Below, one piece after another: positions 1 through 64,000 of a DNA stretch of 64,000 nucleotides (positions are counted from its first letter, which is position 1; each line of letters starts with the position of its first letter). The notes beneath the pieces are model-generated. The model made no database searches, had not been told where the DNA came from, and saw only the letters and a program-made list of their open reading frames with translations. The DNA is taken from positions 73,350 through 137,349 of the forward strand of contig CAZTYE010000005.1 of the NCBI GenBank assembly GCA_964617645.1, given 5' to 3'. Origin of the DNA: an uncultured Ignavibacteria bacterium (lineage in GTDB: Bacteria > Zixibacteria > MSB-5A5 > CAIYYT01). Position numbers and translations under genes: made by a program.

Positions 1-1364
1 CCGGCGATCAAGCCGGAGAGGATATTCAGCGACGCGCCGCCTTCACGCGACGACGCTACAACTTCCTTAACATGGCGCGATTTGGTTGACGTGAAAATCT
101 TAACCAGTTCGGGAATAATCGCTCCCGCCAGAGTGCCGCAGGAAATGATCGAAGCCAACTTCCACCACAGCGTGCTGTCGCCGCCAAGATTCGGAATCAT
201 CAAATACGAAATCAAGTAGGTCATGATGATCGAAACGATCGAAGTGATCCAAACCAGTGACGTGAGCGGCGCCTCAAAGTTGAAGCTCGGCAGTTTCGAG
301 TACTTCGCCTTCGCAATGATGCTGTTAATCCAGTACGATCCGATCGACGTCACGATCATCATCACGCGCATCGCGAAAATCCACACCAGAAGCTGAACTT
401 GATTTTCAGGATTCAAAACCGCGAGAAGGATGAACGTGATCAAAGCGACACCGGTCACGCCGTAGGTCTCGAATCCGTCAGCCGTCGGCCCAACCGAGTC
501 GCCGGCATTGTCGCCGGTACAATCGGCAATCACCCCGGGATTGCGGGCATCGTCCTCTTTGATGTTGAAGACGATTTTCATCAAATCGGACCCGATATCG
601 GCGATCTTCGTGAAGATACCGCCCGCAATGCGTAGCGCCGCGGCGCCGAGCGATTCACCAACCGCGAAACCGATGAAACAGTAACCCGCCAGATTCCCCG
701 GCACCCAGAGCAGAATCGCCAGCATGATGATCAGCTCGATGGAGATTAACAGCGTGCCGACGCTGATTCCGGCGCGGAGGGGAATTTCGTAAGTCGGAAA
801 GGCGGCGCCGGTCAGCGAGGCAAACGCCGAACGTGAATTCGCAAAGGTGTTGATTCGAATTCCGAACCAGGCCACGATGTAGCTGCCGGCAATACCGATC
901 AAGCTGAAGAGAATAATAATCATCAAGTTCGCCGCGCCGACCGGACGCAGCCAGCCGAAGTAGACGACCATGATGATCGCAATGAACGCCCACAGGAGCA
1001 GGATGAAACGCCCCTGAGTCAGCAGGTAGGTCTTGCAGGTTTCGTAGATCAGTTCTGAGATTTCAGCCATCGATTTATGAACCGGTAGCCCTTTTAATCC
1101 CCGAAACATGAACCAGCCGAACAGCATGCCGAGGAAGCAGACCACGATGCCGATCAACAGCAGCGTGTAGCCGTCCATCCCGAAAAATTCTTGCTGGCCG
1201 AGGTCCGGAACCTTGATATCGGCTTCGCCGGCCATCAGCGTCGGCGCGATGCTCAACACCAACGCCATCGCCAGCATCAGGGGAATTAAAGTCGCTTTGA
1301 GTGTGAACCGTCTCTTCACAGGACCCTCATTGCTAAATGTTGAATGTTTCTTGCTCACCGTCAT
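1..1364 (-). CDS. hppA: Membrane-bound H+/Na+-translocating pyrophosphatase, partial: N-terminal ~455 aa, gene continues past the window start
   Basis: My minus-strand translation from the ATG at 1364..1362 gives a multi-TM protein with V-PPase motifs (GGIFTKIADIGSDLMKIV, DCTGDNAGDSVGPTADGFETYG). The ORF runs off the window edge, so it is missing from the ORF track. Confidence 0.85.
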   Translation of the reverse strand, partial: MTVSKKHSTFSNEGPVKRRFTLKATLIPLMLAMALVLSIAPTLMAGEADIKVPDLGQQEFFGMDGYTLLLIGIVVCFLGMLFGWFMFRGLKGLPVHKSMAEISELIYETCKTYLLTQGRFILLLWAFIAIIMVVYFGWLRPVGAANLMIIILFSLIGIAGSYIVAWFGIRINTFANSRSAFASLTGAAFPTYEIPLRAGISVGTLLISIELIIMLAILLWVPGNLAGYCFIGFAVGESLGAAALRIAGGIFTKIADIGSDLMKIVFNIKEDDARNPGVIADCTGDNAGDSVGPTADGFETYGVTGVALITFILLAVLNPENQVQLLVWIFAMRVMMIVTSIGSYWINSIIAKAKYSKLPSFNFEAPLTSLVWITSIVSIIMTYLISYLMIPNLGGDSTLWWKLASIISCGTLAGAIIPELVKIFTSTKSRHVKEVVASSREGGASLNILSGLIA

Positions 1365-1465
1365 GTCATCATTGCAGCGCGAGTGCGACCCCAGTCCCGA
1401 GCGGTCGGAAACATCGGGCGCTTCTCGCTCCAAAGTGGCGGTGAATATATGGGAACGTCTCGGGC

Positions 1466-2221
1466 TTAGCCACACAAAACTGCGCCGCCGTTAACATTGA
1501 GAATCTCGCCGGTGATAAACGTGGATAACTCGGATGCCATAAACAATATTGGCCCGGCGATTTCCTCGGCGGTTCCGGCGCGACCCAAAGGAATCAAGCG
1601 CAAATGCCGCTCAGCATCGGCGGCGACCAACTCGGCGTGGCTCATATCGGTATCCACCCAGCCGGGCGCCACGCAATTGACGCGGATGTTAAACGGCGCC
1701 AACTCCGGCGCCAGCGATTTGGTCAGGCTGATTACCGCGCCTTTGCTGGCGGCGTAATGGCTGTGAAACGCCTCGCCGCGCTGACCCGCCGTCGACGCGA
1801 TGTGGATGATGTTGCCAATGCGTCTTTGCTTCATGTGGCCGACGACGGCGGTTGTGAGGAAGAACACTCCCTTGATGTTGACATCGAGCATCTCAGTTAG
1901 TTCTTCCTCCGACATCGAATCAATCGCTGCTTCTTTCCAAATTCCCGCATTATTCACGAGAATGTCGATTTGACCAAGGCTGTCGACAGCAAAGCGAGCC
2001 ATGGCTTCGCAGTCGGCTTGCTTGGAAACATCCGCCCGGTAAGCAAACGCCTTCACGCCCAGCTTCTTGCATTTGGCGACGACGTCGGTCGCGGCGCGTT
2101 CGTTGTTGAGATAATTAACGACTACGTGGCAACCCGCCTGCGCGAACATTATCGCCGTCGCACGACCGATCCCACGCGATGCGCCGGTAATGATGGCGGT
2201 CTTGTCTTTGAGAGATATCAT
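1466..2221 (-). CDS. SDR family oxidoreductase, FabG-like 3-oxoacyl-ACP reductase
   Basis: 251 aa. TGASRGIG Rossmann motif, NNAG, and a YxxxK catalytic pair (YAASKGAV). Confidence 0.85.
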   Translation of the reverse strand: MISLKDKTAIITGASRGIGRATAIMFAQAGCHVVVNYLNNERAATDVVAKCKKLGVKAFAYRADVSKQADCEAMARFAVDSLGQIDILVNNAGIWKEAAIDSMSEEELTEMLDVNIKGVFFLTTAVVGHMKQRRIGNIIHIASTAGQRGEAFHSHYAASKGAVISLTKSLAPELAPFNIRVNCVAPGWVDTDMSHAELVAADAERHLRLIPLGRAGTAEEIAGPILFMASELSTFITGEILNVNGGAVLCG

Positions 2222-2385
2222 TCCACCTCCAAGAAAATAAATTCAGAATGAGGTGATGATACTCGTGTGAGTTGAGGTTGAGAAGACATTTATCAACGCG
2301 CCTCCAGCCGTTGACGGTCAGGCGCTCCGGCCACGCGGTGCGGGACGGAACCTTGTGCAAAGTACCAGCGTAGCAATGATAGTGA

Positions 2386-3123
2386 TTGGAAGGAGGAAGC
2401 CTGAAATTCCAGAACGCCTACGATGAGCAGCGCGCCAAAGCCTATGCGACGCTCAAATTTCACGATACCTATTATCTGGCCTTTCGCGACCTGCCACGAC
2501 TGATTGCCGATCATGTTCGTGGAAAAGAAGCGCTGGACTTTGGTTGTGGAGCCGGCCGTTCGACGCGGTTTTTGCGGCAACTTGGAATGCAGACTATCGG
2601 GGTAGACATTTCGACCGGCATGCTCGCACATGCGCAAACCATCGATCCGAAGGGGGATTACCGCCTGATCGGCGACGGCGATCTCAGCTCATTCGCGGCA
2701 GGGGCATTCGATCTGATACTCTCCGCCTTCAGTTTCGACAACATCCCCGGGGAGGATCACAAGGTCGCAATCTTCAGGGAACTCAACCGGGTCCTCCGAC
2801 GCGACGGACACATGGTAAATCTCGTATCGACTCCGAACATATACCTCTACGAGTGGGCAACCTTTACCACGGCCCAATTCAAAGAAAACCGTGAAGCGAA
2901 ACCGGGCGACATTGTCAGGACAATCACCAAAAATTCGGCCGATTCGCGTCCCTGTGATGACATCCTTTGGCCGGACGAAGATTATCGGCGTGTGTATGCC
3001 GCGGCCGGATTCAAAGTGGTCGAGAAACTTCTGCCTTTAGCTGACGGCAGCGAGCCGTACGAATGGGTTAATGAGACGCACATCGCGCCGTGGGCGATCT
3101 ATTTGCTGAAACCTGTGATCTGA
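2386..3123 (+). CDS. Class I SAM-dependent methyltransferase
   Basis: 245 aa with the DFGCGAGRST motif I. A TTG start is implied by the in-frame TGA just upstream. Confidence 0.75.
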   Translation: MEGGSLKFQNAYDEQRAKAYATLKFHDTYYLAFRDLPRLIADHVRGKEALDFGCGAGRSTRFLRQLGMQTIGVDISTGMLAHAQTIDPKGDYRLIGDGDLSSFAAGAFDLILSAFSFDNIPGEDHKVAIFRELNRVLRRDGHMVNLVSTPNIYLYEWATFTTAQFKENREAKPGDIVRTITKNSADSRPCDDILWPDEDYRRVYAAAGFKVVEKLLPLADGSEPYEWVNETHIAPWAIYLLKPVI

Positions 3124-3148
3124 GTGCGGTGCAGCCGCGAGAGTCCTG

Positions 3149-3182
3149 CAAAAGAAGTAGGCGGGCCTCAATGAGGCCCGCC
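3149..3182 (-). terminator. Probable intrinsic terminator of the ferritin gene, in the convergent gap with the methyltransferase gene
   Basis: GC-rich hairpin GGCGGGCCTCA/TGAGGCCCGCC at 3160..3182, followed on the minus strand by CTTCTTTTG. Confidence 0.45.
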
Positions 3183-3260
3183 CGACTACGTGACTATTTC
3201 GAACCACAAAAAGGTTATCGCGTGCGCGCCACGGCAGTGCGCCCACGCACAGTCAATCAC

Positions 3261-3758
3261 TTACTCGCCGCGAAGACTAAAAATACGGCCTTCAAGCATG
3301 AAGAGATGAATCTTCTGGTCGCCGGCAGCTTCCACCATCGCCAGAAGCTTCTGCGCCGTGACGACTTCCTCCACTTGCTCGTCGACAAACCACATCAGAA
3401 AGTTTTCGCTCGCCTTGTCGTTGTTCTTGGCGGCGACATCGACGCATTCGTTGATGCACTTCGTGATGTGCTTCTCATGATCGAGCGCCGTCTGCACGAT
3501 CTCCTTCACCGACTTGTAATCGGCTTTGGGTGCGTCAAGCACCGGCAACTTCACGGTCGCGCCAACCTCGACCAGGAAGTTGGCGATCTTCGTCGCGTGC
3601 TGCAATTCTTCGCCGGCCTGCTGCTCGAACCACTTGGCGAAGCCGTGATGTCCCTGGTTGTGCAGATTGTACGACATCTGCAGATAGATCCAGTAGGAGG
3701 CAAACTCTTCCTTGACCTGCGCATTGAGTTTGTCGGCTACAGCTTTCGGAATTAACAT
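3261..3758 (-). CDS. Ferritin (non-haem Ftn-type)
   Basis: 165 aa with ferritin-like di-iron carboxylate signatures (EEFASYWIY..., E-x-x-H region QQAGEELQHATK). Confidence 0.85.
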   Translation of the reverse strand: MLIPKAVADKLNAQVKEEFASYWIYLQMSYNLHNQGHHGFAKWFEQQAGEELQHATKIANFLVEVGATVKLPVLDAPKADYKSVKEIVQTALDHEKHITKCINECVDVAAKNNDKASENFLMWFVDEQVEEVVTAQKLLAMVEAAGDQKIHLFMLEGRIFSLRGE

Positions 3759-3987
3759 CGCGTATTACTCCTTCATCATCAGCGTGCTCTCGATCGGGCA
3801 CGGTTAAAGCACCAATTGCAGTTATACGATAGGCGCACGCCGTCAATTTGTGAACATCTTAGCAAGATTTCTCTTCGGGGCAAGCCCTAAATCGGACCGC
3901 GAGTTGCGATGCCCCGAACCAGGCTGCAAAACAGCCGCCGACAAACTGCTGGGAAATGAATCTCCTTCTTTCACTCGAGCGCGCAGT

Positions 3988-5484
3988 TCAGAGCGGCAGT
4001 TTCTGATCCACACGTAATTGCAAGTGCGGGATGAGACGCTCCAGAACATGAAACTGCGAGTACGAAGCCCAGGCGCGGCGCATCGCACGCGTCGCAAATG
4101 CCATCCGTTCGGCGTCGTGATTCAAGTAATAATCAAACATCCCAGCGTATTCTCTTGGAGTCGCTGCGCTTGCAACTTCATCGTCACGGTAGAGAGAGCT
4201 GAGCGCCTGCGGTCGATCGCAAAGTTGGAAAGCTCCGCAGGCGGCAAGCACGTGCGCGCGCTCGTTCACTTCGTTGCCGGTCTCGATCTGGGCCTGTAGG
4301 TGAAAATTCGGACAAATGGCAGCGAAGTTGTATAGCAGTGCGGCGTCTGATTGACCGATATTGCCGAATCTCCCCGGCCAACCGACGCCCGCGAGAATGC
4401 CGCTTCGGTTCCGTACGACAGGCAATAGGTAAGCTTCCGTTTCGCGCAACTTTAGGGGTGAATTCGTACCGACGAAAGCGAAATCCCAAAGTGTGCGCGC
4501 CGGATGCGCGTAGTGAATGAGTGGGTTGAATGCAAATGGAAGCGAGATTACCGGTTTGCGACGCCGTGCAATATTCTCGTTGGACTCCGGCTGCAGATGG
4601 AATGTGATGTACAAATCGGCATCGCGTTGCTGCTTGCTGAACTCGCTCACGTAGATGATCGTTGTGCCGGCGCTTGTTAGTCGCTCCAGATTCTCGTTCG
4701 AGATGGCCCCTAAAACGGCGTCGGAATCAACCGACACGAATGCGCTTGCAGAGAAAGCCAGATCGGCATCGTCGAGACTCTCCCCGGCGATTTTCAGGCG
4801 CGTGCCAATTCCCATATACTGCAGTGATTGTTGCCAGCTCTCGAAAATGTAAAACAACGCGCCCATTGTGACGCTTGGCGCGTAGAACAGAACCCGCAGA
4901 TTCAGCGCCCGATACTTGTCCCGATACTGAGCCAGCAGGGCGTCGCGCAATCGGTGATTTTCTTTAACCAGCGCCATTCTGCCTTCGTCCGGAAAGAATT
5001 CGGAGAACCACCGCAACTGTGCCACCAGTGGGCTGGTTTTGAGCGCAGCGTTAGAGTCGGCGAGCGTCAGCCGACCATATAGCGAGCAAAGATTCATCCG
5101 CGCATCGAGATCGCTCGGTGCAAGCTCCAAGCTGCGTGTGAAGTAATTGAGCGCGGCCTCGTAGCTTCCGGCATGACACAGCATCACGCCGACATTGTTG
5201 AGAGTGCGGTGATCGTTCGGATCAAGTTGCAGCGCCCGTTGAGTCGAGCGGACGGCGGCATCGATGTTATTTAGCGCAAACTGGCTCTCACCAAGTCCGC
5301 GCCAAACCGTTGCATTCGACGGGTCGAACTCAAGCGCCATTTGAAACGCTTCCTCGGCGCCGCTATAATCCCTGGCTACCAGGAGCTTCTCGGCGCGCTG
5401 AAGCGCTAACGTCTGGTTTGATGTCTCGAGAACATCCATGATATCATCTTCGGCAATCTGCCGTAAGTTCTTGAGCCGCAACAA
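3988..5484 (-). CDS. TPR-repeat protein fused to a CgeB-like glycosyltransferase domain
   Basis: 498 aa. N-terminal TPR-like repeats (AEEAFQMALEFDPSNA..., ALQLDPNDHR...). The C-terminal half resembles spore-maturation CgeB / glycosyltransferase family domains. Confidence 0.55.
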   Translation of the reverse strand: MLRLKNLRQIAEDDIMDVLETSNQTLALQRAEKLLVARDYSGAEEAFQMALEFDPSNATVWRGLGESQFALNNIDAAVRSTQRALQLDPNDHRTLNNVGVMLCHAGSYEAALNYFTRSLELAPSDLDARMNLCSLYGRLTLADSNAALKTSPLVAQLRWFSEFFPDEGRMALVKENHRLRDALLAQYRDKYRALNLRVLFYAPSVTMGALFYIFESWQQSLQYMGIGTRLKIAGESLDDADLAFSASAFVSVDSDAVLGAISNENLERLTSAGTTIIYVSEFSKQQRDADLYITFHLQPESNENIARRRKPVISLPFAFNPLIHYAHPARTLWDFAFVGTNSPLKLRETEAYLLPVVRNRSGILAGVGWPGRFGNIGQSDAALLYNFAAICPNFHLQAQIETGNEVNERAHVLAACGAFQLCDRPQALSSLYRDDEVASAATPREYAGMFDYYLNHDAERMAFATRAMRRAWASYSQFHVLERLIPHLQLRVDQKLPL

Positions 5485-5554
5485 CTCAAGAAAATTGCAA
5501 ACTCTGCCGAAATTGTGTGAAACACAACTAATCTAATTGAGGCGAGGACGCATC

Positions 5555-6688
5555 ATGTCAGTAGCAATGGAAATTTTAGAGTGGCTTGATCCTACCGGCG
5601 AGGAAATGATCTTTCGGCTTCCGCAAGAAGGCTCGGCCGATTTCAAATTGGGCGCGCAACTGATCGTGCGCGATAGTCAGATGGCGGTTTTCTTCAAGGA
5701 TGGTCACGCCGCCGATTCATTCACGGTCGGTCGTCACACGCTCACGACGTTAAACATCCCGATCCTCACGCGGCTTCTGTCATTGCCGTGGGGATTCACT
5801 TCGCCATTCCGCGCCGAGGTGTACTTCATCAATCTCAAGACCTTCGTAAGTCTCAAGTGGGGAACCAAGCATCCGGTCACGTTCCGAGACAGCAAACTCG
5901 GTTTGATCCGGTTGCGCGGTCACGGCGCCTTCACGATGAAGATCGCCGAGCCGATTCTCTTCTTGAACACCATCGTCGGTCGCCAGGCGCGCTACACCAC
6001 CGATCAGATTCAGGAGTATCTACGCGATGTCATCATCGCCCGCATGAACGATATGCTCGGCGAGAAACTCGACTCGATACTGGAACTGCCGAAGCAGTAC
6101 GACGAGTTGGCGGCGGAATTCAAGAAGCGTGTCGTCGATGAGTTCGACAAATACGGACTTGAGTTGAAGGACTTCTACATCGGATCGATCACCCCGCCGG
6201 AAGACGTCGCCAAGCTCATTGACCAGCGATCGGGCATGGAGGCAATTGGTGACCTCGACAGATTCTTCAAATTCGAAATGGCGCGGGGATTGTCTAATTC
6301 GGGAATCGCCGGACAAACCGGTTCGACCCTCGGGATGGCGGCGGGCGTCGGCGTCATGATGCCGACAATGATGTCGCGCGTCTTTTCGCCGGAGCAGACC
6401 GAGTTGCGCACCCACTCGCTGCCAACCGTCACCTGCCCTAAGTGCCATACCGATACACCGGAGCAATCGCGCTTCTGCTATCGCTGCGGCAATCCCATGG
6501 TGCTGCAGAATGCCTGCCCGAAATGCACGGCAGTGCTGCCCAGCGAGGCCAAGTTTTGTCATCAATGCGGCTTGCAACTCGACGCGCGAACGCGCTGCCC
6601 GCATTGTCAGGCGGATCTGATTTCCGGCTCGCGCTTCTGCGGCTCGTGCGGCAAGGAAGTTGGTGGTGGCGACACCTCCGGCCGCTAA
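5555..6688 (+). CDS. SPFH/band-7 domain protein (virion-core-like, YdjI-type) with C-terminal tandem zinc ribbons
   Basis: ATG at 5555 preceded by GAGGCGAGGA. SPFH-like core, then CPKCHTDTPEQSRFCYRCG, CPKCTAVLPSEAKFCHQCG and CPHCQADLISGSRFCGSCG. Confidence 0.75.
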   Translation: MSVAMEILEWLDPTGEEMIFRLPQEGSADFKLGAQLIVRDSQMAVFFKDGHAADSFTVGRHTLTTLNIPILTRLLSLPWGFTSPFRAEVYFINLKTFVSLKWGTKHPVTFRDSKLGLIRLRGHGAFTMKIAEPILFLNTIVGRQARYTTDQIQEYLRDVIIARMNDMLGEKLDSILELPKQYDELAAEFKKRVVDEFDKYGLELKDFYIGSITPPEDVAKLIDQRSGMEAIGDLDRFFKFEMARGLSNSGIAGQTGSTLGMAAGVGVMMPTMMSRVFSPEQTELRTHSLPTVTCPKCHTDTPEQSRFCYRCGNPMVLQNACPKCTAVLPSEAKFCHQCGLQLDARTRCPHCQADLISGSRFCGSCGKEVGGGDTSGR

Positions 6689-8066
6689 TCGCGGGTTCAG
6701 TATCAGCGCCGGCTGTCCGGCCTGCGGCGGCGAGCTTCAGCTCGACGAAAATTTCTCCGTCACGCACTGCGGTCACTGCGGTTCGGTGGTCCGGCTGCGG
6801 CTGCCGAGCACGCCGCCGGCGTGGTTAGTCAAGTGCCGCATCGATCGCCTGCGCGTGCGTTTTTTCGTCGACCGCTATCTCACCGAACGGACGCGTCCGC
6901 TCAGCGACCCCGCACTCGAGATCGAAGGCTTCTACGCGCCGTATTGGAAAATCGATGCCTTGCTGCTGCGGCTACGGCATCACATCGACAAACGTTTTGT
7001 CTTTTCGGACGTGGGTGCTGCTCAGGATGTGCGCGAAATAGAGCAAGAAGCCAGTTCGACGCTGCTTTCGCCATACTCGGTCACCATTGCGGCTGTCGCC
7101 GCAGTCCTGCCGGTTCCGGCTTCGCTTGGTCTGCGCGCAGAGATTATGAAGCTGCGGCCGTTCGCTACCGAAATCGTCGACGGCGACTTCGCGCTACTCA
7201 ATCCGTCGCTAAACGAGGCCGGTGCAGTGGCGCAAGCGGTGGAAATCGCCGCAAACCTCGATCGCTCAACGACGTCGACGAATCGCCGAAACTCGTCGCG
7301 TCTCTTTGCCCAGCGGAGTGGCATCATCTATCAACCATTCTATCTCGTGCGAGGCCGCAGCGGTGAAAATCGCCTCTCACTGCTCGTCGATGCCACGAAC
7401 GGCGACGTGGGTGAATGGAATTCGCGCGCCGCGCTCGAAAGCAGCGGCGGCACCGGCGTCGGCTTTGCCGCCGTTCAGGTTGAATTACACCAGTGTGGAA
7501 ACTGCGGGTCGGGGCTTCCGGAAGTAAACTCACTGTTGCACGTCTGTCCGGATTGCGACAATGTGGTACTACTCGATCCGGAAATCAGAACCGGGCAGCC
7601 ACCGCTGCTGTTCGGGCCGATCGCGGAAGCGCACAACGAGTTGTTTCCGTTTTGGATATTGCCCCTCAGTGGCGACATCGCTGCGAGAGTTCGGCGTCAT
7701 ATCGGTGCGACGAATCCGGTGACGAATTTGGTGGTGCCGGCATTTCCGTTACGCAATTACGAAACGCTGTACAAACTCTCGTTGCGTATGACCGCCGCCA
7801 TCACCCAATTCACTCCCCAGGAGAGCGACGCTTGGCCGGTCGGCGCCGCTCCCGTAGCAGTCTCCGCTTCACGGGCGCGCGCCCTCGCGAGCGCCATCGT
7901 CGCACGGAGCGTGGCCGCCAGAGAAGGGAAGATCGACGCAGCGGCAGCATGCGGCTTTGCCGAAGCGAATCCGCGCCTGCTGCTTGCGTCATTCCGTGAA
8001 GAAGGCTACTTCTTCATGGACGATCATCTCAATGTCGTGACATTTGAACGCGCAGCGCTTTCCTGA
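6660..8066 (+). CDS. Zinc-ribbon domain hypothetical protein, partner of the upstream SPFH gene
   Basis: 468 aa. Overlaps the upstream gene by ~29 nt. N-terminal CPACGG...HCGHCG and a second ribbon HQCGNCG...CPDCD. The start codon is uncertain. Confidence 0.5.
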   Translation: MVVATPPAANRGFSISAGCPACGGELQLDENFSVTHCGHCGSVVRLRLPSTPPAWLVKCRIDRLRVRFFVDRYLTERTRPLSDPALEIEGFYAPYWKIDALLLRLRHHIDKRFVFSDVGAAQDVREIEQEASSTLLSPYSVTIAAVAAVLPVPASLGLRAEIMKLRPFATEIVDGDFALLNPSLNEAGAVAQAVEIAANLDRSTTSTNRRNSSRLFAQRSGIIYQPFYLVRGRSGENRLSLLVDATNGDVGEWNSRAALESSGGTGVGFAAVQVELHQCGNCGSGLPEVNSLLHVCPDCDNVVLLDPEIRTGQPPLLFGPIAEAHNELFPFWILPLSGDIAARVRRHIGATNPVTNLVVPAFPLRNYETLYKLSLRMTAAITQFTPQESDAWPVGAAPVAVSASRARALASAIVARSVAAREGKIDAAAACGFAEANPRLLLASFREEGYFFMDDHLNVVTFERAALS

Positions 8067-8100
8067 GCGCGGGGACTTAACTACTCAAAGCTCGATCCAC

Positions 8101-8409
8101 TCACTCGACGATATTGAATATCTCCCGGCGTCCGGATTCGGCCAAGGGGATGAATCGCTCGTACCATGCGCGCCATTCTTTGTAGGACGACGTGCCCATG
8201 GCCTTTGCATGGGCGGCCTCGAATGCCGTCAAACTCTCATAGGTCGATTCAAACACCAACGTATAATAGGGAGCGCCGGTCAAGTCGGTGCAGACACGCC
8301 CCGGCGGCAAACCGACTTTCTTCATGAATTCGGTGCCTTCCTTCCAGGCTGCGATGGCCTCGCGGGCTTTGCCGAATTTCAGTTGAAAGATGTCGCGAAC
8401 GAGAATCAT
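8101..8409 (-). CDS. Small hypothetical protein, possibly a dimeric alpha/beta-barrel stress-type fold
   Basis: 102-aa ORF with plausible coding composition. No recognisable motif. Confidence 0.4.
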   Translation of the reverse strand: MILVRDIFQLKFGKAREAIAAWKEGTEFMKKVGLPPGRVCTDLTGAPYYTLVFESTYESLTAFEAAHAKAMGTSSYKEWRAWYERFIPLAESGRREIFNIVE

Positions 8410-8662
8410 AACTTCCTCCGGAAACTAAGAGAGAATGGAAATGGTCATGGTCATGCCTGCTGTCGCATCGATGATAAATCCATAATATCCACTTTGAAGC
8501 CCGTCGTCAATGCTGATGTTCGGGAAAGCTCAATCTCCTCGGTGGTGTAGGCACGGCTCCTGCCGGATCGGAGAATACCGACCAGCAATATCCGACCAAC
8601 GTATGGGCGGGTCCGCGCGAGACAAGCCCTGTATTGTCAGCGATCGGAAATGAACTTGAAAA

Positions 8663-9493
8663 TCACTCTGTGTTCGCGAGTGAGACCTCAAGCCAGATCT
8701 CGCTTGTCTGGTCGAAGTTCCCGCGCGGCGGGCCGCCCTGGGGTCGTCCTCCTCCCATCCCGCCCCCGGGACCGCCGCCCGGGTGTCCGCCTCCGCCGGC
8801 AGGCGGCCCAAATCCTCCTGAGTCCTTTCCGCGATGTTCCTTCATCTTGGCCTTTTCGTCGTCGGTCATGTATCCGAATTCGAGCCCGAGTCGAAGTTTG
8901 CTGTTTTCCGTCATTCCGAGTGCGATCGTCTGGTCGTTCAGCGCTGTGAGTGGGATGCGCCATTCATAGAGATATGTCCCGGCGCTGAAACCGGAAGCCA
9001 CCATCGGCCCGCGCTCGCCCGTCTGCGGGATCTCCTCCACTTGGCCTTTCCGAACGACCTGAATGAACTGCCGGGCGTGGGCCTGCTCTTCCAACATCTC
9101 ATCGCGACGCCGCGCAAACTCCGGAGCGGCCTGATTGGCGCGTTCGTCGAGTCGGCTTTTCGGAATTCCGCCGCGATAGCGCAGGCCCAGGTTGCGGTTT
9201 TTCTTGCCGTCGAGATTCACCCAGATCGTCAGGCCGCGCGTTTCCATTTGCCGCACGACGTTTGGGTCGCGCGACAGGGCGATGAGATAAACATTCGCGC
9301 TATCTTGGCGCAGCGCGATCGCGGTGTTATCGTCATCGAAATAGCTGAATGCGGCATCGCGCCAGTCATCGGCGCTGCCGTCCACGAAAACGCCGCCATT
9401 TGTCGCGACGCTGCTTATCTTGCCATCCTCGGCAAGTGCTGCGGCGCAGATCGCGATCGCGAAACAGTAGGCCAGTACGAGTAAGCGTCGCAT
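8663..9493 (-). CDS. Secreted hypothetical protein with a Gly/Pro-rich C-terminal tail
   Basis: The internal Met at 9493 gives a signal peptide, MRRLLVLAYCFAIAICAAALA. The C-terminus is GGFGPPAGGGGHPGGGPGGGMGGGRPQGGPPRG. Confidence 0.5.
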   Translation of the reverse strand: MRRLLVLAYCFAIAICAAALAEDGKISSVATNGGVFVDGSADDWRDAAFSYFDDDNTAIALRQDSANVYLIALSRDPNVVRQMETRGLTIWVNLDGKKNRNLGLRYRGGIPKSRLDERANQAAPEFARRRDEMLEEQAHARQFIQVVRKGQVEEIPQTGERGPMVASGFSAGTYLYEWRIPLTALNDQTIALGMTENSKLRLGLEFGYMTDDEKAKMKEHRGKDSGGFGPPAGGGGHPGGGPGGGMGGGRPQGGPPRGNFDQTSEIWLEVSLANTE

Positions 9494-9609
9494 CGCAGAG
9501 AATCCTTCCGTAGTACGGTTGCTTCGTGCCCAGTCATCGATACAACCATTGGACAACGCCACGCTCTTCATTCTTGCGACACGTCAGTGCCGGCGCTGCT
9601 GCGAGGACG

Positions 9610-10197
9610 TTAGCGGTAGCTGTATTTCGGCTGCCACTTGTCGGCGCCACGCGGCAACAAGTCGAATAAGTGCCAGGTCGCACAGAAATCATCACCCGGC
9701 CCGAAATAGGCGTGAGCGATGCGATACATCCTTCCTTCTGAGTCTCGACGAAACGTCGAAACCCCCGGCCATGGCGACCCGTTCTCGCCTTCGAACCCGA
9801 GGTCTTTGCCGAATGACGTGCCACGATAGGAGTAGATCGGGAATTTCCAGCGTCGCCCCTTGGCGAAGTCGCGCATGACAATCGGATCATCGGGCGAGAT
9901 CACAACGAATCCGGCGCGATCCGACAGATGCTCGCGCAGACCGTTGAAACCGTCCGCCCACATCGTGCAATAGGCGCAGCGTACGCCCATGTTATGGATC
10001 AGCAGCAGTTCATCTCGGCCGCCGAAAAGTTTGGAGAGGCTGACTTTCTTGCCGCCGCCGGTCGTGAAAACGTAGTCATCCACGGCTTGCGGCGGCACGG
10101 ATTTTCGCAGCTTGGCGAGTTTTTGCTTGTCCTTGAGAATCTGCTTTTCCAATCGTTCGACTTGCTTGAGTCGACCGGCGGTGCTCTTACTGGCCAT
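9610..10197 (-). CDS. DUF899 thioredoxin-like family protein
   Basis: 195 aa. The CAYCTMW motif and overall similarity are typical of the DUF899 family. Confidence 0.65.
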   Translation of the reverse strand: MASKSTAGRLKQVERLEKQILKDKQKLAKLRKSVPPQAVDDYVFTTGGGKKVSLSKLFGGRDELLLIHNMGVRCAYCTMWADGFNGLREHLSDRAGFVVISPDDPIVMRDFAKGRRWKFPIYSYRGTSFGKDLGFEGENGSPWPGVSTFRRDSEGRMYRIAHAYFGPGDDFCATWHLFDLLPRGADKWQPKYSYR

Positions 10198-10280
10198 CGT
10201 CTTGTCCTTTCAATTTCGTCGGTTTTATCAACTGCTACGAAACCTGATACAAGAAGTTCAACGGCGAATTCGCAAAGCAA

Positions 10281-11204
10281 TTGAATGACTCCGCGAAATT
10301 GGCGATATTCTCCGTCGTGACAGATCACGCCAGAATCGTCCGCGCCGGATGGGAACTATTAGCCGGAGCTGTTTTGATCAGCTTCTCGGCGGTGTTCGTT
10401 CGCTTGGCCGGCGTTGGACCGTCAACTTCGGCATTCTACCGGATGGCTTTTGGCGGAACCCTCTTGCTCGTTGTCACGCTGACGATGGATCGTCGGTTGT
10501 GGCCGGGTTGGCGCGTTCTTGGTCTGGCCGTTCTAACCGGCGTCTTCTTCTCAGGCGATCTCTTTTTCTGGCACCGGAGTATTCTTGATGTCGGCCCGGG
10601 ACTGGCGACGATTCTCGCCAACTTTCAGGTGTTTTTTGTGACGACCTACGCGGTGTTCATGCTCAAAGAGCGTCCCAGTTGGCGCTACTACACCGCAATC
10701 CCGCTTGCGCTCGTCGGGCTGTTACTATTGGTCGGAACGCAGTGGAGCGAGGTCGGCGCACAGTACAAGCTCGGCGTCGTATTCGGTCTTATTACCGCGC
10801 AATTCTACGCGGCTTACGTGCTCACACTCCGGGGCGTGCAATCGCGCGCGAGCGAACCGTCCTCCCTTGCGGTGATCACCTTCTCATCGTTCACAACCGC
10901 GTTGATTAGCGGCGTCGTTGCGCTCGCGGTCGGGGAAAACCTGGCCATCCCGTCGGTAGCATCGGTTTCGTGGCTCGTACTTTACGGTGTCTGCGGCCAA
11001 GTGTTCGGTTGGGTGTTTATTACTCGAAGCATCCGTCATCTGCCCGCCTCGCGCGTATCATTGACGCTACTTCTGCAACCGACACTTTCATTTGTCTGGG
11101 ATATGTTGTTCTTCGATCGCCCCACCCACGTCGTCGAGTTGATTGGCGCCGGAATCGCGCTGGCGGCCATCTATCTTGGCAATTCGCGCGCACGGAGAAA
11201 GTAA
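10281..11204 (+). CDS. EamA/DMT-family transporter
   Basis: 307 aa, ~10 TM helices, duplicated EamA-like halves. Confidence 0.8.
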   Translation: MNDSAKLAIFSVVTDHARIVRAGWELLAGAVLISFSAVFVRLAGVGPSTSAFYRMAFGGTLLLVVTLTMDRRLWPGWRVLGLAVLTGVFFSGDLFFWHRSILDVGPGLATILANFQVFFVTTYAVFMLKERPSWRYYTAIPLALVGLLLLVGTQWSEVGAQYKLGVVFGLITAQFYAAYVLTLRGVQSRASEPSSLAVITFSSFTTALISGVVALAVGENLAIPSVASVSWLVLYGVCGQVFGWVFITRSIRHLPASRVSLTLLLQPTLSFVWDMLFFDRPTHVVELIGAGIALAAIYLGNSRARRK

Positions 11205-11205
11205 A

Positions 11206-12468
11206 ATGACCCTGCGCAAACCACCCGCTTCTTCGCTTACGGTCATCGCGGGGGCTTTGCTATTATTTTTCGGCGCCTGCAGCTCCGACAAGGTCACTGA
11301 TCGGAAAAATCGCGCGCCGGAGCGGCCCCATGATCCGATTCCGGCCGACGGCGCGGCCGCACAGCCGGCCACGCTGACCCTCCGCTGGCAGTCCGCTGAT
11401 CCGGACAGTGACAAAGTGACTTTCAATATCCGTCTTGACACGATCAGTCCGCCGCTTGCCCAGCCGGTTGGCTACACAACCGAGCCGTTGCTGGTTGTGA
11501 GTCTCTCGCAGGGGCGGCAGTACTACTGGCGGGTGACGGCGTTGGACGACAACGGCGGGAGTGACAACGGCCCGGTCTGGACGTTTCGCACTGGTGTATT
11601 TCACAGCGGCTGGAGTGAAGCCGCATCGATGAACGTTGCGCGTCTCGCTGCGATGGGCGACGCGCATGGCGGAAAAATCTACGTCTTCGGTGGTATCGGA
11701 TCTGACGGCGAACTGCGCAGCGCCGAATCATACGATCCGGCGACGAATGTGTGGTCTATGCTTCCCAGCATGCCATGGCCCAGATCCTACGGCGTCGCAA
11801 TCGCCGCCGGTGAGTCAATCTACTTGATCGGCGGCGGCAGCACACAAAATCCGCTCAGCCGGGTCGATCGATTCGACGTTGCCACGAATCAGTGGTACGA
11901 GGTTGCGCCGCTGCCGTCGCCGCGCTCGCGCTTCGCCGCCGCCGTGTATGGAAAGCGCATTCTTGTCTTCGGGGGTTATGAAAATGATCTCGCGATTTTG
12001 TCCTATGACACCGAGGTCAATCGCTGGGATACCGCTGGATTCTTGGCCACTTCACGTAATGGTCACAGTGTCGTCGTGGCCGAGGACTTCTTCTACATCA
12101 CCGGCGGCTCCACTGACCGGGATTTCTGGCTCGCCCGGCATGACCGTTGGGATCCGCGCGACGGCGATTTCAAGCCGCTGGCGCCGATGCCGAGTGCGCG
12201 GCGAGATCATCGCGCCGTTGCGGTCGATGGTCGCATCATCGTGACCGGCGGCTTCAACGCCATCGTCGGCCATGTATTTTTCGGCTCAGTGGAGATGTTT
12301 GATCCGAAAAGCGGTCAGTGGTATACGCGCAGTACCATGACTACTCCGCGCCACGATCATGTTGCGGTAGCGCTGGGCGGCAAAGTGTACTGCATTGGCG
12401 GCCTTGCCGAACGGGCGCCGGATGTACTCAGTTCGGTCGAAGTTTACGAACCGGCTGCCGACCAGTGA
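11206..12468 (+). CDS. Kelch-repeat beta-propeller lipoprotein with an N-terminal FN3-like domain
   Basis: ATG at 11206 lies right after the EamA stop. Lipobox LLFFGAC. Repeated Kelch motifs (IYVFGGIGSDGELRSAESYDPATNVWS, IYLIGGG..., ILVFGGYEND...). Confidence 0.75.
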   Translation: MTLRKPPASSLTVIAGALLLFFGACSSDKVTDRKNRAPERPHDPIPADGAAAQPATLTLRWQSADPDSDKVTFNIRLDTISPPLAQPVGYTTEPLLVVSLSQGRQYYWRVTALDDNGGSDNGPVWTFRTGVFHSGWSEAASMNVARLAAMGDAHGGKIYVFGGIGSDGELRSAESYDPATNVWSMLPSMPWPRSYGVAIAAGESIYLIGGGSTQNPLSRVDRFDVATNQWYEVAPLPSPRSRFAAAVYGKRILVFGGYENDLAILSYDTEVNRWDTAGFLATSRNGHSVVVAEDFFYITGGSTDRDFWLARHDRWDPRDGDFKPLAPMPSARRDHRAVAVDGRIIVTGGFNAIVGHVFFGSVEMFDPKSGQWYTRSTMTTPRHDHVAVALGGKVYCIGGLAERAPDVLSSVEVYEPAADQ

Positions 12469-12549
12469 GGAAGTCCGCAAGGAGCGAGATTGACGAAAAT
12501 TCCAAAGAATGTGATTGCCGGCGAACGCCATCTTCTGCAACATCGGTCC

Positions 12550-13176
12550 ATGAAGAAGTTTGACTGGTCTGAAGCCGAGGCCCATCTCGAGAAGGTCGAT
12601 CCGAAACTGGGACGCATTATTGCCGAGAACGGCTGCTCGCAACTTAAGCGCTCGCGCGGCGGCTTTGAGTTCCTCGCCCGCTCAATCGTGTTCCAACAGC
12701 TTTCGCTCAAAGCGGCGGCGACGATCTTCGGTCGGCTAACCGCCGCTTGCGGTGGCAAACTCACGGCTGACTCAGTCGCAATGCTAACCGACACCCAATT
12801 TCGAAGCGCCGGAGTCTCACGGCAGAAAGCCAACTATCTTCGAGATCTCGCGCGCCATTCGCTTGACAAGACGCTGCCCATCGCAAAACTGTCGCGCTGG
12901 CCGGATGAGCGCGTGCGCGAAGCGCTAACCCAAGTGAAAGGTATCGGTGTCTGGACGGCGGATATGTATCTCATGTTCGTGCTGAACCGACCAGATGTGC
13001 TGCCGTCGCTCGATCAGGGAATTCGCATTGCGATTCAACTTCTCTACAAGACGCCAGTCCAAAAAATCGACTGGGAGCGGCTGAGACGCCGCTGGTCGCC
13101 CTACTGCACGATCGCTTGTTGGCACTTGTGGCATTACAAGGGCCGCATGAAGCAGCAAAAGCGCAGGCAGGCGTAG
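12550..13176 (+). CDS. DNA-3-methyladenine glycosylase II, HhH-GPD superfamily
   Basis: Helix-hairpin-helix with GIGVWTADMYLMF and a catalytic Asp region. The start at the internal ATG is uncertain; the ORF opens at a TTG at 12490. Confidence 0.7.
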   Translation: MKKFDWSEAEAHLEKVDPKLGRIIAENGCSQLKRSRGGFEFLARSIVFQQLSLKAAATIFGRLTAACGGKLTADSVAMLTDTQFRSAGVSRQKANYLRDLARHSLDKTLPIAKLSRWPDERVREALTQVKGIGVWTADMYLMFVLNRPDVLPSLDQGIRIAIQLLYKTPVQKIDWERLRRRWSPYCTIACWHLWHYKGRMKQQKRRQA

Positions 13177-13264
13177 TAGCGCGGGCTTCTCAGGCTCCGA
13201 CCCAATCAGCCTCACCAGAAATTATTGTTGGCGGGATCAACTCTCATCGTCATCTTTTCACGCG

Positions 13265-13990
13265 ATGAAACGAGCTATCGTCACCGGCGCCTCCGCAGGA
13301 ATCGGTTGGTCACTCTGCCTTCGTCTTGCAGATGCCGGCTATCTCGTGGGCGCGATGGCCCGTCGTGCCGACCGACTCGCCGAGCTTGCGGCGCTACGGC
13401 CCGGCAAGATAATAGCACATGCTTGCGATATGCTGCACCATGATCACTTGGTTGATAATCTCAATGCTTTGGCGGCGAAACTCGGCGGTATGGATTTGAT
13501 GATCGCCAATGCCGGTGTCGGGCGACGCAATCCCGAGTTGCTTATCGAGCCGGAACTGGAAACTATCGGTGTTAACGTGACGGCGTTCGTCATCTGCCTG
13601 GATTGGGCTGCGGCGCGCTTTCGCGCGCAGGGACGCGGCCATCTCGTTGGTATCTCATCGGTGGCCGCCTTCTGGGGCAATGGCCGTAATCCGGCATACA
13701 ATGCGTCCAAAGCGTTCGATCTGCGTTACCTTCAGGGATTAAATTCGAATCTTCGACCGCAGGGAATTATCGTTACCGACATTCGCCCCGGCTTTATCGC
13801 CACAGAAATGACTGCCGGGCGCGACGACATGTTCTGGGTGGCGAAACCCGAGAAAGCTGCCGATCAGATTTATCGGGCCATCAAAAGCCGCAAGCGGGTG
13901 GCCTATATCACACGGCGTTGGCGGTTTATGGCCTGGATGATGCGCTTAATGCCGTATCACTTGTATCGATACTGGACAGTGCAAGATTAG
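13265..13990 (+). CDS. SDR family oxidoreductase
   Basis: 241 aa. TGASAGIG motif, NAG, and a YNASK active site. Confidence 0.8.
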   Translation: MKRAIVTGASAGIGWSLCLRLADAGYLVGAMARRADRLAELAALRPGKIIAHACDMLHHDHLVDNLNALAAKLGGMDLMIANAGVGRRNPELLIEPELETIGVNVTAFVICLDWAAARFRAQGRGHLVGISSVAAFWGNGRNPAYNASKAFDLRYLQGLNSNLRPQGIIVTDIRPGFIATEMTAGRDDMFWVAKPEKAADQIYRAIKSRKRVAYITRRWRFMAWMMRLMPYHLYRYWTVQD

Positions 13991-14017
13991 CAATCTGAAT
14001 ATACGAAAGGACGAAAC

Positions 14018-14305
14018 ATGGCGACCTACATCATACTCAGTAAACTCGGTCCGCACGCGTTTGAGTCACCCGACGGCCTCAAAGGGCTGGCGCAACAAGT
14101 TCGCGCCAAGCTGGAGCGGGAGTGCCCCAAAGCGCGCTGGGTGAAGAGCTACGGATGCATGGGGAGTTATGACGTTGTCGATATCGTCGAATCGGACGAT
14201 CCGCAGCAAATTGAGAAGGCGGTGATGATCATCCGCGCACTCGGACGGTCAACGACCGAGACACTGCTGGCGACACCCTGGGAGGACTTCCTCAAGGCGT
14301 TGTAG
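14018..14305 (+). CDS. GYD domain protein
   Basis: 95 aa, typical GYD-family size and sequence (YIILSKLGPHAF...GSYDVVDIVESDD). Confidence 0.7.
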   Translation: MATYIILSKLGPHAFESPDGLKGLAQQVRAKLERECPKARWVKSYGCMGSYDVVDIVESDDPQQIEKAVMIIRALGRSTTETLLATPWEDFLKAL

Positions 14306-14363
14306 CCAGCCAAGATCCTGTTGACATCGATACTCGAATTGATACTTCGGCTTTGCAATCCTT

Positions 14364-14394
14364 GGATTTGTAGCTCAGTTGGTTAGAGCTCGCG
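14364..14394 (+). other. Inverted partial copy of the tRNA-Ile 5' half (acceptor + D-arm), not a complete tRNA
   Basis: GGATTTGTAGCTCAGTTGGTTAGAGCTCGCG on the + strand, against GGGCTCGTAGCTCAGTTGGTTAGAGCGCGCG in the minus-strand tRNA-Ile. The following 11-bp-stem hairpin (14391..14417) is not an anticodon arm. Confidence 0.6.
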
Positions 14395-14554
14395 TCCCGA
14401 CCTTTGGTCGGGACGCGCGCAGCGTCATCAGACGGGGAATCTTCAAATGGGTTCGGGCAGAGTTGCGCTGCCGATCCCGACCTTTGGTCGGGATGCACAC
14501 AGCGTCATCAGGCCGGGAAATTTCAAATGGGCTCGGGCAGAGTTGAACTGCCGA
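14395..14554. repeat. Two tandem 80-bp units; each is a copy of the tRNA-Ile 3' end (T-arm + acceptor) plus ~53 nt of its 3' flank
   Basis: Units 14395..14474 and 14475..14554 align base for base: TCCCGACCTTTGGTCGGGA...CAAATGGG(T/C)TCGGGCAGAGTTG(CG/AA)CTGCCGA. The second unit supplies the real tRNA 3' end. Confidence 0.75.
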
Positions 14555-14601
14555 CCTCGCGCTTATCAGGCGCGCGCTCTAACCAACTGAGCTACGAGCC
14601 C
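14528..14601 (-). tRNA. tRNA-Ile (anticodon GAT)
   Basis: The reverse complement folds as a cloverleaf: acceptor GGGCTCG/CGAGCCC, D-arm GCTCAGTTGGTTAGAGC, anticodon stem CGCGC/GCGCG with loop CTGATAA, T-arm GGCAGTTCAACTCTGCC. Confidence 0.85.
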
Positions 14602-14893
14602 AGGAATAGGGAATGCCAAAGTACCAATCGACTTGAACTTGTCAATAAGATTTTCCTCGTTCCTGAAAGGCAAAGCCGGCGAATCTCATCGATCCACCGG
14701 CTTGTTGGGTGAGTGGAGGGATTATGACCAAACCCGCAATAGGGGGTAATCAGGGTAAAAGCTCTCGCGGCTAATCTGACTAATGGAGCAACTGAACTTG
14801 AGCCGCTTAGTCGCCTTTACACTGGGGAAGACGCACCGCCGGAAATGGTGTTTAATCCGTTCGCGAAAAATCTGGGTTTCGTATATTCGAGTC

Positions 14894-15733
14894 ATGCACA
14901 CCCGCGCTGCACAATTCGCCGGGAGCTTCTACACTAATAGCTCGTCGCGCCTCCGATCCGAGGTAGATTCGCTGCTCGCCGCGAATCCAGATGTCGGCAG
15001 CGAACGGCCTTACGGCATAATCGCACCCCATGCGGGTTACATGTACTCCGGCGCCTGTGCCGCCTTGGCCTATGCTCGATTGCGCCGGCACCGCGACAGC
15101 TACACTTCTGTTGTTGTGATTTCACCGTCGCACCGGGTTGGTTTCGATTTCGGATCGATATTCCACGGTGATGCCTACTCGACTCCGTTAGGCGCAATCG
15201 AAGTCGATACCGACCTGCGTACTAAGCTGGCTACCTATGACGGCTTGCGCGTCTCCGATTTGGGGCACTCCGAAGGTCGACTCGCCGAGCATTCTCTCGA
15301 AGTGCAATTGCCGTTTCTTCAGGTCGTCCTTGGAGACTTCAAGCTGATGCCAATCGTCATGGGCGAGCAGTCGCGGGATGCTGCAGCGGAGATTGCCGAA
15401 GCATTGTCGGGAGCTGTCGACATCACCTCGACGCTGCTCGTCGCCAGCTCCGACCTGTCCCACTTTCACTCGGCCGACCGCGCCGAGCGACTCGACCATC
15501 GAATCGTCGAAGCCATAAGTCGCTTTGACCCGCAATCGTTGCTCGACCTGATCGATTCCGGCCGTGCCGAAGCCTGCGGTTTTGGTCCAATGGCCGCCGT
15601 CTTGATAGCGTGTCAGCGACTCGGCGCAACCAAATGCGCGGTCGTCGATTACCGGCACTCTGGTCAGGTCACAGGCGACGCCGATGAAGTTGTCGGATAT
15701 CTTGCCGCTGTCATCACCGAGAATCGCAACTAA
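14894..15733 (+). CDS. MEMO1-family protein (AmmeMemoRadiSam system protein B homologue)
   Basis: The internal ATG at 14894 gives an N-terminus AAQFAGSFY. Conserved GIIAPHAGYMYSG and VVVISPSHR motifs. Confidence 0.8.
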   Translation: MHTRAAQFAGSFYTNSSSRLRSEVDSLLAANPDVGSERPYGIIAPHAGYMYSGACAALAYARLRRHRDSYTSVVVISPSHRVGFDFGSIFHGDAYSTPLGAIEVDTDLRTKLATYDGLRVSDLGHSEGRLAEHSLEVQLPFLQVVLGDFKLMPIVMGEQSRDAAAEIAEALSGAVDITSTLLVASSDLSHFHSADRAERLDHRIVEAISRFDPQSLLDLIDSGRAEACGFGPMAAVLIACQRLGATKCAVVDYRHSGQVTGDADEVVGYLAAVITENRN

Positions 15734-15863
15734 ATCGCCATTTTGGATACGCAACGCGACGCATTTGACATCGAGAATTGCCCGATCAAATACTTGACAA
15801 AACTACCCCAATACCGACATTGCGAGCAGTTTGACAATCAGGTTCTTCAGCAGGGAAGGTACT

Positions 15864-18197
15864 ATGTCCGCTCGTTTTGCTCCTCGGCAGTGGTGGATTG
15901 CCACGGCGCTTCTCGTCTCTTTCGCCCTAATTTCATGTTCATCCGACAGCAACGGCCCCGACAATCCGCCACCTGGTCCCACCGTGGTCGATCAAGTGAA
16001 GGCTACGATTTCCACGGCCGGGGGTGCGCTGCAACTCAAGAACGGCATCAGCCTTGCCTTTCCCAACGGCAGCGTCACGAAGTCAACGAATGTTGTGCTC
16101 ACTCAGTACGCAAATGACGACTTGTTCAATGATCCGTCACAAGTCGTGCTTGGACTCGAAATGGACGGCGCCGCATCGGCAGCACACTTCAAAGTTCCAC
16201 TCAAAAATGCTGAGACCCCCGAATTGCTCGGCGCCGCCAAGAGAAGCGCTGATGGCATGCGGCTTACTTATCTCACGCACACCTCTAACAGCGCAGGCGA
16301 CACCTGCGCCGTCGATCTGGCTTCCAGCCAAGGGTTGTCATTAGGTGCCACCCAAAACGTTAGTAGCGGCACTTATGTTATTGAGGCCGGCAGCCCGATC
16401 ACACTATCGACCAACAGCAAGGAAATCGCGATCCAATATTACGAACAGGACGGCGGCAATTGCTGGGCAGCCTGCTGGTTGTTATGGATGCGCGCCTACG
16501 AGAAGCTTCTCGCACGAGATGAAGTTCACGAGTTATTGGCTTTCATGGACATCGAGAAAGATAGCGGCCTGAATTGGCGTAAGACCGGCCAGTTGAAAAC
16601 CAAGACGAAGGAACTGACCCGACTCGATCCGGTCAAGAACACGTGGATCAGCTACTCGAATTTTGTCAACTACGTTGTGTCCTCGATCAATGCCGACAAA
16701 CCGGTGATGGTCAACCTAATTTCCCACCAAGGCGTCTTCGTCGGTTATGACATTCAAAACCCGGGTCCGAGCCAGACAGTAACGCTGATCTATCATGATC
16801 CCCAAAACAGCGCCACGCAAACACCTTACCGTCGAGTCACGCCTGCACAACTCAAAACCCAATTCTGGGATCAGCCGCAATGGGATATGGCCATCAGCAA
16901 CTACTTCGCCACTCTGGCTATGCCGACGGCGCTGCCGTCGCCGCAGGAACTACAGACAATTGAAATGATGGACATTCAGGCCGGTGGCAGCGTCAGTGGT
17001 ATGGAGAAGGGTGTTGCGTTTGCGCGCGGAAATTTCATCGTCGATGGTGTCTATTGGGACCACACGTTTCCCCGTGGATATCGCTTCGAGGTTCCGGCCA
17101 AAGTGATGCGCCGCATCGATCGCATTCACTACGATTCGCTTCCGGTCTGGAACATGGCGTCAAGCGCGGCTCCGGTAACCGTCGACTTGAGCCTGCATGT
17201 CGAAGACAATGGCGTCCCGCTTGATCCGCCGGTCTCAACAGCATCCGTCAGTGTAGTCGCCCCGCCGCGGGGAAACAAAGTTTTTAATGCCGACTTGCGT
17301 GTGGATCATTTGTTGCCGCAATTCGAGCTGTCCGACACGCTGTTCGTCGCCAAAGCTATCCTCAAAGATCAAGCCGGTACCGAGCTTGACGACTTTGATA
17401 TCCGCTTCAAGTATGTGCCGTTGCGCCTCGATGCGCTCACACCGACAAGCGGACAGGCCGGAGATCAGATTTTCCTCACCGGCATCGGCTTCGGCAACCA
17501 ACCGGGCAAAGTCGAATTCACCCAGAGCCAGCAGGCGGAAATCGTCAGTTGGAATCCGGGGCAGATCAAAGTCAAAGTTCCCGCCGCAGCCGCCGGCGGC
17601 CCGGTTGTGGTTATCATCGATGACGATACTTCCAACGCCATTAGCTTCTCGGTCGCCGGCTTCGTTGATAAAGTTCGTAGCTGTAGCTGGGATCAACTGT
17701 CGATCCAGGGTGTCTTCGAGTACTCTAATAGTCAGGTCGGCTACTCCGTTTTCGACCCGGTCTACGGCTACGACTATCCGCTCAGGTGGAACGGCATGAT
17801 CGCGCAAAAAGAGTTTCGCCACGGAGCCGACAGCGAGTCCGAATCGCTCTTCGTCAAGATTGAACTGGAACCAGGCGGACAGAAATTAAAATCCGTAATC
17901 GGCTACTTGCTTCGCGAGCAAATAAGTGAAGGAAAAGTCCGCGAACGCACGACAACAACTGTCACACTGAGCAATCTACCGTTCAGCTTCATAGATGAAG
18001 ACGCCGGCAACATCATCATCATTTACGAGTTAAGTGGCGCCGCTGTCGCCGGAGCCGCTCCGGTGATGAGCCGAATAAAGACCGACTACAACGAGCAGGG
18101 CCAAGTAACCGGGACGACGGTGTTAACCCGAAGTATCTTTACTGATCCGGCGCACAACGGCCGGATCCAATTCTGGTTGCACAAGATCAAGCCTTAG
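15864..18197 (+). CDS. Large lipoprotein with a papain-like (C1-type) cysteine peptidase domain followed by an IPT/TIG domain
   Basis: ATG at 15864 with a GGGAAGG ribosome-binding site. Lipobox LISC. YEQDGGNCWAACW resembles papain Q..CGSCWAF, and SHQGVFVGYD resembles the His motif. IPT/TIG-like LTPTSGQAGDQIFLTGIGFG...VVVIIDDD. Confidence 0.55.
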   Translation: MSARFAPRQWWIATALLVSFALISCSSDSNGPDNPPPGPTVVDQVKATISTAGGALQLKNGISLAFPNGSVTKSTNVVLTQYANDDLFNDPSQVVLGLEMDGAASAAHFKVPLKNAETPELLGAAKRSADGMRLTYLTHTSNSAGDTCAVDLASSQGLSLGATQNVSSGTYVIEAGSPITLSTNSKEIAIQYYEQDGGNCWAACWLLWMRAYEKLLARDEVHELLAFMDIEKDSGLNWRKTGQLKTKTKELTRLDPVKNTWISYSNFVNYVVSSINADKPVMVNLISHQGVFVGYDIQNPGPSQTVTLIYHDPQNSATQTPYRRVTPAQLKTQFWDQPQWDMAISNYFATLAMPTALPSPQELQTIEMMDIQAGGSVSGMEKGVAFARGNFIVDGVYWDHTFPRGYRFEVPAKVMRRIDRIHYDSLPVWNMASSAAPVTVDLSLHVEDNGVPLDPPVSTASVSVVAPPRGNKVFNADLRVDHLLPQFELSDTLFVAKAILKDQAGTELDDFDIRFKYVPLRLDALTPTSGQAGDQIFLTGIGFGNQPGKVEFTQSQQAEIVSWNPGQIKVKVPAAAAGGPVVVIIDDDTSNAISFSVAGFVDKVRSCSWDQLSIQGVFEYSNSQVGYSVFDPVYGYDYPLRWNGMIAQKEFRHGADSESESLFVKIELEPGGQKLKSVIGYLLREQISEGKVRERTTTTVTLSNLPFSFIDEDAGNIIIIYELSGAAVAGAAPVMSRIKTDYNEQGQVTGTTVLTRSIFTDPAHNGRIQFWLHKIKP

Positions 18198-18370
18198 AAA
18201 GAGCGCATTATTCGTGGTGTAGTTCCGGCAAGTCAAGTGCGACGACGCAGATTCCCATATGTGTTGAAGGACAAGAAAAGTCCGGGATATCCGCATGTAG
18301 CTATTGGACAACAACCTCGCAGCCGGGCGCCGGCTTCTACATTTTCCCGAAAATTTTCCGAAAATTCCTA

Positions 18371-18398
18371 TTGACAGCCGAACCGCGCCGTATATATT
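18371..18398 (+). promoter_or_regulatory. Sigma70-like promoter for the tRNA-Ala–23S–5S unit
   Basis: TTGACA (18371..18376), 16-nt spacer, TATATT (18393..18398). Upstream is an AT-rich tract with repeated CCGAAAATT, which looks like an UP element. Confidence 0.45.
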
Positions 18399-18538
18399 GC
18401 GCGTCGCTGTTTGAGGGCGTACGGAAAGTCGACTTCGCAGAAAGCGCGAAGCGATTTTTTTTCGATACCAGATTCATACTCGGCGGGGCGACGGGAACAG
18501 GTATCCTCAGGCAGAAATATGGCAGTCTTCGATTTTTC

Positions 18539-18611
18539 GGGGATGTAGCTCAGTTGGGAGAGCGGCGGCTTTGCAAGCCGTAGGTCGTCGGTTCGAACCC
18601 GATCATCTCCA
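18539..18611 (+). tRNA. tRNA-Ala (anticodon TGC)
   Basis: 73-nt cloverleaf: acceptor GGGGATG/CATCTCC with G3:U70, anticodon loop TTTGCAA, T-loop TTCGAAC. Confidence 0.9.
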
Positions 18612-19300
18612 GGACGAGTAAGACCGTAAGGTCTTCAGATAGATGTGACAAGCTTGTTTCCCGCGTCGTCGGGAAAGTCACGATCTTTGACAACTAAATA
18701 TCAGAGCCGATGCGGATCGAAACCAGCGTGACTACAGAGATCGAGCTTTTAGGATTTCGATCAAGTTAATAAGAGCATACGGCGGATGCCTTGGCATCAA
18801 GAGGCGATGAAGGACGTGGTAAGCTGCGATAAGCCTCGACTAGGAGCAAACATCCTTTGAGTCGGGGATTTCCGAATGGGGCAACCCAGTGCCGCGAAAG
18901 CGGTATCTATCGCATACTGAATTCATAGGTATGCGAGGCGAACGGGGAGAACTGAAACATCTCAGTACCCCCAGGAAGAGAAAACAACCGTGATTTCCTG
19001 AGTAGCGGCGAGCGAAAGGGAAAGAGCCTAAACCGACGGGTACGTTAAAGCGGATACGCGTTGTACCTTCGGTGTAGCGGGGTCTGTTCGGACCGAAGTG
19101 TCCATAGGTCGGTAAGTCAAAAACCGTTTGTTTAGTCGAATACGCCTGGAAAGGCAAACCAGAGACGGTGACAGTCCGGTAGACGAAAAACAAACGACTT
19201 ACTCGAATGGATTCCCAAGTAACTCGGAGCACGAGAAATTCTGAGTGAATCTGTCGAGACCACTCGATAAGGCTAAATACTCCTTGATGACCGATAGTGA

Positions 19301-19332
<32 letters not shown>

Positions 19333-20475
19333 GCTGACGCGGAGTGAAATAGTACCTGAAACCGTGTGCTTACAAGCTGTGGGAGGAAGAGATGTCCTTC
19401 GGGATGTCTGGACTGACCGCGTGCCTATTGAATAATGACCTAGCGAGTTACTCCTCGGTTGCAAGGTTAAGGCAAACACTGCCGGAGCCGTAGCGAAAGC
19501 GAGTCTTAAACGGGCGTTTAGTAGCCGGGGGTAGACCCGAAGCCAGTTGATCTATGCATGGCCAGGATGAAAGGCCGGTAAAACGGTCTGGAGGTCCGAA
19601 CTCACCGCTGTTGAAAAGGCGGGGGATGAGCTGTGCATAGGGGTGAAAGGCCAATCAAAACTGGAAATAGCTGGTTCTCCCCGAAATAGCTTTAGGGCTA
19701 GCCTCGTGTTAAAGTGTGACGGAGGTAGAGCACTGAATTGGCTAGGGGGCCTACAAGCCTACCGAACCGAATCAAACTCCGAATGCCGTCGACATGTTCC
19801 ACGGGAGATAGTCTACGAGGGATAAGCTTCGTAGGCGAAAGGGAAACACCCCAGACCGCCGGCTAAGGTCCCTAATCAGAGCTAAGTGACAAAGGATGTG
19901 GAATTACTGAAACAGCTAGGATGTTGGCTTAGAAGCAGCCATTCATTTAAAGAGTGCGTAATAGCTCACTAGTCTAGTGATTCTGCGCCGATAATAAACG
20001 GGACTAAGCTTTGCACCGAAGCCGCGGACTTCCTGCCGCAAGGCAGGATTTGGTAGGGGAGCATTCTGTTGTAGTGCGAAGGTGTCGCGACAAGCGATGC
20101 TGGACGAATCAGAAGAGATTATGCTAGGACGAGTAGCGATAAAACAGGCGAGAAACCTGTTCACCGTAAACCTAAGGGTTCCTGAGGAAGGTTAATCCGC
20201 TCAGGGTTAGTCGGATCCTAAGTTCAGGCCGAAAGGCGTAGATGATGGAAAGCAGGTCAATATTCCTGCACCAGGTGTGAAGCGTTTGAGCTATGGGGTG
20301 ACGCAGTCGTGAAAGAGCAGCCGGCCGATGGATGCCGGTCCAAGCAGGTAGGCGGATCGCACAGGAAAATCCGTGCGGTCAACGCCGAGATGTGACGGGG
20401 AAATGAGTCTTCGGACAAACCAACTGCTCCTAATCATACTGCCGAGAAAAACCTCTCTGCAAGCAACACATCTGT

Positions 20476-20509
<34 letters not shown>

Positions 20510-20995
20510 ATATCCTAAGGTGCTCGAGCTAACCCACGTTAAGGAACTAGGCAAAGTGGCCCCGTAACTTCGGAAGAAGGGGTGCTCCTAAGTAGGTGTA
20601 GCGTACAGCGAAGCCGAATGGAGTCACAGTAAAGAGGCCTGGGTGACTGTTTACTAAAAACACATGTCTCTGCTAAGCCGTAAGGCGACGTATAGGGACT
20701 GACACCTGCCCGGTGCTGGAAGGTTAAGAGGAGGGGTCAGCTTTGATTTATCATTGCGAAGCTCTGAATCGAAGCCCCAGTAAACGGCGGCCGTAACTAT
20801 AACGGTTCGAAAACGTTCCTTTCTTTCGATTCGCGATCCTTAATTCATCGGCTTTCAGCAATGAAAGCTTGTGATTATGGGCCGTTACAAAATCCGGCTA
20901 TATGCTGGAAACTCCGTGTATCTGACGCTACCCCGCCTTGGCGGGGTGACAATGCGCTCAGTGCGGACAACCAGCAGGAAAGATCAAGTCAGCTT

Positions 20996-21039
20996 GGGTG
21001 CCCCACAGACCTGTCCCGCTTTGCGGGATTGCGGTGGGA
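20996..21039. repeat. Hairpin repeat family B, copy inside the 23S insertion
   Basis: GGGTGCCCCACAGACCTGTCCCGCTTTGCGGGATTGCGGTGGGA, with nested inverted repeats CCACAG/CGGTGG and TCCCGC/GCGGGA. Confidence 0.7.
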
Positions 21040-21092
21040 AAACGTAAGCTGCTCGATATCCTCAGAGACTGTACGCCGGACGGATTTTCTCG

Positions 21093-21124
21093 GGTGCCCC
21101 ACAGCTTGCTGTGGGGTCAATGAG
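21093..21124. repeat. Hairpin repeat family A, copy inside the 23S insertion
   Basis: GGTGCCCCACAGCTTGCTGTGGGG, palindrome CCCACAG-CTTG-CTGTGGG. Confidence 0.7.
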
Positions 21125-21264
21125 AGATCTAAAGATACAGTCCGAACTTCATGGCGACATGAAGAGTGCGGCAGAAATGACCGCACCCATTGCCTCGATC
21201 CGAACATCGGTCAAGTGATAGAGACGCTTGACCACAAACGTGATCTTGCATTGAGTAACAACTG

Positions 21265-21320
<56 letters not shown>

Positions 21321-21573
21321 AACTTGGGCGCTGTCTCAACGTGGGACTCGGTGAAACTGTAGCAGCGGTGAAGATGCCGCTTACCCGCATCGGGACGAAA
21401 AGACCCCGTGGACCTTTACTATAACCTGGCATTGGTATTTGGACGGGCATGTAGAGCATAGGTGGGAGGCTTTGAAGCTGGGGCGCTAGCCTCGGTGGAG
21501 CCATCAGTGGAATACCACCCTTGTTCTTTCGGATATCTAACCTTGACCCCTGAATCGGGGTGAGGAACACTGC

Positions 21574-21606
<33 letters not shown>

Positions 21607-21824
21607 CAAAGAGTAACGGAGGCGTACAAAGGTTGACTCAGGCTGTTTGGTAATCAGCTGTAGAGCGCAAGGGTATAAGTCAGCTTAACTGCGAGACGTA
21701 CATGTCGAGCAGGTACGAAAGTAGGTCCTAGTGATCCGGCGGTTGTGCGTGGAAATGCCGTCGCTTAACGGATAAAAGGTACCCCGGGGATAACAGGCTG
21801 ATCTCCTCCGAGAGTTCACATCGA

Positions 21825-21888
<64 letters not shown>

Positions 21889-22327
21889 CTGGCTGTTCGC
21901 CAGTTAAAGTGGTACGTGAGCTGGGTTTAGAACGTCGTGAGACAGTTCGGTCTCTATCTGATGCGGGCGTAGGAGATTTGCGGGGAGTTGACCCTAGTAC
22001 GAGAGGACCAGGTCGAACGGACCGCCAGTAGACCAGTTGTCGCGCCAGCGGCATGGCTGGGTAGCTGTGTCCGGTAGGGATAAGCGCTGAAGGCATCTAA
22101 GTGCCAAGCCCACCCCAAGATTAGATCTCCCTGACGTAAGTCCTAAAGGCTCCTGGAAGATGACCAGGTGATAGGTCACAGATGCAAGCGCTGCGAGGCG
22201 TTCAGTCGAGTGATACTAATTGGCCGTGAGACTTGATCTATAAATTTGTCGGCGGGGCGAGAGCATCAAACTCACCCCATCCCGATAAATCTTGATCCAA
22301 GTACGTCAAACTCTTCGGTGGCCCACA

Positions 22328-22349
22328 GCTTGCTGTGGGAAATTCGAAG
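22328..22349. repeat. Family A hairpin in the 23S–5S spacer
   Basis: CTTCGGTGGCCCACAGCTTGCTGTGGG. Confidence 0.7.
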
Positions 22350-22461
22350 GTTCAAGGGACTACAGTGATCAATCGCAATCCAAAAAGCTTCTCTGATCGC
22401 GTTGCTTCGATCCACATCGGCTTCTGATATTTGGTGATAAATTTCGCCATCCTTTCCGACT

Positions 22462-22575
22462 TGTCATTCCGGCGAAAGCCGGAATCCAGGTTTCGCCCGT
22501 CATTCCCGCGCAGGTTGAGCGCGACGAAATCCCGCGCTTCAGCGGGACGGGAATCCAGCGGAGTCGGGAAGAGAA
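22462..22575. repeat. Composite RS3-like stem-loop repeat (family E variant) in the 23S–5S spacer
   Basis: GTCATTCCGGCGAAAGCCGGAATCC...CATTCCCGCGCAGG...CCCGCGCTTCAGCGGGACGGGAATCCAGCGG. Related to the units at 61.7 and 63.1 kb, with the first module inverted. Confidence 0.6.
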
Positions 22576-22591
22576 TAGGCAACCGAATTTT

Positions 22592-22707
<116 letters not shown>

Positions 22708-22716
22708 TAAATGACA

Positions 22717-22748
22717 AAACCCCTGCTTGGAAACGAGCCGGGGTTTTT
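22717..22748 (+). terminator. Intrinsic terminator of the rRNA unit
   Basis: AAAACCCCTGCTTGGAAACGAGCCGGGG hairpin followed by TTTTT. Confidence 0.6.
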
Positions 22749-22785
22749 GGTTTGCGGTTTTGATGACCCCCGATATATTTGGAAC

Positions 22786-23085
22786 ATGACACCGAAAATT
22801 GCCATTCCGCAGGCGCAGATCGAGGACTTCTGCCGCCGGCATCACATCAAACGCCTCGCGTTGTTTGGATCCGTGTTGCGCGACGACTTCACGCCCGAAA
22901 GCGACGTCGATGTGCTGGTCGTCTTTGAGGAGGGTAAAACGCCGGGATTGGAATTCATCACCATGCAAGATGAACTTTCGGAGCTGCTTGGGCGCAAGGT
23001 CGATCTGAACACCGAGCAGTCCCTGAGTCCCTATTTCAAGAAACGTGTGTTGAACAGCCTGATGGTGCTCCATGAGCGAACGTGA
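22786..23085 (+). CDS. Nucleotidyltransferase-domain protein, MntA-type antitoxin
   Basis: Using the internal ATG at 22786 avoids overlap with the rRNA terminator. GS-x9-DxD motif (LFGSVLRDDFTPESDVDVLVVF) and typical ~100-aa size. Confidence 0.7.
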   Translation: MTPKIAIPQAQIEDFCRRHHIKRLALFGSVLRDDFTPESDVDVLVVFEEGKTPGLEFITMQDELSELLGRKVDLNTEQSLSPYFKKRVLNSLMVLHERT

Positions 23086-23225
23086 CGAATACACTCCAAA
23101 GCGCGAAACCAGGCGCTTTCCAAACCAGTACTAATCCACCGTGCCCGATCGTAACTCGGGTTTCTACTGCTCCTAACTCGTCGACAATATATCACCTCCG
23201 TTCAATCGCTTTCCGCACGAATGCT

Positions 23226-23353
23226 CCCTCAAACAGTTACGGTCGTGCAATCGTAGGAGTCTTCATAGAGGAAATAAGTCCACAAATTCTCGCGCGGTCG
23301 GGAATCCTTTCCCGACCGTTGCGTGTGCCGTCAGGATCGGAATCCTGACGGCG
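23226..23353. repeat. Composite repeat X+C, upstream flank of the dockerin-protein gene
   Basis: Module X: CCCTCAAACAGTTACGG...TCTTCATAGAGGAAATAAGTCCACAAATTC. Module C: GCGCGGTCGGGAATCCTTTCCCGACCGTTGCGTGTGCCGTCAGGATCGGAATCCTGACGGCG. Confidence 0.7.
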
Positions 23354-23365
23354 CATCGTTGCCGC

Positions 23366-23417
23366 GGGTGCCCCACCGACCTGTCCCGCCCTGCGGGATT
23401 GCGGTGGGATTAGACTC
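23366..23417. repeat. Family B hairpin repeat
   Basis: GGGTGCCCCACCGACCTGTCCCGCCCTGCGGGATTGCGGTGGGATTAGACTC. Confidence 0.7.
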
Positions 23418-24054
23418 CCGTGCGTGATACGCGTCGCCGTCTGCCACAGCGCGTACTACGGAAGATGTTGGCCCACGAGAGCGTACGTCAATCACGCGTG
23501 CGCCTTTGGCGCATTGTTCGACAGCGGTCGAACCCACAGAAGCCCAGCCGGAAGGTCAAGCCCTTGCGGGGCTTATCACCCAAGTTAGTACTTTCAAAAT
23601 CACTCCAATAAAATGTACAAAAAAGTACTTGACCTGAATCGACCGATGTAGTAGTCTTTCACAACGCAATCGAAACATTTCGAGACTAAAATTCTTAGTC
23701 AAAAAACGATCTAAGAACTGCACTGCTGCAATTGACTCTCATCCCGCGAAAAGATCGTGGATAGGTGTAGGGATATTGTTGCTCCGATCGCTGTTAAACG
23801 CGAGTTGTCGGGTGACTGGGCCTGCATTCACAAAGCCACGCGCAGCGAGTGCTCAGGCCGTGGAGTTGAAATACAGCCGGTTTCAGGACGACCTAATCAA
23901 CTCGGAAATGCCGGACCGATGATAATTACCTGCAGCGCAACCTCAGCCGAAGAACTATCCGGGACGACCGGACAGAAATGGGAGGTAAGAGAGAGTTTGC
24001 ATTACATCGTACGTTGACAACGACCTACTATGGAACTGAACCACATGGGAGAAC

Positions 24055-26388
24055 ATGCTCATGAAAACGTTGTTAAGAATTGTCCCTGTTGCATTGACTC
24101 TTCTTTGGTACATCGGTACATCTGCCAAGAGCGGAACGGACTCGCCGGCGCCTCAGGGATCGCTGCTCAATCATGCCGAGATGTCGCGGTCGCCTCACGA
24201 GGATCATGGCAGCACGTTTCGGTCGACGACATCGAATCTTGCGTCGACATGTTCGACGCAGAATTATCTCGCAGGCCCACTGACATATTTCTGGACCATT
24301 CCGAGTGATCAAGGTGCATACACCGAATTAGCTATGCGTTTTAGCACGGTCGCAGACGACACTCTAAAGGAAGTGAGTGTTGCCATTTACGACCAGGGCA
24401 ACGGCCAGTTCGGGAATGACACAATCTACATTAAAATCTACGCAGACAATCTCGGGCTTCCGGGTACATTGCTCGATACGAAAGCCGTGGCGCCGGGAGC
24501 GTATCCGGCATTTCCTGGCCGTCTGACCGTTACTTATGTCGCCGGTCCGGTGCTGTACGCTGACTTCCACGTCGGAGTCAGCACGAGTGCGCTTCAGCCC
24601 TTTCTGTGGGAGTCAATCTTATCTGACAATAAGCTCTTGGGAAACGACCGGTCCTCTTACAAGCAAAGCGGAGTCTGGGAGCCGTTCTCTCCAGGGAATC
24701 AAGACGACCCCAATTTCGACATAGCGGTCGTCACTTGTCGTACCGCGGGCCCATTCACAGGATCAATTATCGGTAAGAAGTTCTATGACGAGAACCGAAA
24801 TGGTGTAGAGGATCCGGGCGAGCCGGGACTGCAGAACTTCAAGATCGAGGCACGCAAGGAGGGTGTACCCGGTGTGTACGACACAAAATTCACCGATATC
24901 GACGGCATCTACTTGTTCGAGAACCTGCCATATGGAAATTACTACATTAGTGAGGACTTATCGTCGCTTCCGGGATGGACACAGACTGCGCCATCCAGTG
25001 TCGGGGGATTCGTCGAAGTCAGGGAAGATCAAGGTTATTTCGGTCCCGATTTCGGCAACGATTCGGCGAGTTGTCTCTTTCCGTATTTTGTCGACTTTGA
25101 TTCGTGTCTGAATGGCACACAGGACGGATTCGCAGGGCCTGAGCCGGCCTCGCCGACCGGCACTCTATTACTTCATATGTATGGCGTAAGTACCGGGGCC
25201 CTGACTGCTTTTGACGCGATCGCTGATAAGAAGTGCTTCGGACATACGCTGCGATGTTGGGACTCGACTTGCATGGTGATCAGCGCGACGTTGACCATGC
25301 ACATCCGGGCAACGGCAGCGTCTTGTGAATCCGACGTGTTCCAGCTTGGCGATTTCATAGCTGGTGGGCCGGGTGTGATCTGGAGCATACCGGTTCGTGA
25401 GTTGATCCCTTTCTCAGTCGGGACTCCTCAGGACGGAAGCTGGAATCTAAACGATGATATGACTTTCGTGCTTGATCTGGCCAACTTGCCGGCGACTGCG
25501 GGAGCTATCGGACCGCGCAATATATTGGCGGCGATGCATGATGGCAATCTCGATGTGCTCTTGTACGATGACACCATGGTTGACTACATATTACTCGAGG
25601 TCATTCGCTGCTGCAGTAATCCGTGCGAACAGGATACCTTGTTCATCAACAGCGGTTTTAACCAGCTGAAGGAGCTCGTACTGGCGCCGGGAACTGTCGA
25701 TGCGGAGTGGAAGGTTACCAAGGAATACGGCGCTGCGGTCAGCCCGCCTCGCGCCGCCTTCGTAGTCCAGAATGATCCGGCGTGGAACGCTGCTCAGCCA
25801 CAAAGTCAGTGGCTGACATCGTTCATCAAGACTGGTGACCCCACTTTGCCTTCCCCTGCTTCGTGGCCGGGCGAGTACGATTTTGAATACGAGTTCTGCC
25901 TTGACTCGGGTTTTACGAATCCGCGACTTGCCATCGAGATGATTTCGGATAATGCCGCGTCCGTTCTCTTGAATGGGCACTCGATTGGGTCAACCGCATG
26001 GAATTCCTATTCGCAGCCTCCCGTTGCGATAGTCACCTTTAATGCGGCGAACTTCAAAGTCGGTCGCAATAGACTTGTGATCAAGGTTGACAACACAGAA
26101 CCGGCGGATAGCCCGGTCGGCATCGATCTTGTCGGCTGGGTGACCGCTGATGGTTTCAGTGTTGGACAGGACAGCTGTTGTTGTAAATGTGGCGATGCAA
26201 ATGGCGACGGGAATGTCAGTATCGCCGATGCCGTTTACATGATACAGTACATATTTGGCGGCGGTCCTGCGCCGTGTCTTGGCGCGGGCGATGTAAACTG
26301 CGATGGAACGGTCTCTATTGCCGACGTGGTATATATTATCAATTACATTTTTGGCAGCGGGCCCGCACCCTGCGCAAACTGCAAATAG
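24055..26388 (+). CDS. Secreted protein with an SdrD-B/Cna-B-like domain and a C-terminal type-I dockerin repeat pair
   Basis: Signal peptide MLMKTLLRIVPVALTLLWYIGTSAKS. GSIIGKKFYDENRNGVEDPGEPGLQNF...DIDGIYLFENLPYGNYYI. C-terminus CGDANGDGNVSIADAVYMIQYIFGGGPAPC...GDVNCDGTVSIADVVYIINYIFGSGPAPC. Confidence 0.7.
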   Translation: MLMKTLLRIVPVALTLLWYIGTSAKSGTDSPAPQGSLLNHAEMSRSPHEDHGSTFRSTTSNLASTCSTQNYLAGPLTYFWTIPSDQGAYTELAMRFSTVADDTLKEVSVAIYDQGNGQFGNDTIYIKIYADNLGLPGTLLDTKAVAPGAYPAFPGRLTVTYVAGPVLYADFHVGVSTSALQPFLWESILSDNKLLGNDRSSYKQSGVWEPFSPGNQDDPNFDIAVVTCRTAGPFTGSIIGKKFYDENRNGVEDPGEPGLQNFKIEARKEGVPGVYDTKFTDIDGIYLFENLPYGNYYISEDLSSLPGWTQTAPSSVGGFVEVREDQGYFGPDFGNDSASCLFPYFVDFDSCLNGTQDGFAGPEPASPTGTLLLHMYGVSTGALTAFDAIADKKCFGHTLRCWDSTCMVISATLTMHIRATAASCESDVFQLGDFIAGGPGVIWSIPVRELIPFSVGTPQDGSWNLNDDMTFVLDLANLPATAGAIGPRNILAAMHDGNLDVLLYDDTMVDYILLEVIRCCSNPCEQDTLFINSGFNQLKELVLAPGTVDAEWKVTKEYGAAVSPPRAAFVVQNDPAWNAAQPQSQWLTSFIKTGDPTLPSPASWPGEYDFEYEFCLDSGFTNPRLAIEMISDNAASVLLNGHSIGSTAWNSYSQPPVAIVTFNAANFKVGRNRLVIKVDNTEPADSPVGIDLVGWVTADGFSVGQDSCCCKCGDANGDGNVSIADAVYMIQYIFGGGPAPCLGAGDVNCDGTVSIADVVYIINYIFGSGPAPCANCK

Positions 26389-26404
26389 TCGATTCCATCT
26401 TTCT

Positions 26405-26549
26405 TGCGCGGTCGGGAATCCTTTCCCGACCGCTGCATGTGCCGACGGGATCGGCGTCCTGGCGACGCGTTGTTGCGCGGGTGTTCCCTCAAACAGCTAC
26501 TGCCGTCCACTCGTAGAAGTCTTCATAGAGGAAATAAGTCCACAAATTC
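26405..26549. repeat. Composite repeat C+X, downstream flank of the dockerin-protein gene; same modules as 23226..23353 in swapped order
   Basis: GCGCGGTCGGGAATCCTTTCCCGACCGCTGCATGTGCCGACGGGATCGGCGTCCTGGCGACG, then CCCTCAAACAGCTACTGCCG...TCTTCATAGAGGAAATAAGTCCACAAATTC. Confidence 0.7.
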
Positions 26550-26577
26550 AAGCATAACTCGACGGAAGGAGTTTGTC

Positions 26578-27093
26578 ATGAGAGCAAGGCATGCAGCCAA
26601 GCCGCTACTACTTATTGCGCTGATTTCATTACTATGCGCAGGACTTTGGTCTTCAGTCGCCGCGCAACAAAATGCGCAACCGAAACCGGCGGCTGGAAAA
26701 TCGTTGTATGACCGATTGGGCGGCGCCTACGCCATCGCAACGGTTGTCGACGACTTTATCGAAAGACTGCTGGTTAACGATGTTCTCAACGCAAATCCCG
26801 CAATCAAAGAAGCTCGCGATCGCGTTCCGAAGGCCGGACTGAAGTTTCACGTGACCACGCTGGTCTGTCAGGTCACCGGTGGCCCGGAAAAATACAGCGG
26901 CCGCTCGATGAAGGATGCGCATGCGCATCTAAACATCACCGAGACGGAATGGGCGGCAATGGCTAAAGATTTCAAGACGACACTTGAAAAGTTCAAAGTT
27001 CCCCAGAAAGAACAGGATGAGCTCTTTGCCATCGTTGGTACCACCAAGGCCGATATCGTCGTGGGTTCGACTTCGCAATCGACGAAGAAATGA
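26578..27093 (+). CDS. Group I truncated haemoglobin (2/2 Hb, trHbN-like) with an N-terminal signal peptide
   Basis: ATG at 26578 with a GGAAGGA ribosome-binding site. Signal MRARHAAKPLLLIALISLLCAGLWSSVAA. Globin core SLYDRLGGAYAIATVVDDFIERLL...FHVTTLV...YSGRSMKDAHAHLNITETEW. Confidence 0.7.
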   Translation: MRARHAAKPLLLIALISLLCAGLWSSVAAQQNAQPKPAAGKSLYDRLGGAYAIATVVDDFIERLLVNDVLNANPAIKEARDRVPKAGLKFHVTTLVCQVTGGPEKYSGRSMKDAHAHLNITETEWAAMAKDFKTTLEKFKVPQKEQDELFAIVGTTKADIVVGSTSQSTKK

Positions 27094-27250
27094 GCGGCGA
27101 AGTCTGATTACCCTAAGTCCCGTATGTCAGGAGCCCCACGCTCCTGACGCCTTACCGTAGACGCGGTTAGCGCGCGCGACCACGCGAAATTCACCCCGGC
27201 TTGACCCTTCGACTCGACTCCGAATTTCCTCTTGTCCCCACATCGTCAAC

Positions 27251-27268
27251 TTGTGATAATCATCACAA
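27251..27268. promoter_or_regulatory. 18-bp perfect palindrome TTGTGATAATCATCACAA, 20 nt upstream of dapF; candidate operator with a Fur-box-like core
   Basis: The TGATAATCATCA core resembles the central Fur-box TGATAATCATTA. Confidence 0.3.
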
Positions 27269-27288
27269 GGCGGGCAGGGAAGAGGCGT

Positions 27289-28131
27289 ATGCGCATTGCA
27301 TTCCACAAGTACCATGCCCTCGGTAACGACTTTGTAGTCATCGATCAGGCTAAACTTAACCCACGAGTTTTCGGCAAACTCGCGCGCGCCATCTGCGATC
27401 GCCACCGCGGTGTCGGCGCCGACGGTTTGCTCATCTGCCTTGTAGCGGGGAAAATACCACAGATGCGCATCATCAATGCTGACGGCTCCGAGGTCGAAAC
27501 TTCCGGCAACGGGCTACGCATCCTCGCGGCGCACTTGACCCGAACGAAGAAAGTGCGCGCGCCGCGCTTCCTGATCGAAACAATGAAAAGCGTTAGCGAA
27601 GTTCGGATTATTAGATCATCCGGCAATACTGCAACCGTCGCCGCCGCCCTACAGCCGGCCGATTTTCGCACTGCATCGCTGCCGATGAAAATTGGCACGC
27701 CGCACTTCGTCGGGCGGCCGCTGCGCACGGAAGCCGGCGATTTAATCGCCACCGCCGTTTCCGTCGGCAATCCGCATTGCGTGTTCTTCGTTGATAACTA
27801 CGACTTCGATTGGCAATCGTACGGCCGTGCGGTCGAGACCGATTCCCGATTTCCCAAGCGCGTCAATGTCGAGTTCGCGCGTGTGCGCTCACGCCGTCGG
27901 GTCGAAGTTCGGCTCTGGGAGCGCGGCGTTGGCGAAACCGATTCGTCCGGCACCGGAGCAGCGGCGGTCGTCGCCGCGGGAATCATCATGGGCCTGCTCG
28001 ATCGCCGTGTCAAAGTCGAATCGTCTGCCGGCGCTCTGGATATCTCCATCCCGACGCTGGACGCCCCGATTCAAGTCACCGGGCCGGTTACCTACATCGC
28101 TTCGGGCGAGTTTGAATATTCAACTTCGTGA
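27289..28131 (+). CDS. dapF: Diaminopimelate epimerase
   Basis: MRIAFHKYHALGNDFVVID N-terminus; second catalytic-Cys region GNGLRIL; ~280 aa. Confidence 0.9.
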   Translation: MRIAFHKYHALGNDFVVIDQAKLNPRVFGKLARAICDRHRGVGADGLLICLVAGKIPQMRIINADGSEVETSGNGLRILAAHLTRTKKVRAPRFLIETMKSVSEVRIIRSSGNTATVAAALQPADFRTASLPMKIGTPHFVGRPLRTEAGDLIATAVSVGNPHCVFFVDNYDFDWQSYGRAVETDSRFPKRVNVEFARVRSRRRVEVRLWERGVGETDSSGTGAAAVVAAGIIMGLLDRRVKVESSAGALDISIPTLDAPIQVTGPVTYIASGEFEYSTS

Positions 28132-29408
28132 AACGCATCATTGCCGACTACATCGCTGACATCAAACTGATTCAGCGCAACATTTACCTGTTCGTCGGGG
28201 GCTGTTTACTGATCGGCCTCTTGCAAGCCGCCATGTCGCTGCTGATGAATCTCTACCTCAAGGACATCGGCTACGGCGAGGCTTTTATCGGTCGCACGCT
28301 TTCGATCAACTCTCTTGGCGCCGTCGTTGCCGGATTGCCGGCTGCGTATCTCGCCGCCCGCTACAAGATTAAACCGATCCTGCTGATATCGACGGTGCTG
28401 GTCGCGGCAGCGTTCTATCTGATGGGTCATGCCGACACCGAATGGCTCATTCTCTCCGGCGCGTTTTTTTTCGGCTTCTTTACGTCCGTCCGCGGTGTGA
28501 TCTCCGCGCCCTTCATCATGCGCAACACCGGCGAGACTGAACGCATGCTGGTCTTCACGATGAATTACTCAACTTGGATGGTCGCCGCTATCATCGGTTC
28601 CTACCTCGGCGGCTGGCTGCATGATCTCTTCTACGAGTTGTATCGCGCGACCGCCGCCGCCGTTGCGCTTGAGCAGGCCGCCTATCAGGGCGCGATGACG
28701 ATCATGACCTTCATCGGCTTGCTCTCGTTGATTCCGTTTTTCTTCATCAAGGCCAAAGCCCCGGCTCCGGGTGAAGCCGCCAAAGCGTTTTCGTGGCCGA
28801 TGCTCAAGGGCAATGGCGTGCTGCTTTTCAAACTCAATCTTCCGTTCCTCTTGCTCGGTACCGGCGCTGGACTTATCATCCCGTTTCTCAATCTCTATTT
28901 TCGCAATCGCTTTCACCTCGACACGGTGCAAATTGGCGTTTACTTCTCGATTCTCAGTGTCGTCATGCTCATCGCCGTCGCCTTGGTGCCGATTCTCAAG
29001 CGCAAACTCGGCTTCATCCGCACTGTCGTCATGACCGAGATTGCGTCGATTCCATTCATGATGATCCTCTGCTTCACCGATTCCGTCAATCTGGCATTCT
29101 GGGCGTTCCTCTTTCGCGGCGCGCTGATGAACATGGGTAGTCCGGCATCGACCGGCTTCATGATGGAGGCCGTGCCGCCGGAATTGCACGGCATCATCAA
29201 TTCGCTATCCGCTACCGCCTGGACCGTCTCCTGGGCAATCACCGCCCCGATCGGCGGCGCCTCGATCGAGCGTTCCGGTTTCGTGCCGGTTTTTCTCTGG
29301 GCGATTGCGCTGTATATCGCATCCGCAGCCTCCTACTATTATTTCTTCGGTCGCGTCGAGTCGCGGCAAGAAGGGAAATGGAAACTCGACATCTCCCGCA
29401 TGCGCTAA
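28128..29408 (+). CDS. MFS transporter
   Basis: 426 aa, 12 predicted TM helices. GTG start overlaps the dapF stop. Confidence 0.8.
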   Translation: MKRIIADYIADIKLIQRNIYLFVGGCLLIGLLQAAMSLLMNLYLKDIGYGEAFIGRTLSINSLGAVVAGLPAAYLAARYKIKPILLISTVLVAAAFYLMGHADTEWLILSGAFFFGFFTSVRGVISAPFIMRNTGETERMLVFTMNYSTWMVAAIIGSYLGGWLHDLFYELYRATAAAVALEQAAYQGAMTIMTFIGLLSLIPFFFIKAKAPAPGEAAKAFSWPMLKGNGVLLFKLNLPFLLLGTGAGLIIPFLNLYFRNRFHLDTVQIGVYFSILSVVMLIAVALVPILKRKLGFIRTVVMTEIASIPFMMILCFTDSVNLAFWAFLFRGALMNMGSPASTGFMMEAVPPELHGIINSLSATAWTVSWAITAPIGGASIERSGFVPVFLWAIALYIASAASYYYFFGRVESRQEGKWKLDISRMR

Positions 29409-29448
29409 AAGCGGTTGTTCGCCGCCAAAAATCTGATATATACGACTC

Positions 29449-31161
29449 GTGAGCACGCTCGATATCAAACAGAAAATCGCCGAACTGATCGCGCCTTCCG
29501 TCGGCATCGATGCCGCTGAGATCGTCTCATTCTTCGAGCTGCCCAAGGACACTTCCCACGGCGATTTGGCGCTGCCGTGTTTTCGATTCGCTAAGCAGCT
29601 CAAGAAAGCCCCGCCGGCGATCTCTGCCGAGTTACACAAATCGCATTTCACCGGGGCGCTGCCTACTGGTGTCGCTAAAGTCAATCCGGTTGGCGGCTAC
29701 TTGAACTTCTTCATCGAGACAAGCTCCATCGTCACCGACTCATTGCGGGCAGTGCTGAGGCAGGGTTCCGGTTTCGCCGCTACTGGCGAAGGCGTCGGCA
29801 AGACCGTTGTCGTCGAGTATTCGTCGGTCAACATCGCCAAGCCATTCGGCATCGGCCATCTGCGCACGACCGTCATCGGCGCGGCGTTGGCGCGGATTCA
29901 TGCCAAACTCGGCTACAATGTCATCCGCATCAACCACCTCGGCGATTGGGGCACACAATTCGGCAAAGTCATCGCCGGTTTCAAACGTTGGGGAAGCGAA
30001 TACGTCTTCACCGAGAAGCCGATCATGCGGCTCTACGAAATCTATGTTCGTTTCCACGCGGAGGCCGAGAAAGACCCCAGCCTTGAAGCCGAAGGGCGGG
30101 AGGAATTCCGCAAGCTCGAGCAGGGAGACCCGGAGAATCTCGATCTCTGGAAGCGCTTCATCGACTACAGCATGATCGACTTCAATCGCATCTACAATCT
30201 GCTGCATGTCGAGTTCGACTACAACACCGGCGAGTCGTTCTATCGCGACAAGATGGACGCCGTAATCGCGAAGCTTGAGGCCAGAGGGCTACTCAAGATT
30301 AGTCAAGGCGCGAGCGTCGTCGATCTCGAGGAGTTCGGCATGCCGCCTTGCCTGATCAGGCGCTCCGACGATGCCTCGCTTTACGCCACCCGCGATCTGA
30401 CTGCGCTTCTGTACCGCAAGGCGACGTTCAATTTCGCCAAGATGCTTTACGTCGTTGGTGCCGCGCAGGCACTGCACTTTCGCCAGTTTTTCAAAGTCGC
30501 TGAACTGATGGGCAACGACTGGATCAAAGAAGTCTTGCATATCGAATTCGGTTGGATCAAGTTTGACAATCAGATGATGTCCACCCGCCAGGGCACGATC
30601 ATATTCCTCGACGATGTCCTCGACGAAGCCCGCTTCCGCGCCAAAGCCGTGATCATGGAAGTCAATCCCGAGCTGCCCAACCTCGATTGGACTGCCGAGC
30701 GCATCGGCGTGGCGGCGATTATTTTTGGACAACTTCGCGTGCGGCGCAACAAGGACATCAACTTTGTCTGGGACGAAGCCCTCACTTTTCGCGGCGAAAC
30801 CGGCCCGTACCTGCAATACACTCACGCGCGGCTCACTTCGCTGATGCAAAAGTACGGCAAGTCACTGCCCGACCTCGATGCCGACTTCTCCGGCTTCGAT
30901 GACGAGGAGAAGCAGATCATCAAGCTTTTCGAACTCTACCCGCAGAAGCTCCGTCTCGTGACGGAACTCTATGAGACCAATATCCTCACCGACTACCTCA
31001 TCGACTTAGCCGGCGCCTTCAACAGCTACTGGCAGCGCATCCGCATCATCTCCGATGATGAGCGCCTGACCCGTGCCCGAATGCAAATGGCGTTTGCCGT
31101 CCGCACCATCATCGCCGACGGTCTCCGGTTGCTCGGTATCGAACCTTTGGAGCGAATGTAA
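29449..31161 (+). CDS. argS: Arginine–tRNA ligase
   Basis: 570 aa. Class I HIGH-type motif (NIAKPFGIGHLRTTVIG) and a C-terminal DALR-type anticodon-binding region. Confidence 0.9.
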   Translation: MSTLDIKQKIAELIAPSVGIDAAEIVSFFELPKDTSHGDLALPCFRFAKQLKKAPPAISAELHKSHFTGALPTGVAKVNPVGGYLNFFIETSSIVTDSLRAVLRQGSGFAATGEGVGKTVVVEYSSVNIAKPFGIGHLRTTVIGAALARIHAKLGYNVIRINHLGDWGTQFGKVIAGFKRWGSEYVFTEKPIMRLYEIYVRFHAEAEKDPSLEAEGREEFRKLEQGDPENLDLWKRFIDYSMIDFNRIYNLLHVEFDYNTGESFYRDKMDAVIAKLEARGLLKISQGASVVDLEEFGMPPCLIRRSDDASLYATRDLTALLYRKATFNFAKMLYVVGAAQALHFRQFFKVAELMGNDWIKEVLHIEFGWIKFDNQMMSTRQGTIIFLDDVLDEARFRAKAVIMEVNPELPNLDWTAERIGVAAIIFGQLRVRRNKDINFVWDEALTFRGETGPYLQYTHARLTSLMQKYGKSLPDLDADFSGFDDEEKQIIKLFELYPQKLRLVTELYETNILTDYLIDLAGAFNSYWQRIRIISDDERLTRARMQMAFAVRTIIADGLRLLGIEPLERM

Positions 31162-31163
31162 TC

Positions 31164-32486
31164 ATGAAACTCAGGCGTCCGCGCGAATATGAACTGGTCC
31201 TCGAACCGGTCACCGATCTTCAAACCGCGATTGCCGCAATGACCCTTGCGACTCTCAAGGCCACGCCCACGACACTGCGCAACATCGAACGCACCGCGCT
31301 GGTCGCCGCCTTCGAGCCGTTGCTCGAGTCGGGTGGCGCGCAGCTTGCTTGGGACGGCTTCACCGTAACCGTTTCCCGGCCTGAGCGCCGTCCGTTTCGC
31401 CTTCTACAACCGTTGCCGGCGCATGAGCACTGGTGCTACGCGCTGGTTCTGGCCGCGACTCAAATCGGGAGCGAGATCGTAGTGCCGAACGAGTTCGACG
31501 AGACATTACAGAATATCGTGCTCGCGCTGCGGCGCATGGGCGCGGAACTCGAGTTCACTCATGCGGATCAACCACGCTTGGTTGTTCATAAGGCGATTGA
31601 CCGCGGTATCAAATATCACTTCAAGCGCGAAAGCGCCAAGATCGCGGCGCCGGTGATCGTCGCCGCTGCGGCGCTGAGCACGGAATCGGAGTTCAACGAT
31701 CTTTTCGAATCGAACCGCCTCGACTACCTTTTCGAGTCATTGATATCGCGTTATCGCCGCGAGGATCTCACTAAGTCGAAAGTGGATGACGAACTTGAAC
31801 GGAGATTGCAGAGGCGGCAGCCGAAAGTCTCTGAATTCAAATCCCGCGTCGTTGTGCCCGGAGGCTTGTCGCCGGACGCTGCCGAAATCTCATTGCGTCC
31901 CGATGCTGAATTGGCCGCTTACTTGGCTGCTGCAGCTCTGAATCACCCGAAAGGGAAATTGGTCTTGCAGCGCGTTCACGTCGATGACCTGACTTCAACA
32001 CCATTATCGCAATTGCGCCGCATGGGCGCCGACATTCAGAGCCAGAAAGGCAGTGGTGGTTCGGACTTGACTGTCTCGCGCTCCGAGGTTAAATCCCGAA
32101 GCATTCACTACGATCAGTTACACGACTACCCCGACGCGATCGGCGCGCTGGCACTGGCCAACGCTCGCACCGACGGCACAGCGGTAGTCCGCTCTTCGCC
32201 GTTTAATACGCAGCGCGAAGAATCCCGTCGCAACCGCATCTGCGCGGCGATGCGCGCGCTCGGCGTCAAGGTCGCCGAAATCAGCGACGGCGTAGTAATC
32301 GAGGGCCGCAGCGAATTGTCCGGCCAGATCATCGATACCGGTGGCGACCCGATTTGCGAACTGATGGCCTTGGCCGCCGTTCTGGGGCCGGTGCGGGAAG
32401 TCGAAGTCGACTCCGTCGCCGGCGGCAAAGCGCGCTGGGGAGAAAACTTCTCTCGCGCCCTGAACTTGGTCGCCGCATCCGAATAG
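31164..32486 (+). CDS. Hypothetical protein with a divergent enolpyruvyl-transferase (EPSP synthase/MurA-like) fold
   Basis: LRRMGADIQ...GSGGSDLTVS...DYPDAIGALALANARTDGTAVV...DPICELMALAAVLGPVREVEVD parallels AroA LRxMGA...DHRIAMAFAVAGL. Confidence 0.4.
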   Translation: MKLRRPREYELVLEPVTDLQTAIAAMTLATLKATPTTLRNIERTALVAAFEPLLESGGAQLAWDGFTVTVSRPERRPFRLLQPLPAHEHWCYALVLAATQIGSEIVVPNEFDETLQNIVLALRRMGAELEFTHADQPRLVVHKAIDRGIKYHFKRESAKIAAPVIVAAAALSTESEFNDLFESNRLDYLFESLISRYRREDLTKSKVDDELERRLQRRQPKVSEFKSRVVVPGGLSPDAAEISLRPDAELAAYLAAAALNHPKGKLVLQRVHVDDLTSTPLSQLRRMGADIQSQKGSGGSDLTVSRSEVKSRSIHYDQLHDYPDAIGALALANARTDGTAVVRSSPFNTQREESRRNRICAAMRALGVKVAEISDGVVIEGRSELSGQIIDTGGDPICELMALAAVLGPVREVEVDSVAGGKARWGENFSRALNLVAASE

Positions 32487-32506
32487 TTGATTGCCGCCAC
32501 GAGCCC

Positions 32507-33865
32507 ATGACCGAGAACTTCATCAACATCACCGAAGGCTCAATCCCACGTCAAGTTATCCGGCTGGCCTGGCCGGCCGTAAGCGCCATGTTCTTGCGCA
32601 CGGCGCTCACCATCACTGATGCCATTTGGGTTGGTCGTCTCGGCGCCGAGCCGATGGCCTCGGTCATCAGTTCGATGTTCGTCATTTGGATTCTCTTTAG
32701 CCTGTTTGATATCGTCTGGACCGGCTCGGTCGCCGTCATCGCACGCTTTTACGGCGCCCGTCAATTCGACACCTGTTCTCACGCCGCAAGGCAGGCGGTG
32801 TTGATTGGCGTTGTTGGCGGATTCCTGATCGCGATCGTCGGATTCCTCACGGCGCGATGGACTTTCGAAATCATGCAGACTGCGGCTGTCGTCACCGACT
32901 ACGGCACGACCTATCTCCGCATCTTCTTCATCGGAGCGGTTCCGCTGGTACTGGAGGAACTTTTTGCTGCCATGTTTCGTGCCTCCGGCGATACCCGCAC
33001 ACCGCTGATGATTTCCGGGGCCATCACGGCGCTGAACATCGTCCTCGATCCGCTGCTGATCTTCGGCATCGGGCCGTTCCCGCGTCTTGAAGTTGCCGGC
33101 GCTGCCATTGCCACCGCGCTTGCCTATTTCGTCGGATTCCTGCTCTACCTCTGGGTGATCAAGCGCGGCCGACTCACGGTGAAATTCCGCTGGACGCGTG
33201 ATGTGCGCTTTGACATGAGCATGATCTGGCAAATGATCAGAATCGGTTCGCCGCTGGCCGCAGCCGGGGTGATTTTCTCGGTCGTCTATCTCTTCATGAA
33301 CCGCATCACGGCCACCTTCGGCACCGAGGCTGTCGCGGCGCTGGGAATCGGCAATCGCTGCGAGTCGCTCTCTTATCTCGGATGCTTTGGTTTCTCCATC
33401 GCCGTAGCCACCCTGGTCGGCCAGAATTTGGGCGCCGGCAAACCCGACCGCGCCGCCAAATCTGTTTGGTATGCGTTGCTTTTTACGGGCATATTCACCG
33501 CGATCATCTCGGCGGGATTCCTTACGATTCCGCGTCTGATCTCGTCTGCCTTCATTGATGATCCGAAGGTGATTCAGATCGCCGCCGATTATCTGATCAT
33601 TCTCGCGCTCTCGCAGGTGTTTATGGCGGTGGAGATCGTCCTGGAGGGCGCATTTTCCGGCGCCGGCGATACGTTGCCGGCCATGACCGTCTCCGTGCTC
33701 GGATCGTTTGCGCGCGTACCGCTCGCCGACTATATTTGCCACGATCTCGGCGTCGGCGTCAACGGCGTCTGGTGGTCGATCACGTTGACGACGATTGTGA
33801 AAGGCACGATTCTCATTATCTGGTTCAGTCGTGGCAAATGGAAACACAAGCAGCTCCATTCATGA
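32507..33865 (+). CDS. MATE-family efflux transporter
   Basis: ATG at 32507 (MTENFINITEGSIPRQVIRLAWPAV...). 12 TM helices. Confidence 0.8.
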   Translation: MTENFINITEGSIPRQVIRLAWPAVSAMFLRTALTITDAIWVGRLGAEPMASVISSMFVIWILFSLFDIVWTGSVAVIARFYGARQFDTCSHAARQAVLIGVVGGFLIAIVGFLTARWTFEIMQTAAVVTDYGTTYLRIFFIGAVPLVLEELFAAMFRASGDTRTPLMISGAITALNIVLDPLLIFGIGPFPRLEVAGAAIATALAYFVGFLLYLWVIKRGRLTVKFRWTRDVRFDMSMIWQMIRIGSPLAAAGVIFSVVYLFMNRITATFGTEAVAALGIGNRCESLSYLGCFGFSIAVATLVGQNLGAGKPDRAAKSVWYALLFTGIFTAIISAGFLTIPRLISSAFIDDPKVIQIAADYLIILALSQVFMAVEIVLEGAFSGAGDTLPAMTVSVLGSFARVPLADYICHDLGVGVNGVWWSITLTTIVKGTILIIWFSRGKWKHKQLHS

Positions 33866-33979
33866 CACCGTCCGTTTGCGACATAATACTAACCGCTCCG
33901 CAAATTGCGTATCCAACCGCGGGCGCGAATTTATTCGCGCAACGCGCCAAAGGCGCGTCCCTTAGTGAGGGGTAAACCG

Positions 33980-34918
33980 ATGCCTCGCGTCGCCTACATC
34001 ACTCATCCCGACTGCCTGCTCCACACCTGTGACGGCCACCCCGAACATGCCGGCCGCCTCAGCGCAATCGACCAAGCGATTCGCGAATCGGGGCTGATTT
34101 TCCAGATGATCGAACTCCAGTCGCGCCCGGCCAGCCTCGATCAACTGTGCCTGAACCACTCGCTGGATTACGTCGAGTCGATTTTGCATCTCAAGATCGA
34201 TGGGCTACGATTACTCGATGCCGACACTTACGTCAATCAACACTCGACCCGCGCCGCGTTGCTCGCTTACGGTGCGGGAATTCTGGCCGTCGAGAAAATC
34301 ATGCACGGCGATATCGACCGCGCTTTCTGCGCCGTGCGGCCGCCGGGGCATCATGCCGTCCCCGACCGCGCTATGGGCTTCTGCTTGTTTAACAACATCG
34401 CCGGGGCGGCCCGCTTAGCTCTTGAGTACGAGCTCGTCGAGCGCGTCGCGATACTCGACTTCGACGTTCACCACGGCAACGGCACGCAGGCCGCATTCTA
34501 CAACGACGGTCGCGTGCACTTTACCAGCCTGCACCAATTTCCGTATTATCCCGGCTCGGGCGGTGCCAACGAGCGTGGCGCCGGCGCCGGCAACAATCGT
34601 ACTCTTAACATCCCTCTCGAAGCCGGCACCGAAGGTCACAAAGCGCTCAAGCTCGCCGAAGAGATGTTCACCGCCGCAATGAACGACTTCAGGCCGAACC
34701 TGATTCTCATTTCCGCCGGCTTCGATGCCCACAAGGACGACCCGTTGGCGGCGCTTCGCTTTGACGATTCTGACTATTTCAAAATCACTCGCCTCATCGT
34801 CGACAATGCCAGGCGTCACTGTCAAGGGCGCGTGATCTCGTTTCTGGAGGGCGGCTACAATCTTGAAGCTCTGGCGCGATCCGCTTGCCAGCATGTGAAA
34901 GGACTGCTCGATGATTAG
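33980..34918 (+). CDS. Histone deacetylase-family protein (AcuC/AphA-like)
   Basis: ATG at 33980. HDAC motifs RPPGHHA, DFDVHHGNGTQ, YYPGSG. Confidence 0.8.
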   Translation: MPRVAYITHPDCLLHTCDGHPEHAGRLSAIDQAIRESGLIFQMIELQSRPASLDQLCLNHSLDYVESILHLKIDGLRLLDADTYVNQHSTRAALLAYGAGILAVEKIMHGDIDRAFCAVRPPGHHAVPDRAMGFCLFNNIAGAARLALEYELVERVAILDFDVHHGNGTQAAFYNDGRVHFTSLHQFPYYPGSGGANERGAGAGNNRTLNIPLEAGTEGHKALKLAEEMFTAAMNDFRPNLILISAGFDAHKDDPLAALRFDDSDYFKITRLIVDNARRHCQGRVISFLEGGYNLEALARSACQHVKGLLDD

Positions 34919-35684
34919 AAAATACTGCCGCGTCGAATTTCGCTCGCGCGCCTGCTGGGGTCTGGTCGACGGCGACATGATTCGTATGATTGAAGGCGAA
35001 CCCTACGGTACCCACGGTATTACTGCCGACCGCATGCCCCTCGCCGGGGCGCGACTACTTCCGCCGGTAACGCCGACCAAAATCGTTTGCGTCGGCCTGA
35101 ACTACGCCGATCACGTCAAAGAGAGCCAATCGGCCAAAGAAGTCCCCGCCGAGCCGGTCACCTTCATGAAGCCGCTCACCGCCCTGATCGGCCCTGAAGA
35201 CACAATCATCCTGCCGCGAGCGTCGCAGCGTGTCGACTACGAAGCTGAAATCGGCATCGTCATCGGCAAGGCTTGCAGAAAGGTCGCGCCTGAACGCGTA
35301 CCGGAACACATCTTCGGCGTCACCTGTGTCAACGATGTCACCGCCCGCGATCTACAGAAGAAGGATGTCCAATGGACGCGCGGGAAAGGCTTCGACACTT
35401 TCTGCCCGTGTGGGCCGTTCCTGATTTCAGGGCTGGATTACCTTGCGCTCAACGTGCAGTCGCGCTTGAACGGGGAAGTCCGGCAATCCGGCAATAGCCG
35501 TCAGATGATCTTCCCGATCCCAACCTTGATTAGCTTCATGAGTCATGTCATGACGCTCAACGTTGGCGATTTGATCGTAACCGGCACGCCTGAAGGCGTC
35601 GGTCCGATGGCCGATGGCGATGTTGTGGAAATCGAGGTCGAAGGCGTCGGCATCTTGCGAAACACCGCGCGACGCGAATCCTAA
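34911..35684 (+). CDS. Fumarylacetoacetate hydrolase (FAH)-family protein
   Basis: KIVCVGLNYADH...DYEAEIGIVIGK...GTPEGVG motifs. Overlaps the HDAC gene by 8 nt. Confidence 0.8.
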   Translation: MIRKYCRVEFRSRACWGLVDGDMIRMIEGEPYGTHGITADRMPLAGARLLPPVTPTKIVCVGLNYADHVKESQSAKEVPAEPVTFMKPLTALIGPEDTIILPRASQRVDYEAEIGIVIGKACRKVAPERVPEHIFGVTCVNDVTARDLQKKDVQWTRGKGFDTFCPCGPFLISGLDYLALNVQSRLNGEVRQSGNSRQMIFPIPTLISFMSHVMTLNVGDLIVTGTPEGVGPMADGDVVEIEVEGVGILRNTARRES

Positions 35685-35815
35685 TCGATCACCACCGAAC
35701 CACATCACAACCCCGCGACATTCACGCTGCAGGCTAACGGCGCCAATTCACTCGCATCGCGTAGCTCAATCATTTTCTCAATTGTCCAATCTCCTGCAAC
35801 ATATAATCTATTGCC

Positions 35816-38800
35816 ATGATGCGGCTTTGCCTCTGCGCCATCACAATGTCGATCTTGATGATCGACTCGCTCACTGCCGGCAAAATCCGCTTTGAGGGCG
35901 CCGATCAACTTCGTTCGCAGCAGACTGAGCAAGGCACGATCATCGAGTTCATCGGTAATGTGCGGATCGCGCGCGATTCCAGCGATCTCTATGCCGACTA
36001 TGCCGTTTGGTACGAAAGCCGCGAGTTCGTGCGCCTGATCGGCAACGTCTATCTGCGCCAGCCGGGACGCGAACTCAAAGCCGACAGTCTGCATTACGAC
36101 CAACGCAGCGAGATTGCCCGCGCCTGGAGCAACGTCATTGTGGAAGACCGTTTGCGCCACGTCCGCGTCACCGGTCGGCGCGCGATTCTCTTTGAGCGAG
36201 AGGAAATCGTCGTCGTTTCCGGCGAGCCGCGGCTGCTGATCGACTTCGACCAGCCAACGGTGCCGACCTCGATCGTAGCCGACACGATTCGTTTCTATTC
36301 CCAGTCCGAATCCGTCGAGGCCGTCGGAGCAGTCGATATTCGACAAGGCTCGTTGGAGGCGAAAGCTGATTCCGCCTTGATGGGGGTGAACGGCGCCGAA
36401 ATTGAACTCTTCGGCAACGTCCGCGCTGCGCAGCGCTCCAATGAGTTGCTGGGCAAACGCATGACTGTCCGTTCCGAGAACAAGGTCATTGAGCGCATCA
36501 AAGTCGGCGGCAGCGGGGAAGCGATCTACCGCCAGCCGGTTTTCATCGAAACCGACACCACCGTCTACAATCAAAGCCGACTGACCGCCGACAGCATTGA
36601 CTTCTTTTTCGTCAATGATCTCCTGCACTTGATCAAAGCCAAAGGCAACAGCTACGTATACTACACGCCGGCGCTTGAAGACACGACCGCTCGCGGCTCG
36701 AACACCGCCTCCGGCGACTCGACAATACTGCTGTTTGATGGCCAGGAATTGCGTGAAGTTACGGTCGTGACCTCGGCTGAAGGGAAATACCAAACCGTCG
36801 CCAAGCGCGACTCGCTCGGGCAGGTCGCCGCCTACGACACCATCGCTTACAAAGCGGACCGAATTCAGTTTCAGATCGCGGCTAACATGATTCGCTTGCG
36901 TACCGGTGCGCAGGTGAAGCAAGGAACGATCGTGCTTGACGCCGATCGCATCGATTACGATCTCAATCGCAAGGTCGTGTATGCTCACGCCCGCGACGAC
37001 ACTGCCCGCGGCCCGTACCAGCCGCTGACGCTCCGCGATGGCGCCGAAGCGCTTGATGGTGATGAACTGGTGTTCAACACCGCCGACCGGCGCGGCAAGA
37101 TCAAAAACAGCAAGACCAAACTCGAGCAGGCGTACTACTCGTCACAGGTGTTGCGCAAGGAGGAGGAAGGCGAATTCCTCGTTCGCGATGGCGTGTACAC
37201 CACGTGCGAATCACCGGAGCCACACTTCCATTTTCAGGCTCGAGACATGAAGCTGAAAACCGACGACCGCGTGATAGCCCGGCCGGTCGTGCTCTACATC
37301 GAAACCCTGCCCGTACTGGCGCTGCCGTACTTTGTATTCTCGATCAAGAAGGACCGCCACTCCGGCTTTCTTCCCTTGCAATTCGGCAACTTCGAACGCG
37401 GCAGCCGCTTCGTCAACAACATTGGCTATTATTGGGCAGTGAACGACTACTGGGACTTGAAAACTTCTATCGATGTCTCGGACTTCGGCCTCAAATTCAA
37501 CACCGGTGTCCGCTACGCCCTGCGCTATAAGCTGAGCGGCTCGCTCAGCGGCTCATACACTCGGGAAACCGAATTCGCCGATCGTCGCCGCGGCAGCAGT
37601 CGTCGTGGACAATTTTCGTTTTCGCACAGTCAAACGATTGATCCGACACTCTCGATTCAGGGAAGTGGCGCCTTCGTCTCCGACAGCCGCTACTTCAGCG
37701 ATTTTTCAACCGACTTGCAGAATCGCCTGCGGCGGCAGATCACGTCGAACATCGGCATTACCAAGCGCTGGGAGGGGCCGTCCTTGACCGCATCGGTCGA
37801 GCAGACCCGCGACCTTGATCTGCAGTCGCATTCTGAGCGATTGCCGTCTTTGCGCTTCTCGCTGCCGCAGCGGCCCGTGATCGGCAAACCAAAAGTGGAC
37901 ACCAATCGCCGTTGGTATCACGACCTGTATTATTCGTACTCTAATCAACTCCTCAACTCGCAGAGCAAGTCGATGCGAGATCTCCCGGATACCACGATTG
38001 ACGGCCGCGACACCGTGCGCAGCACGGCTACACGCAAGAAGTACGCGGTTTTTGAGCAAGCGGTCGGACTGAACGCGCCGGTGAAACTGGGCGGCGTCAT
38101 CACAACGGCTCCGTCGCTTTCAATCCGAGACTACTGGTATTACCTTCCCGAATCGGATCAAGCCGAAAGTTTTGGCGTCCAGACTAACTCGCTGCACTCG
38201 CGTCAAGTCTGGTCGGGTTCGGTTTCGCTGTCGACAAACCTCTACGGCGTCGTTGCGCCCAATATATTTTCGGTCACCGGCTTGCGCCACGTGTTCTCAC
38301 CTTCGGTCTCTTTCAACTACCAGCCGAAGATCGAACGCAACGCCGAGTTCGCGCGTTTCACGGGCTTTGGCGGTGCGGCTGCGGAGTCCAAATCCTTGGG
38401 CCTGCGCATCAACAACTCGCTGGCCATGAAGTATCTCAAAGACGGTAAAGAATCCAAGCTCGACCTCCTCAATTTCGACTTTTCGACGTCGTACAACTTC
38501 AAAGCAACGAGCCGCAAATGGGCCAATGTCGCCTCATCCATTCGCGCGCCGCAGATCAAGAAGTTGACGCTGCAGGCGTCCTTTACCCACGATCTCTATG
38601 AGCCTGTCTCCGGCAAGCTCCGCTGGTGGAGTCCCTATCTTCGCAACGTGTCAGTCTCAGCCGGATACTCCGGCGCGATCAAGCTGCCGATCGGAAATCC
38701 GAACTCGCTGCAAGTAGAGCTATCGCAACACCCGAGCACGATTCAGTACTCAATCGCCGAGCGCTTCAGTGAAAGTCGCGATATCAGCAGCCGGAAGTCG

Positions 38801-39088
38801 CTGTCGCATTGGATCGACTTTTCGCTCTCGTTTTCTCCGAGCAAGAACTGGCGCCTTCAGTATCGTCAGAACTACAATGTGCGCGGTAAGGAAGCAACCG
38901 ACATGCGGGTTGAATTGTATCGGGACTTGCATTGCTGGGAGGGCGTCTTCACCTGGATTCCCGACGGTTCGCTACAGGGATACTACTTCCGCATCAACGT
39001 CAAGCAACTTCCGGACATCAAGTTCGAGAAATCCGAATCCGGCATTCGCGACGCGCTCTTCGGCGGTTTCCAGGCGTTTCAACAGTGA
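35816..39088 (+). CDS. LptD/OstA-like outer-membrane protein
   Basis: 1090 aa. N-terminal OstA-like beta-jellyroll repeats (GNVRIARDSSDLYADYAVWY, GNVYLRQPGRELKADSLHYD), then a long beta-rich region with alternating hydrophobics. The antisense 427-aa ORF was rejected. Confidence 0.55.
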   Translation: MMRLCLCAITMSILMIDSLTAGKIRFEGADQLRSQQTEQGTIIEFIGNVRIARDSSDLYADYAVWYESREFVRLIGNVYLRQPGRELKADSLHYDQRSEIARAWSNVIVEDRLRHVRVTGRRAILFEREEIVVVSGEPRLLIDFDQPTVPTSIVADTIRFYSQSESVEAVGAVDIRQGSLEAKADSALMGVNGAEIELFGNVRAAQRSNELLGKRMTVRSENKVIERIKVGGSGEAIYRQPVFIETDTTVYNQSRLTADSIDFFFVNDLLHLIKAKGNSYVYYTPALEDTTARGSNTASGDSTILLFDGQELREVTVVTSAEGKYQTVAKRDSLGQVAAYDTIAYKADRIQFQIAANMIRLRTGAQVKQGTIVLDADRIDYDLNRKVVYAHARDDTARGPYQPLTLRDGAEALDGDELVFNTADRRGKIKNSKTKLEQAYYSSQVLRKEEEGEFLVRDGVYTTCESPEPHFHFQARDMKLKTDDRVIARPVVLYIETLPVLALPYFVFSIKKDRHSGFLPLQFGNFERGSRFVNNIGYYWAVNDYWDLKTSIDVSDFGLKFNTGVRYALRYKLSGSLSGSYTRETEFADRRRGSSRRGQFSFSHSQTIDPTLSIQGSGAFVSDSRYFSDFSTDLQNRLRRQITSNIGITKRWEGPSLTASVEQTRDLDLQSHSERLPSLRFSLPQRPVIGKPKVDTNRRWYHDLYYSYSNQLLNSQSKSMRDLPDTTIDGRDTVRSTATRKKYAVFEQAVGLNAPVKLGGVITTAPSLSIRDYWYYLPESDQAESFGVQTNSLHSRQVWSGSVSLSTNLYGVVAPNIFSVTGLRHVFSPSVSFNYQPKIERNAEFARFTGFGGAAAESKSLGLRINNSLAMKYLKDGKESKLDLLNFDFSTSYNFKATSRKWANVASSIRAPQIKKLTLQASFTHDLYEPVSGKLRWWSPYLRNVSVSAGYSGAIKLPIGNPNSLQVELSQHPSTIQYSIAERFSESRDISSRKSLSHWIDFSLSFSPSKNWRLQYRQNYNVRGKEATDMRVELYRDLHCWEGVFTWIPDGSLQGYYFRINVKQLPDIKFEKSESGIRDALFGGFQAFQQ

Positions 39089-39178
39089 TTTGAGGCGTCA
39101 AGACACAGTCGAGTGTTCGGAACAATTCACCGGAATGTTATTGTTGACGCCCTCTTGTTTGCAGGGTAAATTTTTCCT

Positions 39179-41566
39179 ATGGGTGTGAAGTCTTTCTTCG
39201 AAGCCGGTCGTCGTCAGGAGATAACCGGATTCCTTCTAATCGTCTTTGCGATCTTTGTGCTGATTTCTCTGGCAACCTACGACCGTGACGACATCGGCCG
39301 CTTCACGCCCCAGCCGCTGCCCGGCGATTCCGCCGGCGAAGACCCAGACATCATGATCTCGGAAGGCGACTATTTCGAGACCGCCGTCACGCCCGACACC
39401 TTGCCGGCAAATGAGGCTTCGCTCACGTTCTCCGAACTTCTCGATGTCCACGTCGAGAACCAAGCGGGAATTGTCGGCGCCTGGGTCAGCGAATACACTC
39501 TGCAAGGCATCGGACGCTCTTCGTTTCTGATCACGCTCGTCTTGATGGTCATCGGCTGGCGCCTGCTCTTCAAGTACGAAAACAACTGGCTGCGCAACAA
39601 GCTGCTGATGGTATTCCTCTTCATCTTTGTTCTCGGCACGTTGCTTCACCTCCTCGATTTGGACAATCCCGGCATTGAAGACACCATCACTTTCAGCCTC
39701 TCCGGTCATCTGGGATTGAGCATCGCTCGTTTGGTTAAGTCTCTTTTCGCTGTTGCCGGCGGCTTTGCGCTCTTGGGAGCGTCGCTGCTTTTCATCTTGT
39801 TTGCAATCATCCCCTTTCGACCCGGCAGCATCCGCAAGGGCATCGATACGGGCATTGATGTTGCCGGTCGTTCGTCGCGTTCGGCGGCGTTTCACCTGAA
39901 AGAACAGTCGCGCGGATGGTTTGCCAGTCTCAAAGATCTCTTCAAGCGCCCATCGCGCAGCGAACCCGAAACAGCCACTGAACCGGAATCTAATGCTATC
40001 GTTGATGAAAATCCTGTTGAGGCCTTGACACCGGTCTCCAAGAAGGCGCCCGAGCAAATTCCGCTCGGATTCGACGAACCGAACGAGAAACGCAAACTGA
40101 AGCTGACCCGCGCCACACGCGTCTCGAAGGACGGCCATCTCATGCCGCCGCTGGATCTGCTCCAGATGCCGCCGATGGGCGAGGTCACCGTTTCTAACTC
40201 CGACCTCGACGAAACCGGCAATGCGCTGCTGCAGACTTTGACCACGTTCGGCGTCGAAGTAATTCCGAACAGCCTCGAAAAGTACCCCGGCCCGATCATC
40301 ACGCGGTTCGAATTCAAGCCGGCCCCCGGCATCAAAATCAATCAGATTGTCAACCTCGCCGACGACTTGGCGCTCGCTCTCAAAGCGTCGCGAATTCGCA
40401 TTATTGCCCCGGTGCCCGGAAAGTCGGCGGTCGGCGTCGAAATCCCCAACCGCAAATCGCAAAAGGTCTTCGTCCGCGAAATCGTCAACTCGGATGCCTA
40501 CCAGCGGGGGAAGTACAAGCTGCCGCTGGCGCTGGGAAAAACCACCATGGGCGCGCCCTACGTCGTTGATCTGGCCCGCATGCCGCATCTTTTGATCGCC
40601 GGCGCCACTGGCTCGGGAAAATCCGTCTGCCTGAACACCGTTATCACCAGCCTGATCTACAAGCACACACCGAAAACGCTGCGCTTCATCTTCATCGATC
40701 CGAAGATTCTTGAGCTTTCCGTTTACGCCGACATTCCTTTTCTCGCCCGCGGCGTCGTCACAAAGCCGAAGATGGCCGAGTCCGTCTTGGCGGGCGCGGT
40801 CGCCGAGATGGAAGAACGTTACAAGAAGCTCGCAATGCAGTCGGTGCGATCGCTCGACGATTACAACGCCAAGGTTCCCGAGATGGATCGCCTGCCGTAT
40901 CTGCTGATCGTCGTCGACGAATTAGCCGACATGATGATGTCATCGTCGGCGGCGAAAATCGAGCTCCTGATCACACGGCTCGCGCAGATGGCGCGCGCCG
41001 TCGGCATTCACCTGATCTTGGCCACTCAGCGTCCGTCCGTCGATGTCATTACCGGTCTGATCAAGGCCAATTTCTCGTCGCGTATCGCGTTTCAGGTTGC
41101 CTCCAAGGTCGACAGCCGCACGATCCTCGACGCCAACGGCGCTGAAAAATTGCTGGGGCAGGGCGACATGCTGCTGCTTCTCGCCGGCGAACCGGAGCCG
41201 ATTCGCATTCACGGCGCCTACGTTTCGTCTGATGAAACTGAAGCGATCGTCAACTTCCTTCGCGAAAACAACTCCGATTCCAAGCCGCTTGAGGCATTCT
41301 CCGAAGAGGCCGAGAAGGCCGTCGTCGAACGCAATAACCAGGACGTGCTCCTCCCGGAGGCCGCCGAATTGGTCATCCGTCACAAACAGGGATCAGTCTC
41401 GCTTCTGCAAAGGCGACTCGGCATCGGCTACCAGCGCGCCGCGCGCATCATGGACCAACTTGAGCAAGCCGGCGTTGTTGGTCCGTTTGACGGGGCCAAA
41501 GGCCGCGAGGTTCTCGTTGACAAATCGTATCTCGATTTGATGAAAAAAGACAAACCATCAGTTTAG
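39179..41566 (+). CDS. ftsK: DNA translocase FtsK
   Basis: N-terminal TM segments and a Pro/Glu-rich linker. Motor domain with Walker A GATGSGKSV, and the C-terminal gamma-domain winged helix SVSLLQRRLGIGYQRAARIMDQLE. Confidence 0.9.
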   Translation: MGVKSFFEAGRRQEITGFLLIVFAIFVLISLATYDRDDIGRFTPQPLPGDSAGEDPDIMISEGDYFETAVTPDTLPANEASLTFSELLDVHVENQAGIVGAWVSEYTLQGIGRSSFLITLVLMVIGWRLLFKYENNWLRNKLLMVFLFIFVLGTLLHLLDLDNPGIEDTITFSLSGHLGLSIARLVKSLFAVAGGFALLGASLLFILFAIIPFRPGSIRKGIDTGIDVAGRSSRSAAFHLKEQSRGWFASLKDLFKRPSRSEPETATEPESNAIVDENPVEALTPVSKKAPEQIPLGFDEPNEKRKLKLTRATRVSKDGHLMPPLDLLQMPPMGEVTVSNSDLDETGNALLQTLTTFGVEVIPNSLEKYPGPIITRFEFKPAPGIKINQIVNLADDLALALKASRIRIIAPVPGKSAVGVEIPNRKSQKVFVREIVNSDAYQRGKYKLPLALGKTTMGAPYVVDLARMPHLLIAGATGSGKSVCLNTVITSLIYKHTPKTLRFIFIDPKILELSVYADIPFLARGVVTKPKMAESVLAGAVAEMEERYKKLAMQSVRSLDDYNAKVPEMDRLPYLLIVVDELADMMMSSSAAKIELLITRLAQMARAVGIHLILATQRPSVDVITGLIKANFSSRIAFQVASKVDSRTILDANGAEKLLGQGDMLLLLAGEPEPIRIHGAYVSSDETEAIVNFLRENNSDSKPLEAFSEEAEKAVVERNNQDVLLPEAAELVIRHKQGSVSLLQRRLGIGYQRAARIMDQLEQAGVVGPFDGAKGREVLVDKSYLDLMKKDKPSV

Positions 41567-41585
41567 ATAATCTGTATAAGTCAAT

Positions 41586-42212
41586 ATGATTGTGCGTATT
41601 ATCGCCTTCGCTGCCATGCTCGCCGCCACCGTTCTTGCCGATTCGGCAGGTGAAATCGCGACTCGAATCGAGCAAACATACACTGCAGGAAAGACGTTCT
41701 CGGTGAATTTCTCGCAGGTCGTCCAGACCGGCAACTTCTTTGACGATGAAAAGGTGTCCGGCGTTATGCTCTTGGCGTATCCGGAAAAATTCCGGATCGA
41801 GACTTCCGCGCAGACCCTGGTTTCGGACGGCGACACGCTCTGGACTTACTCCGAAGAGAACCGTCAGGTCACGATTGAACCCATGAATCGGCTTGAAGAC
41901 GTCGTTACACCTGCCGACTATTTGTTCCGGCTGCGCGAGCGGTATGATCTGACCGCAGATTCATCGGAGGTCATCGACAAGCGTGTGCATCACCGCCTGT
42001 CTTTGCGGGCGCGTGACGATGACTACTACGTGCGTTCGATGCGCGTCTATGTTGATCCCGCGACGAACTTGATTCGCCGCGTCGTCTATCGCGACATCAA
42101 CGACAACCGCATCACGCTTGACTTCTCCGATTGGAAACTCGGCGCCGCAATCAAATCGGAACAATTCCGCTTCAAGACGCCGTCCGGTGTAGAAGAGGTT
42201 CGCGTCCCTTGA
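41586..42212 (+). CDS. lolA: Outer-membrane lipoprotein carrier protein LolA
   Basis: 208 aa with a signal peptide. LolA-like FSQVVQTG...LLAYPEKFRIETSAQTLVSDGDTLW. The ftsK–lolA order is conserved in many bacteria. Confidence 0.7.
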   Translation: MIVRIIAFAAMLAATVLADSAGEIATRIEQTYTAGKTFSVNFSQVVQTGNFFDDEKVSGVMLLAYPEKFRIETSAQTLVSDGDTLWTYSEENRQVTIEPMNRLEDVVTPADYLFRLRERYDLTADSSEVIDKRVHHRLSLRARDDDYYVRSMRVYVDPATNLIRRVVYRDINDNRITLDFSDWKLGAAIKSEQFRFKTPSGVEEVRVP

Positions 42213-43552
42213 ATTCTCCGAAAAAGAAACGAGTCTTTTTTAAAGGACTGGGCTGTCCGAAAAACGAAGTCGACGGCGACATCATTCTTGGCTACCTCAA
42301 GGAGCGTGATGTCGAGATTACCGATGACGTCGATCAGGCCGATTATCTGCTGATCAATACCTGCGCGTTTATTCAATCTGCCAAAGAAGAATCGATCGAG
42401 GAAATACTCAAGCTGGCCGCCGTCAAGGAGCAGAGCGGCAAGAAACAGCGCTTGCTGGTTTCGGGTTGCCTCTCACAGCGTTACGCGAACGAGCTGCTTT
42501 CCGACATCCCCGAAATCGACGGTATGATCGGCATCGACCAATTCGACAAGATCGGTTCGCTGCTCGACGCCGATTCGGCTTACATCACCCGGCCGCCAAG
42601 CCAGTACAAGGAAGTTCACTCCGTGCAGTTGCTGCGCGAGCGGCCGTTTGCCTATCTCAAAATCGCCGACGGCTGCGACTGCCGTTGCTCGTATTGCGCG
42701 ATCCCGATGATGCGCGGCGATTTTCGCTCGCGCAGTCTTTCCGCCATCGAGTCTGACGTCGACCGGCTGTTGGCGCACGGTGTCGTTGAATTCAATCTTA
42801 TCGCTCAGGATGTCGCCTACTACGGCCTCGACCTCGGCCGGCGGCCGCTCGATTTGCTCGAGATGCTCGAAGGCAAGTCGGGCAACTTTTGGGTGCGGCC
42901 GTTTTACCTGCACCCGCTGCACGTGTCCGACGAAATACTTGATTTTCTCGCTTCATCACAGAAATACTGCCGTTACCTTGAAAGCCCGATTCAGCACGTT
43001 TCCAGTCCGTTGCTCAAGAAAATGAATCGCGGCTACGATCGCGCTCACGTTGAGAACATGATCGCGCGATTGCGAGCCAAATTGCCCGATACCGTCTGGC
43101 GCACGACGTTCATCGTCGGCTTTCCCGGCGAGACCGAGCGGGAATTCTCCGATCTTTGCGATTTCGTCGTCGACCACAAGATCCACCGGGCCGGCGTCTT
43201 CGGCTACAGTCACGAAGAGGGCACCGCCTCCTTCAAATACAAGCGTGTCCACTCGCAGAAAACGATCCGCGAACGTCAGGACGAGCTGACACGTTTAATC
43301 AATGAAAGCGCTGAAGAATTCAATTCGTCGCTGATCGGCCGGACACTTCCCATGCTCGTCGAGGAATACGACGTGGAAACGGCACGGCTCTCCGGGCGCC
43401 TCTTCTGCGACGCCCCCGAAATCGACTTTTCAATCAGCGTGCCGTCCGGACGACCGCAGGCTCTCGGCTTCCATCCGGTTCGAATCGTCGGAATCAGCCC
43501 CGAGGGCTTTGTCGGCGAATTCGCGCCGCTGGCCAGAGCGAAAGCAGTCTGA
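42209..43552 (+). CDS. rimO: Ribosomal protein S12 methylthiotransferase RimO
   Basis: TTG start overlaps the lolA stop. MTTase N-domain KRVFFKGLGCPKNEVDGD, radical-SAM CDCRCSYC, C-terminal TRAM domain. Confidence 0.85.
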   Translation: MNSPKKKRVFFKGLGCPKNEVDGDIILGYLKERDVEITDDVDQADYLLINTCAFIQSAKEESIEEILKLAAVKEQSGKKQRLLVSGCLSQRYANELLSDIPEIDGMIGIDQFDKIGSLLDADSAYITRPPSQYKEVHSVQLLRERPFAYLKIADGCDCRCSYCAIPMMRGDFRSRSLSAIESDVDRLLAHGVVEFNLIAQDVAYYGLDLGRRPLDLLEMLEGKSGNFWVRPFYLHPLHVSDEILDFLASSQKYCRYLESPIQHVSSPLLKKMNRGYDRAHVENMIARLRAKLPDTVWRTTFIVGFPGETEREFSDLCDFVVDHKIHRAGVFGYSHEEGTASFKYKRVHSQKTIRERQDELTRLINESAEEFNSSLIGRTLPMLVEEYDVETARLSGRLFCDAPEIDFSISVPSGRPQALGFHPVRIVGISPEGFVGEFAPLARAKAV

Positions 43553-43614
43553 ATCGACTTAGCGGCGCGAAAGTTCAATGCGGCAGCGTCGCTCCGGATT
43601 GCATATAATCGTTT

Positions 43615-44283
43615 GTGACAAAAACGCGTTTCCGTCACTCAACGCGACAGCTAATCGGGTATTGGTCATCGCCGGTTGGGTCGTGGAAGATTCTCCCATT
43701 CCTATCATTGCTTCTATTCGGCGTCGGTTTCAGAATTCAAGCGCAGCCGGTGGATAATCGCAGCTATGTCAAGGCCGGTGTCGTTCATCTATCCGGTATC
43801 ATCTCCGATTCCATCACCGTTGCCGCGAACTCGGCCATCCGGATCGATCCCATCGAGGGCCGCTGCGGTATCGATCTCGCTCACAGCTTGGCAACGAATC
43901 TGACAGCGCGAGGGTTTCGCATTCTGCTCGCGAACGCCGCGGATCCGGCAGACTTTTCCTTGCAAACAACCGTGAAAGAGTATAGTCTTCGCTATCGTGC
44001 CGTCGGCGGCAGACTGTTTCGTCAATCGCGCATTGAGCGCAGTTTTTCGATTTCCGCCGGCGCTGTGTTATCGACCGGAACCGGCAAATTCGTCCGTGCT
44101 CTTCACGATGCACAGCTCGTTCAACGCGACACACTCAGCTTCGCCGAGGCCCGACAAGCGCGCGGCGATGACCCGTTTCTCGCGCCGCCGCTTCCGCCGG
44201 GCGTCTTTCAGCGGGTTGTCGAACCGTCGATCGTCGTCGGCATCACCGGCGCGTTGGTATATTTCTTTTTTGCTTCAAGGTAG
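43615..44283 (+). CDS. Hypothetical secreted protein
   Basis: 222 aa with an N-terminal hydrophobic segment. No motif recognised. Confidence 0.4.
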   Translation: MTKTRFRHSTRQLIGYWSSPVGSWKILPFLSLLLFGVGFRIQAQPVDNRSYVKAGVVHLSGIISDSITVAANSAIRIDPIEGRCGIDLAHSLATNLTARGFRILLANAADPADFSLQTTVKEYSLRYRAVGGRLFRQSRIERSFSISAGAVLSTGTGKFVRALHDAQLVQRDTLSFAEARQARGDDPFLAPPLPPGVFQRVVEPSIVVGITGALVYFFFASR

Positions 44284-44292
44284 GCATCACGG

Positions 44293-45120
44293 ATGAGTAA
44301 ATCTTTTGGTTGGTTGTGGTCGGGAATCGGGGTTCTTCTCGCGCTGGCGCTCTTTGCCGGCTGCGCGTCGCAATCACAAATGTCCGGCGCCGATCCGCGC
44401 GTCACTTACGATGCGGCGCTCAAGAAACTGGAAAATGAAAAGTGGGCCGATGCCCAACTGCTACTGCAACGCGTGTCGTTGAGCGCGCCCGGCAGCAGTT
44501 ACATCGACAGTGTTCAGTACTATCTCGCCATGTCGTTCTTCGGCAACGGCGATTACCATCTGGCGATCGCCGAGTTTCGTCGTCTGGCGAATTCGTTTCC
44601 GCGATCCGAGCTTCTGGACGACGCGCAGTACATGGTCGGAAAGTCGTACTTCCTCGCGGCGCCCGGCAATGTCGGCCTCGACCAAACAGATAATGAAAGC
44701 GCGATTCGCGAATTGCAGGCATTCCTCGAAGAGCATCCGCGATCGCCGCTGCTGGTTGAAGCCTCTCAGCTTTTGTCGACCGCTATTGAGAAGCGCGTCC
44801 GCAAGCAGTTCCAATCCGGTCGCCAGTACTTCCGCATGGGTAACGGTGAGTCGGCACGGCTCTACTTGACCGACATCATTACCGAGTATCCTGAGTCGCG
44901 TTACACGCCGGAGGCCCTCTACCTGCTGGCGCGCGTCGACGCTAAAGAAGGAAAACTCGAGGATGCCCGCGACAAGCTCAACAACCTGATCAACGCTTTC
45001 CCGGATTCCAAGCTGACCAAGCGCGCCGCGCAATTGAAGTTGAAAATCGAGAAGTCGATTGCCGAGGCGGCGGCCGACACTGCCGCCGCCGCCCAACTTA
45101 ACGGTGGAAAGAGTGAGTGA
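44293..45120 (+). CDS. bamD: Outer-membrane protein assembly factor BamD
   Basis: Lipobox LFAGCAS. TPR-like repeats with DDAQYMVGKSYF..., typical of BamD/YfiO. Confidence 0.8.
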   Translation: MSKSFGWLWSGIGVLLALALFAGCASQSQMSGADPRVTYDAALKKLENEKWADAQLLLQRVSLSAPGSSYIDSVQYYLAMSFFGNGDYHLAIAEFRRLANSFPRSELLDDAQYMVGKSYFLAAPGNVGLDQTDNESAIRELQAFLEEHPRSPLLVEASQLLSTAIEKRVRKQFQSGRQYFRMGNGESARLYLTDIITEYPESRYTPEALYLLARVDAKEGKLEDARDKLNNLINAFPDSKLTKRAAQLKLKIEKSIAEAAADTAAAAQLNGGKSE

Positions 45121-45688
45121 AAAGATTGGCGTCCTCGGCGGCGCGTTCGATCCGATTCATCTCGGGCACTTGATCCTCGCGCAATCGGCGCTCGACGAAC
45201 TACAGCTTGAGCGCATCTTGTTCGTCCCGTCGTTTCAGCCGTCACATCAGCATAAAGTCATCGTCACCGACTTCGAGCACCGCCTGCTTATGGTAAAGAA
45301 GGCCATCAACGGCAATCGCGCCTTTCACTGCCTTGATCTTGAGCGTGAAATCGAGCCTCCGACCTACACCGTCAAGATGATTGAGCGTCTGCGCGCCGAC
45401 CTGCCGCAAGCAGAGTTGTTTTTTATCATCGGCGCCGACAGCCTCGAACAAATCGATACCTGGTACCAGCCCGACAAGATCGTGAAACTGGCGCGATTGG
45501 TCGTGGCGGCCCGGGACGGACATCGACTACAGTCCACGCACCCGTTTACGCGGCTGGCGATGCCGCTCATCGCGATTTCCGCCTCGCAGTTGCGCGAGCG
45601 TGCGCGTGCCGGGCAATCGTTGCGCTACCTTGTCCCTGATCAAGTCATTTCGTATATTGCCGCACAGAAAATCTACCGTGAGGAGTGA
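45113..45688 (+). CDS. nadD: Nicotinate-nucleotide adenylyltransferase
   Basis: GTG at 45113 gives VSEKIGVLGGAFDPIHLGH (HxGH motif) and a later ISASQLR motif. Confidence 0.85.
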   Translation: MSEKIGVLGGAFDPIHLGHLILAQSALDELQLERILFVPSFQPSHQHKVIVTDFEHRLLMVKKAINGNRAFHCLDLEREIEPPTYTVKMIERLRADLPQAELFFIIGADSLEQIDTWYQPDKIVKLARLVVAARDGHRLQSTHPFTRLAMPLIAISASQLRERARAGQSLRYLVPDQVISYIAAQKIYREE

Positions 45689-48384
45689 TGTCCGTTAATC
45701 GCCTCTTCCTGATCGATGGCTCGGCGTTGGCGTACCGTTCGTACTACGCCTTCCTTGCCAATCCGCTGCGCACCAAGCGCGGCGAGCCGACGTCTGTCGT
45801 TTTTGGCTTCGCCGCCACCATCTTGCGCCTGTTGAACCAGGAAAAACCTACTCACCTTGCGGTCGTTCAGGACACCAAGGAACCGAGTTTCCGGCACAAA
45901 ATGTATGACGAATACAAAGCCCAGCGCGCCACCATGCCGGATGACATGGCGCAACAGCTCCCGCGGCTTGACGAAATGCTCGCGGTGATGAACATCACCA
46001 ATCTTAAAATGCCCGGCTACGAAGCCGACGATATTATCGCCACGCTTACGCGCCGCGCCGAGTCCGCCGGCTGGGAAGTCGTTGTGGTTACCGGCGACAA
46101 GGACCTGATGCAACTGGTCAACGACAAGGTCAAAGTCTTCAATCTGAAGAAACTCTCGGAGGCCGGCGAATGGTTCGATCGGGCCGCCGTCAAAGAGAAG
46201 ATGGGCGTCTATCCCGAGCAGATTCTCGACTACCTTTCGTTGATGGGCGATACATCCGACAACATTCCCGGCGTCGACGGCGTCGGTCCCAAGACCGCCG
46301 TCAAGCTGATCGAGGAATACGGCTCGTTTGAAGCCGTCCTCGCCAACGCGGAGAAAATCTCGAAACCGAAGCTGCGTGACTCGCTGATCGCGTTTCGTCC
46401 GCAAGCGGAATTGACCCGCAGGCTCGTTGCGCTCGAGTACGATGTTCCGGTCAAATGCGACCTTGACAATCTCGCGATTCCCAGTCTCGACAATCCCCAA
46501 TTGCGCCAGATGTTTCTCGAGTTCGAGTTTGTCTCACTCGCCAAGCAGCTCTCGCCGGCGGCGACGCTCACCGAGCAGACGTCAACCACGAAGCAGAGGT
46601 ACACGACGGTCGATAGCGAAACGAAACTCCGGGATGTCATCAAACGCATTCGCCAGACCGGTATTTTCGCCTTCGACACCGAAACTACCGGCCTTGATTG
46701 GATGACCTGCAAACTCGTCGGCATCTCGCTCGCGGCGTCCGAAGGCGAAGCCTGGTACATTCCGCTCGGCCACAGCCAGGGAAACAACCTTGATGCATCC
46801 GCGTGTCGCAAGTTGCTGCAACCGCTCTTCGTTGACCCTCAACTCAAGCGCGTAGCGCAGAATTTCAAATTCGATTGCCATGTCTTGACTCGGCATGGCT
46901 ACGAAATATCCGGCTGCGACCACGATCCGATGCTTTCATCGTATGTCGTCGATCCGGCCGGGCAGCATGGTCTCGATGCGCTGGCGCTCAAGCACTTTGA
47001 CTACACGATGCAGCCGATCTCTGATTTGATTGGCTCCGGCAAGAAACAAATCACTTTCGCCGAAGTCCCGATCGACAAGGCGACCTTCTATTCTGCCGAA
47101 GACGCCGACTTCACACTGCGCCTGGCGATGAAACTCGAACCGATGGTCAAGGCGATTGGCGCCGACAAACTGCTGAACGAGATCGAACTGCCATTAACTG
47201 TTGTATTGGCCAAAGTCGAGGCCAACGGCGTGCGCATCGATGCTGCATTCCTCAGGAAAATGTCGGCCGATATCGGCAAGCAACTCGAGAAGATCGTGCA
47301 CGATATTCACACGCTGGCCGGCCGCGAATTCAATATCAACTCAACGGCGCAACTATCGGAAATTCTGTTCGACGAATTGAAACTTCAGCCGCTGCGCAAG
47401 ACCGCGAAGAAGACCGGCTATTCCACCGATGTAAATGTCCTCACCGAATTGGCCAAGGTCCACGATCTGCCGCGGCTCATTCTCGAATATCGAAAGCTCG
47501 CTAAACTGAAATCGACATACGTCGACGCTTTGCCCGAATTGGTGAACGCCGAATCCGGCCGCGTGCACACTTCTTACAATCAGGCGGTTGCGACCACCGG
47601 GCGGCTTTCCTCCACCGACCCTAACCTGCAGAACATTCCGATCAAGACCGAGGAGGGAAGTCAGATCCGGCGCGCGTTCGTTCCTGCCGACAGCGGGCAC
47701 AAACTCCTCACCGCCGATTACTCGCAAATCGAACTGCGGGTGCTCGCTCATTGCGCCGACGAGCGCGTCTTGATCGAATCTTTCCGCAATGGCGAGGACA
47801 TCCACGCCCGCACCGCTTCGGAAGTCTACGGCGTCGATCTCAAAGCCGTGACGGCGCCGATGCGCCGCATGGCCAAGACCGCGAACTTCGCGGTTATCTA
47901 CGGCGTCACCGCCTTCGGCCTCTCGCAGCAATCCGACATGACCGTCGGCGAGGCGAAGGAGTTCATCGATGTGTACTTTTCGCGCTATCCTGCGATCCGC
48001 GGCTTCATCGATGCAACTATCGCCGCGGCGCGCCGCGACGGTTACGTTACGACACTTTTTGGTCGCCGCCGATATCTGCCGGAAATCAATTCCAAAAACG
48101 TCAGTCTGCGCCAGTTCGCCGAACGCACGGCGGTCAACACGGTGATCCAGGGCACCGCCGCTGATATGATCAAGATTGCCATGATCCAGATCGACCGCGC
48201 CATGCAAGACATGAAATCACTGATGATTCTGCAGGTTCACGATGAGCTGGTGTTCGACGCCGTGATCTCCGAGCTTGATGACTTGCGCGCGCTCGTGTGC
48301 GATCGGATGGAGAATTGCGTGAAGCTGAACGTACCCATCAAAGTCGAAGTCGGTATCGGCGATAATTGGCTGGAGAGTAAGTAG
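45685..48384 (+). CDS. polA: DNA polymerase I
   Basis: 899 aa: 5'-3' exonuclease, 3'-5' exonuclease and polymerase domains. Motifs A (DYSQIELR), B (RRMAKTANFAVIYG) and C (QVHDEL). Confidence 0.95.
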   Translation: MMSVNRLFLIDGSALAYRSYYAFLANPLRTKRGEPTSVVFGFAATILRLLNQEKPTHLAVVQDTKEPSFRHKMYDEYKAQRATMPDDMAQQLPRLDEMLAVMNITNLKMPGYEADDIIATLTRRAESAGWEVVVVTGDKDLMQLVNDKVKVFNLKKLSEAGEWFDRAAVKEKMGVYPEQILDYLSLMGDTSDNIPGVDGVGPKTAVKLIEEYGSFEAVLANAEKISKPKLRDSLIAFRPQAELTRRLVALEYDVPVKCDLDNLAIPSLDNPQLRQMFLEFEFVSLAKQLSPAATLTEQTSTTKQRYTTVDSETKLRDVIKRIRQTGIFAFDTETTGLDWMTCKLVGISLAASEGEAWYIPLGHSQGNNLDASACRKLLQPLFVDPQLKRVAQNFKFDCHVLTRHGYEISGCDHDPMLSSYVVDPAGQHGLDALALKHFDYTMQPISDLIGSGKKQITFAEVPIDKATFYSAEDADFTLRLAMKLEPMVKAIGADKLLNEIELPLTVVLAKVEANGVRIDAAFLRKMSADIGKQLEKIVHDIHTLAGREFNINSTAQLSEILFDELKLQPLRKTAKKTGYSTDVNVLTELAKVHDLPRLILEYRKLAKLKSTYVDALPELVNAESGRVHTSYNQAVATTGRLSSTDPNLQNIPIKTEEGSQIRRAFVPADSGHKLLTADYSQIELRVLAHCADERVLIESFRNGEDIHARTASEVYGVDLKAVTAPMRRMAKTANFAVIYGVTAFGLSQQSDMTVGEAKEFIDVYFSRYPAIRGFIDATIAAARRDGYVTTLFGRRRYLPEINSKNVSLRQFAERTAVNTVIQGTAADMIKIAMIQIDRAMQDMKSLMILQVHDELVFDAVISELDDLRALVCDRMENCVKLNVPIKVEVGIGDNWLESK

Positions 48385-48389
48385 CTGCA

Positions 48390-49628
48390 GTGGGCAAGAG
48401 AAAGAAATCCGCGGCGCCGCCGGTTTCTCGTCCGCGTTCGCACTCCGGCATTGGCCGCTGGTACCGCCATAACAAGGCGCGCGTCCAGCGATTTCTCGTC
48501 ATCGGAATTCTTGCGGTCGCGGCGCTAATTCTGATCGTCGTCGGCCTGCGGTATGTGCTCGGTCGCGGCGAGCGAATGTCTAAGGCGGACTTGATATCTT
48601 TGGGCCGGGAAAAACTCCTTCTTGGCTACTTCGATGACGCAATTCTCAACTATCACAAGGCCTCTAATCTCGATCCGAACGATCCATTGCTGCAGCGCGA
48701 GTACCGCTTGGCCCGCCAGCGCTCGACCGTAAGCAACCGCGGTTCTCTCGATCAGACATTCCTGACCGCTCATGAAGTGCTGCAACTCGATTCGCGCTCT
48801 TTGGTCGCCACTGTCTGCTTGGCCCAGTATTTCGAGATGCGCAATTTGCCCGATTCGCTGCGACACTATGCGCATCGCGCTCGCGACTTGGCGCTGCAGT
48901 CGGGCGATCGGGCCGGGCAAGTCGCCTCCGGACTGTTGCTGGCGACATACTTTCGTACCTTCGATCGGCAGGATTCTGTTCTGGTTTACGACCGCGAAGC
49001 GCTGGCGGCGGCGACAACTATCGGTGATACGCTGCAGATTGCGTTTGCCTCCGCGTCGCTGGGATTTGCGGCCGTTCGTTTGGACAGTCTTGAAGCAGCC
49101 CGTGAGCTGTTCACGATGCTGGTCGACTACCGCGGCCAAAATCGCGAAGCCTATGTCGAGATCGGCCGCACCGGCCTGGCCGACTATTTTCATCGAAGCC
49201 GGCAGTATGATTCGGCGCTCGTCTACCTGCGCGCCCTGCAAACCAAAATCGAGCGCGGCGCCGTCGATGGCACTACTGCTTACGCCACTTCCGTCTTCGG
49301 CCGCGTGATGCGCGACCGCGGCGACCACGAAATGGCGATCACGCTGCTGCTCGGCGCTCAGCAGAACTGGGAGAGCCTGAGATCGACTCCCGACATCATC
49401 GACAACCTCAATGATCTGGCGAAAGCCTATCGCGCCAAGAACGACTTCTTCAACGCCCGCAAATACTATCTCGCGGCCGGCAAGTTGGCCGGCACGGCCA
49501 AACTGCCGCACAAAGACCAGTACACTGCCGACCTGAACTTGCTCTTCCTGAAGAATCTCAAGAGCGATGAGTACGTCCGCGCCGGCGCTGAGGGCGAGGA
49601 ACTGGCGACTCGCCTGCAGGGAAGTTAG
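48390..49628 (+). CDS. TPR-repeat protein with an N-terminal membrane anchor
   Basis: 412 aa, one TM helix, multiple TPR-like repeats. Confidence 0.5.
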   Translation: MGKRKKSAAPPVSRPRSHSGIGRWYRHNKARVQRFLVIGILAVAALILIVVGLRYVLGRGERMSKADLISLGREKLLLGYFDDAILNYHKASNLDPNDPLLQREYRLARQRSTVSNRGSLDQTFLTAHEVLQLDSRSLVATVCLAQYFEMRNLPDSLRHYAHRARDLALQSGDRAGQVASGLLLATYFRTFDRQDSVLVYDREALAAATTIGDTLQIAFASASLGFAAVRLDSLEAARELFTMLVDYRGQNREAYVEIGRTGLADYFHRSRQYDSALVYLRALQTKIERGAVDGTTAYATSVFGRVMRDRGDHEMAITLLLGAQQNWESLRSTPDIIDNLNDLAKAYRAKNDFFNARKYYLAAGKLAGTAKLPHKDQYTADLNLLFLKNLKSDEYVRAGAEGEELATRLQGS

Positions 49629-49631
49629 GCC

Positions 49632-50243
49632 ATGTTCGTCGTCGGTCTCGCCGGACAAATCGCCTCGGGCAAGTCCACGGTCGCTGAAGTATGGCGAAGC
49701 TCTGGCGCGGTGGTCATTTCGGGCGATGAATTGGGACGTCAGGCGGTCGAATCCGCCCCCCGGGTGAAGCGCCAACTCGTCAGGGCCTTCGGCAAAGCGA
49801 TTCTGAATCGCCGCGGTGCGCTTGATCGCCGCAAGTTGGCGGCGCGCGCCTTTGCCGATGAGGCGGCGACGGCCATCCTCAACCGCATCGTGCACCCGAA
49901 ACTGCTGCAACTCCTGCGCGAACGCATTCGCGCGCAGCGCCGACGTCGGACGCAAGTGTTGATCATCGATGCCGCCTTGCTTCTCGATTGGAATCTGCGC
50001 TGCGAACTGGATTTCATCATCGTCATTGAAAGTCCGATTCCCGATCAATTGCGCCGCCTTCGCGCTAAAGGCCTCAGCGCGACCGAGGCGCGCCTGCGCA
50101 TCCGCCGGCAAATGCCGAAATACCGTCAGCGTCAGGCGGCCGACATCGTGATTCGCAACAATCGCTCCGAATCAGACCTGAAACGCAGAGCCGCTGAATT
50201 GTGGGCGCGCATTATCTCGATGGCCGCCAACAAAAAAAGTTGA
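49632..50243 (+). CDS. coaE: Dephospho-CoA kinase
   Basis: MFVVGLAGQIASGKSTV P-loop; ~200 aa. Confidence 0.85.
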   Translation: MFVVGLAGQIASGKSTVAEVWRSSGAVVISGDELGRQAVESAPRVKRQLVRAFGKAILNRRGALDRRKLAARAFADEAATAILNRIVHPKLLQLLRERIRAQRRRRTQVLIIDAALLLDWNLRCELDFIIVIESPIPDQLRRLRAKGLSATEARLRIRRQMPKYRQRQAADIVIRNNRSESDLKRRAAELWARIISMAANKKS

Positions 50244-50298
50244 TTTCGCCTGCCCGACCGATATCTTCTGCCTCATTCGACTTCGGGTCGGAGGACGT

Positions 50299-51162
50299 TT
50301 GAACCCGTTTAATTACTCGCTCGAACAACTGCAGGCCAAGGCGCTCGATGTCCGGCGCGATATCATCACCATGTTAATCGAGGCCAAGTCGGGGCACACC
50401 GGCGGACCGTTGTCGTGCACCGATTTTGCGACGGCGCTCTTCTTCCGCTATCTCAATCATCGTCCCAAAGAGCCCAAGTGGCCGGATCGCGATTTTGCTT
50501 TCTATTCGATTGGCCACGTCACTCCGGTGAATTATTCCATTCTTGCCGAGTGCGGCTATTTCCCGCTGAAAGATCTAATGAAATTCCGCAAACTGGATGG
50601 CCACCTGCAGGGCCACCCGCACCGGCTCGACACCCCGGGAATCGAAATCTCGTCCGGTTCGCTGGGACACGGTCTCGGAATCGCCTGCGGCGTTGCCAAG
50701 GGCTCCAAGATTGACAATCACCCGCGCCGCGTTTACTGCATTATGGGTGACGGCGAATTGCAGGAAGGCTCCTGCTGGGAGAGCGCGATGTTTGCCGGAC
50801 ATTATCGACTCGACAATCTTGGCGTGATCGTTGACTACAACAACGCCCAGATCGATGGCCGCGTCGTCGACATCATGGACATTGCGCCGCTCGCCGACAA
50901 ATGGCGCGCCTTCAACTGGAACGTGATCGAAATCAACGGCCACGACTGGACGCAGATACTCGCGGCTTACGACACCATGCTCGCCACCAAAGGCAAACCG
51001 ACGGTCATCATCGCGCACACGCGGATGGGGCAGGGCGTGTCGTTCATGAGCGGAAAATACCAGTGGCACGGCAAACCGCCAAAGCCCGACGAAGGTGAAG
51101 CGGCGCTCAAAGAGTTGGGCACAAACTACGCCGACTGGTCGGCGCGGCTCTTGGCGAATTAA
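50299..51162 (+). CDS. Transketolase, N-terminal (thiamine-diphosphate-binding) subunit
   Basis: GHTGGPLS, GDGELQEGS, and the typical split-Tkt N-subunit size. Confidence 0.85.
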   Translation: MNPFNYSLEQLQAKALDVRRDIITMLIEAKSGHTGGPLSCTDFATALFFRYLNHRPKEPKWPDRDFAFYSIGHVTPVNYSILAECGYFPLKDLMKFRKLDGHLQGHPHRLDTPGIEISSGSLGHGLGIACGVAKGSKIDNHPRRVYCIMGDGELQEGSCWESAMFAGHYRLDNLGVIVDYNNAQIDGRVVDIMDIAPLADKWRAFNWNVIEINGHDWTQILAAYDTMLATKGKPTVIIAHTRMGQGVSFMSGKYQWHGKPPKPDEGEAALKELGTNYADWSARLLAN

Positions 51163-51166
51163 AGAA

Positions 51167-52123
51167 ATGCTGAAGGCGATGACAGAAATCAAACTCGAAA
51201 AGACGCGCTCCGGCTGGGGGCACGGCTTGGTCGATCTGGGCACGCGCAATTCGCAGGTCGTTGTTCTGACTGCCGACCTTGCGGAATCGACGCACTCGCA
51301 TTGGTTTCAGGAGAAATTTCCCGAACGCTTCATTCAGGTCGGTGTCGCCGAACAAGATCTCGCCGCCGTCGCTACCGGATTGTCGCTTCTGGGCAAGATT
51401 CCGTTCTTTGCGACCTACGGTGCCTTTGCTTCCTATCGCTGTCTTGATCAGGTGCGCATCTCGATTTGCTACTCGCAGGCCAATGTCAAGATCGGCGGCG
51501 CTCACGGCGGCATCTCCGTCGGTCCCGACGGCGCCACGCATCAGGCCCTCGAAGAACTGGCGATCATGCGTTCGCTCCCCAATATGCGGGTGATCGTTCC
51601 GTGCGACTATTGGGAAGCCCGCAAAGCCACTGTCGCCGCCGGCGAGGCTGAGGGTCCCTTCTACATCCGCTTCGGTCGCGAGCCGGTGCCCATGATCACC
51701 GAAGAAGCGACGCCGTTCACGGTCGGCAAAGCGCTCACTCTCCGTGAAGGAAGTGATCTCGCGATCATCGCTTGCGGCACAATGGTCTACGAAGCCTTGG
51801 TCGCTGCTGAGCAGCTCGCCTCTGAAGGCATCAACGCTCGCGTGATCAACATGCACACCATCAAGCCGCTCGACCGGCAGGCAATCGTCCACGCTGCCGC
51901 AGGCTGTGGCGCGATTGTCACTGCCGAAGAGCATCAGGTGCATGGCGGTTTGGGCGGCGCTGTTGCCGAAGTCGTCGTTAGGGAACATCCCGTCCCGATG
52001 GAGTTCGTGGGGGTGATGGACACGTTCGGGCAATCGGGCAGGATGGATGAGTTGATGAAGGCCTACGGAATCAAAGCTCCCGATATCGTAAAGGCCGCAC
52101 ATGCAGCTCTTCGCCGCAAATAG
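51167..52123 (+). CDS. Transketolase, C-terminal (pyrimidine-binding/TKC) subunit
   Basis: ATG at 51167 lies just after the N-subunit stop. Typical C-subunit motifs VGVAEQDLAAVATGL..., GPDGATHQALEE. Confidence 0.85.
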   Translation: MLKAMTEIKLEKTRSGWGHGLVDLGTRNSQVVVLTADLAESTHSHWFQEKFPERFIQVGVAEQDLAAVATGLSLLGKIPFFATYGAFASYRCLDQVRISICYSQANVKIGGAHGGISVGPDGATHQALEELAIMRSLPNMRVIVPCDYWEARKATVAAGEAEGPFYIRFGREPVPMITEEATPFTVGKALTLREGSDLAIIACGTMVYEALVAAEQLASEGINARVINMHTIKPLDRQAIVHAAAGCGAIVTAEEHQVHGGLGGAVAEVVVREHPVPMEFVGVMDTFGQSGRMDELMKAYGIKAPDIVKAAHAALRRK

Positions 52124-52404
52124 CTACGAGTTGAAGGTTTACTTTTGATCGTTACTGTAATGCCAAGAGACTCATTAGATTGTCAGTAATGTGGCAATCC
52201 GAGCGCCATTATTACCCTGTTTCTGCCCGTGAATTCTGCCGCCAAGCCGTGACCGCACGTTCTCGCAGCCTTTTGTTCGTCTCGCTTGACTCAACAACTT
52301 CGTGAGCGGTCGTCGCCCAACCGCAATTTTATCATCGGCTTACGCAACTTTATCCGACCACTCTCGTAAACGTCGGCAGGAGTATTTTCTTTCACGGAGG
52401 TGCG

Positions 52405-53640
52405 ATGTATCGCCTGACATGGTGTGCTTTCGCGGGCCTGCTTGTGTTCATTGGAATCACCGGCGCCCGCGCTGAATCGGGACGAATCTATGGTCGGATA
52501 ACTACAGTCGATAATGAAGTCTTTGAAGGTTGGATTCGCTGGGACAAGAACGAGGCTTACTGGGACGATATTCTCGACGGCATCGTCGAAAAAGAACGCC
52601 GCGACAAGCCCGGACGGACCGGGAGACGTTACAAGGAATCCCGCCGAAATTACACCTTCGATTTGTTTGGCCTCAAGGTCGGAGAAGGCAGCAGCTATTT
52701 TGGCGCATCCTCTGAATCGCAACTGCAATTCGGGCACATCAAGACCCTCACCCCGGACGGCGACGGCGCAGTCATTCTTCTGAAATCCGGTCAGGAAGTC
52801 GTCATGGAATCCGGTTCCGATATCGGTCCCGGACTGCGCGAAATTCTCATTTCCGACCCCAAGGAAGGCGAGATCTTCTTTGATTGGGACGACATCGATA
52901 ATGTCGAGTTTTTGGAGGAACGTTCCGAGCCGACAGACGGCTTCGAGCGGCTTTACGGCCGCGTCAGCACGCGCCGGGCCGGCGAATTCACCGGCTGGGT
53001 TGAGTGGGATGTCGACGAAGTGTTTAACAAGGATGATCTTGACGGCGACGAGGACGGCGGCCGCAACCGAAAGTTCAAGTTCGAGCGCATCACTTCAATC
53101 GAACGCAACTCTTCATCCTCGGCGCGCATCCTTCTCCGCGACGGCAAAGAAATTGTCCTGCGCAACTCCAACGACGTCAACTCGGAAAATCGCGGCATTG
53201 TCGTCAAGTCGGCGGAACTCGGCCGCGTTCGCGTCGATTGGGCGGATTTCGAGAAGGTCGATTTTCTGCCGGCGCCAAAGAGCGAGTTGCCGCGCTATCG
53301 CAGTTTTGACGGCGGTTACAAAGTGCAGGGCACTGTTACCACCGAAGACGGCGAAGAATTCTCCGGCGAAATCGCCTGGGACAACGACGAAGAATACTCG
53401 TGGGAGCACATCAACGGCGAATACAAAGGTGTTGAGATGACGATTCCGTTTTCCGCTGTCGCCAGTATCGAGAAAAACTCCCAGCGCAGCTCAGCGGTCA
53501 CGCTCAAGAACGGAAACACCTACTTGTTGTCGGACTCCAACGATGTTGACGAAACCAACAAGGGCGTTTTTGTAATCCGCGACAAGAAGACCGCCGAGGC
53601 CATCGACTGGTATGATTTCGCCAAGCTCGTCATGAAGTAG
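52405..53640 (+). CDS. Secreted hypothetical protein built from ~6 internal repeats of a ~65-aa module
   Basis: Signal peptide present. Recurring G-x-(V/I)-x-T-x-x-x-x-(V/E)F-x-G-x-I-x-WD-x-(N/D)E module (EVFEGWIRWDKNEAY, GEFTGWVEWDVDEVF, EEFSGEIAWDNDEEY, ...). Confidence 0.55.
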   Translation: MYRLTWCAFAGLLVFIGITGARAESGRIYGRITTVDNEVFEGWIRWDKNEAYWDDILDGIVEKERRDKPGRTGRRYKESRRNYTFDLFGLKVGEGSSYFGASSESQLQFGHIKTLTPDGDGAVILLKSGQEVVMESGSDIGPGLREILISDPKEGEIFFDWDDIDNVEFLEERSEPTDGFERLYGRVSTRRAGEFTGWVEWDVDEVFNKDDLDGDEDGGRNRKFKFERITSIERNSSSSARILLRDGKEIVLRNSNDVNSENRGIVVKSAELGRVRVDWADFEKVDFLPAPKSELPRYRSFDGGYKVQGTVTTEDGEEFSGEIAWDNDEEYSWEHINGEYKGVEMTIPFSAVASIEKNSQRSSAVTLKNGNTYLLSDSNDVDETNKGVFVIRDKKTAEAIDWYDFAKLVMK

Positions 53641-53668
53641 ATTTTCCCCTCTTTTGTTTTCACCGTCA

Positions 53669-53703
53669 GCCCCGTTCGGCGCAAACCGAACGGGGCATTT
53701 ATT
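53669..53703 (+). terminator. Intrinsic terminator
   Basis: GCCCCGTTCGG-CGCAAA-CCGAACGGGGC hairpin followed by ATTTATT. Confidence 0.7.
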
Positions 53704-53729
53704 GACCGGACCAACCAGGAGGTTCTTCG

Positions 53730-54038
53730 ATGCGATTCACAGTTATTACAATCATCGCCGTCGCGATCGGACTGTTCATTGCTTTCGTGGATTCGCGACC
53801 CGGGTGGGACGACACGTTTGTGACTGTGCTTACCGTGTTCGCCGCCGCATTCACGCTCGCCGCCATTGCCGGACGACGTCCGTGGTTGATCGCACTCGCG
53901 GTAGGCCTCTGGACTCCACTCTGGGAAGTACCTATGTCAGGGAACACTGGCGCCCTTGCGGCTCTGGTCATCGCCTCGGTTGCCGCGTTTCTGGGATGGG
54001 GCGCGCGAAAACTCCTGCGCCTCGCGACCGCGATTTAG
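53730..54038 (+). CDS. Small membrane protein (hypothetical)
   Basis: 102 aa with three hydrophobic helices. Confidence 0.4.
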   Translation: MRFTVITIIAVAIGLFIAFVDSRPGWDDTFVTVLTVFAAAFTLAAIAGRRPWLIALAVGLWTPLWEVPMSGNTGALAALVIASVAAFLGWGARKLLRLATAI

Positions 54039-54125
54039 GAAGTGTTCGATTCCTGCCGCGCCGCAGGCGGGAGATAGCTCAATTTCCTTACGCTTGCTGC
54101 CGGAACCGCGTCCGAGGGAGACTCC

Positions 54126-54773
54126 TCAAAGCCGCGCCGCGATGGCGACCATGATCTCAAACGGAGAAATCGGTTGATTGAGTATTCCGCAATCGTCGGT
54201 TGCATAGAACCACTCGCCTGTCGCGAACCGCTGCCGGATGATGCAATCAAGTTCCAACGGCTGAAACCGCTTCGGCGCAATCTCGAAGTCGGCGATGAAC
54301 GATGCGGCCGGGCTATTGAACGGGCGGTCGTTCTCGCTCCGCCCGCTATTTCGTCCGACAATCGACCCTGATAGTCTGACGACACCAAGCCCAAGCCCCA
54401 ACCGGAGTCGAAGCGGCTCACTTCCGATTACCGGCACAAGCAGCGCAAGTTCTCCACCACCGAGTTGTCCGCGTTCTATCCAGAGATCGCGAACGGTGTC
54501 CGGAAACGGGTCACAAAATCCGTCGAAAATCCGTGCTTCGAAGATGCGGTTTTCCTCGGTAAGCCGATTATAAGTGAATCGCAGGCATACACCCTTGCCG
54601 AGCGATTGCTCAACGAATACGCCCCATCCCAGAGCGCTGGGCACGAGTCTGTGATCGGTGAATCCCTTACCGCCGATGATCCCGATCCGCTGGTCAGCGA
54701 ACCCCTGCGACCAACCAACTGCGAGAATCAGGACGAAGGCAGAGATGATCGTGCGCCAGACCTTTGTGCGCAT
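54126..54773 (-). CDS. Secreted hypothetical protein, possibly an outer-membrane beta-barrel
   Basis: Signal peptide MRTKVWRTIISAFVLILAVGWSQGFA. Alternating hydrophobic pattern and a C-terminal aromatic residue. Confidence 0.45.
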   Translation of the reverse strand: MRTKVWRTIISAFVLILAVGWSQGFADQRIGIIGGKGFTDHRLVPSALGWGVFVEQSLGKGVCLRFTYNRLTEENRIFEARIFDGFCDPFPDTVRDLWIERGQLGGGELALLVPVIGSEPLRLRLGLGLGVVRLSGSIVGRNSGRSENDRPFNSPAASFIADFEIAPKRFQPLELDCIIRQRFATGEWFYATDDCGILNQPISPFEIMVAIAARL

Positions 54774-54983
54774 TGTGTCCTCCCGAGTAATCTGCTAATA
54801 TGACGCTAAAAGTCCCTGATCATCAAATTTCTTCGCCACAAATGCGATCACAAGCGCAATTAGTCTTGACAACGAAATCCAATTGCGCTCTCTTACATCG
54901 TTCTACTGATCAGCGCGGATGCGCTTCATCGAGTCGGTCAAACGATGTTGTGTAACATCACACTCTAATCGGAGGTTCTCAAC

Positions 54984-55589
54984 ATGAGAATGCTTCTGCT
55001 CTTGGCGTCAATATTTGGTCTGCTCGCGCGCGGTAATGCTCACGGAGAGTATTCGAGCTCGACCTTCTCCGCCGATCACTTTCGCCAGAAATGGTCGCTT
55101 CAAGTCAGCCCTCTGGCAACGGCCCGATTGGAGATTCTTGCGTCCGCAGACAGTCAGCAATTTGTCTTGCCGTCACCCGGCGCCGCCGAATCACGCTCGA
55201 TTCTCTACACGTTGCTGCCGCTGCCGACGCTGATTCTCAGCGTGCCGGCGTTGATCGTCGGCCCTGCAACCGGCTTTTTCTACGGCGGCCTCAAAGGACG
55301 CGCTTGGAAGGGAATCGGCATCCGCACGCTCGGACTCGGCGGCATGTTCTCGGCCTTCGGTATCTGCGGCTGGGATTGCGGCCCCGGCGATAGCTCTTAC
55401 GACATCGCCTGGGCGGTGTTTATCGCCGGCGGGGGAATCGTCGTTGTCTCCGCGATCTACGATATGGCGACCGTCCGCGCCGCCGTCGCCAAACGCAACG
55501 CATCGCTGACAGCTCCCAAGGCGGAGATCGTCCCCGTCTATCTCGTGCATTCGCACGCTGCTGGCGCGAAGCTCGTGCTCCGCTTCTGA
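54984..55589 (+). CDS. Hypothetical membrane/secreted protein
   Basis: Signal peptide plus two internal hydrophobic helices. Confidence 0.4.
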   Translation: MRMLLLLASIFGLLARGNAHGEYSSSTFSADHFRQKWSLQVSPLATARLEILASADSQQFVLPSPGAAESRSILYTLLPLPTLILSVPALIVGPATGFFYGGLKGRAWKGIGIRTLGLGGMFSAFGICGWDCGPGDSSYDIAWAVFIAGGGIVVVSAIYDMATVRAAVAKRNASLTAPKAEIVPVYLVHSHAAGAKLVLRF

Positions 55590-55891
55590 CGCTGGAACAT
55601 AGCTGGTCGTCATCCAATGTCTTCGTGAAATATTTCACATTTTCCCCTTGCGCCGGCACATTAAACATGATAAGTTTAACCGTCGTTTCGAGGCTGGCTT
55701 CATGCGAGATTTGCCCGTCCCGGAAACGGCGTTTTGCTTTGGTGACACTACACGCGGTGCGCCGGAGATTCCCCTCTTGAGAGGGGTGCTGTCCCGTAGC
55801 TATGCTGCGGGACAGCGGGGTGTGTCTGCTCTTGCAAGATGCTCCCCCTTGATGAACGAATGATTTCAACTTTAGCTCAGGCAGGTAACCG

Positions 55892-57109
55892 ATGAGTATC
55901 AGCACTCTCGCGCGGGCGATTGCCGAATCCCCGACATTGAAACTCAACGAGGAAGCGCAAGACCTGCGCGACCGCGGCGAGGCCGTCATTCATCTCGGCG
56001 CCGGCGAACCGAAAAGCAAAGTCCCGTTCGAGGCTTTGCTCAACTGCGCCGCGCAGATTTCCACCGCCGAGGTGCGCTACACGCCGACCGAAGGCATCTC
56101 GCCGCTGCGCAAAGCGATCATCCGCTACACCGAAGAAAACTACGGCAAGGTGATCGGCAAAGACAACGTGATGGTCTCCGGCGGCGCCAAACAAGCGCTT
56201 TCGGTGCTGCTTACGACTTTGATCAATCCTCAGGATGAAGTGATCATTCTCGCGCCGTACTGGGTCAGCTACCCGGAAATGGTCAAGATGGTCTACGGCA
56301 AGCCGGTGATCGTCACCCCCGGTGACGGCCGTTTCGAGCCGTCGATCAAAGATGTCACGGACATGGTGAGTTCCTACACCAAGGCGATCATCGTCAACAG
56401 CCCGAACAATCCGTCCGGTGTCGTCTACTCCGAGCAGTTCATCGCCGAGATCGTGCAGTTCTGCGAGAAGAAGGGCATTTATCTGATCATGGACGACATC
56501 TACCACAAGCTCGTCTTCTCGGGCAAGTCGTGGACGTCATGTTACAAGTACGCCAAAGAGCAAGGCGACAACTCGCGCATCATTGTGATCAACGGCGTCT
56601 CGAAGCTCTACGCCATGACCGGTTACCGCATCGGCTGGACAATCGCCAACTCGCAGATCATTGAAACGATGGTCAACGTGCAGGCGCAGACGACGAGTTG
56701 CCCGGCGCTGCTGTCGCAAGTGGCCGCTGTCGGCGCGCTCACCGGTGTGCAATCGGGCGTGAACTCGCTGCGTCTGATGCTTGAAAACAATCGAAAGGTG
56801 ATGGTGCAGGAACTGAACGCCTTCGAGGGCGTCAAACTGATTCCGCCGGATGGCACTTTCTACGCGCTGCCCGACTTCCGCGCTTATAGCAGCGATTCGG
56901 TCGGCCTCTCCAAACTGCTGCTCAAACGCGCGATGGTCGTCGCCGTGCCGGGCAAGGAATTCGGCATGGAAGGCCACCTGCGCCTCAGTTTCTGCGGCAC
57001 GATCAAAGAAATCATGGAAGGCATCGCGCGGATCAAATGGGCGCTCGATCCGAAGTCACCCAACGAAATCTACATTGGCGACCGCAAGCTGGTGAGGGAC
57101 TGGAAATGA
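55892..57109 (+). CDS. Class I/II pyridoxal-phosphate aminotransferase (aspartate/aromatic type)
   Basis: PLP-lysine motif NGVSKLYAMTGYRIGW; 405 aa. Confidence 0.85.
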   Translation: MSISTLARAIAESPTLKLNEEAQDLRDRGEAVIHLGAGEPKSKVPFEALLNCAAQISTAEVRYTPTEGISPLRKAIIRYTEENYGKVIGKDNVMVSGGAKQALSVLLTTLINPQDEVIILAPYWVSYPEMVKMVYGKPVIVTPGDGRFEPSIKDVTDMVSSYTKAIIVNSPNNPSGVVYSEQFIAEIVQFCEKKGIYLIMDDIYHKLVFSGKSWTSCYKYAKEQGDNSRIIVINGVSKLYAMTGYRIGWTIANSQIIETMVNVQAQTTSCPALLSQVAAVGALTGVQSGVNSLRLMLENNRKVMVQELNAFEGVKLIPPDGTFYALPDFRAYSSDSVGLSKLLLKRAMVVAVPGKEFGMEGHLRLSFCGTIKEIMEGIARIKWALDPKSPNEIYIGDRKLVRDWK

Positions 57110-58749
57110 ACAGCAACTATCTCAATATCAAATCGCCGGCCGCTGACATCGCCCGCGAACGCGCCAGCGACTTCGGTCTGAAAAATCACGGCCTGGCGAA
57201 TCTGCACATGGTCTACTGGAATCTCGCCGAGCCGGCTCTTTACGAAGAAGCCATGTTCCGCCGCGAGGGCAGTATCTCGCATATGGGGCCGCTGGTCGTG
57301 AATACCGGCAAACACACGGCGCGCGCCGCCAATGACAAATTTGTCGTTCGCGAAGCCACCACCGAAGAACGAATTTGGTGGGGACAGTACAATCGCCCCT
57401 TCAATCCCGACAAATTCTCGAGCGTCTACGAACGCCTGCAGGCGTTCTTGCAAGACCGCGATGTCTTCGTGCAGGATTGCTACGTCGGGGCCGATCCCAA
57501 TTATCGCCTGCCGATTCGCGTCATCACCGAGTACGCATGGCACTCGCTGTTTGCGCGCAACATGTTCATCAAGATCGACGCGCTCGACGAACTCAAGCGC
57601 CACGTGCCGGAATTCACGATTATTTCCGTGCCGTCATTTCAGGGCGTTCCGTCCATCGATGGCACGCTCACGCCGACCTTCATCCTGCTCAATTTCGAGC
57701 AGCGCCTCGTAATCATCGGCGGCACCGGCTACGGCGGGGAAATCAAGAAGTCGGCATTTACGATTCTCAATTATCTCCTGCCGCTGCAAAACGTCATGAC
57801 CATGCACTGCTCGGCCAACGTCGGCAAGGCCGGCGATGTCGCGCTTTTCTTCGGTCTCTCCGGCACCGGTAAAACCACGCTCTCGGCCGATCCGCGCCGT
57901 CATCTGATCGGCGACGACGAACACGGCTGGAGCGATGAAGGCGTTTTCAACTTCGAGGGCGGCTGCTATGCGAAAGTGATCAGCCTCTCGCCAACCGCCG
58001 AGCCGGAGATTTTCGCCTGCACGCGCAAGTTCGGCACGATTCTCGAGAACGTCGTTTTCGATCCGATCACTCGCCATCTCGATCTCGACGACGACGAGCG
58101 CACCGAAAACACGCGCGCGTCGTATCCGCTCGACTTCATCGAAAATGCGCTGCCGGAGAAACGCGCCGGACATCCGAAGAACATCATCATGCTCACCTGC
58201 GATGCCAGTGGCGTCTTGCCACCGATCGCGCGGCTCACGCCCGATCAAGCGCTCTATCATTTTATTTCCGGCTACACTGCCAAAGTCTCCGGCACCGAGA
58301 TCGATCTCGGCAAAGAACCGGAGATCACCTTCTCGGCTTGTTTCGGCGCGCCGTTTATGGTGCATCATCCGTACTTCTACGCCGACCTGCTCAAGCGGAA
58401 AATCATCCGCCACGGCGTCAAATGCTGGCTGGTCAACACCGGCTGGACGGGCGGGCCGTATGGCGTCGGCAAGCGCATCAGTATCCGTTACACTCGCGCA
58501 ATGCTCGAGGCCGCCCTTACCGGCGCGCTCGATAGTGTGAAGTATCGCACCGACTCGGTGTTTGGTTTTGAAGTGCCGCTCACTTGTCCGAACGTGCCCG
58601 ATGAAGCTCTCTATCCGGAGAGCAGTTGGCCCGACAAAGCGGCGTACTCGAATCGTTACAAGCAACTCGCGTCGCTCTATGTCGAGAACTTCAAGAAGTT
58701 CACTGACGGCTGCCCCGCCGAGATCGTCGCCGCCGGCCCGCGACACTAA
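57106..58749 (+). CDS. pckA: Phosphoenolpyruvate carboxykinase (ATP)
   Basis: ATG at 57106 overlaps the upstream stop (ATGA). Kinase-1a FFGLSGTGKTTLS; the FILLNFEQRLVIIGGTGYGGEIKK region. Confidence 0.9.
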   Translation: MNSNYLNIKSPAADIARERASDFGLKNHGLANLHMVYWNLAEPALYEEAMFRREGSISHMGPLVVNTGKHTARAANDKFVVREATTEERIWWGQYNRPFNPDKFSSVYERLQAFLQDRDVFVQDCYVGADPNYRLPIRVITEYAWHSLFARNMFIKIDALDELKRHVPEFTIISVPSFQGVPSIDGTLTPTFILLNFEQRLVIIGGTGYGGEIKKSAFTILNYLLPLQNVMTMHCSANVGKAGDVALFFGLSGTGKTTLSADPRRHLIGDDEHGWSDEGVFNFEGGCYAKVISLSPTAEPEIFACTRKFGTILENVVFDPITRHLDLDDDERTENTRASYPLDFIENALPEKRAGHPKNIIMLTCDASGVLPPIARLTPDQALYHFISGYTAKVSGTEIDLGKEPEITFSACFGAPFMVHHPYFYADLLKRKIIRHGVKCWLVNTGWTGGPYGVGKRISIRYTRAMLEAALTGALDSVKYRTDSVFGFEVPLTCPNVPDEALYPESSWPDKAAYSNRYKQLASLYVENFKKFTDGCPAEIVAAGPRH

Positions 58750-58766
58750 GTTTGCTTTGGTCGCTT

Positions 58767-58790
58767 CGGTGCCCCACAGCTTGCTGTGGG
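58767..58790. repeat. Family A hairpin repeat, directly after pckA
   Basis: GCTTCGGTGCCCCACAGCTTGCTGTGGG. Confidence 0.7.
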
Positions 58791-59063
58791 TTCGTCGATA
58801 TGTCCTGTGCGCGGCTGACGCCCACGTCGGCCACGTGAGATTAGGGAGCGCATTGTGGTGACGTGTACGAAGCGTGCGGAGGCTATTGTCATTTTGGCGA
58901 AAGCCGACAGGCGATTTGACGATAATGTCGGGTGCCAAGCGGCACTGAGAGCTTAACTCGGGCGATTGAGTTCAACGTAATATCATTGACAAAATTCTAC
59001 ATCAATCTCAAAGTAATGATCAAAAATACCATCACATGAGTGAAGAGAGTTTGGAGCAAAAAA

Positions 59064-60980
59064 ATGGGTAAGGAAACTTATAGCGAGACACTTATAAGCC
59101 TTGCGATGCTCAAGGTCAATGCTGACGTAGAGGGTAAAGACTATATTGAATACTTGGTGCCTTTTGTTCAAGCCGTCCTTGCAGAGCACAATCCGAGTCC
59201 GGTGACAGCCCAAGCAACAACAGATCTGCTCTTTCAAGATTTTGGGCTCCGAGTTACAGATAGAGGTTGCGAATTAGTTCTCCGAAGGCTCGAGAAGAGG
59301 CAAATTCTCCAAAAGATCAACTACCAGTATCAAATTTCCAAATTGCCAAAGTCCGGTGACATCCGGCTCAAGCGGGAAGAAGCTCAGAAGAGGCTCGAAG
59401 AATTCATTGCGTCATTGATTGATTTCGCAGCAAGATCGTTCTCATTCGAGTGGACGACTGAAGACGCGAAGTCTGCTTTTATTCACTATCTGTCCAAGTT
59501 CTCGATTGAATGCCTCAAGGCCTTTCAACTTGGAACTGCCCTTCCTCGGGTCAACGACCCCGACCCGAAGAACGTCTACGCTTGCGCTGCCTTTATTAGA
59601 GACTTGAAGGAGACGGCCAATCCACTCTTTGAGGCCGTAATCGTCTATGTTAAAGGACACATGCTCGCCAATGCCTTGATTTGTCCCGACTTGGCCCAAG
59701 TCACAACTAAATTCAGCGGCGTTAAGTTCTACTTAGATACCCCTGTTATACTGAAACTGCTTGACCTTCAAGGGCATCACGAAAAGCGAGCGGCCGAAGA
59801 GCTTCTTGAAGTTGTTGTTGCACTCCGGGGCGAATTCTACGTCTTCGAGCATACTTTTCAAGAAGTCTTTCGCGTCATCCAAGGCGCGGAAATGCACCTC
59901 GACGATCCCAAGGGTCGGGGACGCATCGTCAGCGAAGCACGGCTACGAAACCTTAGTAAGAGTGACTTGGCGATGATACGAACCAATCTTGAGGAAGTAT
60001 TGAAACAACACTCGGTTCGAAAGATCGATACACCAGACTATAGCTTGAGCTTTCAAATCGACGAGAAGCTTCTCGCAGAAACCATTGACGATGACATCGA
60101 TTATCTGAACGAAAAGGCACTCGCTTATGACGTGAACTCCATCCGTAGCGTGTATGCACTTCGCAAAGGAAAGGAACCAACCAAGTTGGAGGACGCGAAT
60201 GCTGTGCTGGTCACCTCGAATGGAGCCTTAGCGAGAGCAGCATACGAGTACGGGAGGGAAGTCGAGTCAAGTCGCGAAGTGTCGTCTGTCATTACCGACT
60301 TCAGTTTAGCGAACATCGCTTGGCTGAAGGCACCGTTGAAGTCGCCAGAATTTCCACGTTTGGAGTTGCTGGCCTCGTGCTACGCGGCAATGGAGCCGAA
60401 GGCATCTCTTTGGAATCTCTATTTGTCCGAGATCGACAAGCTTCGAGAATCAGGTCAAGTTAGTGCTGACATGCACGCTGTCCTCCGTTATTCGTTGAAA
60501 GCGAAGGAAGAGCTCATGAACCTGACGTTGGGCTCTGAAGAAGATTTCTCTCAGAGAACTGTTACCCAGATCATTCAGCGAGTGAGCAGTGAGCTCTCCA
60601 AAGAGAAGCAGAAAGAAATCGAGGCAGAAAGACTGGCGCGGCAGGCTGAAGCTCGAGGTCGGGAGCGAGAATTGAGCCTGCGACGTGAGATCGAAGATCG
60701 TGTCAAGGCTCGGGTCTCAAAAGTCTCAGCAATATCGAGTGCGGTGATCATGGTTATGGCTGCCTTTCTAATTGTTACAGGGTCGGTATATCTCGCATTC
60801 TTCTCAGGTAATTTCGTTGAATGGCCTCTCGGTACACGAATAGTCCTGGGCCTTGCAGTGACAGTTGTATTCGTCTGGGGAATTCTCGATCTGATCCTCG
60901 GAGTCTCGGTAAGAGACGCGTCACGCAACCTCAATGAGTGGCTGCGGCGAAAACTAGAAAAATGGTTATTGCCGGGATAG
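59064..60980 (+). CDS. Hypothetical protein on a lower-GC island: PIN-like nuclease motif in the middle, C-terminal coiled-coil and two TM helices
   Basis: ATG at 59064 with a GGAG ribosome-binding site 8 nt upstream; the ORF track opens at a GTG at 59040. KFYLDTPVILKLLDL resembles PIN motif 1. Acidic FYVFEHTFQE sits ~40 aa later, and AVLVTSNGALA resembles the T-x-D motif but with N. C-terminus: KEKQKEIEAERLARQAEARGRERELSLRREIEDR, then two hydrophobic helices. Confidence 0.5.
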   Translation: MGKETYSETLISLAMLKVNADVEGKDYIEYLVPFVQAVLAEHNPSPVTAQATTDLLFQDFGLRVTDRGCELVLRRLEKRQILQKINYQYQISKLPKSGDIRLKREEAQKRLEEFIASLIDFAARSFSFEWTTEDAKSAFIHYLSKFSIECLKAFQLGTALPRVNDPDPKNVYACAAFIRDLKETANPLFEAVIVYVKGHMLANALICPDLAQVTTKFSGVKFYLDTPVILKLLDLQGHHEKRAAEELLEVVVALRGEFYVFEHTFQEVFRVIQGAEMHLDDPKGRGRIVSEARLRNLSKSDLAMIRTNLEEVLKQHSVRKIDTPDYSLSFQIDEKLLAETIDDDIDYLNEKALAYDVNSIRSVYALRKGKEPTKLEDANAVLVTSNGALARAAYEYGREVESSREVSSVITDFSLANIAWLKAPLKSPEFPRLELLASCYAAMEPKASLWNLYLSEIDKLRESGQVSADMHAVLRYSLKAKEELMNLTLGSEEDFSQRTVTQIIQRVSSELSKEKQKEIEAERLARQAEARGRERELSLRREIEDRVKARVSKVSAISSAVIMVMAAFLIVTGSVYLAFFSGNFVEWPLGTRIVLGLAVTVVFVWGILDLILGVSVRDASRNLNEWLRRKLEKWLLPG

Positions 60981-60990
60981 AGTGCGCGTG

Positions 60991-61039
60991 TGTACCACCG
61001 TGCAGTCCCGCCTTGCCGGATTGCGGTGGGATTAGACTC
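60991..61039. repeat. Family B hairpin repeat, directly after the low-GC gene
   Basis: TGTACCACCGTGCAGTCCCGCCTTGCCGGATTGCGGTGGGATTAGACTC. Confidence 0.7.
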
Positions 61040-61180
61040 TGATTGAGGCACTCATCCCCAATCTCGAACTGCCTTCTTCGTGGAGCACGAAAGCGGACTT
61101 GCGTGTCCCCAACAGTCAACGCCTCACATTAAATTCTGCCGTGCTTTGGGCATCACGCCGCAGGCGTCGTCGAAAAATCA

Positions 61181-61238
61181 ACCCTCATCCCCAACCCCTC
61201 TCCCTGACAGGGAGAGGGGCAAGGGGAGAGGGTCGCGC
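61181..61238. repeat. Family F palindromic repeat (CCCTCTCCCTGACAGGGAGAGGGG core), upstream of the DUF559 gene
   Basis: CCCTCATCCCCAACCCCTCTCCCTGACAGGGAGAGGGGCAAGGGGAGAGGGTCG. Confidence 0.7.
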
Positions 61239-61267
61239 ATCATTCCAAGAATCGTTATCTTACATTG

Positions 61268-61633
61268 ATGGGCAAACTTCCGCCGTACATGATCGCGCTT
61301 TGCCGTGAACTTCGTAAAAACCAGACCGACGCAGAAGCGCTCCTGTGGGCTTGCCTGCGACGAAAGCAACTTGGCGGATTCAAATTCCGACGGCAGCATC
61401 CGATCCGGCGTTATGTCGCGGACTTCTGCTGCATCGAAGAAAAGCTGATAATTGAACTCGATGGGGAAGTTCATAATGATGCTGATCGACATGACTACGA
61501 TCGGCGACGCGTTAATGAACTGAGATCGCGCGGCTTTCGAGTCATGCGCTTCCGTAACGAAGCGGTGCTTGAGCAGACGGAGAATGTTCTTCGCAAGATT
61601 CTCTCGGCCCTCACCCCCAACCCCTCTTCCTAA
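61268..61633 (+). CDS. DUF559 endonuclease-domain protein (Vsr-like fold)
   Basis: ARELRKNQTDAEALLWACLRRKQLGGFKFRRQHPIRRYVADFCCIEEKLIIELDGEVH is the canonical DUF559 core. Its 3' end runs into a family F repeat that encodes ...LTPNPSS. Confidence 0.8.
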   Translation: MGKLPPYMIALCRELRKNQTDAEALLWACLRRKQLGGFKFRRQHPIRRYVADFCCIEEKLIIELDGEVHNDADRHDYDRRRVNELRSRGFRVMRFRNEAVLEQTENVLRKILSALTPNPSS

Positions 61634-61660
61634 GCGGAAGTGGGGCAGGGAGAGGGTCGC
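61608..61660. repeat. Family F repeat variant overlapping the DUF559 3' end
   Basis: CCCTCACCCCCAACCCCTCTTCCTAAGCGGAAGTGGGGCAGGGAGAGGGTCG. Confidence 0.65.
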
Positions 61661-61665
61661 GAGTC

Positions 61666-61900
61666 TACTCCTGACGGCACGATGAAGCTGGATTCCGGCG
61701 TTCGCCGGAATGACGAACTCGGCTGGATTCCCGCTTTCGCGGGAATGACACGCACCAAGAAAAGTTTCTCCATGCGTTGTCTTCCCCGCGCAGGCCGAAG
61801 GTCCCGCGCTTCAGAGGGACGGGAAACCAGCGGTCTCGAAAATCAAACCCTCACCCCCAACCCCTCTCCCTGACAGGGAGAGGGGCAAGGGGAGAGGGTC
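61666..61900. repeat. ~235-bp composite repeat (RS3-like ATTCCC-N8-GGGAAT modules + family F), copy 1
   Basis: CCTGACGGCACGATGAAGCTGGATTCCGGCGTTCGCCGGAATGACGAACTCGGCTGGATTCCCGCTTTCGCGGGAATGACACGCACC...CCCGCGCTTCAGAGGGACGGGAAACCAGCGG...CCCTCTCCCTGACAGGGAGAGGGG. Near-identical to 63041..63272. Confidence 0.8.
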
Positions 61901-61911
61901 GTGAGCCCAAT

Positions 61912-62055
61912 CCCGACCGAGGTCGGTTCCGTCAGGATTGGAATCCTGACGGCGCAAAGAATGGCGCATTGCCATGCGCCCCGATGCGATGAAATTAACG
62001 CTCGTCGACGATCTCTCCCACTGTCAGGGCATGGGGCGCAGGAAGAGGGTCGGGC
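61912..62055. repeat. Partial family C module + module D + family F' variant
   Basis: CCCGACCGAGGTCGGTTCCGTCAGGATTGGAATCCTGACGGCG, then GGCGCATTGCCATGCGCCCCGATGCGATGAAATTAACGC, then CTCTCCCACTGTCAGGGCATGGGGCGCAGGAAGAGGGTCG. Confidence 0.6.
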
Positions 62056-62056
62056 C

Positions 62057-62953
62057 TCAATCGCGCTTGATCAGGCTGCCGTAATTCAGTGTTATCGATT
62101 CGCCCGGCTCGGCGTCGAAGTGCTTGAAGACGTTGAGCTTCACCAGTCCAAACGGTCCATAGTGCTGTACATAAAGTTCTCGAATTGGCGTTAAGTCGAA
62201 GCGAAGCCTCGCGCTCATCCGGCAACGCTCGCCGCCACAATCTGCATTGCGGCAATGATCATCGTTGTCGTAGTGGCGAAGGTAGAGATTGGCTTGAACC
62301 GGATCTGATTCCATGAAAGTCCGCGGCGCCATGTACATGAAGAAATAGTGATTCTTGCAGCCGCCGCCGAATTCGACATCCAGGATAATCGTATCCCTCA
62401 GAACCCGAGCAGCGACGAGATCATACTGGTCATGCGACAATCCCGAAACATAGTCAGTAAACATCACAGTGCCGGTCAATGAATCGGAAGGCGCTGACCT
62501 TGAGACCATGAGACCCGCTCGCGCATCCGGCATCGGTGGCGTGGCTAAATCGTCGATTCTTCCGAGATTTGGATCGGGGAACAGGGAATGCAACTCGAAG
62601 TAATAGCCGTTCCAGAACACCCGACGTCGGGAGCAGTCACCGTCGGACGCAGCGCCAATGATCCCCAGCGTCAGAAGCTGTGCTGGAGTCGAACCGCGTT
62701 TGACCAGGATGGTGGCCTCGGCGTAGCCGGGGAATAGATATTCGGGGTGCTCGGGATGGCGCAGATCGACCGATGTGCCATTGAAAGTTACGGCTAAATC
62801 TTCACCGTGCACGCGCGCAGTTTGGCGATAGTCGAGAATGAACGATTGCTCCATCTGGACGACAATGTCACGATCGTCATCTTCATTGCATTGAATGGTG
62901 AGCAGGGAGAAAGCAGAGATGGCAATGATCGCGAGGGAAGTGGAATATCGCAT
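62057..62953 (-). CDS. Secreted hypothetical protein (possible lipoprotein)
   Basis: 298 aa. Signal peptide MRYSTSLAIIAISAFSLLTIQCNE. No recognised catalytic motif. Flanked by the ~235-bp direct repeats. Confidence 0.5.
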   Translation of the reverse strand: MRYSTSLAIIAISAFSLLTIQCNEDDDRDIVVQMEQSFILDYRQTARVHGEDLAVTFNGTSVDLRHPEHPEYLFPGYAEATILVKRGSTPAQLLTLGIIGAASDGDCSRRRVFWNGYYFELHSLFPDPNLGRIDDLATPPMPDARAGLMVSRSAPSDSLTGTVMFTDYVSGLSHDQYDLVAARVLRDTIILDVEFGGGCKNHYFFMYMAPRTFMESDPVQANLYLRHYDNDDHCRNADCGGERCRMSARLRFDLTPIRELYVQHYGPFGLVKLNVFKHFDAEPGESITLNYGSLIKRD

Positions 62954-63040
62954 GCGTATGTCCTCCTACCCTGAAGGGACGCAAATGTAGACGAATTGTG
63001 CAACGCCGATTTGTGGATACGCTTGCCGAAGGCGAGTCCA

Positions 63041-63272
63041 TTCCTGACGGCGCGATGAAGCTGGATTCCGGCGTTCGCCGGAATGACGAACTCGGCTGGA
63101 CTCCCGCCTTCGCGGGAATGACACGCACTAAGTAAAGTTTCTCCATGCGTTGTCTTCCCCGCGCAGGCCGAAGGTCCCGCGCTTCAGAGGGACGGGAAAC
63201 CAGCGGTCTCGAAAATAAAACCCTCACCCCCTACCCCGCTCCCTGACAGGGAGAGGGGCAAGGGGAGAGACG
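63041..63272. repeat. ~235-bp composite repeat, copy 2, same orientation as 61666..61900
   Basis: Near-identical sequence. Differs by a few substitutions, e.g. ACTAAGTAAAG vs ACCAAGAAAAG. Confidence 0.8.
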
Positions 63273-63330
63273 GCGCACAAGACCGTCATGCCGACGGAAG
63301 TCGGCATCCAGCTTCTTTGCTGTTGCTAAC

Positions 63331-63535
63331 CTGGATTCCGGCGTTCGCCGGAATGACGGGCTCGGCCGAATTCCGGCTTGCGTCGGAATGACAGTCTCCC
63401 CAACAGGGAGAGGGTCGCGTAACCAGCGCGATCGGGAATCCTTTCCCGACCGTTGCCCATGCCGTCAGGATCGGAATCATGACGACGCGATGCAGGGCGC
63501 ATGGCAATGCGCCCCGACGCGAATTAGTCTCGTCA
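63331..63535. repeat. Partial family E module + family C module + module D
   Basis: CTGGATTCCGGCGTTCGCCGGAATGACGGGCTCGGCCGAATTCCGGCTTGCGTCGGAATGAC..., then CGATCGGGAATCCTTTCCCGACCGTTGCCCATGCCGTCAGGATCGGAATCATGACGACG, then GGCGCATGGCAATGCGCCCCGACGCGAATTAGTCTCG. Confidence 0.65.
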
Positions 63536-63541
63536 AATTTG

Positions 63542-64000
63542 TTAGCGGATCGTCAAAGTGTTTATCGAATAGCAGACTCTCACCTGGCCCCACTCAAGTC
63601 CCGAGATTGTGACCCCCGCCGGAATCGACGCTTCGACGACGTAGGCAGCCGTCGAAGTGCTCACAACGGGATGACTCAGCGACACCGACAGCAATTGCCA
63701 CGTGCCTCCGGATCCTGACGAAGAAACAGAGGCCAATTGGGTCGCCTGAGGCTGGTTTGACACGAGCTGGATGTGGCGATGGAGTTTGAAAGTAATGTCG
63801 GCTGCGGCGTGACTGTCCTTCACATACACCTGAAGGCCGGTAATCGTCGCACCGACCGGAACGCGTACTTCGGCGAAGAGACTAAACGTCAGCCCGGAGG
63901 TCGACCAGGCGTAAATCGAAGACGCGGTGCAGTTATAGGTATAAATATCGGCCCCGTTACTTTTGACCCAGCCGCCGCACGGTGGAATGACCCAGCAGTC
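63542..64000 (-). CDS. Hypothetical protein, C-terminal part; the gene starts beyond the window end
   Basis: The minus-strand frame stays open from the window end down to the stop at 63542 (...LTFSLFAEVRVPVGATITGLQVYVKDSH...TLTIR). The track lists only the internal GTG-started piece. Confidence 0.4.
   Translation of the reverse strand, partial: DCWVIPPCGGWVKSNGADIYTYNCTASSIYAWSTSGLTFSLFAEVRVPVGATITGLQVYVKDSHAAADITFKLHRHIQLVSNQPQATQLASVSSSGSGGTWQLLSVSLSHPVVSTSTAAYVVEASIPAGVTISGLEWGQVRVCYSINTLTIR

Follow-up and report, generated by a model that had tools for sequence, protein, structure and literature searches.

What could have left an intact tRNA gene at the end of a series of its own fragments? 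The window (the whole 64-kb stretch of DNA analysed here) contains such an arrangement next to its tRNA-Ile(GAT) gene (Table 1). The preliminary description saw two tandem 80-bp units, the last of them joined to the only complete tRNA, together with an inverted copy of the tRNA 5′ half, and proposed an integrase scar, a recombination hotspot or a regulatory structure as the explanation. This anatomy was borne out by our analysis. Tandem Repeats Finder reported a period of 80 and 2.0 copies over positions 14395-14554 (87% matches, score 250), and a separate repeat search found the units at 14395-14474 and 14475-14554 to be 88% identical. Both ARAGORN and Rfam found exactly one intact tRNA in the region, and no additional intact or split tRNA.

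Table 1. Features of the tRNA-Ile array in the window (R1, covariance model built from other genomes)
Feature	Position	Strand	Evidence
Inverted tRNA-Ile 5′-half pseudo-copy	14358-14394	+	Inverted repeat, 37 nt, 84%; R1
Palindromic hairpin 1, 19-mer identical to hairpin 2	14395-14413	.	Sequence; inverted-repeat analysis; R1
34-nt tRNA 3′ flank copy (spacer of repeat unit 1)	14414-14447	-	Tandem-repeat analysis
tRNA-Ile 3′-part pseudo-copy (TC + T-arm + acceptor 3′ strand + A73)	14448-14474	-	Sequence; repeat comparison; R1
Palindromic hairpin 2, TCCCGACC-TTT-GGTCGGGA	14475-14493	.	Sequence; covariance model R1
Native 34-nt tRNA-Ile 3′ flank (spacer of repeat unit 2)	14494-14527	-	Sequence; within 80-bp tandem repeat
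Intact tRNA-Ile(GAT) gene, without encoded CCA	14528-14601	-	ARAGORN; Rfam RF00005, 73.1 bits

On the plus strand, each unit consists of the 19-nt hairpin TCCCGACCTTTGGTCGGGA, a 34-nt spacer and, in reverse complement, the 27-nt 3′ end of the tRNA, which takes in A73, the acceptor 3′ strand, the T-arm and 2 nt of the variable loop. Of the two 27-nt copies only 14528-14554 is part of the intact tRNA, doubling as the end of unit 2; in the copy at 14448-14474 the T-loop is mutated from TTCAACT to CGCAACT and the acceptor strand from CGAGCCC to CGAACCC. The native flank that forms the spacer of unit 2 reads TTTGAAATTTCCCGGCCTGATGACGCTGTGTGCA on the minus strand, and its copy in unit 1 holds 8 of the 10 mismatches between the units. 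That both units share this native flank points to a tandem duplication and does not resemble a junction of chromosomal with foreign DNA. The region folds far better than its shuffles on both strands (z of -8.3 and -9.2), and no terminator is predicted between tRNA-Ile and the downstream units. A scan of the region against Rfam (E up to 10) returned, beyond the tRNA, merely three chance-level matches. We rejected a hammerhead or a C/D-box kink-turn at the spacer CUGAUGA, in which no GAAA core, three-helix junction or consistent core could be seen by eye and no Rfam ribozyme matched. The 80-nt unit was also rejected as a decayed whole tRNA (74 + 6 nt), as it has only a weak similarity to the anticodon arm (10 of 17 positions).

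The inverted 5′ half forms, with positions 14571-14607, the two arms of a 37-nt inverted repeat with 84% complementarity. In it, 6 nt of upstream flank lead into the acceptor strand GGATTTG; then come an intact D-arm identical to that of tRNA-Ile and the anticodon-stem strand TCGCG, after which hairpin 1 follows immediately; the acceptor strand differs from the GGGCTCG of the tRNA by three transitions. The capping hairpin is real, although its stem, previously given as 11 bp, is better described as an 8-bp core, lengthened by CGCG on each side to reach 14 of 15 pairs over 14388-14420. These CGCG extensions are retained remains of the tRNA-Ile anticodon stem. Hairpin 1 is also the junction at which the orientation of the array flips. 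Both hairpins meet the anticodon-arm boundary exactly: the plus-strand order is D-arm, TCGCG, hairpin, CGCG, and on the minus strand hairpin 2 stands directly before the pseudo T-arm and acceptor (14474-14448), in the order hairpin, TC, T-arm, acceptor, and so in the anticodon-arm position. A split or intron-containing tRNA was rejected because a single tRNA is present, GGATTTG shows no complementarity to CGAACCC or CGAGCCC, and there is no anticodon loop.

The palindrome thus takes the place of an anticodon arm in the array, and we found the same substitution in other genomes. Within the window the exact 19-mer occurs only twice, both times in the array, with 0.04 matches expected for a 19-mer even with up to 3 mismatches, and chance is excluded as the origin of these copies. 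Elsewhere it was found in 47 genome contigs, in 14 of which it lies beside a real tRNA gene; the copies in the window are identical to those at loci L005-L051. In most of these 14 the adjoining tRNA (Ala, Arg-ACG, Lys, Asp, Asn) has a pseudo-copy in which the 19-mer stands in place of the anticodon arm or T-loop, while at L013, L044, L048 and L049 it merely follows a tRNA or tRNA-like 3′ end. A metagenome scan with a free loop added cases with Lys, Met, Gly, Arg and Leu tRNAs, and the 19-mer, or its stem with other loops, stands in the anticodon-arm slot of Ala, Arg, Lys, Met, Asp, Asn and Gly pseudo-copies. The hallmark of this widespread family is a pseudo-copy of the neighbouring tRNA in which a GC-rich palindrome stands in for the anticodon arm (positions of about 27-43), and it occurs beside many different tRNA genes in Bacteroidota-like bacteria. 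We found no description of such an element in the open-access full texts that were searched.

Association of the palindrome with tRNA genes is far above background. Of 182 hairpins, 30 have a true tRNA no more than 200 nt away, against a rough expectation for random genomic positions of ~0.6%, and sequence resembling a D-arm or a T-arm abuts 20 of the 182, compared with 1 of 910 control positions (~100-fold enrichment). A covariance model, R1, made from 11 examples from other genomes with the window left out, recognized the array in two places: 14365-14428 on the plus strand as D-arm plus hairpin (E 3e-7), and 14447-14511 on the minus strand as hairpin, T-arm and acceptor (E 5e-5). Across loci the core of the palindrome is YCCCGAY...RTCGGGR, represented in the window by TCCCGACC-TTT-GGTCGGGA. 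It is retained through two-sided (compensatory) changes at 3 of 8 pairs, with a conserved lower stem and a variable apex; the conserved cores are separated by 2 to 6 nt, depending on the family member, and the loop may face either way relative to the tRNA sense strand. The loop triplet was rejected as an anticodon, as it does not track the parent isotype (TTT/AAA occurs with Ala, Arg, Lys and Ile, and ATA with Met). Snap-back copying of the tRNA-Ile segment AGGTCGG was rejected as the source of the hairpin, as the same hairpin occurs with tRNA-Ala, which has no such segment.

Tandem arrays are also found elsewhere, with 5 units of 89 nt (L032), 2 of 90 nt (L033) and 2 of 83 nt (L043). The period across the family ranges from 80 to 113 nt, and the two 80-bp units of the window, which end in an intact tRNA as the second unit merges into tRNA-Ile, are comparable to L032, L033, L043, L068 and L107. 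The spacer between tRNA-Ile and tRNA-Ala is among the loci that gain tandem pseudo-tRNA arrays. ARAGORN calls some units of the family 'tRNA-???' with four-base anticodons. At L068 and L158 the pseudo-tRNAs are of full length with both D- and T-arms intact, and those of L068 each have their own terminator. Not all copies of the palindrome are tied to tRNAs: some form the apex of GTCATTGCGAG...CGAAGCAATC-type repeats, and others stand beside other genes in Saprospiraceae contigs. In several unrelated genomes (L007, L012, L029, L030, L037) the 19-mer is a plain terminator hairpin followed by a T-run, indicating that some of the matches elsewhere are due to chance.

At no fewer than 14 loci (a lower bound) the signature adjoins genes for GIY-YIG proteins of 81-95 amino acids, and in 11 of these at least 14 loci the pseudo-tRNA is fused to the gene end (10 with an ORF of the Arg clade, plus L144). 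GIY-YIG ORFs (Pfam PF01541) stand beside the hairpin at L024, L028, L034, L044, L060, L107, L116, L144 and L158. When the search started from the protein, all five loci retrieved through homologues showed the ORF followed by a tRNA-like sequence with a CCCGAY...RTCGGG palindrome, in a sample whose members share at least 53% identity with a single Arg-linked ORF and form one clade of non-independent loci; ORFs are in tandem in two of the protein-first loci (3 in L172 and at least 6 in L174). In complete members the gene follows closely on a real tRNA with its terminator and reads into the acceptor and D-arm of the pseudo-tRNA. The conserved C-terminus of the ORF, RSSTE, is encoded by tRNA D-arm sequence, and the stop codon is the TAG of the pseudo-tRNA D-loop. 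The predicted structure of the nuclease (pLDDT 84) is nearest to those of UPF0213 BH0048 and of the branched-DNA nuclease Slx1. A GIY-YIG ORF accompanies ~1/3 of tRNA-linked hairpin loci within the DNA fetched. We could not detect any GIY-YIG similarity in the 64-kb window (tblastn best E 0.12; no HMM match); having no GIY-YIG ORF fused to a pseudo-tRNA, the window holds at most a derivative that lost the gene. The neighbouring GYD gene was rejected as cargo, as it is absent from all 172 other loci, and the nearest homologue of the flanking Memo protein is 58% identical and has a different gene neighbourhood.

We give an even chance to the reading that the array is what remains, old, decayed and gene-less, of a GIY-YIG selfish element associated with tRNAs, and that recombination at the palindrome expanded it and inverted a part of it. 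The nuclease would break DNA at or near the tRNA-like sequence or the palindrome, and homologous recombination would mend the break, with the homology provided by two parts that tRNAs have in common, the D-arm and the variable-loop/T-arm. Such repair would move the palindrome, together with the gene where there is one, into copies of different tRNA genes, and misaligned repair could generate tandem arrays ending in a real tRNA. At a palindromic site, recombination between two copies might also invert a segment, and the inverted 5′ half at hairpin 1 would thereby be accounted for. Under this scheme the nuclease would be the cause of both spread and amplification, and the array of the window would descend from a gene-carrying copy. 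The array itself is probably inactive, because its copies have diverged (88%), the T-loop and acceptor pairing are broken and the nuclease gene is absent. The earlier suggestion of a recombination hotspot is plausible. The lack of a GIY-YIG gene in the window, however, counts against a selfish element, and the nuclease could be a secondary passenger, given that its ORF is found at just ~1/3 of the tRNA-linked loci. Furthermore, if tRNA genes were the target, the intact tRNA beside the element would stay vulnerable.

The conserved lower stem, variable apex and compensatory changes also fit selection on an RNA or single-stranded hairpin. The array may encode a functional RNA, its palindrome-substituted tRNA-like units being transcribed from the tRNA promoter and serving, possibly, as anticodon-less tRNA-shaped scaffolds or decoys, as 3′-end or processing signals for the tRNA-Ile precursor, or as RNA partners or antidotes of the nuclease. 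The position of the units directly 3′ of tRNA-Ile, with no predicted terminator between, and the intact arms and own terminators of the full-length pseudo-tRNAs described above are consistent with such a role. So is the gene order of L028 and L107 (hairpin repeats, tRNA, terminator, ORF), with the ORF beginning between a few bases (L173) and ~20 bases past the T-run, which we take to resemble type III toxin-antitoxin loci such as ToxIN. The occurrence of stand-alone GIY-YIG domains fused to a TrmH-like tRNA methyltransferase (PMC1564403) is likewise in keeping with a functional RNA. We nevertheless consider a functional RNA unlikely: the units of the window are fragments (a lone 5′ half and lone 3′ parts) with broken acceptor pairing and a mutated T-loop, one piece is on the opposite strand, the units are just 88% alike, the loop is found in both orientations to the tRNA sense strand when loci are compared, and no Rfam family matches. 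A bolder version, which we regard as rather improbable, is that the tRNA-like units and the UPF0213/Slx1-type mini-nuclease make up a previously unrecognized two-component system, of which the window would hold an orphan RNA array. Such a system would be widespread in Bacteroidota, Ignavibacteriota and related phyla and would be expressed via borrowed tRNA promoters and terminator read-through, with the anticodon-less tRNA-shaped RNA, or a DNA cruciform, acting as the antidote of the nuclease (as in type III toxin-antitoxin systems), its scaffold or its target.

Alternatively, the palindrome could be the cis site of another recombination or transposition system, the GIY-YIG genes merely sharing its preference for tRNA loci. 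Candidates are the core site of a tyrosine or serine recombinase and a hairpin recognized by an HUH enzyme of the kind known from REP/RAYT or IS200/IS605. The two inverted arms of 8 bp, with a short and variable centre between them, do look like a recombinase core, the palindrome marks the inversion junction of the window and occurs also away from tRNAs, and no GIY-YIG ORF is nearby in two-thirds of the tRNA-linked cases. We hold this possibility to be doubtful, however, as an unsystematic look beside tRNA-linked copies and a scan of 17 window ORFs revealed no recombinase or transposase gene, the core distance of 2-6 nt is unusual for a protein-bound double-stranded site, and the 64 kb of the window, with two copies in the array alone, show no REP-like dispersal. 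A further explanation, along the lines of the preliminary description, is that elements with a tyrosine integrase directed at the 3′ half of tRNA-Ile integrated and were later lost, leaving the units behind as attL/attR remnants. Integration classically leaves such a mark, a partial copy of the tRNA 3′ end downstream of the intact gene, as reportedly recognized by Williams in 2002, and a symmetric sequence in place of the anticodon arm is similar to att cores of the anticodon-loop class. This explanation is largely refuted and, in our estimation, very improbable. The 34-nt flank of the tRNA itself is repeated in both units, which border no foreign DNA; the fragments begin after the anticodon arm and are joined to a palindrome common to unrelated tRNAs in other phyla; and a 5′-half copy is present too. 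Integrase or island genes, of which the preliminary description had also seen none, were not found in ~14 kb downstream (lower coordinates) or ~12 kb upstream of the tRNA, and Pfam analysis of 17 ORFs (16 at 1.4-18.2 kb and one at 24-26 kb) revealed no recombinase or phage families. The 19-mer has no match in 2.9 million viral contigs, on which ground a phage origin was rejected. What stands of the integrase-scar proposal is a footprint like that of an agent targeting tRNA genes; the att sites do not stand, since the flank is native and a one-off scar does not predict a palindrome recurring beside unrelated tRNA genes in many genomes. The simplest alternative is a purely local accident, with slippage duplicating the 3′ end of the tRNA and its flank next to an ordinary terminator-like hairpin that belongs to no wider family. 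Terminator use of the 19-mer in other genomes would allow for this, yet the hairpin in the window has no T-run, stands twice at the exact anticodon-arm boundary and is recognized with its neighbouring pieces by a model trained on other genomes, and tRNA-arm-like flanks are strongly enriched beside it; we thus see very little chance of an accident.

If the array is a decayed selfish element, a close parallel is SegB of phages T4/T6, a free-standing GIY-YIG homing endonuclease of the tRNA gene region, which cuts inside tRNA genes at the motif RAWTSGAAC and drives recombination-dependent tandem segmental amplification of a tRNA-containing unit, the resulting arrays being unstable (PMC13096335). 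On our reading of its sequence, this motif appears to resemble the T-loop region. Complete elements of the family likewise have a GIY-YIG nuclease gene among tRNA genes. However, SegB is a phage protein, a truncated form of which without the C-terminal part is inactive, whereas the ORFs found here are chromosomal, comprise only the catalytic domain and are of the UPF0213/Slx1 type. SegB amplifies intact tRNAs, while in the extra copies here a conserved palindrome has replaced the anticodon arm and, in the window, there is no nuclease gene at all.

Tandem repeats directly 3′ of a tRNA, co-transcribed with it and each ending in the 3′-terminal nucleotides of the tRNA, are known from the E. coli tyrT operon (rtT RNA, Rfam RF00391), and the array shares this layout of tRNA 3′ copies. 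The rtT units, in contrast, are 178 bp long, are confined to enterobacteria and have neither palindrome substitution nor 5′-half copy, and the rtT covariance model did not match in the region (Rfam scan, E up to 10). The attL/attR sites of integrase-borne islands also place partial tRNA copies beside an intact tRNA and involve a mobile element landing at tRNA genes; the window differs from them in the lack of an integrase or island in the scanned flanks of the tRNA, in its duplicated native flanks and 5′ half, and in the family-specific palindrome in place of the anticodon arm. REP/BIME sequences with RAYT transposases are similarly short, GC-rich, intergenic and clustered palindromes in both orientations, but REPs are dispersed in many copies per genome and outside tRNA pseudo-copies, whereas the 64 kb of the window have two copies, and no Y1 transposase was noticed. 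The nuclease itself has the minimal GIY-YIG domain of the stand-alone UPF0213/YhbQ and Slx1-like proteins (PMC1564403; PDB 1ZG2, 6SEH), with BH0048/Slx1 as the closest predicted fold, although Slx1 needs Slx4 and acts on branched DNA. A function, a link to tRNA genes or a palindrome is mentioned for stand-alone GIY-YIG proteins neither in PMC1564403 nor in the other literature that we found.

These loci could give the large and uncharacterized family of stand-alone GIY-YIG (UPF0213/YhbQ-like) proteins its first biological context, that of tRNA genes. They reveal a recurrent route by which tRNA loci gain tandem pseudo-tRNA arrays, rearrangements and copy-number variation, and they warn annotators that such units are neither tRNAs nor integrase att sites. 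The conserved palindrome provides a simple searchable marker, by means of which the selfish-element hypothesis and the RNA-partner hypothesis can both be tested directly.

The array lies between two convergent genes and holds a single intact tRNA, with nothing further above Rfam thresholds. The preliminary description, of two tandem 80-bp units and an inverted copy of the tRNA 5' half beside one complete tRNA, was borne out in all three respects and at the coordinates it gave (Tandem Repeats Finder and repeat search for the repeats, ARAGORN and Rfam for the tRNA; see table). Read on the minus strand, tRNA-Ile is followed by a 34-nt flank, the hairpin TCCCGACC-AAA-GGTCGGGA, a 27-nt pseudo-copy (TC, T-arm, acceptor 3' strand and A, with a broken T-loop), a second copy of the flank, the same hairpin again and, finally, the reverse complement of the tRNA-Ile 5' half. 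The last piece reads on the plus strand as the acceptor strand GGATTTG, an intact D-arm, TCGCG, hairpin and CGCG, the hairpin being enclosed by remnants of the anticodon stem of tRNA-Ile. In the minus-strand pieces, the hairpin immediately precedes a variable-loop remnant and the T-arm. In both types of piece the hairpin stands in the place of the anticodon arm, and this, rather than the 3'-end duplication as such, is the informative feature. Folding of both strands far exceeds that of shuffled sequence (z of -8.3 and -9.2). The array looks old, given the mismatches between its units and the damage to its tRNA-derived parts. The flank carries CUGAUGA and a GAAAUUUC palindrome, kept in both units, which matched no known motif. 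The neighbouring GYD gene is unrelated and is missing from all other loci.

Features of the array and its surroundings (window numbering)
Feature	Coordinates	Strand	Remarks
GYD-domain gene	14018-14305	+	
Inverted repeat	14358-14394		37 nt, 84% complementary to tRNA 5' half, 14571-14607
Covariance-model match	14365-14428	+	D-arm and hairpin, E 3e-7
80-bp unit	14395-14474		units 87-88% identical, mismatched at 10/80 positions
Hairpin 1	14395-14413		
34-nt flank	14414-14447	-	
Covariance-model match	14447-14511	-	hairpin, T-arm and acceptor, E 5e-5
80-bp unit	14475-14554		
Hairpin 2	14475-14493		
34-nt flank	14494-14527	-	
tRNA-Ile(GAT)	14528-14601	-	ARAGORN, Rfam
Memo-family gene	14783-15733		next after tRNA-Ile
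Split rRNA operon	14528-22707		
Promoter-like TTGACA...TATATA	about 18372-18400		upstream of tRNA-Ala/23S/5S group
23S rRNA gene	18759-22240		exceeds model length by about 560 nt
Group I intron	20831-21164		in 23S gene; RF00028, 59.7 bits

A search of one genome per species found the exact 19-mer of the hairpin in 47 contigs, the named organisms being mostly Bacteroidota and Ignavibacteriota, together with one Omnitrophota contig and some unclassified MAGs. Some matches, in unrelated phyla, are ordinary terminators with T-runs and probably reflect chance. A real tRNA gene adjoins the hairpin in 14 of the 47 contigs (L-numbers denote such contigs and loci), and in most of these the hairpin occupies the anticodon-arm slot of a pseudo-copy of the neighbouring tRNA; in L013, L044, L048 and L049 it merely follows a tRNA or tRNA-like 3' end. 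The tRNAs concerned are tRNA-Ala (L015, L032 and L033, with 1, 5 and 2 units of ~89 nt between tRNA-Ile and tRNA-Ala), tRNA-Arg(ACG) (L024, L028, L034), tRNA-Lys (L011, L043), tRNA-Asp (L005) and tRNA-Asn (L020), and the loop faces either direction relative to the tRNA. A metagenome scan with the loop left free gave at least 120 loci; among the matches listed, the same stem carries at least 51 loop triplets, and pseudo-copies of Lys, Met, Gly, Arg and Leu tRNAs were added. Some pseudo-copies are full length (L068, L158), each with its own terminator in L068. In L043 (7286-7470) and L028 (about 150-200) the palindrome is found at the T-loop position of a pseudo-tRNA, alone or with a second, related hairpin (TCCCGCC-GAAG-GGCGGGA), indicating that both tRNA loops are replaceable.

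The palindrome also occurs in other settings. In Saprospiraceae and Lewinellaceae (L010, L016, L031, L035) the 19-mer has a separate conserved context, GGG-hairpin-TGACAAGCAGCGGTGGC, beside or within a long ORF and with no relation to tRNAs. L048 (about 150-400, minus strand; an unclassified bacterial MAG) shows something else: the anticodon-loop region of a tRNA-Val-like gene is interrupted by an insertion in which inverted repeats CCCCGTTAGA and TCTAACGGGG enclose a complete, intact tRNA-Val gene, and the D-loop carries another insertion with these repeats. By its appearance this is a separate element, aimed at tRNA loops, that supplies its own replacement tRNA.

Three figures gauge the association with tRNAs. 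A true tRNA lies within 200 nt of 30 of 182 hairpins, against a rough expectation of about 0.6% for random positions. D-arm-like or T-arm-like sequence abuts 20/182 hairpins versus 1/910 control positions in the same loci, as scored by small HMMs trained on part of the set (L028, L032, L033, L116 and L123 were outside the training). A covariance model built from 11 examples, none from the window, recovered both true tRNAs of the window and, in addition, the two array pieces listed in the table. By these comparisons, the window array belongs to a family of palindrome-substituted pseudo-tRNAs. Among aligned examples, pairing is kept through two-sided changes at 3 of the 8 palindrome pairs.

In Chitinophagaceae loci, an ORF of 85-89 aa is joined at its 3' end to the pseudo-tRNA; it encodes no more than a GIY-YIG domain (Pfam PF01541, E 1e-13 to 3e-14). 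With a small HMM, such ORFs were found adjoining the hairpin in L024, L028, L034, L044, L060, L107, L116, L144 and L158. The usual order is real tRNA, terminator, ORF, D-arm remnant, palindrome, variable loop, T-arm and acceptor 3' strand, often with a second terminator copy. The ORF starts from a few bases (L173) to about 20 bases past the terminator T-run; tRNA D-arm sequence codes for its conserved C-terminus, RSSTE, and the D-loop TAG serves as its stop codon. Homologues of the L034 ORF, traced to five contig loci of one clade (at least 53% identical, thus not a broad sample), were in all five followed by a tRNA-like sequence with a CCCGAY...RTCGGG palindrome (TCCCGATTacaaATCGGGA, CCCCGACtttgGTCGGAG, TCCCGATttacatATCGGGA, TCCCGACtttcaaGTCGGGA). 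The ORFs can be tandem, with three in L172 and, in L174 (1-1750), at least six copies of an 81-aa ORF plus tRNA-like unit at a period of 348 nt; ARAGORN labels the latter tRNA-likes 'tRNA-???' with a four-base anticodon (taca), an annotation trap. When modelled with AlphaFold (pLDDT 84), the ORF most resembles the stand-alone UPF0213 protein BH0048, HIGLE and Slx1, the I-TevI catalytic domain ranking lower, and the predicted fold matches the prokaryotic 'minimal Slx1-like' group described by Dunin-Horkawicz et al. (PMC1564403). Neither tblastn nor HMM searches found a GIY-YIG ORF in the 64-kb window.

Slx1-type enzymes are cutters of branched or hairpin DNA. The closest experimentally studied parallel to these loci is phage SegB, an endonuclease of the GIY-YIG type; it cuts within tRNA genes and brings about tandem amplification, dependent on recombination, of a tRNA-containing segment (PMC13096335). 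By analogy, the small nuclease would break DNA at a tRNA-like sequence or palindrome, and repair would rely on homology in the D-arm and in the variable-loop/T-arm, since these are similar in most tRNAs. Such a process would explain why positions about 27-43 are cleanly replaced in copies of many different tRNAs and why a single palindrome has spread over tRNA types and phyla alike. It would also explain arrays whose last element is always an intact tRNA, and gene-free remnants after loss of the nuclease gene. Recombination between two palindrome copies might give inversion as well as duplication, which would place the 5' half in the window on the opposite strand, joined exactly at hairpin 1. 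We infer such a nuclease-driven origin, with the window array as a remnant, at roughly an even chance of being right; the account is weakened by the lack of a nuclease gene in the window, by a nearby GIY-YIG gene in only about one third of tRNA-linked loci, and by the need for the intact neighbouring tRNA to escape cutting.

The preliminary description had offered, among other readings, that the units are scars of integrase att sites, which is now very improbable: native tRNA flank is duplicated, no integrase was present among the ORFs scanned, and the 19-mer had zero matches in viral contigs. A purely local accident is just as hard to credit, being contradicted by the covariance-model matches in the window and the arm-flank enrichment. 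The array might instead be a functional RNA, tRNA-shaped and lacking an anticodon, as suggested by the conserved lower stem with its variable apex and compensatory changes, by the full-length copies at some loci, and by an order of repeats, tRNA, terminator and ORF that recalls type III toxin-antitoxin loci; the window units, however, are fragments spread over two strands, and we consider this reading unlikely. Somewhat less probable again is that another recombination system is at work and GIY-YIG is a bystander, although the palindrome does occur away from tRNAs, for instance at the apex of longer GTCATTGCGAG...CGAAGCAATC-type repeats (L039, L104, L110, L162, L060), and in L060 lies at the ends of 190-nt direct repeats that bracket a GIY-YIG ORF lacking a nearby tRNA.

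The rRNA operon of the window is split. tRNA-Ile(GAT), whose usual place is the 16S-23S spacer, lies 4 kb from the grouped tRNA-Ala(TGC), 23S and 5S genes, on the opposite strand and with two protein genes intervening; the 64-kb window has no 16S gene. The group I intron of the 23S gene contains no convincing homing-endonuclease ORF. Speculatively, palindrome arrays, which lie between tRNA-Ile and tRNA-Ala in L032 and L033, might contribute to breaking the rRNA operon.

Tandem repeats linked to tRNAs, such as rtT, are already known, as are GIY-YIG elements at tRNA genes, such as SegB (PMC13096335). In open-access full texts we found no description of palindrome-substituted pseudo-tRNAs or of tRNA-linked stand-alone GIY-YIG cassettes, though an earlier account of either may exist elsewhere, and Rfam 15 lacks a matching family. 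The copy in the window is a decayed example that led to a wider family, which appears to be undescribed so far.

What the first reader, a model, noticed from the sequence alone, without database searches (positions are those of the whole stretch)
20807..21264. 458-nt ORF-less insertion in 23S at the E. coli ~1917-equivalent site, carrying dispersed hairpin repeats
The universally conserved string ACTATAACGGT|CCTAAGGTAGCGAAATTCC is interrupted. The upstream exon ends in U and the insert ends in G, as in group I introns. The site corresponds to a known bacterial group I intron site (the L1917-type site reported in Coxiella). No homing-endonuclease-like ORF is present. Unusually, the insert contains copies of hairpin families A and B, which also occur in the 23S–5S spacer and in intergenic regions. 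So it is either a self-splicing intron decorated with mobile hairpins, or an RNase III-excised intervening sequence that leaves fragmented 23S at the helix 69–71 region.
Basis: partly seen in the sequence, partly recalled or inferred. Interest (0 to 1): 0.7.

Follow-up and report, generated by a model that had tools for sequence, protein, structure and literature searches.

The report
Hairpin-decorated group I intron in 23S
The 458-base insert in the 23S rRNA gene is a genuine group I self-splicing intron with no endonuclease gene, one of a widespread bacterial family at position 1923; two of its outer loops have picked up small hairpin repeats that are scattered through the host genome, which is a curiosity and not a new kind of element.

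Summary
Window 20807-21264 (458 nt) interrupts ACUAUAACGGU|CCUAAGGUAGCG. The exon ends in U and the insert ends in G. No endonuclease ORF is present. Two hairpin families inside the insert recur in the 23S-5S spacer and in intergenic DNA.

The site is L1923 (E. coli numbering), not L1917.

The insert is a group I intron:
- Rfam RF00028 scores 59.7 bits against a gathering score of 50.
- A 7-bp P1 with a U·G pair at the splice site is present.
- P3-P9.1, including the P3/P7 pseudoknot, are supported by covariation across 55 homologous bacterial L1923 introns (94% of cells paired versus 32-43% in slid controls; 37 of 60 pairs show compensatory changes).

Longer relatives carry a LAGLIDADG gene in L6, as published for chloroplast IB4 introns homologous to C. 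eugametos intron 5. This copy has no such gene. Hairpin family A sits in L6 and family B in L8. The third hairpin (P5b) is native to the intron.

Relatives with the same long-L1 form, in Zixibacteria and Ignavibacteria-type genomes, carry other GC-rich hairpin repeats in the same outer loops. The RNase III intervening-sequence reading is rejected. Splicing itself is inferred, not shown.

Verdict: new member of a known kind, modest interest.

The parts
20800..20806 (+). 5' exon strand of P1 (UAACGGU); U20806 corresponds to U1923, the 5' splice site
   Evidence: Pairs with 20881-20887. U·G at the splice site in 55 of 55 homologous introns. Numbering.
20807..21264 (+). Group I intron, 458 nt, no endonuclease ORF, L1923 site (IB4-like family)
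   Evidence: Rfam RF00028 59.7 bits versus gathering score 50. Homologous to 54 bacterial L1923 introns. Structure covariation. MFE z-score -7.6.
20807..20880 (+). Unusually long L1 (74 nt between the 5' splice site and the guide sequence). It holds a conserved 5' block (20807-20840) and a variable hairpin (20851-20868).
   Evidence: Shared only with the subfamily L002, L100, L102, L124-L134. The hairpin varies in sequence but keeps its stem between members. The role of the conserved block is unknown.
20881..20887 (+). Internal guide sequence GCCGUUA (3' strand of P1). GG at 20879-20880 can pair with CC of the 3' exon as a weak P10.
   Evidence: GGCCGTT is near-invariant in the family.
20893..20898 (+). 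P3 5' strand (pairs with 21075-21080)
   Evidence: 5 of 6 pairs show compensatory changes; 96.6% of cells paired.
20903..20976 (+). P4-P5-P5a-P5b domain: P4 20903-08/20971-76; P5 20913-17/20963-67; P5a 20922-28/20954-61; P5b 20930-37/20940-47
   Evidence: P5 5 of 5 pairs and P5a 7 of 7 pairs show compensatory changes; P4 is invariant. P5b is native and not a dispersed repeat.
20977..21061 (+). P6 (GG/CC 20977-78 with 21060-61) extended by an intron-specific stem CAGCUU/AAGCUG that carries the hairpin family A element
   Evidence: In relatives L6 holds either a short hairpin or the LAGLIDADG ORF.
20993..21047 (+). Hairpin family A copy: a nested hairpin with outer stem CCCACAG/CGGTGGG and inner stem TCCCGC/GCGGGA, sitting in L6
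   Evidence: Direct-repeat family D6 with 23363-23417 and 60985-61039. Pattern count 3 versus 0 expected. Absent at this position from all relatives.
21067..21072 (+). P7 5' strand (pairs with 21137-21142). The invariant pair G21067-C21142 is the candidate guanosine-binding pair.
   Evidence: GC in 55 of 55; two pairs show compensatory changes; crosses P3 as a pseudoknot. The guanosine-binding assignment is inferred.
21082..21130 (+). P8 (21083-91 with 21122-29, one bulged U) capped by the hairpin family B element
   Evidence: 5 of 5 basal pairs show compensatory changes. MFE.
21089..21116 (+). Hairpin family B copy (CTCGGGTGCCCCACAGC TT GCTGTGGGG), sitting in L8
   Evidence: Family D12 with 22313-22339 and 58764-58790. 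Pattern count 3 versus 0 expected. Absent at this position from relatives.
21147..21164 (+). P9, 7 bp, with a GCGA (GNRA-type) tetraloop
   Evidence: 6 of 7 pairs show compensatory changes; the loop GGCGAC is near-invariant.
21166..21186 (+). P9.1 with the conserved loop CAGAAAUGA
   Evidence: 6 of 6 pairs show compensatory changes.
21187..21263 (+). Variable 3' terminal domain (hairpins near 21197-21209 and 21210-21233) followed by the family-conserved GAGUAACAAC
21264..21264 (+). Terminal G (omega G), the 3' splice site
   Evidence: Sequence. The last intron base is G in 53 of 55 family members; L018 and L104 end in A.
22313..22340 (+). Family B copy in the 23S-5S spacer
58764..58791 (+). 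Family B copy just downstream of the PEPCK gene
23363..23417 (+). Family A copy downstream of the 5S gene and the nucleotidyltransferase ORF
60985..61039 (+). Family A copy just downstream of the ORF at 59040-60980

Best explanation
Window 20807-21264 is a group I intron without an endonuclease gene, inserted after U1923 at the 3' base of helix 69 of the 23S rRNA. The host is a Gram-negative bacterium, probably related to Zixibacteria.

After transcription, the guide sequence GCCGUUA (20881-20887) pairs with the exon end UAACGGU to form P1, with a U·G wobble at the splice site. The P3-P9 core folds, including the P3/P7 pseudoknot. An external guanosine bound in P7 attacks the 5' splice site. 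The terminal G21264 then takes its place, and the freed exon end attacks the 3' splice site. This rejoins ACGGU-CCUAAGG to give an intact 23S rRNA.

The intron belongs to a large bacterial L1923 family. The longer members carry a LAGLIDADG homing endonuclease gene in loop L6; this copy has none and so is probably immobile. Two of its outer loops, L6 and L8, have secondarily acquired copies of the host genome's own dispersed GC-rich hairpin repeats (families A and B). These are positions where extra sequence does not disturb the ribozyme core.

Shown here: the boundaries, family membership, the covariation-supported structure, and that the hairpins are lineage-specific additions shared with intergenic DNA. 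Inferred: that splicing actually occurs, the mechanism by which the hairpins arrived, and the IB4 subgroup label.
For: - Rfam RF00028 hit at 20831-21164: 59.7 bits against a gathering score of 50, E=1.3e-12 in the 64-kb search.
- The boundaries are unambiguous and restore the universal ACGGU-CCUAAGG sequence.
- P1 is 7 bp plus a 2-bp extension, with U·G at the splice site; RNAalifold recovers it on its own.
It returned 54 inserts at exactly this site, all with the same GGCCGTT guide sequence, core and ...GTAACAANNTG end. They come from Acidimicrobiia, Acidobacteriota, Chloroflexota, Gemmatimonadota, Ignavibacteria, Armatimonadota, Omnitrophota, Chlamydiales, Pirellulaceae and others.
- On the 55-sequence alignment, my P1-P9.1 structure has 94.0% of cells paired versus 32-43% when partners are slid. 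37 of 60 pairs have compensatory changes. None of 500 shuffles reached the observed value on any of the five measures.
- Every family-invariant column is kept in the window copy.
- MFE folding recovers P4-P6, P8, P9 and P9.1, with z = -7.6.
- Long relatives encode PF00961 LAGLIDADG_1 (E=1e-26) starting in P5'/P4' and filling L6. This matches the published layout of a chloroplast IB4 rrl intron homologous to C. eugametos intron 5 (PMC1513399). Archaeal LSU/1923 introns are also classed IB4 (PMC6125680).
- Families A and B lie in L6 and L8, are absent there in all relatives, and recur in intergenic DNA of the window. They are absent from all 134 other loci fetched.
- Subfamily relatives carry different hairpin repeats in L1, L5b, L6, L8 and L9.x, while L102 (356 nt) and L131 (364 nt) are nearly bare.
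Against: - There is no RNA-level evidence of splicing.
- The Rfam score is only about 10 bits above the gathering score.
- The guide sequence lies 74 nt from the 5' splice site, which is unusually far, and P10 is weak (GG/CC plus scattered pairs). Folding may therefore need help from host proteins.
- A paper title in the literature describes the Simkania L1931 intron as unspliced (cited in PMC11270868), so a conserved structure does not guarantee removal.
- The IB4 label rests on literature for the same site and the same ORF placement, not on a subgroup model run here.
- The LAGLIDADG proteins of relatives are closest to I-OnuI-type chains in the PDB. I-CeuI is not among the top 60 matches.
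- No target-site duplication or transposase was identified for the hairpins.
- That inserts are found only in loops could reflect selection and not targeting.
Confidence: 0.85

Rival explanations
1. An intervening sequence is cut out by RNase III without religation, leaving a 23S rRNA fragmented into pieces of about 2.0 and 0.95 kb.
For: 23S intervening sequences exist in many bacteria (cited in PMC11270868 and PMC4990558). The insert is rich in stable hairpins.
Against: The insert has a complete group I core that passes Rfam's gathering score. Compensatory changes occur in P3, P5, P5a, P7, P8, P9 and P9.1. U·G at the splice site is invariant and the terminal G is near-invariant. The insert's 5' and 3' ends do not pair with each other to form the long stem that RNase III needs. 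The insertion point is inside the conserved helix 69-71 strand, not at the tip of a variable helix. The intervening-sequence positions I recall (helices 9, 25 and 45) are elsewhere; that comparison rests on my own knowledge.
Confidence: 0.02
2. The insert is a group I intron that is no longer an efficient ribozyme. Either it is retained in mature 23S rRNA, or it is removed only with host protein help. The accumulated hairpins and the long L1 would be signs of decay after loss of the endonuclease.
For: There is no endonuclease ORF. L1 is 74 nt and P10 is weak. Two foreign hairpins have been added. A published title describes an unspliced bacterial 23S intron (Simkania, cited in PMC11270868). 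The Thermotoga intron needs its LAGLIDADG protein as a maturase at high temperature (PMC3984707).
Against: All family-invariant core positions are intact and every helix pairs in the window copy. The additions lie only in terminal loops. By inference, a 458-nt structured RNA retained at the base of helix 69, on the subunit interface, should be strongly harmful to what may be the only 23S gene. Several independent lineages of the same subfamily maintain introns without an ORF.
Confidence: 0.1
3. The insert is an assembly or binning artefact: an intron-bearing rRNA fragment from another organism was joined into this contig.
For: rRNA operons are often misassembled in metagenome-derived genomes. 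One relative appears under two taxon labels (L010 and L029 are identical).
Against: The intron carries hairpin families A and B, which recur in unique intergenic DNA of the same window up to 40 kb away. They occur in none of 134 other loci, so the intron belongs to this genome. The flanking exons are continuous with a full-length 23S.
Confidence: 0.02

Closest known systems
Chloroplast IB4 introns in rrl with a LAGLIDADG ORF in L6 (Scenedesmus So.rrl.1, stated homologous to Chlamydomonas eugametos intron 5, the I-CeuI intron)
   Same: Group I intron in the large-subunit rRNA gene. The published layout is subgroup IB4 with a LAGLIDADG ORF in L6 (PMC1513399). The bacterial relatives found here show the same layout. 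That intron 5 sits at position 1923 is from my own knowledge.
   Different: The window copy has no ORF. The host is a bacterium. The LAGLIDADG proteins of the bacterial relatives match I-OnuI-type chains best and not I-CeuI. Direct sequence homology to the chloroplast introns could not be tested with these tools.
Archaeal LSU/1923 group I introns, classed IB4 (Nawrocki, Jones and Eddy 2018, PMC6125680)
   Same: Identical insertion site and similar sizes: about 280-340 nt without an ORF and about 690-760 nt with one.
   Different: Different domain of life. No dispersed-hairpin decoration is reported for them.
Characterised bacterial 23S group I introns: Coxiella Cbu.L1917 and Cbu.L1951, Thermotoga and Simkania L1931, cyanobacterial introns (papers cited as refs 27-30 in PMC11270868; site names from my own knowledge)
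   Same: Group I introns clustered in the helix 69-71 and peptidyl-transferase region of bacterial 23S rRNA. Some have lost their endonuclease gene.
   Different: The site differs: L1923 is 6 nt from L1917 and 8 nt from L1931. The papers I read did not name L1923 for bacteria outside the Candidate Phyla Radiation, yet genome data show it is common.
The 'MITEtron': a group I intron in dsrA of Candidatus Thiomargarita nelsonii that carries a genome-wide MITE in its P9 region (PMC4853749)
   Same: A bacterial group I intron whose outer region holds a copy of a short non-coding repeat that is dispersed across the host genome.
   Different: Here the host gene is rRNA. The passengers are short hairpins of about 27-50 nt, not a classic MITE with terminal inverted repeats and direct repeats. 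Two loops are occupied, and the pattern recurs with different hairpin families across a whole intron subfamily.
REP/BIME-type intergenic palindromic repeats (named from my own knowledge)
   Same: Families A and B are short, GC-rich, imperfect palindromes with a conserved 5' flank (GGGTGCCCCAC). They are found mostly just downstream of genes.
   Different: No RAYT-type transposase or target motif was identified. Only three copies of each family are visible in 64 kb.

Membership tests
Group I intron (Rfam RF00028) | Scores at or above the curated gathering score of the family covariance model | tested here: met
   59.7 bits versus 50, full-length model match 1-253. The minimal relative L102 scores 58.4.
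Group I intron (Rfam RF00028) | P1 formed by the 5' exon end and an internal guide sequence, with a U·G wobble at the 5' splice site | tested here: met
   UAACGGU pairs with GCCGUUA. U·G in 55 of 55 family members. RNAalifold predicts P1 independently.
Group I intron (Rfam RF00028) | Conserved core P3-P4-P5-P6-P7-P8-P9 with a P3/P7 pseudoknot, supported by covariation | tested here: met
   94% of cells paired versus 32-43% in slid controls; 37 of 60 pairs compensatory; none of 500 shuffles reached the observed values.
Group I intron (Rfam RF00028) | Terminal guanosine (omega G) at the 3' splice site | tested here: met
   G21264. The last base is G in 53 of 55 family members.
Group I intron (Rfam RF00028) | Guanosine-binding G-C pair in P7 | tested here: inconclusive
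   G21067-C21142 and C21069-G21140 are invariant in 55 of 55. Which pair binds guanosine is inferred, not shown.
Group I intron (Rfam RF00028) | Self-splicing by two transesterifications that yields ligated exons | not testable with these tools
   Needs RT-PCR or in vitro splicing.
Subgroup IB4 (L1923 type) | Best match to the IB4 subgroup-specific model or structural signature | not testable with these tools
   Rfam holds only the generic model. The label is inferred from literature on the same site (PMC6125680) and on the IB4 chloroplast rrl intron (PMC1513399).
Subgroup IB4 (L1923 type) | Insertion after U1923 of large-subunit rRNA, with a LAGLIDADG ORF in L6 when one is present | tested here: met
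   Site. Relatives' ORFs are PF00961 and lie in L6. The window copy itself has no ORF.
RNase III-processed 23S intervening sequence | Replaces the tip of a variable helix; its ends pair into a long processing stem; it has no ribozyme core | tested here: not met
   The site is in a universally conserved strand. The ends do not pair with each other. A ribozyme core is present.
Dispersed hairpin repeat (REP- or MITE-like), for families A and B | Several near-identical copies at unrelated genomic sites, far more than chance | tested here: met
   Three copies of each family in 64 kb, with zero matches in 100 shuffles.
Dispersed hairpin repeat (REP- or MITE-like), for families A and B | Signs of transposition: target-site duplication, a cognate transposase (for example a RAYT), or presence/absence polymorphism | tested here: inconclusive
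   No direct repeats flank the intron copies by eye. No transposase search was done. The only evidence of gain is absence from homologous loops in other species' introns.

The most novel reading that the evidence does not exclude
In this intron subfamily (Zixibacteria, Ignavibacteria and related hosts), the terminal loops of a ribozyme may be preferred landing sites for each host's own hairpin repeats, and not merely tolerated ones. Family A is itself a hairpin nested in the loop of a family-B-like hairpin. This hints at an insertion mechanism that targets the loops of existing stem-loops in DNA or RNA. If so, these rRNA introns would be natural, alignable records of hairpin-repeat insertion events. 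They could be used to work out how such orphan repeats, which are abundant in uncultured bacteria, move.
Probability: 0.2. Interest if true: 0.55.

Novelty: new member of a known kind. Interest (0 to 1): 0.35.

Why it matters
Group I introns in the rRNA genes of bacteria outside the Candidate Phyla Radiation are still described as limited to a few species (PMC11270868). One capped scan here found the L1923 intron in at least 54 species-level genomes from about a dozen phyla. The window copy is therefore ordinary in kind, but it belongs to a population that is under-reported.

In practical terms, annotation pipelines and rRNA-based surveys will misjudge the length of such 23S genes.

The hairpin decoration adds a second bacterial example of dispersed repeats living inside a group I intron, after the Thiomargarita 'MITEtron'. 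The comparison across the subfamily shows where a ribozyme tolerates cargo: L1, L5b, L6, L8 and L9.x.

Tried and rejected
- **Source contig.** Exact look-ups of five window proteins found nothing on record. The host is identified only indirectly: PolA is 73-76% identical to a cluster of relatives, one of which NCBI labels Candidatus Zixiibacteriota.
- **Intron in the host's close relatives, through synteny.** The upstream TIG-domain protein has no close homologues (38% identity or less). DapF relatives keep the downstream gene order, but no rRNA operon lies next to it. Presence or absence of the hairpins within the host clade could not be tested.
- **Long-range partner for the conserved 5' block of L1.** Candidate pairings with the 3' tail in L102 are not conserved in L131, L002 or the window, so I dropped the idea.
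- **Pairing of the conserved GUAAC near the 3' end with GUUAC of the guide strand.** The MFE fold predicts it. It does not covary: introns with GGCCGUGGG guide strands keep GUAACAA. I did not adopt it.
- **Calling the relatives' endonucleases I-CeuI homologues.** PDB matches are I-OnuI-type, and I-CeuI is not in the top 60.
- **The istR match.** This Rfam hit in the same region scores 24.4 bits against a gathering score of 45 and is noise.
- **The 137-aa ORF spanning the intron.** It has no Pfam match. Its 'ADNQQER' stretch is simply the translation of the conserved P5'/P4' core, in the frame that relatives use to begin their endonuclease.

Full report
**Observation.** The window holds a full-length bacterial 23S gene (18759-22240, +) followed by a 5S gene (22591-22707). 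Inside the universally conserved string ACUAUAACGGU|CCUAAGGUAGCGAAAUUCC there is an insert of exactly 458 nt, window 20807-21264. Rfam's own 23S alignment shows a 460-nt insertion there. A pairwise alignment with E. coli 23S shows one 458-nt gap at that point. The exon ends in U (20806) and the insert ends in G (21264).

The T of ACGGT is residue 1922 of the 2903-nt annotated E. coli copy I fetched. In the standard 2904-nt numbering this is U1923. That assignment fits the 8-nt distance to L1931-type insertions seen in other loci and in PMC6125680. The site is therefore L1923, not L1917.

**No endonuclease gene.** The only long ORF (20861-21274, 137 aa) has no Pfam match at E<=1.

**It is a group I intron.** Rfam RF00028 matches 20831-21164 over the whole model at 59.7 bits, against a gathering score of 50. 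Reading the sequence gives these helices:
- P1: exon UAACGGU (20800-06) with GCCGUUA (20881-87), with U·G at the splice site
- P3: 20893-98 with 21075-80
- P4: 20903-08 with 20971-76
- P5: 20913-17 with 20963-67
- P5a: 20922-28 with 20954-61
- P5b: 20930-37 with 20940-47
- P6: 20977-78 with 21060-61
- P7: 21067-72 with 21137-42, which crosses P3
- P8: 21083-91 with 21122-29
- P9: 21147-53 with 21158-64, with a GCGA loop
- P9.1: 21166-71 with 21181-86
- terminal G at 21264

All of these pairs are standard in the window copy.

**Comparative support.** Fifty-four of those loci carry an insert at exactly this site that ends before CCTAAGGTAGCG. They share the GGCCGTT guide sequence, the core and a ...GTAACAANNTG end. 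They come from Acidimicrobiia and other Actinomycetota, Acidobacteriota, Chloroflexota, Gemmatimonadota, Ignavibacteria, Armatimonadota, Omnitrophota, Margulisiibacteriota, Chlamydiales, Pirellulaceae, 'Deltaproteobacteria' and one Peribacteria genome.

On the 55-sequence alignment, the structure above has 94.0% of cells paired. When the 3' partners are slid by 1-3 columns the figure is 32-43%. Thirty-seven of 60 pairs have compensatory changes. None of 500 shuffles reaches the observed value on any of the five measures. P3, P5, P5a, P8, P9 and P9.1 are each supported by compensatory changes in nearly all of their pairs. P4 and part of P7 are invariant. The window copy keeps every family-invariant column. 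RNAalifold on the 5' region predicts P1 on its own. A thermodynamic fold of the window intron recovers P4-P6, P8, P9 and P9.1, with z = -7.6.

**Family and subgroup.** Family members fall into two size classes: 274-371 nt without an ORF, and 670-804 nt with an ORF of about 180-220 codons. Two of these ORFs were tested and are Pfam LAGLIDADG_1 (E=1e-26 and 5e-17). The ORF begins inside the P5'/P4' strand, where the conserved GACAAUCAGCAGGAAAG translates as DNQQER, and it fills L6.

This is the layout published for the Scenedesmus chloroplast intron So.rrl.1: IB4, with a LAGLIDADG ORF in L6, and homologous to C. eugametos intron 5 (PMC1513399). Archaeal LSU/1923 introns are also classed IB4 (PMC6125680). 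I therefore call the family IB4-like, but I could not run a subgroup model. The relatives' endonucleases match I-OnuI-type chains best in the PDB, and I-CeuI is not among the top 60.

**What is unusual in this copy.**
1. The guide sequence lies 74 nt from the 5' splice site. This long L1 has a conserved 5' block (UCRAANACGU...GAUUCG) and a variable hairpin. It is shared only with a subfamily: L002, L100 (Zixiibacteriota) and L102 (Ignavibacteria) from genomes, and L124-L134 from metagenomes.
2. Two outer loops carry dispersed repeats. Family A (20993-47, in L6) recurs at 23363-23417 and 60985-61039. Family B (21089-21116, in L8) recurs at 22313-40 in the 23S-5S spacer and at 58764-91.

Both families share the 5' flank GGGTGCCCCAC. 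Family A looks like a family-B-type stem with a TCCCGC/GCGGGA hairpin nested in its loop. Neither sequence is present at the homologous loops of any relative, nor anywhere in the 134 other loci fetched. They were therefore gained in this lineage from the host's own repeat pool. The third perfect hairpin (20930-47) is the intron's native P5b.

The window as a whole is rich in hairpins. It has 31 perfect hairpins with a stem of at least 8 bp, against 1-10 in shuffles.

**The decoration is a subfamily habit.** The near-minimal members L102 (356 nt) and L131 (364 nt) contrast with L124, L127, L125, L134 and L002 (532-744 nt). The extra length in the larger members lies in L1, L5b, L6, L8 and the 3' domain. 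It consists of other well-formed GC-rich hairpins, such as CAAGGGGCTTTCAGCCCCTTG, GTAGGGGCACGGCTTGCCGTGCCC and TGTCATTCTGAGG...GAATGACA. One of these also occurs outside the intron in the same locus (L124). L125 and L129 differ from L127 and L132 mainly by an insert of about 190 nt in L5b.

Inserts are seen only in loops. That could mean loop-targeted insertion, or only that inserts elsewhere destroy the ribozyme and are lost. The data cannot separate these two readings.

A precedent exists. The dsrA group I intron of Ca. Thiomargarita nelsonii carries a genome-wide MITE (PMC4853749).

**Host.** The window encodes LptD, PolA, FtsK, PEPCK, ArgRS and DapF. PolA is 73-76% identical to a set of proteins, one cluster of which NCBI names Candidatus Zixiibacteriota. 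More distant hits, at about 54% identity, are also mostly Zixibacteria. The 23S exons are only about 80% identical to those of L002 and L102. The source contig itself could not be retrieved.

**Rivals.** An RNase III intervening sequence is rejected. The ribozyme core is present, the insert has no terminal processing stem, and the site lies in a conserved strand. An assembly chimera is unlikely, because the intron shares hairpin families with unique DNA of the same window.

The one serious reservation is functional: nothing here shows splicing. The long L1 and the weak P10 leave room for inefficient or protein-assisted splicing.

**Verdict.** This is a bona fide group I intron at L1923 without an endonuclease gene. 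It is a new member of a known and, in genome data, widespread family. Host hairpin repeats lodged in L6 and L8 are its one mildly novel feature.

Noticed in passing
window 14527-14602 (-), 18539-18611 (+), 18759-22707: The rRNA operon is split. No 16S gene lies in the 18.7 kb upstream of the 23S gene. tRNA-Ala(UGC) directly precedes 23S, but tRNA-Ile(GAU) lies 4 kb upstream on the opposite strand.
   Followed up: no
window 19035-19115: The 23S gene has an extra 81-nt segment in domain I relative to E. coli, at about position 274. There is also a 10-nt extension at 20746. The 81-nt segment is not obviously one of the dispersed hairpins.
   Followed up: partly
window 22241-22590: The 23S-5S spacer is long (350 nt) and packed with several hairpin repeat families, including ATTCCGGCGAAAGCCGGAAT, TCCCGCGCTTCAGCGGGA and family B.
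   Followed up: partly
window 61170-63530: A dense repeat field. A DUF559 (Vsr-like endonuclease fold) gene at 61265-61633 (Pfam E=3e-39) is flanked by CCCCTCTCCCTGACAGGGAGAGGGG hairpins. A 238-nt direct repeat lies at 61659-61896 and 63032-63269, and several other hairpin families are present.
   Followed up: partly
window 22786-23086: A small nucleotidyltransferase ORF (PF01909, MNT-like, a type often found as a toxin-antitoxin component) lies immediately downstream of the 5S gene.
   Followed up: partly
window 20807-20840 and loci L002, L100, L102, L124-L134: A conserved block of about 30 nt lies right after the 5' splice site (UCRAANACGUNCCYC...GAUUCG). It is specific to the long-L1 subfamily. 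No conserved pairing partner was found.
   Followed up: partly
window 21254-21264 and alignment A2 columns ~990-1044: A near-invariant GUAACAA lies 3-5 nt before the terminal G in almost all 55 L1923 introns. It is complementary to GUUAC of the guide strand but does not covary with it. Its role is unknown.
   Followed up: partly
L125:35-778 and L129:5731-6474 versus L127:7781-8335 and L132:1476-2030: These metagenome introns are otherwise nearly identical but differ by an insert of about 190 nt in L5b. The insert begins with a Shine-Dalgarno-like AGAGGTGATTATG and a short ORF. It is a presence/absence polymorphism within one intron lineage.
   Followed up: no
L018:346-1023, L104:2055-2753: Two L1923 family members (Margulisiibacteriota and Omnitrophota MAGs) end in A instead of the canonical terminal G. 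The title of the Coxiella paper cited in PMC11270868 likewise mentions an intron lacking the canonical omega G.
   Followed up: no
L010 and L029: Identical 753-nt L1923 introns appear under two different taxon labels, Acidimicrobiaceae and Spirochaetaceae MAGs. This is probably a binning error in one of them.
   Followed up: no
L043, L007, L017, L049: Other loci from the same scan show inserts 8 nt further on, after CCUAAGGU (L1931 type), or show sequence variants at C1924. Several neighbouring intron sites in helix 69-71 are therefore occupied across bacteria.
   Followed up: no
L135, L136 versus window 27232-39088: The gene order DapF-MFS-ArgRS-AroA-MurJ-deacetylase-FAA hydrolase-LptD is conserved in the host's relatives, but those relatives have no rRNA operon upstream of DapF. 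The 23S-5S unit sits at a lineage-specific location.
   Followed up: partly

Follow-up and report, generated by a model that had tools for sequence, protein, structure and literature searches.

A dockerin-protein gene between short direct repeats that probably form two arrays of dispersed REP-type modules in an uncultured relative of the Zixibacteria

Introduction

REPs often exceed 100 copies per genome. The REP/BIME elements of the Proteobacteria are short, GC-rich intergenic hairpins that closely follow the stop codons of genes in unidirectional or convergent arrangement and form mosaic arrays with other short motifs, several families being present per genome (PMC2817692, PMC3733652). In a BIME the same REP recurs in alternating orientation together with fixed linker motifs, and in the RAYT-mobilised REPINs two inverted copies of one REP make up a dispersed two-hairpin unit. 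The CGTC-tagged REPs carry an unpaired terminal CGTC, TGTC or CCTC tag, a stem of 8-9 bp that starts with AT, a loop of 4-5 nt and a CCA tail; in the CGTC-1 type the tag is (C/T)GTC, the stem measures 8 bp and likewise opens with AT, and a 4-nt loop and the CCA tail complete it (PMC3733652). Integron cassettes consist of one gene followed by an imperfect palindromic element.

Here, we analyse a 64-kb stretch of DNA (the window) from an uncultured bacterium that has its closest named relatives among the Zixibacteria and not among the Proteobacteria, and in which a gene for a secreted dockerin protein stands between two copies each of two short modules, X and C. An earlier note on this DNA had taken the modules for the edges of a cassette reshuffled by recombination. 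We consider it probable that the gene lies between two arrays of short dispersed REP-type modules, without mobile-cassette borders.

Results and discussion

Direct repeats on both sides of the dockerin-protein gene

All four X and C copies at the dockerin gene lie on the + strand, X-C on its 5' side and C-X on its 3' side, as the earlier note had described, and the repeats themselves are far beyond chance. Module X (65 nt, + strand, detected by self-BLAST) occupies 23225-23289, directly before the upstream C, and 26485-26549, where 28 nt separate it from the start codon of a globin gene; the two copies are 90.8% identical over 65 nt (self-BLAST E 1.6e-18). Their 3' 31 nt are identical, all six differences being confined to the 5' 34 nt, and this 31-mer had two matches in the window as against none in 100 shuffles. 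The upstream C spans about 23290-23370 (+; alignment from 23287), with REP-like hairpins at about 23295-23318 and 23324-23355. The downstream C spans about 26404-26483 (+; alignment from 26401), starts 16 nt past the stop codon of the dockerin gene and has a partly degraded second hairpin. Identity between the two reaches 85.7% over 84 nt (self-BLAST E 2.3e-17). Both modules had thus been placed correctly in the earlier note, although C runs about 17 nt further than was thought and a module P, on the upstream side, had gone unlisted.

Module P (23363-23417, +), a nested hairpin of family D5 (z -2.4), follows the upstream C and has further copies at 20993 (within a 23S intron) and at 60985. The rest of the 975-nt spacer (23418-24060, +), in which GC drops to 0.48, contains small hairpins, an AT-rich stretch and a leader with a ribosome-binding site; a degenerate S-type hairpin is located at 23551-23577, and hairpins of this type were found in two other contigs (L014 and L001) too. 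The AT-rich stretch (about 23590-23720) is likely the promoter region of the dockerin gene.

A transposon, MITE or composite transposon was rejected, as the two flanks share no inverted repeat, and so was a target-site duplication, since the repeats on either side are in direct orientation, measure 65-84 nt and have 86-91% identity. An integron was rejected as well: a reading of the sequence revealed no attC core (GTTRRRY or RYYYAAC) in either flanking C, C folds as two separate hairpins instead of one bulged hairpin, and no intI tyrosine recombinase domain occurs in the scanned window ORFs. While the locus shares with integron cassettes the succession of one gene and an imperfect palindromic element, the dockerin gene differs in having its own long upstream spacer (975 nt) with a likely promoter, and in belonging to no cassette array. 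Among the 44 window ORFs scanned with Pfam (most of those of at least 150 aa) there was neither an integrase nor a transposase.

C is a dispersed double hairpin that varies in its partners

The upstream C folds into two hairpins with a minimum free energy of -52 kcal/mol (z -5.3) and the downstream copy reaches a z of -3.2, so that C shows the stem-loop feature of REPs. Both stems are kept in eight family copies from five sources, the alignment of which shows compensatory changes at 5 of the 21 predicted pairs, and relatives of C were recovered from four unrelated contigs (L001, L009, L010 and L014). The window itself holds two further copies on the + strand, a diverged one at 61897-61989 and another at 63424-63522, each inside a repeat array and each followed by a hairpin, Q; the 3' partners of C in the window are therefore P, X, Q and Q. 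Upstream C is more similar to the copy at 63426 (90.5% identity) than to the downstream C (85.7%). Searches outside the window gave two loci, and no others, for a C 21-mer in JGI metagenomes, zero matches for the C core in IMG/VR viral contigs and zero matches for the X-C-P array in PLSDB plasmids and INPHARED phages; no Rfam family matched at E <= 1 over 22700-27300.

X behaves differently. Neither copy forms a significant hairpin (z -0.32 upstream, -0.77 downstream), hence X fails the stem-loop feature of REPs, and its copy number was two across all the sequence reached, both of the copies within the 64 kb being at the dockerin gene. Of the two modules, it is C that has been shown to be a dispersed family. 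An X 20-mer searched against 185,579 GTDB representative genomes gave chance matches within coding sequence and nothing else, and against IMG/VR viral contigs it gave zero matches. We also rejected X as a coding remnant, because in whichever frame it is read at most one of its six differences (0-1) is synonymous and because neither copy runs into an ORF, and as a sigma-70 promoter, as it had no match in a promoter scan. That X might serve the dockerin gene and the globin gene as a common cis-regulatory element (an operator, or a portion of a non-sigma-70 promoter) would accord with the position of each copy upstream of a + strand gene and with the confinement of the differences to the 5' 34 nt, a pattern that fits constraint or recent gene conversion. 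Nevertheless, X lies 28 nt from one start codon and about 770 nt from the other, a distance that includes at least five hairpins, it contains no sigma-70-like match and it is missing from the orthologous site of a close relative (L014, see below), and we regard joint control of the two genes through X as highly unlikely.

The placement of the modules resembles that of the proteobacterial elements. All eight repeat-bearing spacers of the window are downstream of a gene or of rRNA, none of the four divergent spacers has repeats, and in three spacers the first module begins 5-16 nt past the stop codon; published REP distributions match this near-stop-codon, downstream-of-gene placement (PMC3733652). 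As in the Proteobacteria, the modules are assembled into mosaics and accompanied by several further families, including hairpins that match the CGTC-1 pattern (PMC3733652), such as tGTC-ATTCCGGC-GAAA-GCCGGAAT-CCA at 22463 (22463-22492), with more at 61688, 63061 and elsewhere. The second hairpin of C likewise starts with CGTC, but this motif is paired inside a 14-bp stem and the first hairpin is untagged, which sets C apart from the CGTC-tagged superfamily (Di Nocera et al. 2013, PMC3733652). C also departs from a strict BIME architecture, in that it couples two unlike hairpins in a constant, direct order, with C and X all on the + strand and with variable partners (P, X, Q), albeit in a mosaic nonetheless. 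It recalls REPINs as a dispersed two-hairpin unit, yet its hairpins differ in sequence and are not inverted copies of one REP. No cognate RAYT (Y1 transposase) was seen in the window: the Y1_Tnp domain was absent from the 44 scanned ORFs, and tblastn with a Y1 fragment from contig L007 found none in the window.

C is thus a REP-like double hairpin located downstream of genes, and by analogy with REPs its likeliest role would be that of a stem-loop at the 3' end of the upstream transcript, which it would terminate or stabilise while insulating the gene that follows. C has probably spread, now or once, by means of a transposase acting in trans. The upstream array reads (C tail)-X, followed by C-P and by further hairpins, and the downstream array C-X; C joins different partners in the two, the flanks are not the mirror images of one event, and the 'swapped order' of the modules is probably a by-product of mosaic assembly.

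Are the repeats borders? A cassette, in which the segment between the repeats moves or is exchanged through recombination at X and/or C, would explain why a single accessory gene lies between direct repeats (65-84 nt) that have cores of 27-31 nt without a difference, and it would suit a second accessory gene (62057-62953) that is also enclosed by direct repeat arrays containing C, the position of the dockerin gene outside conserved synteny, its low GC3 and a strain breakpoint at the edge of C (in L014). Against this, the C copies that flank the gene are not nearest relatives of one another, C has varying partners and occupies other contexts, the close relative has C-P without X, the scanned ORFs include no recombinase and C has no attC-like core, and the sole full-length homologue of the dockerin protein (P0002, contig L001) is encoded without bracketing repeats. 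The earlier claim that X and C are edges of a recombination-shuffled cassette thus fits the data poorly, and we deem it unlikely. Ubiquity of the modules, which the earlier note had named as the observation that would refute it, is shown for C, a dispersed family; for X, the sequence reached offers just two copies by which to judge.

A related reading takes the REP-like arrays as recombination borders for the gain and loss of single accessory secreted-protein genes, with the C arrays as slots and X as a scar or joint. The window's four copies of C fall into two pairs, and each pair encloses a single gene for a lineage-specific secreted protein; under random placement among spacers this would have a chance of about 2% (a rough post-hoc estimate), which counts against the dispersed-module reading. 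These pairs, the strain breakpoint at X|C and a C-like element before the gene of P0002, in a distant relative, lend the border reading some probability, although we find it unlikely. Under the dispersed-module reading that we prefer, the locus would mean little beyond one example, in which REP-type mosaic repeats, mostly described in Proteobacteria, also shape the intergenic DNA of this Zixibacteria-related lineage, and in which the C double-hairpin family, compensatory stem changes included, is common to several distinct metagenomic lineages. Such repeats may mislead readers towards cassettes. The finding would gain weight if arrays proved, genome-wide, to mark exchange slots for accessory genes.

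A variable region between the rRNA operon and dapF

The rRNA operon ends with a 5S rRNA gene (22591-22707, +; Rfam RF00001, 106.6 bits), which is followed by a terminator hairpin with a T-run at about 22725-22760 (+; scan for terminator-like sites). Next comes a gene for an MNT-type nucleotidyltransferase of 99 aa, the antitoxin of MNT/HepT systems (22786-23085, +; NTP_transf_2 4.1e-17, Polbeta 8.7e-14), with homologues at 69-84% identity. An intact HepT (DUF86) does not overlap its 3' end. There is only a stub of 20 codons at 23072-23134 (+), which reads MSERDEYTPKRETRRFPNQY up to its stop and loses its likeness to HepT after about six codons (N-termini compared: MSERDE vs MSKHDD). The ATG of the stub, at 23072, overlaps the end of the MNT gene by 14 nt, precisely as in the intact pairs beside the two closest MNT homologues: one on the P0132 contig (MNT 253-552, HepT 539-892) and an intact-looking one in L014 (MNT end 402, HepT 389-664). 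No HepT remnant was detected elsewhere in the window by tblastn. The truncation that had been suspected from the sequence is thereby borne out, and the MNT, its HepT being cut to a stub, is now an orphan antitoxin.

The contig L014, which derives from SRR16938233, belongs to a close relative with an about 97% identical backbone and matches the window at the 5S end and terminator and again at C-P. The upstream C corresponds to L014 1974-2057 with 97.6% identity, and P is kept after it; C-P is thus present at the same site and X is absent. Homology resumes at 23287, which is the X|C junction, and continues to 30 nt past C-P. Between MNT and C, about 1.56 kb in L014 replaces 23093-23286 of the window, a segment with an intact-looking HepT, a second 5S 3' end with terminator, hairpins and three small ORFs. 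On the other side, synteny with relatives whose DapF is 52% identical covers dapF to lptD and nothing to the left of dapF, these relatives being too distant for conclusions on whether the dockerin gene is present or absent at this site. Taken together, the HepT stub, the replacement segment and a synteny that begins only at dapF support a variable spot that has been disrupted in the past, in agreement with the earlier note. From the rRNA operon to dapF, this stretch is probably a flexible region in which toxin-antitoxin genes and accessory genes for secreted proteins were gained, lost and rearranged, one rearrangement breakpoint coinciding precisely with the X|C junction.

The strain comparison also bears on a stepwise origin of the two flanks, in which an ancestral (truncated C)-X-C-X stood before the globin gene and a circular DNA with C, P, the promoter region and the dockerin gene recombined at the second C. 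The 10 nt before the upstream X (23215-23224) resemble the tail of C at 6 of 10 positions and would fit a 5'-truncated C-X unit, and the X copies, like the C copies, are direct repeats. The resemblance is weak, however (chance about 2%), the C copies are just 86% identical although C-P differs by 3% between strains, the X copies differ by 9%, and in L014 the left side of C-P lacks X; such an integration therefore strikes us as very improbable. More improbable still, to the point that we give it hardly any weight, is a false join caused by the repeats, which would have misplaced the gene in a metagenome-assembled contig. The contig does come from a metagenome assembly, and X|C is the only junction left unconfirmed by L014. 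The repeats, however, being short (65-84 nt) and 86-91% identical, are poor substrates for misassembly, GC content is smooth over the region, and the independent assembly of L014 confirms both the junction of 5S and MNT and the region that opens with C and runs 30 nt past P.

The dockerin protein and its neighbour

The dockerin-protein gene (24061-26388, +; annotated by Pfam and PDB sequence search) encodes a secreted protein of 775 aa. The earlier note had begun the gene at 24055; the likely start codon is the ATG at 24061, which has a ribosome-binding GGGAGAA 7 nt upstream, and the public gene call lacks the signal peptide. Its signal peptide is followed by an N-terminal domain of unknown fold, by an SdrD_B domain (residues 243-302, Pfam E 9.6e-10), by an unknown central stretch and, at the C-terminus, by a pair of dockerin stretches (Dockerin_1, residues 713-765, Pfam E 4.7e-11) with calcium loops that read DANGDGNVSIAD and DVNCDGTVSIAD, as in type I dockerins, where a calcium-binding loop and a helix make up each of two tandem segments of some 22 residues. 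PDB sequence matches were to SdrD and to clostridial dockerins (5lxv_B, 1daq and 2mte among them). The earlier description as a secreted SdrD-B protein with a type-I dockerin pair accordingly holds, and so does the absence of a visible cohesin: the 44 scanned ORFs gave no match to a Cohesin domain.

In its duplicated calcium-binding dockerin at the C-terminus, its secretion, its several domains and the lack of a cohesin nearby, the protein resembles non-cellulosomal dockerin proteins of uncultured FCB-group bacteria, from which it differs in N-terminal and central parts that match no known family. An AlphaFold model built from a four-sequence alignment had a mean pLDDT of 43 and was too poor for use. 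P0002, the one full-length homologue (37% identity), aligns with everything from residue 61 onwards. Recent horizontal transfer, as judged from composition, was rejected, the shift in GC3 being mild and common to other accessory genes (0.60 in the dockerin gene and 0.57 in the globin gene, against about 0.70-0.75 in core genes). The globin gene (26578-27093, +) encodes a protein of the truncated-haemoglobin type with an N-terminal signal sequence (Pfam Bac_globin 2e-13). Similar dockerin C-termini are present in P0008, a protein named from a Zixibacteria MAG, and in the product of a neighbour gene in contig L007.

Genomic context of the dockerin gene

The dockerin gene lies downstream of the end of an rRNA operon, which consists of tRNA-Ala (18539), a 23S rRNA gene with a group I intron (18759-22240) and a 5S rRNA gene (22591-22707) followed by a terminator. 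An MNT-type nucleotidyltransferase gene (22786-23085), a 975-nt spacer, the secreted-protein gene itself (24061-26388, 775 aa), a 189-nt spacer and a truncated globin gene with a predicted signal peptide (26578-27093) come next, after which the series continues with dapF, an MFS transporter gene, argS and murA. The signal-like N-terminal sequence of the globin (MRARHAAKPLLLIALISLLCAGLWSSVAAQQ) suggests export, which is unusual for globins of the truncated-haemoglobin type. The intron (RF00028, 59.7 bits, 20831-21164) is part of a 460-nt insertion in the 23S rRNA gene (~20827-21287, model position ~1953), and its peripheral insertions hold copies of two dispersed hairpin modules, P (20993-21047) and D10 (21089-21115).

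The dockerin protein carries a signal peptide, an SdrD_B domain and a Dockerin_1 domain with two repeats, as the earlier note had described (a secreted SdrD-B protein with a dockerin pair). The public gene call (P0001, 684 aa) starts at Met94, and thus lacks the signal peptide and ~30 conserved residues. Judging from sequence comparison, the 775-aa form (start ATG 24061, signal peptide included) is the correct one, since the alignment of the only full-length homologue (P0002) begins at residue 61 and a ribosome-binding site is located 7 nt upstream of ATG 24061. The predicted structure was too poor for use (pLDDT 43). No cohesin domain was found among the 44 window ORFs scanned, in agreement with the initial reading.

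Remnant of the HepT toxin gene

In the contig of the closest homologue of MNT (84% identity), the antitoxin, the gene of its partner toxin HepT starts 14 nt ahead of the MNT stop codon, and the same overlap is present in L014, a contig from a close relative. The window has an ATG (23072) at exactly this conserved position, and the first six residues of the resulting stub (MSERDE) are similar to those of the L014 HepT (MSKHDD); the frame ends after 20 codons, and no further HepT remnant was detected by tblastn elsewhere in the window. The toxin gene is deleted and MNT is an orphan, which bears out the proposal of a truncated HepT and of a past disruption at this site. In L011 (3287-3340), and also in L012 and L013, an MNT homologue (73% identity) is followed by a 17-codon HepT stub with the same 14-nt overlap; hence, orphan MNT genes with a decayed HepT recur in this family.

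Repeats flanking the dockerin gene

The claim that the same two modules lie on both sides of the gene in swapped order held up. X (23225-23289 and 26485-26549) is 65 nt long, with copies 90.8% identical overall and fully identical over the final 31 nt, while C (23290-23370 and 26404-26483) spans ~80 nt, with 85.7% identity. X precedes C upstream of the gene and follows C downstream, all four copies are on the forward strand, and no X- and C-type repeat matches were obtained in shuffled sequences. C folds as a pair of strong hairpins (z -5.3 and -3.2 for the two flanking copies), and X has no fold (z -0.3 and -0.8).

C is not peculiar to the dockerin gene. Additional copies occur at 61897 and 63424 within other repeat arrays, both followed by hairpin Q; the upstream-flank copy is followed by the nested hairpin P, which recurs at 60985 and in the 23S intron. 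The four copies therefore have P, X and, twice, Q as their 3' partners. Identity between the upstream C and the copy at 63426 is 90.5%, higher than between the two flanking C copies, which is unlike a duplication derived from one insertion event. C-like double hairpins were also recovered from four further contigs (L014, L009, L010 and L001), and across copies both stems are kept through compensatory changes (5 of the 21 predicted pairs). In L001, the contig of the P0002 gene, such a double hairpin (9022-9099), its stems again showing compensatory changes, lies ~900 nt upstream of that gene, along with a D10-like (~9398-9420) and an S-type hairpin (9675-9705), indicating that these module families are common to a distant relative.

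The window harbours several more module families. A small ORF (61268-61633, 121 aa), a candidate DUF559/Vsr-like endonuclease gene, has long ACCCTCACCCCCAACCCCTCTCCCTGACAGGGAGAGGGGCAAGGGGAGAGGGT-type palindromes on both sides (within 61170-61661); five of these palindromes are present in the window. Some hairpins (tGTC-ATTCCGGC-GAAA-GCCGGAAT-CCA) match the published description of CGTC-1 REPs (short dispersed palindromic repeats), namely a (C/T)GTC tag, an 8-bp stem starting with AT, a 4-nt loop and a CCA tail (PMC3733652). Both single copies and doublets in the same orientation are present (22463-22492, 61688-61750, 63061-63123, 63331-63393), here in a bacterium with Zixibacteria as its nearest named relatives. 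Among spacers of at least 60 nt, 8 of 25 contain repeats; each of these eight follows a gene or an rRNA, and the four divergent spacers are all free of repeats. For the dockerin gene, pckA and ORF 59040-60980, the first module begins 5-16 nt past the stop codon. This placement, downstream of genes and soon after stop codons, is the one known for REPs (PMC3733652, PMC2817692).

Comparison with a close relative

L014 (2133 nt, an independent assembly) was reached through P0133, the second-closest MNT homologue. It is 97% identical to the window over the 5S 3' end, the terminator and the MNT leader, and again over C, P and the following 30 nt; against this backbone, the MNT coding sequence reaches only 76% nucleotide identity. 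Between MNT and C, L014 has an extra segment of ~1.56 kb without counterpart in the window, in which a 91-aa HepT-like gene (Pfam HepT-like) is accompanied by S-type hairpins, three small ORFs and another copy of the 5S 3' end with terminator. In its place the window has only 23093-23286 (unique sequence and X), and homology restarts at 23287, the junction of X and C. X was not found in the 2133 nt of L014. As L014 keeps C-P without X, C-P is the conserved unit of the upstream flank and X a strain-specific neighbour; the flanks, which had been considered symmetric, are thus not a matched pair from one event. The MNT-HepT pair of L014 itself lies between two direct copies of the 5S 3' end and terminator (1-75 and 775-844, 87.5% identical), which suggests, at the sequence level, that a toxin-antitoxin module was inserted at the rRNA operon end.

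Cassette or dispersed repeats

The earlier note had proposed that X and C bound a cassette reshuffled by recombination between repeats, but the evidence argues against it. No recombinase gene was found among the 44 window ORFs scanned, no inverted repeats surround the dockerin-gene unit, attC cores are absent from C, the X-C-P array had no relative among the plasmids or phages searched, and neither the X core nor the C core matched the viral contigs searched. Moreover, the gene is preceded by a long spacer of its own, in which an AT-rich stretch resembles a promoter, and its homologue P0002 has other surroundings and is not bracketed by repeats. The locus shows some flexibility: relatives with 52% DapF identity (Zixibacteria where named) share the dapF-to-lptD block and carry other genes left of dapF, and GC3 is lower in the dockerin (0.60) and globin (0.57) genes than in core genes (~0.70-0.75).

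A weak form of the cassette idea is kept alive by the pairing of the four C copies, which bracket two lineage-specific genes for secreted proteins, one pair per gene (~2% by chance under random placement among spacers, a rough post-hoc estimate). The second gene (62057-62953, minus strand, 298 aa) has a signal-peptide-like N-terminus and no Pfam or NCBIfam match, and is flanked by 238-nt direct repeats (61659-61896 and 63032-63269, 96% identical), with C and Q modules further on after each (region 61659-63522). The spacers of both genes, however, are also the longest ones, with room for repeats to settle.

We favour a reading in which C and the accompanying modules represent REP-type elements, which would accumulate behind genes in tolerant spacers; their probable role, by analogy with REPs, is as 3' stem-loops of the upstream transcripts. 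As they resemble one another, occasional rearrangements may break at them; an event of this kind, in the lineage of the window or that of L014, would have altered the sequence left of C, where the window has X. The swapped order of X and C would arise because C pairs with different neighbours.

The tRNA-Ile region

No 16S gene is present in the window, and tRNA-Ile, encoded on the other strand, is situated 4 kb from tRNA-Ala; two protein genes separate them. A tandem duplication (two 80-nt units, 88% identical, 14395-14554) covers the 3' portion of the tRNA-Ile gene (minus strand, 14527-14602) and its flank, and 14358-14394 is an inverted fragment of a tRNA 5' half. The region (14358-14607) looks like integration/excision scars at a tRNA gene.
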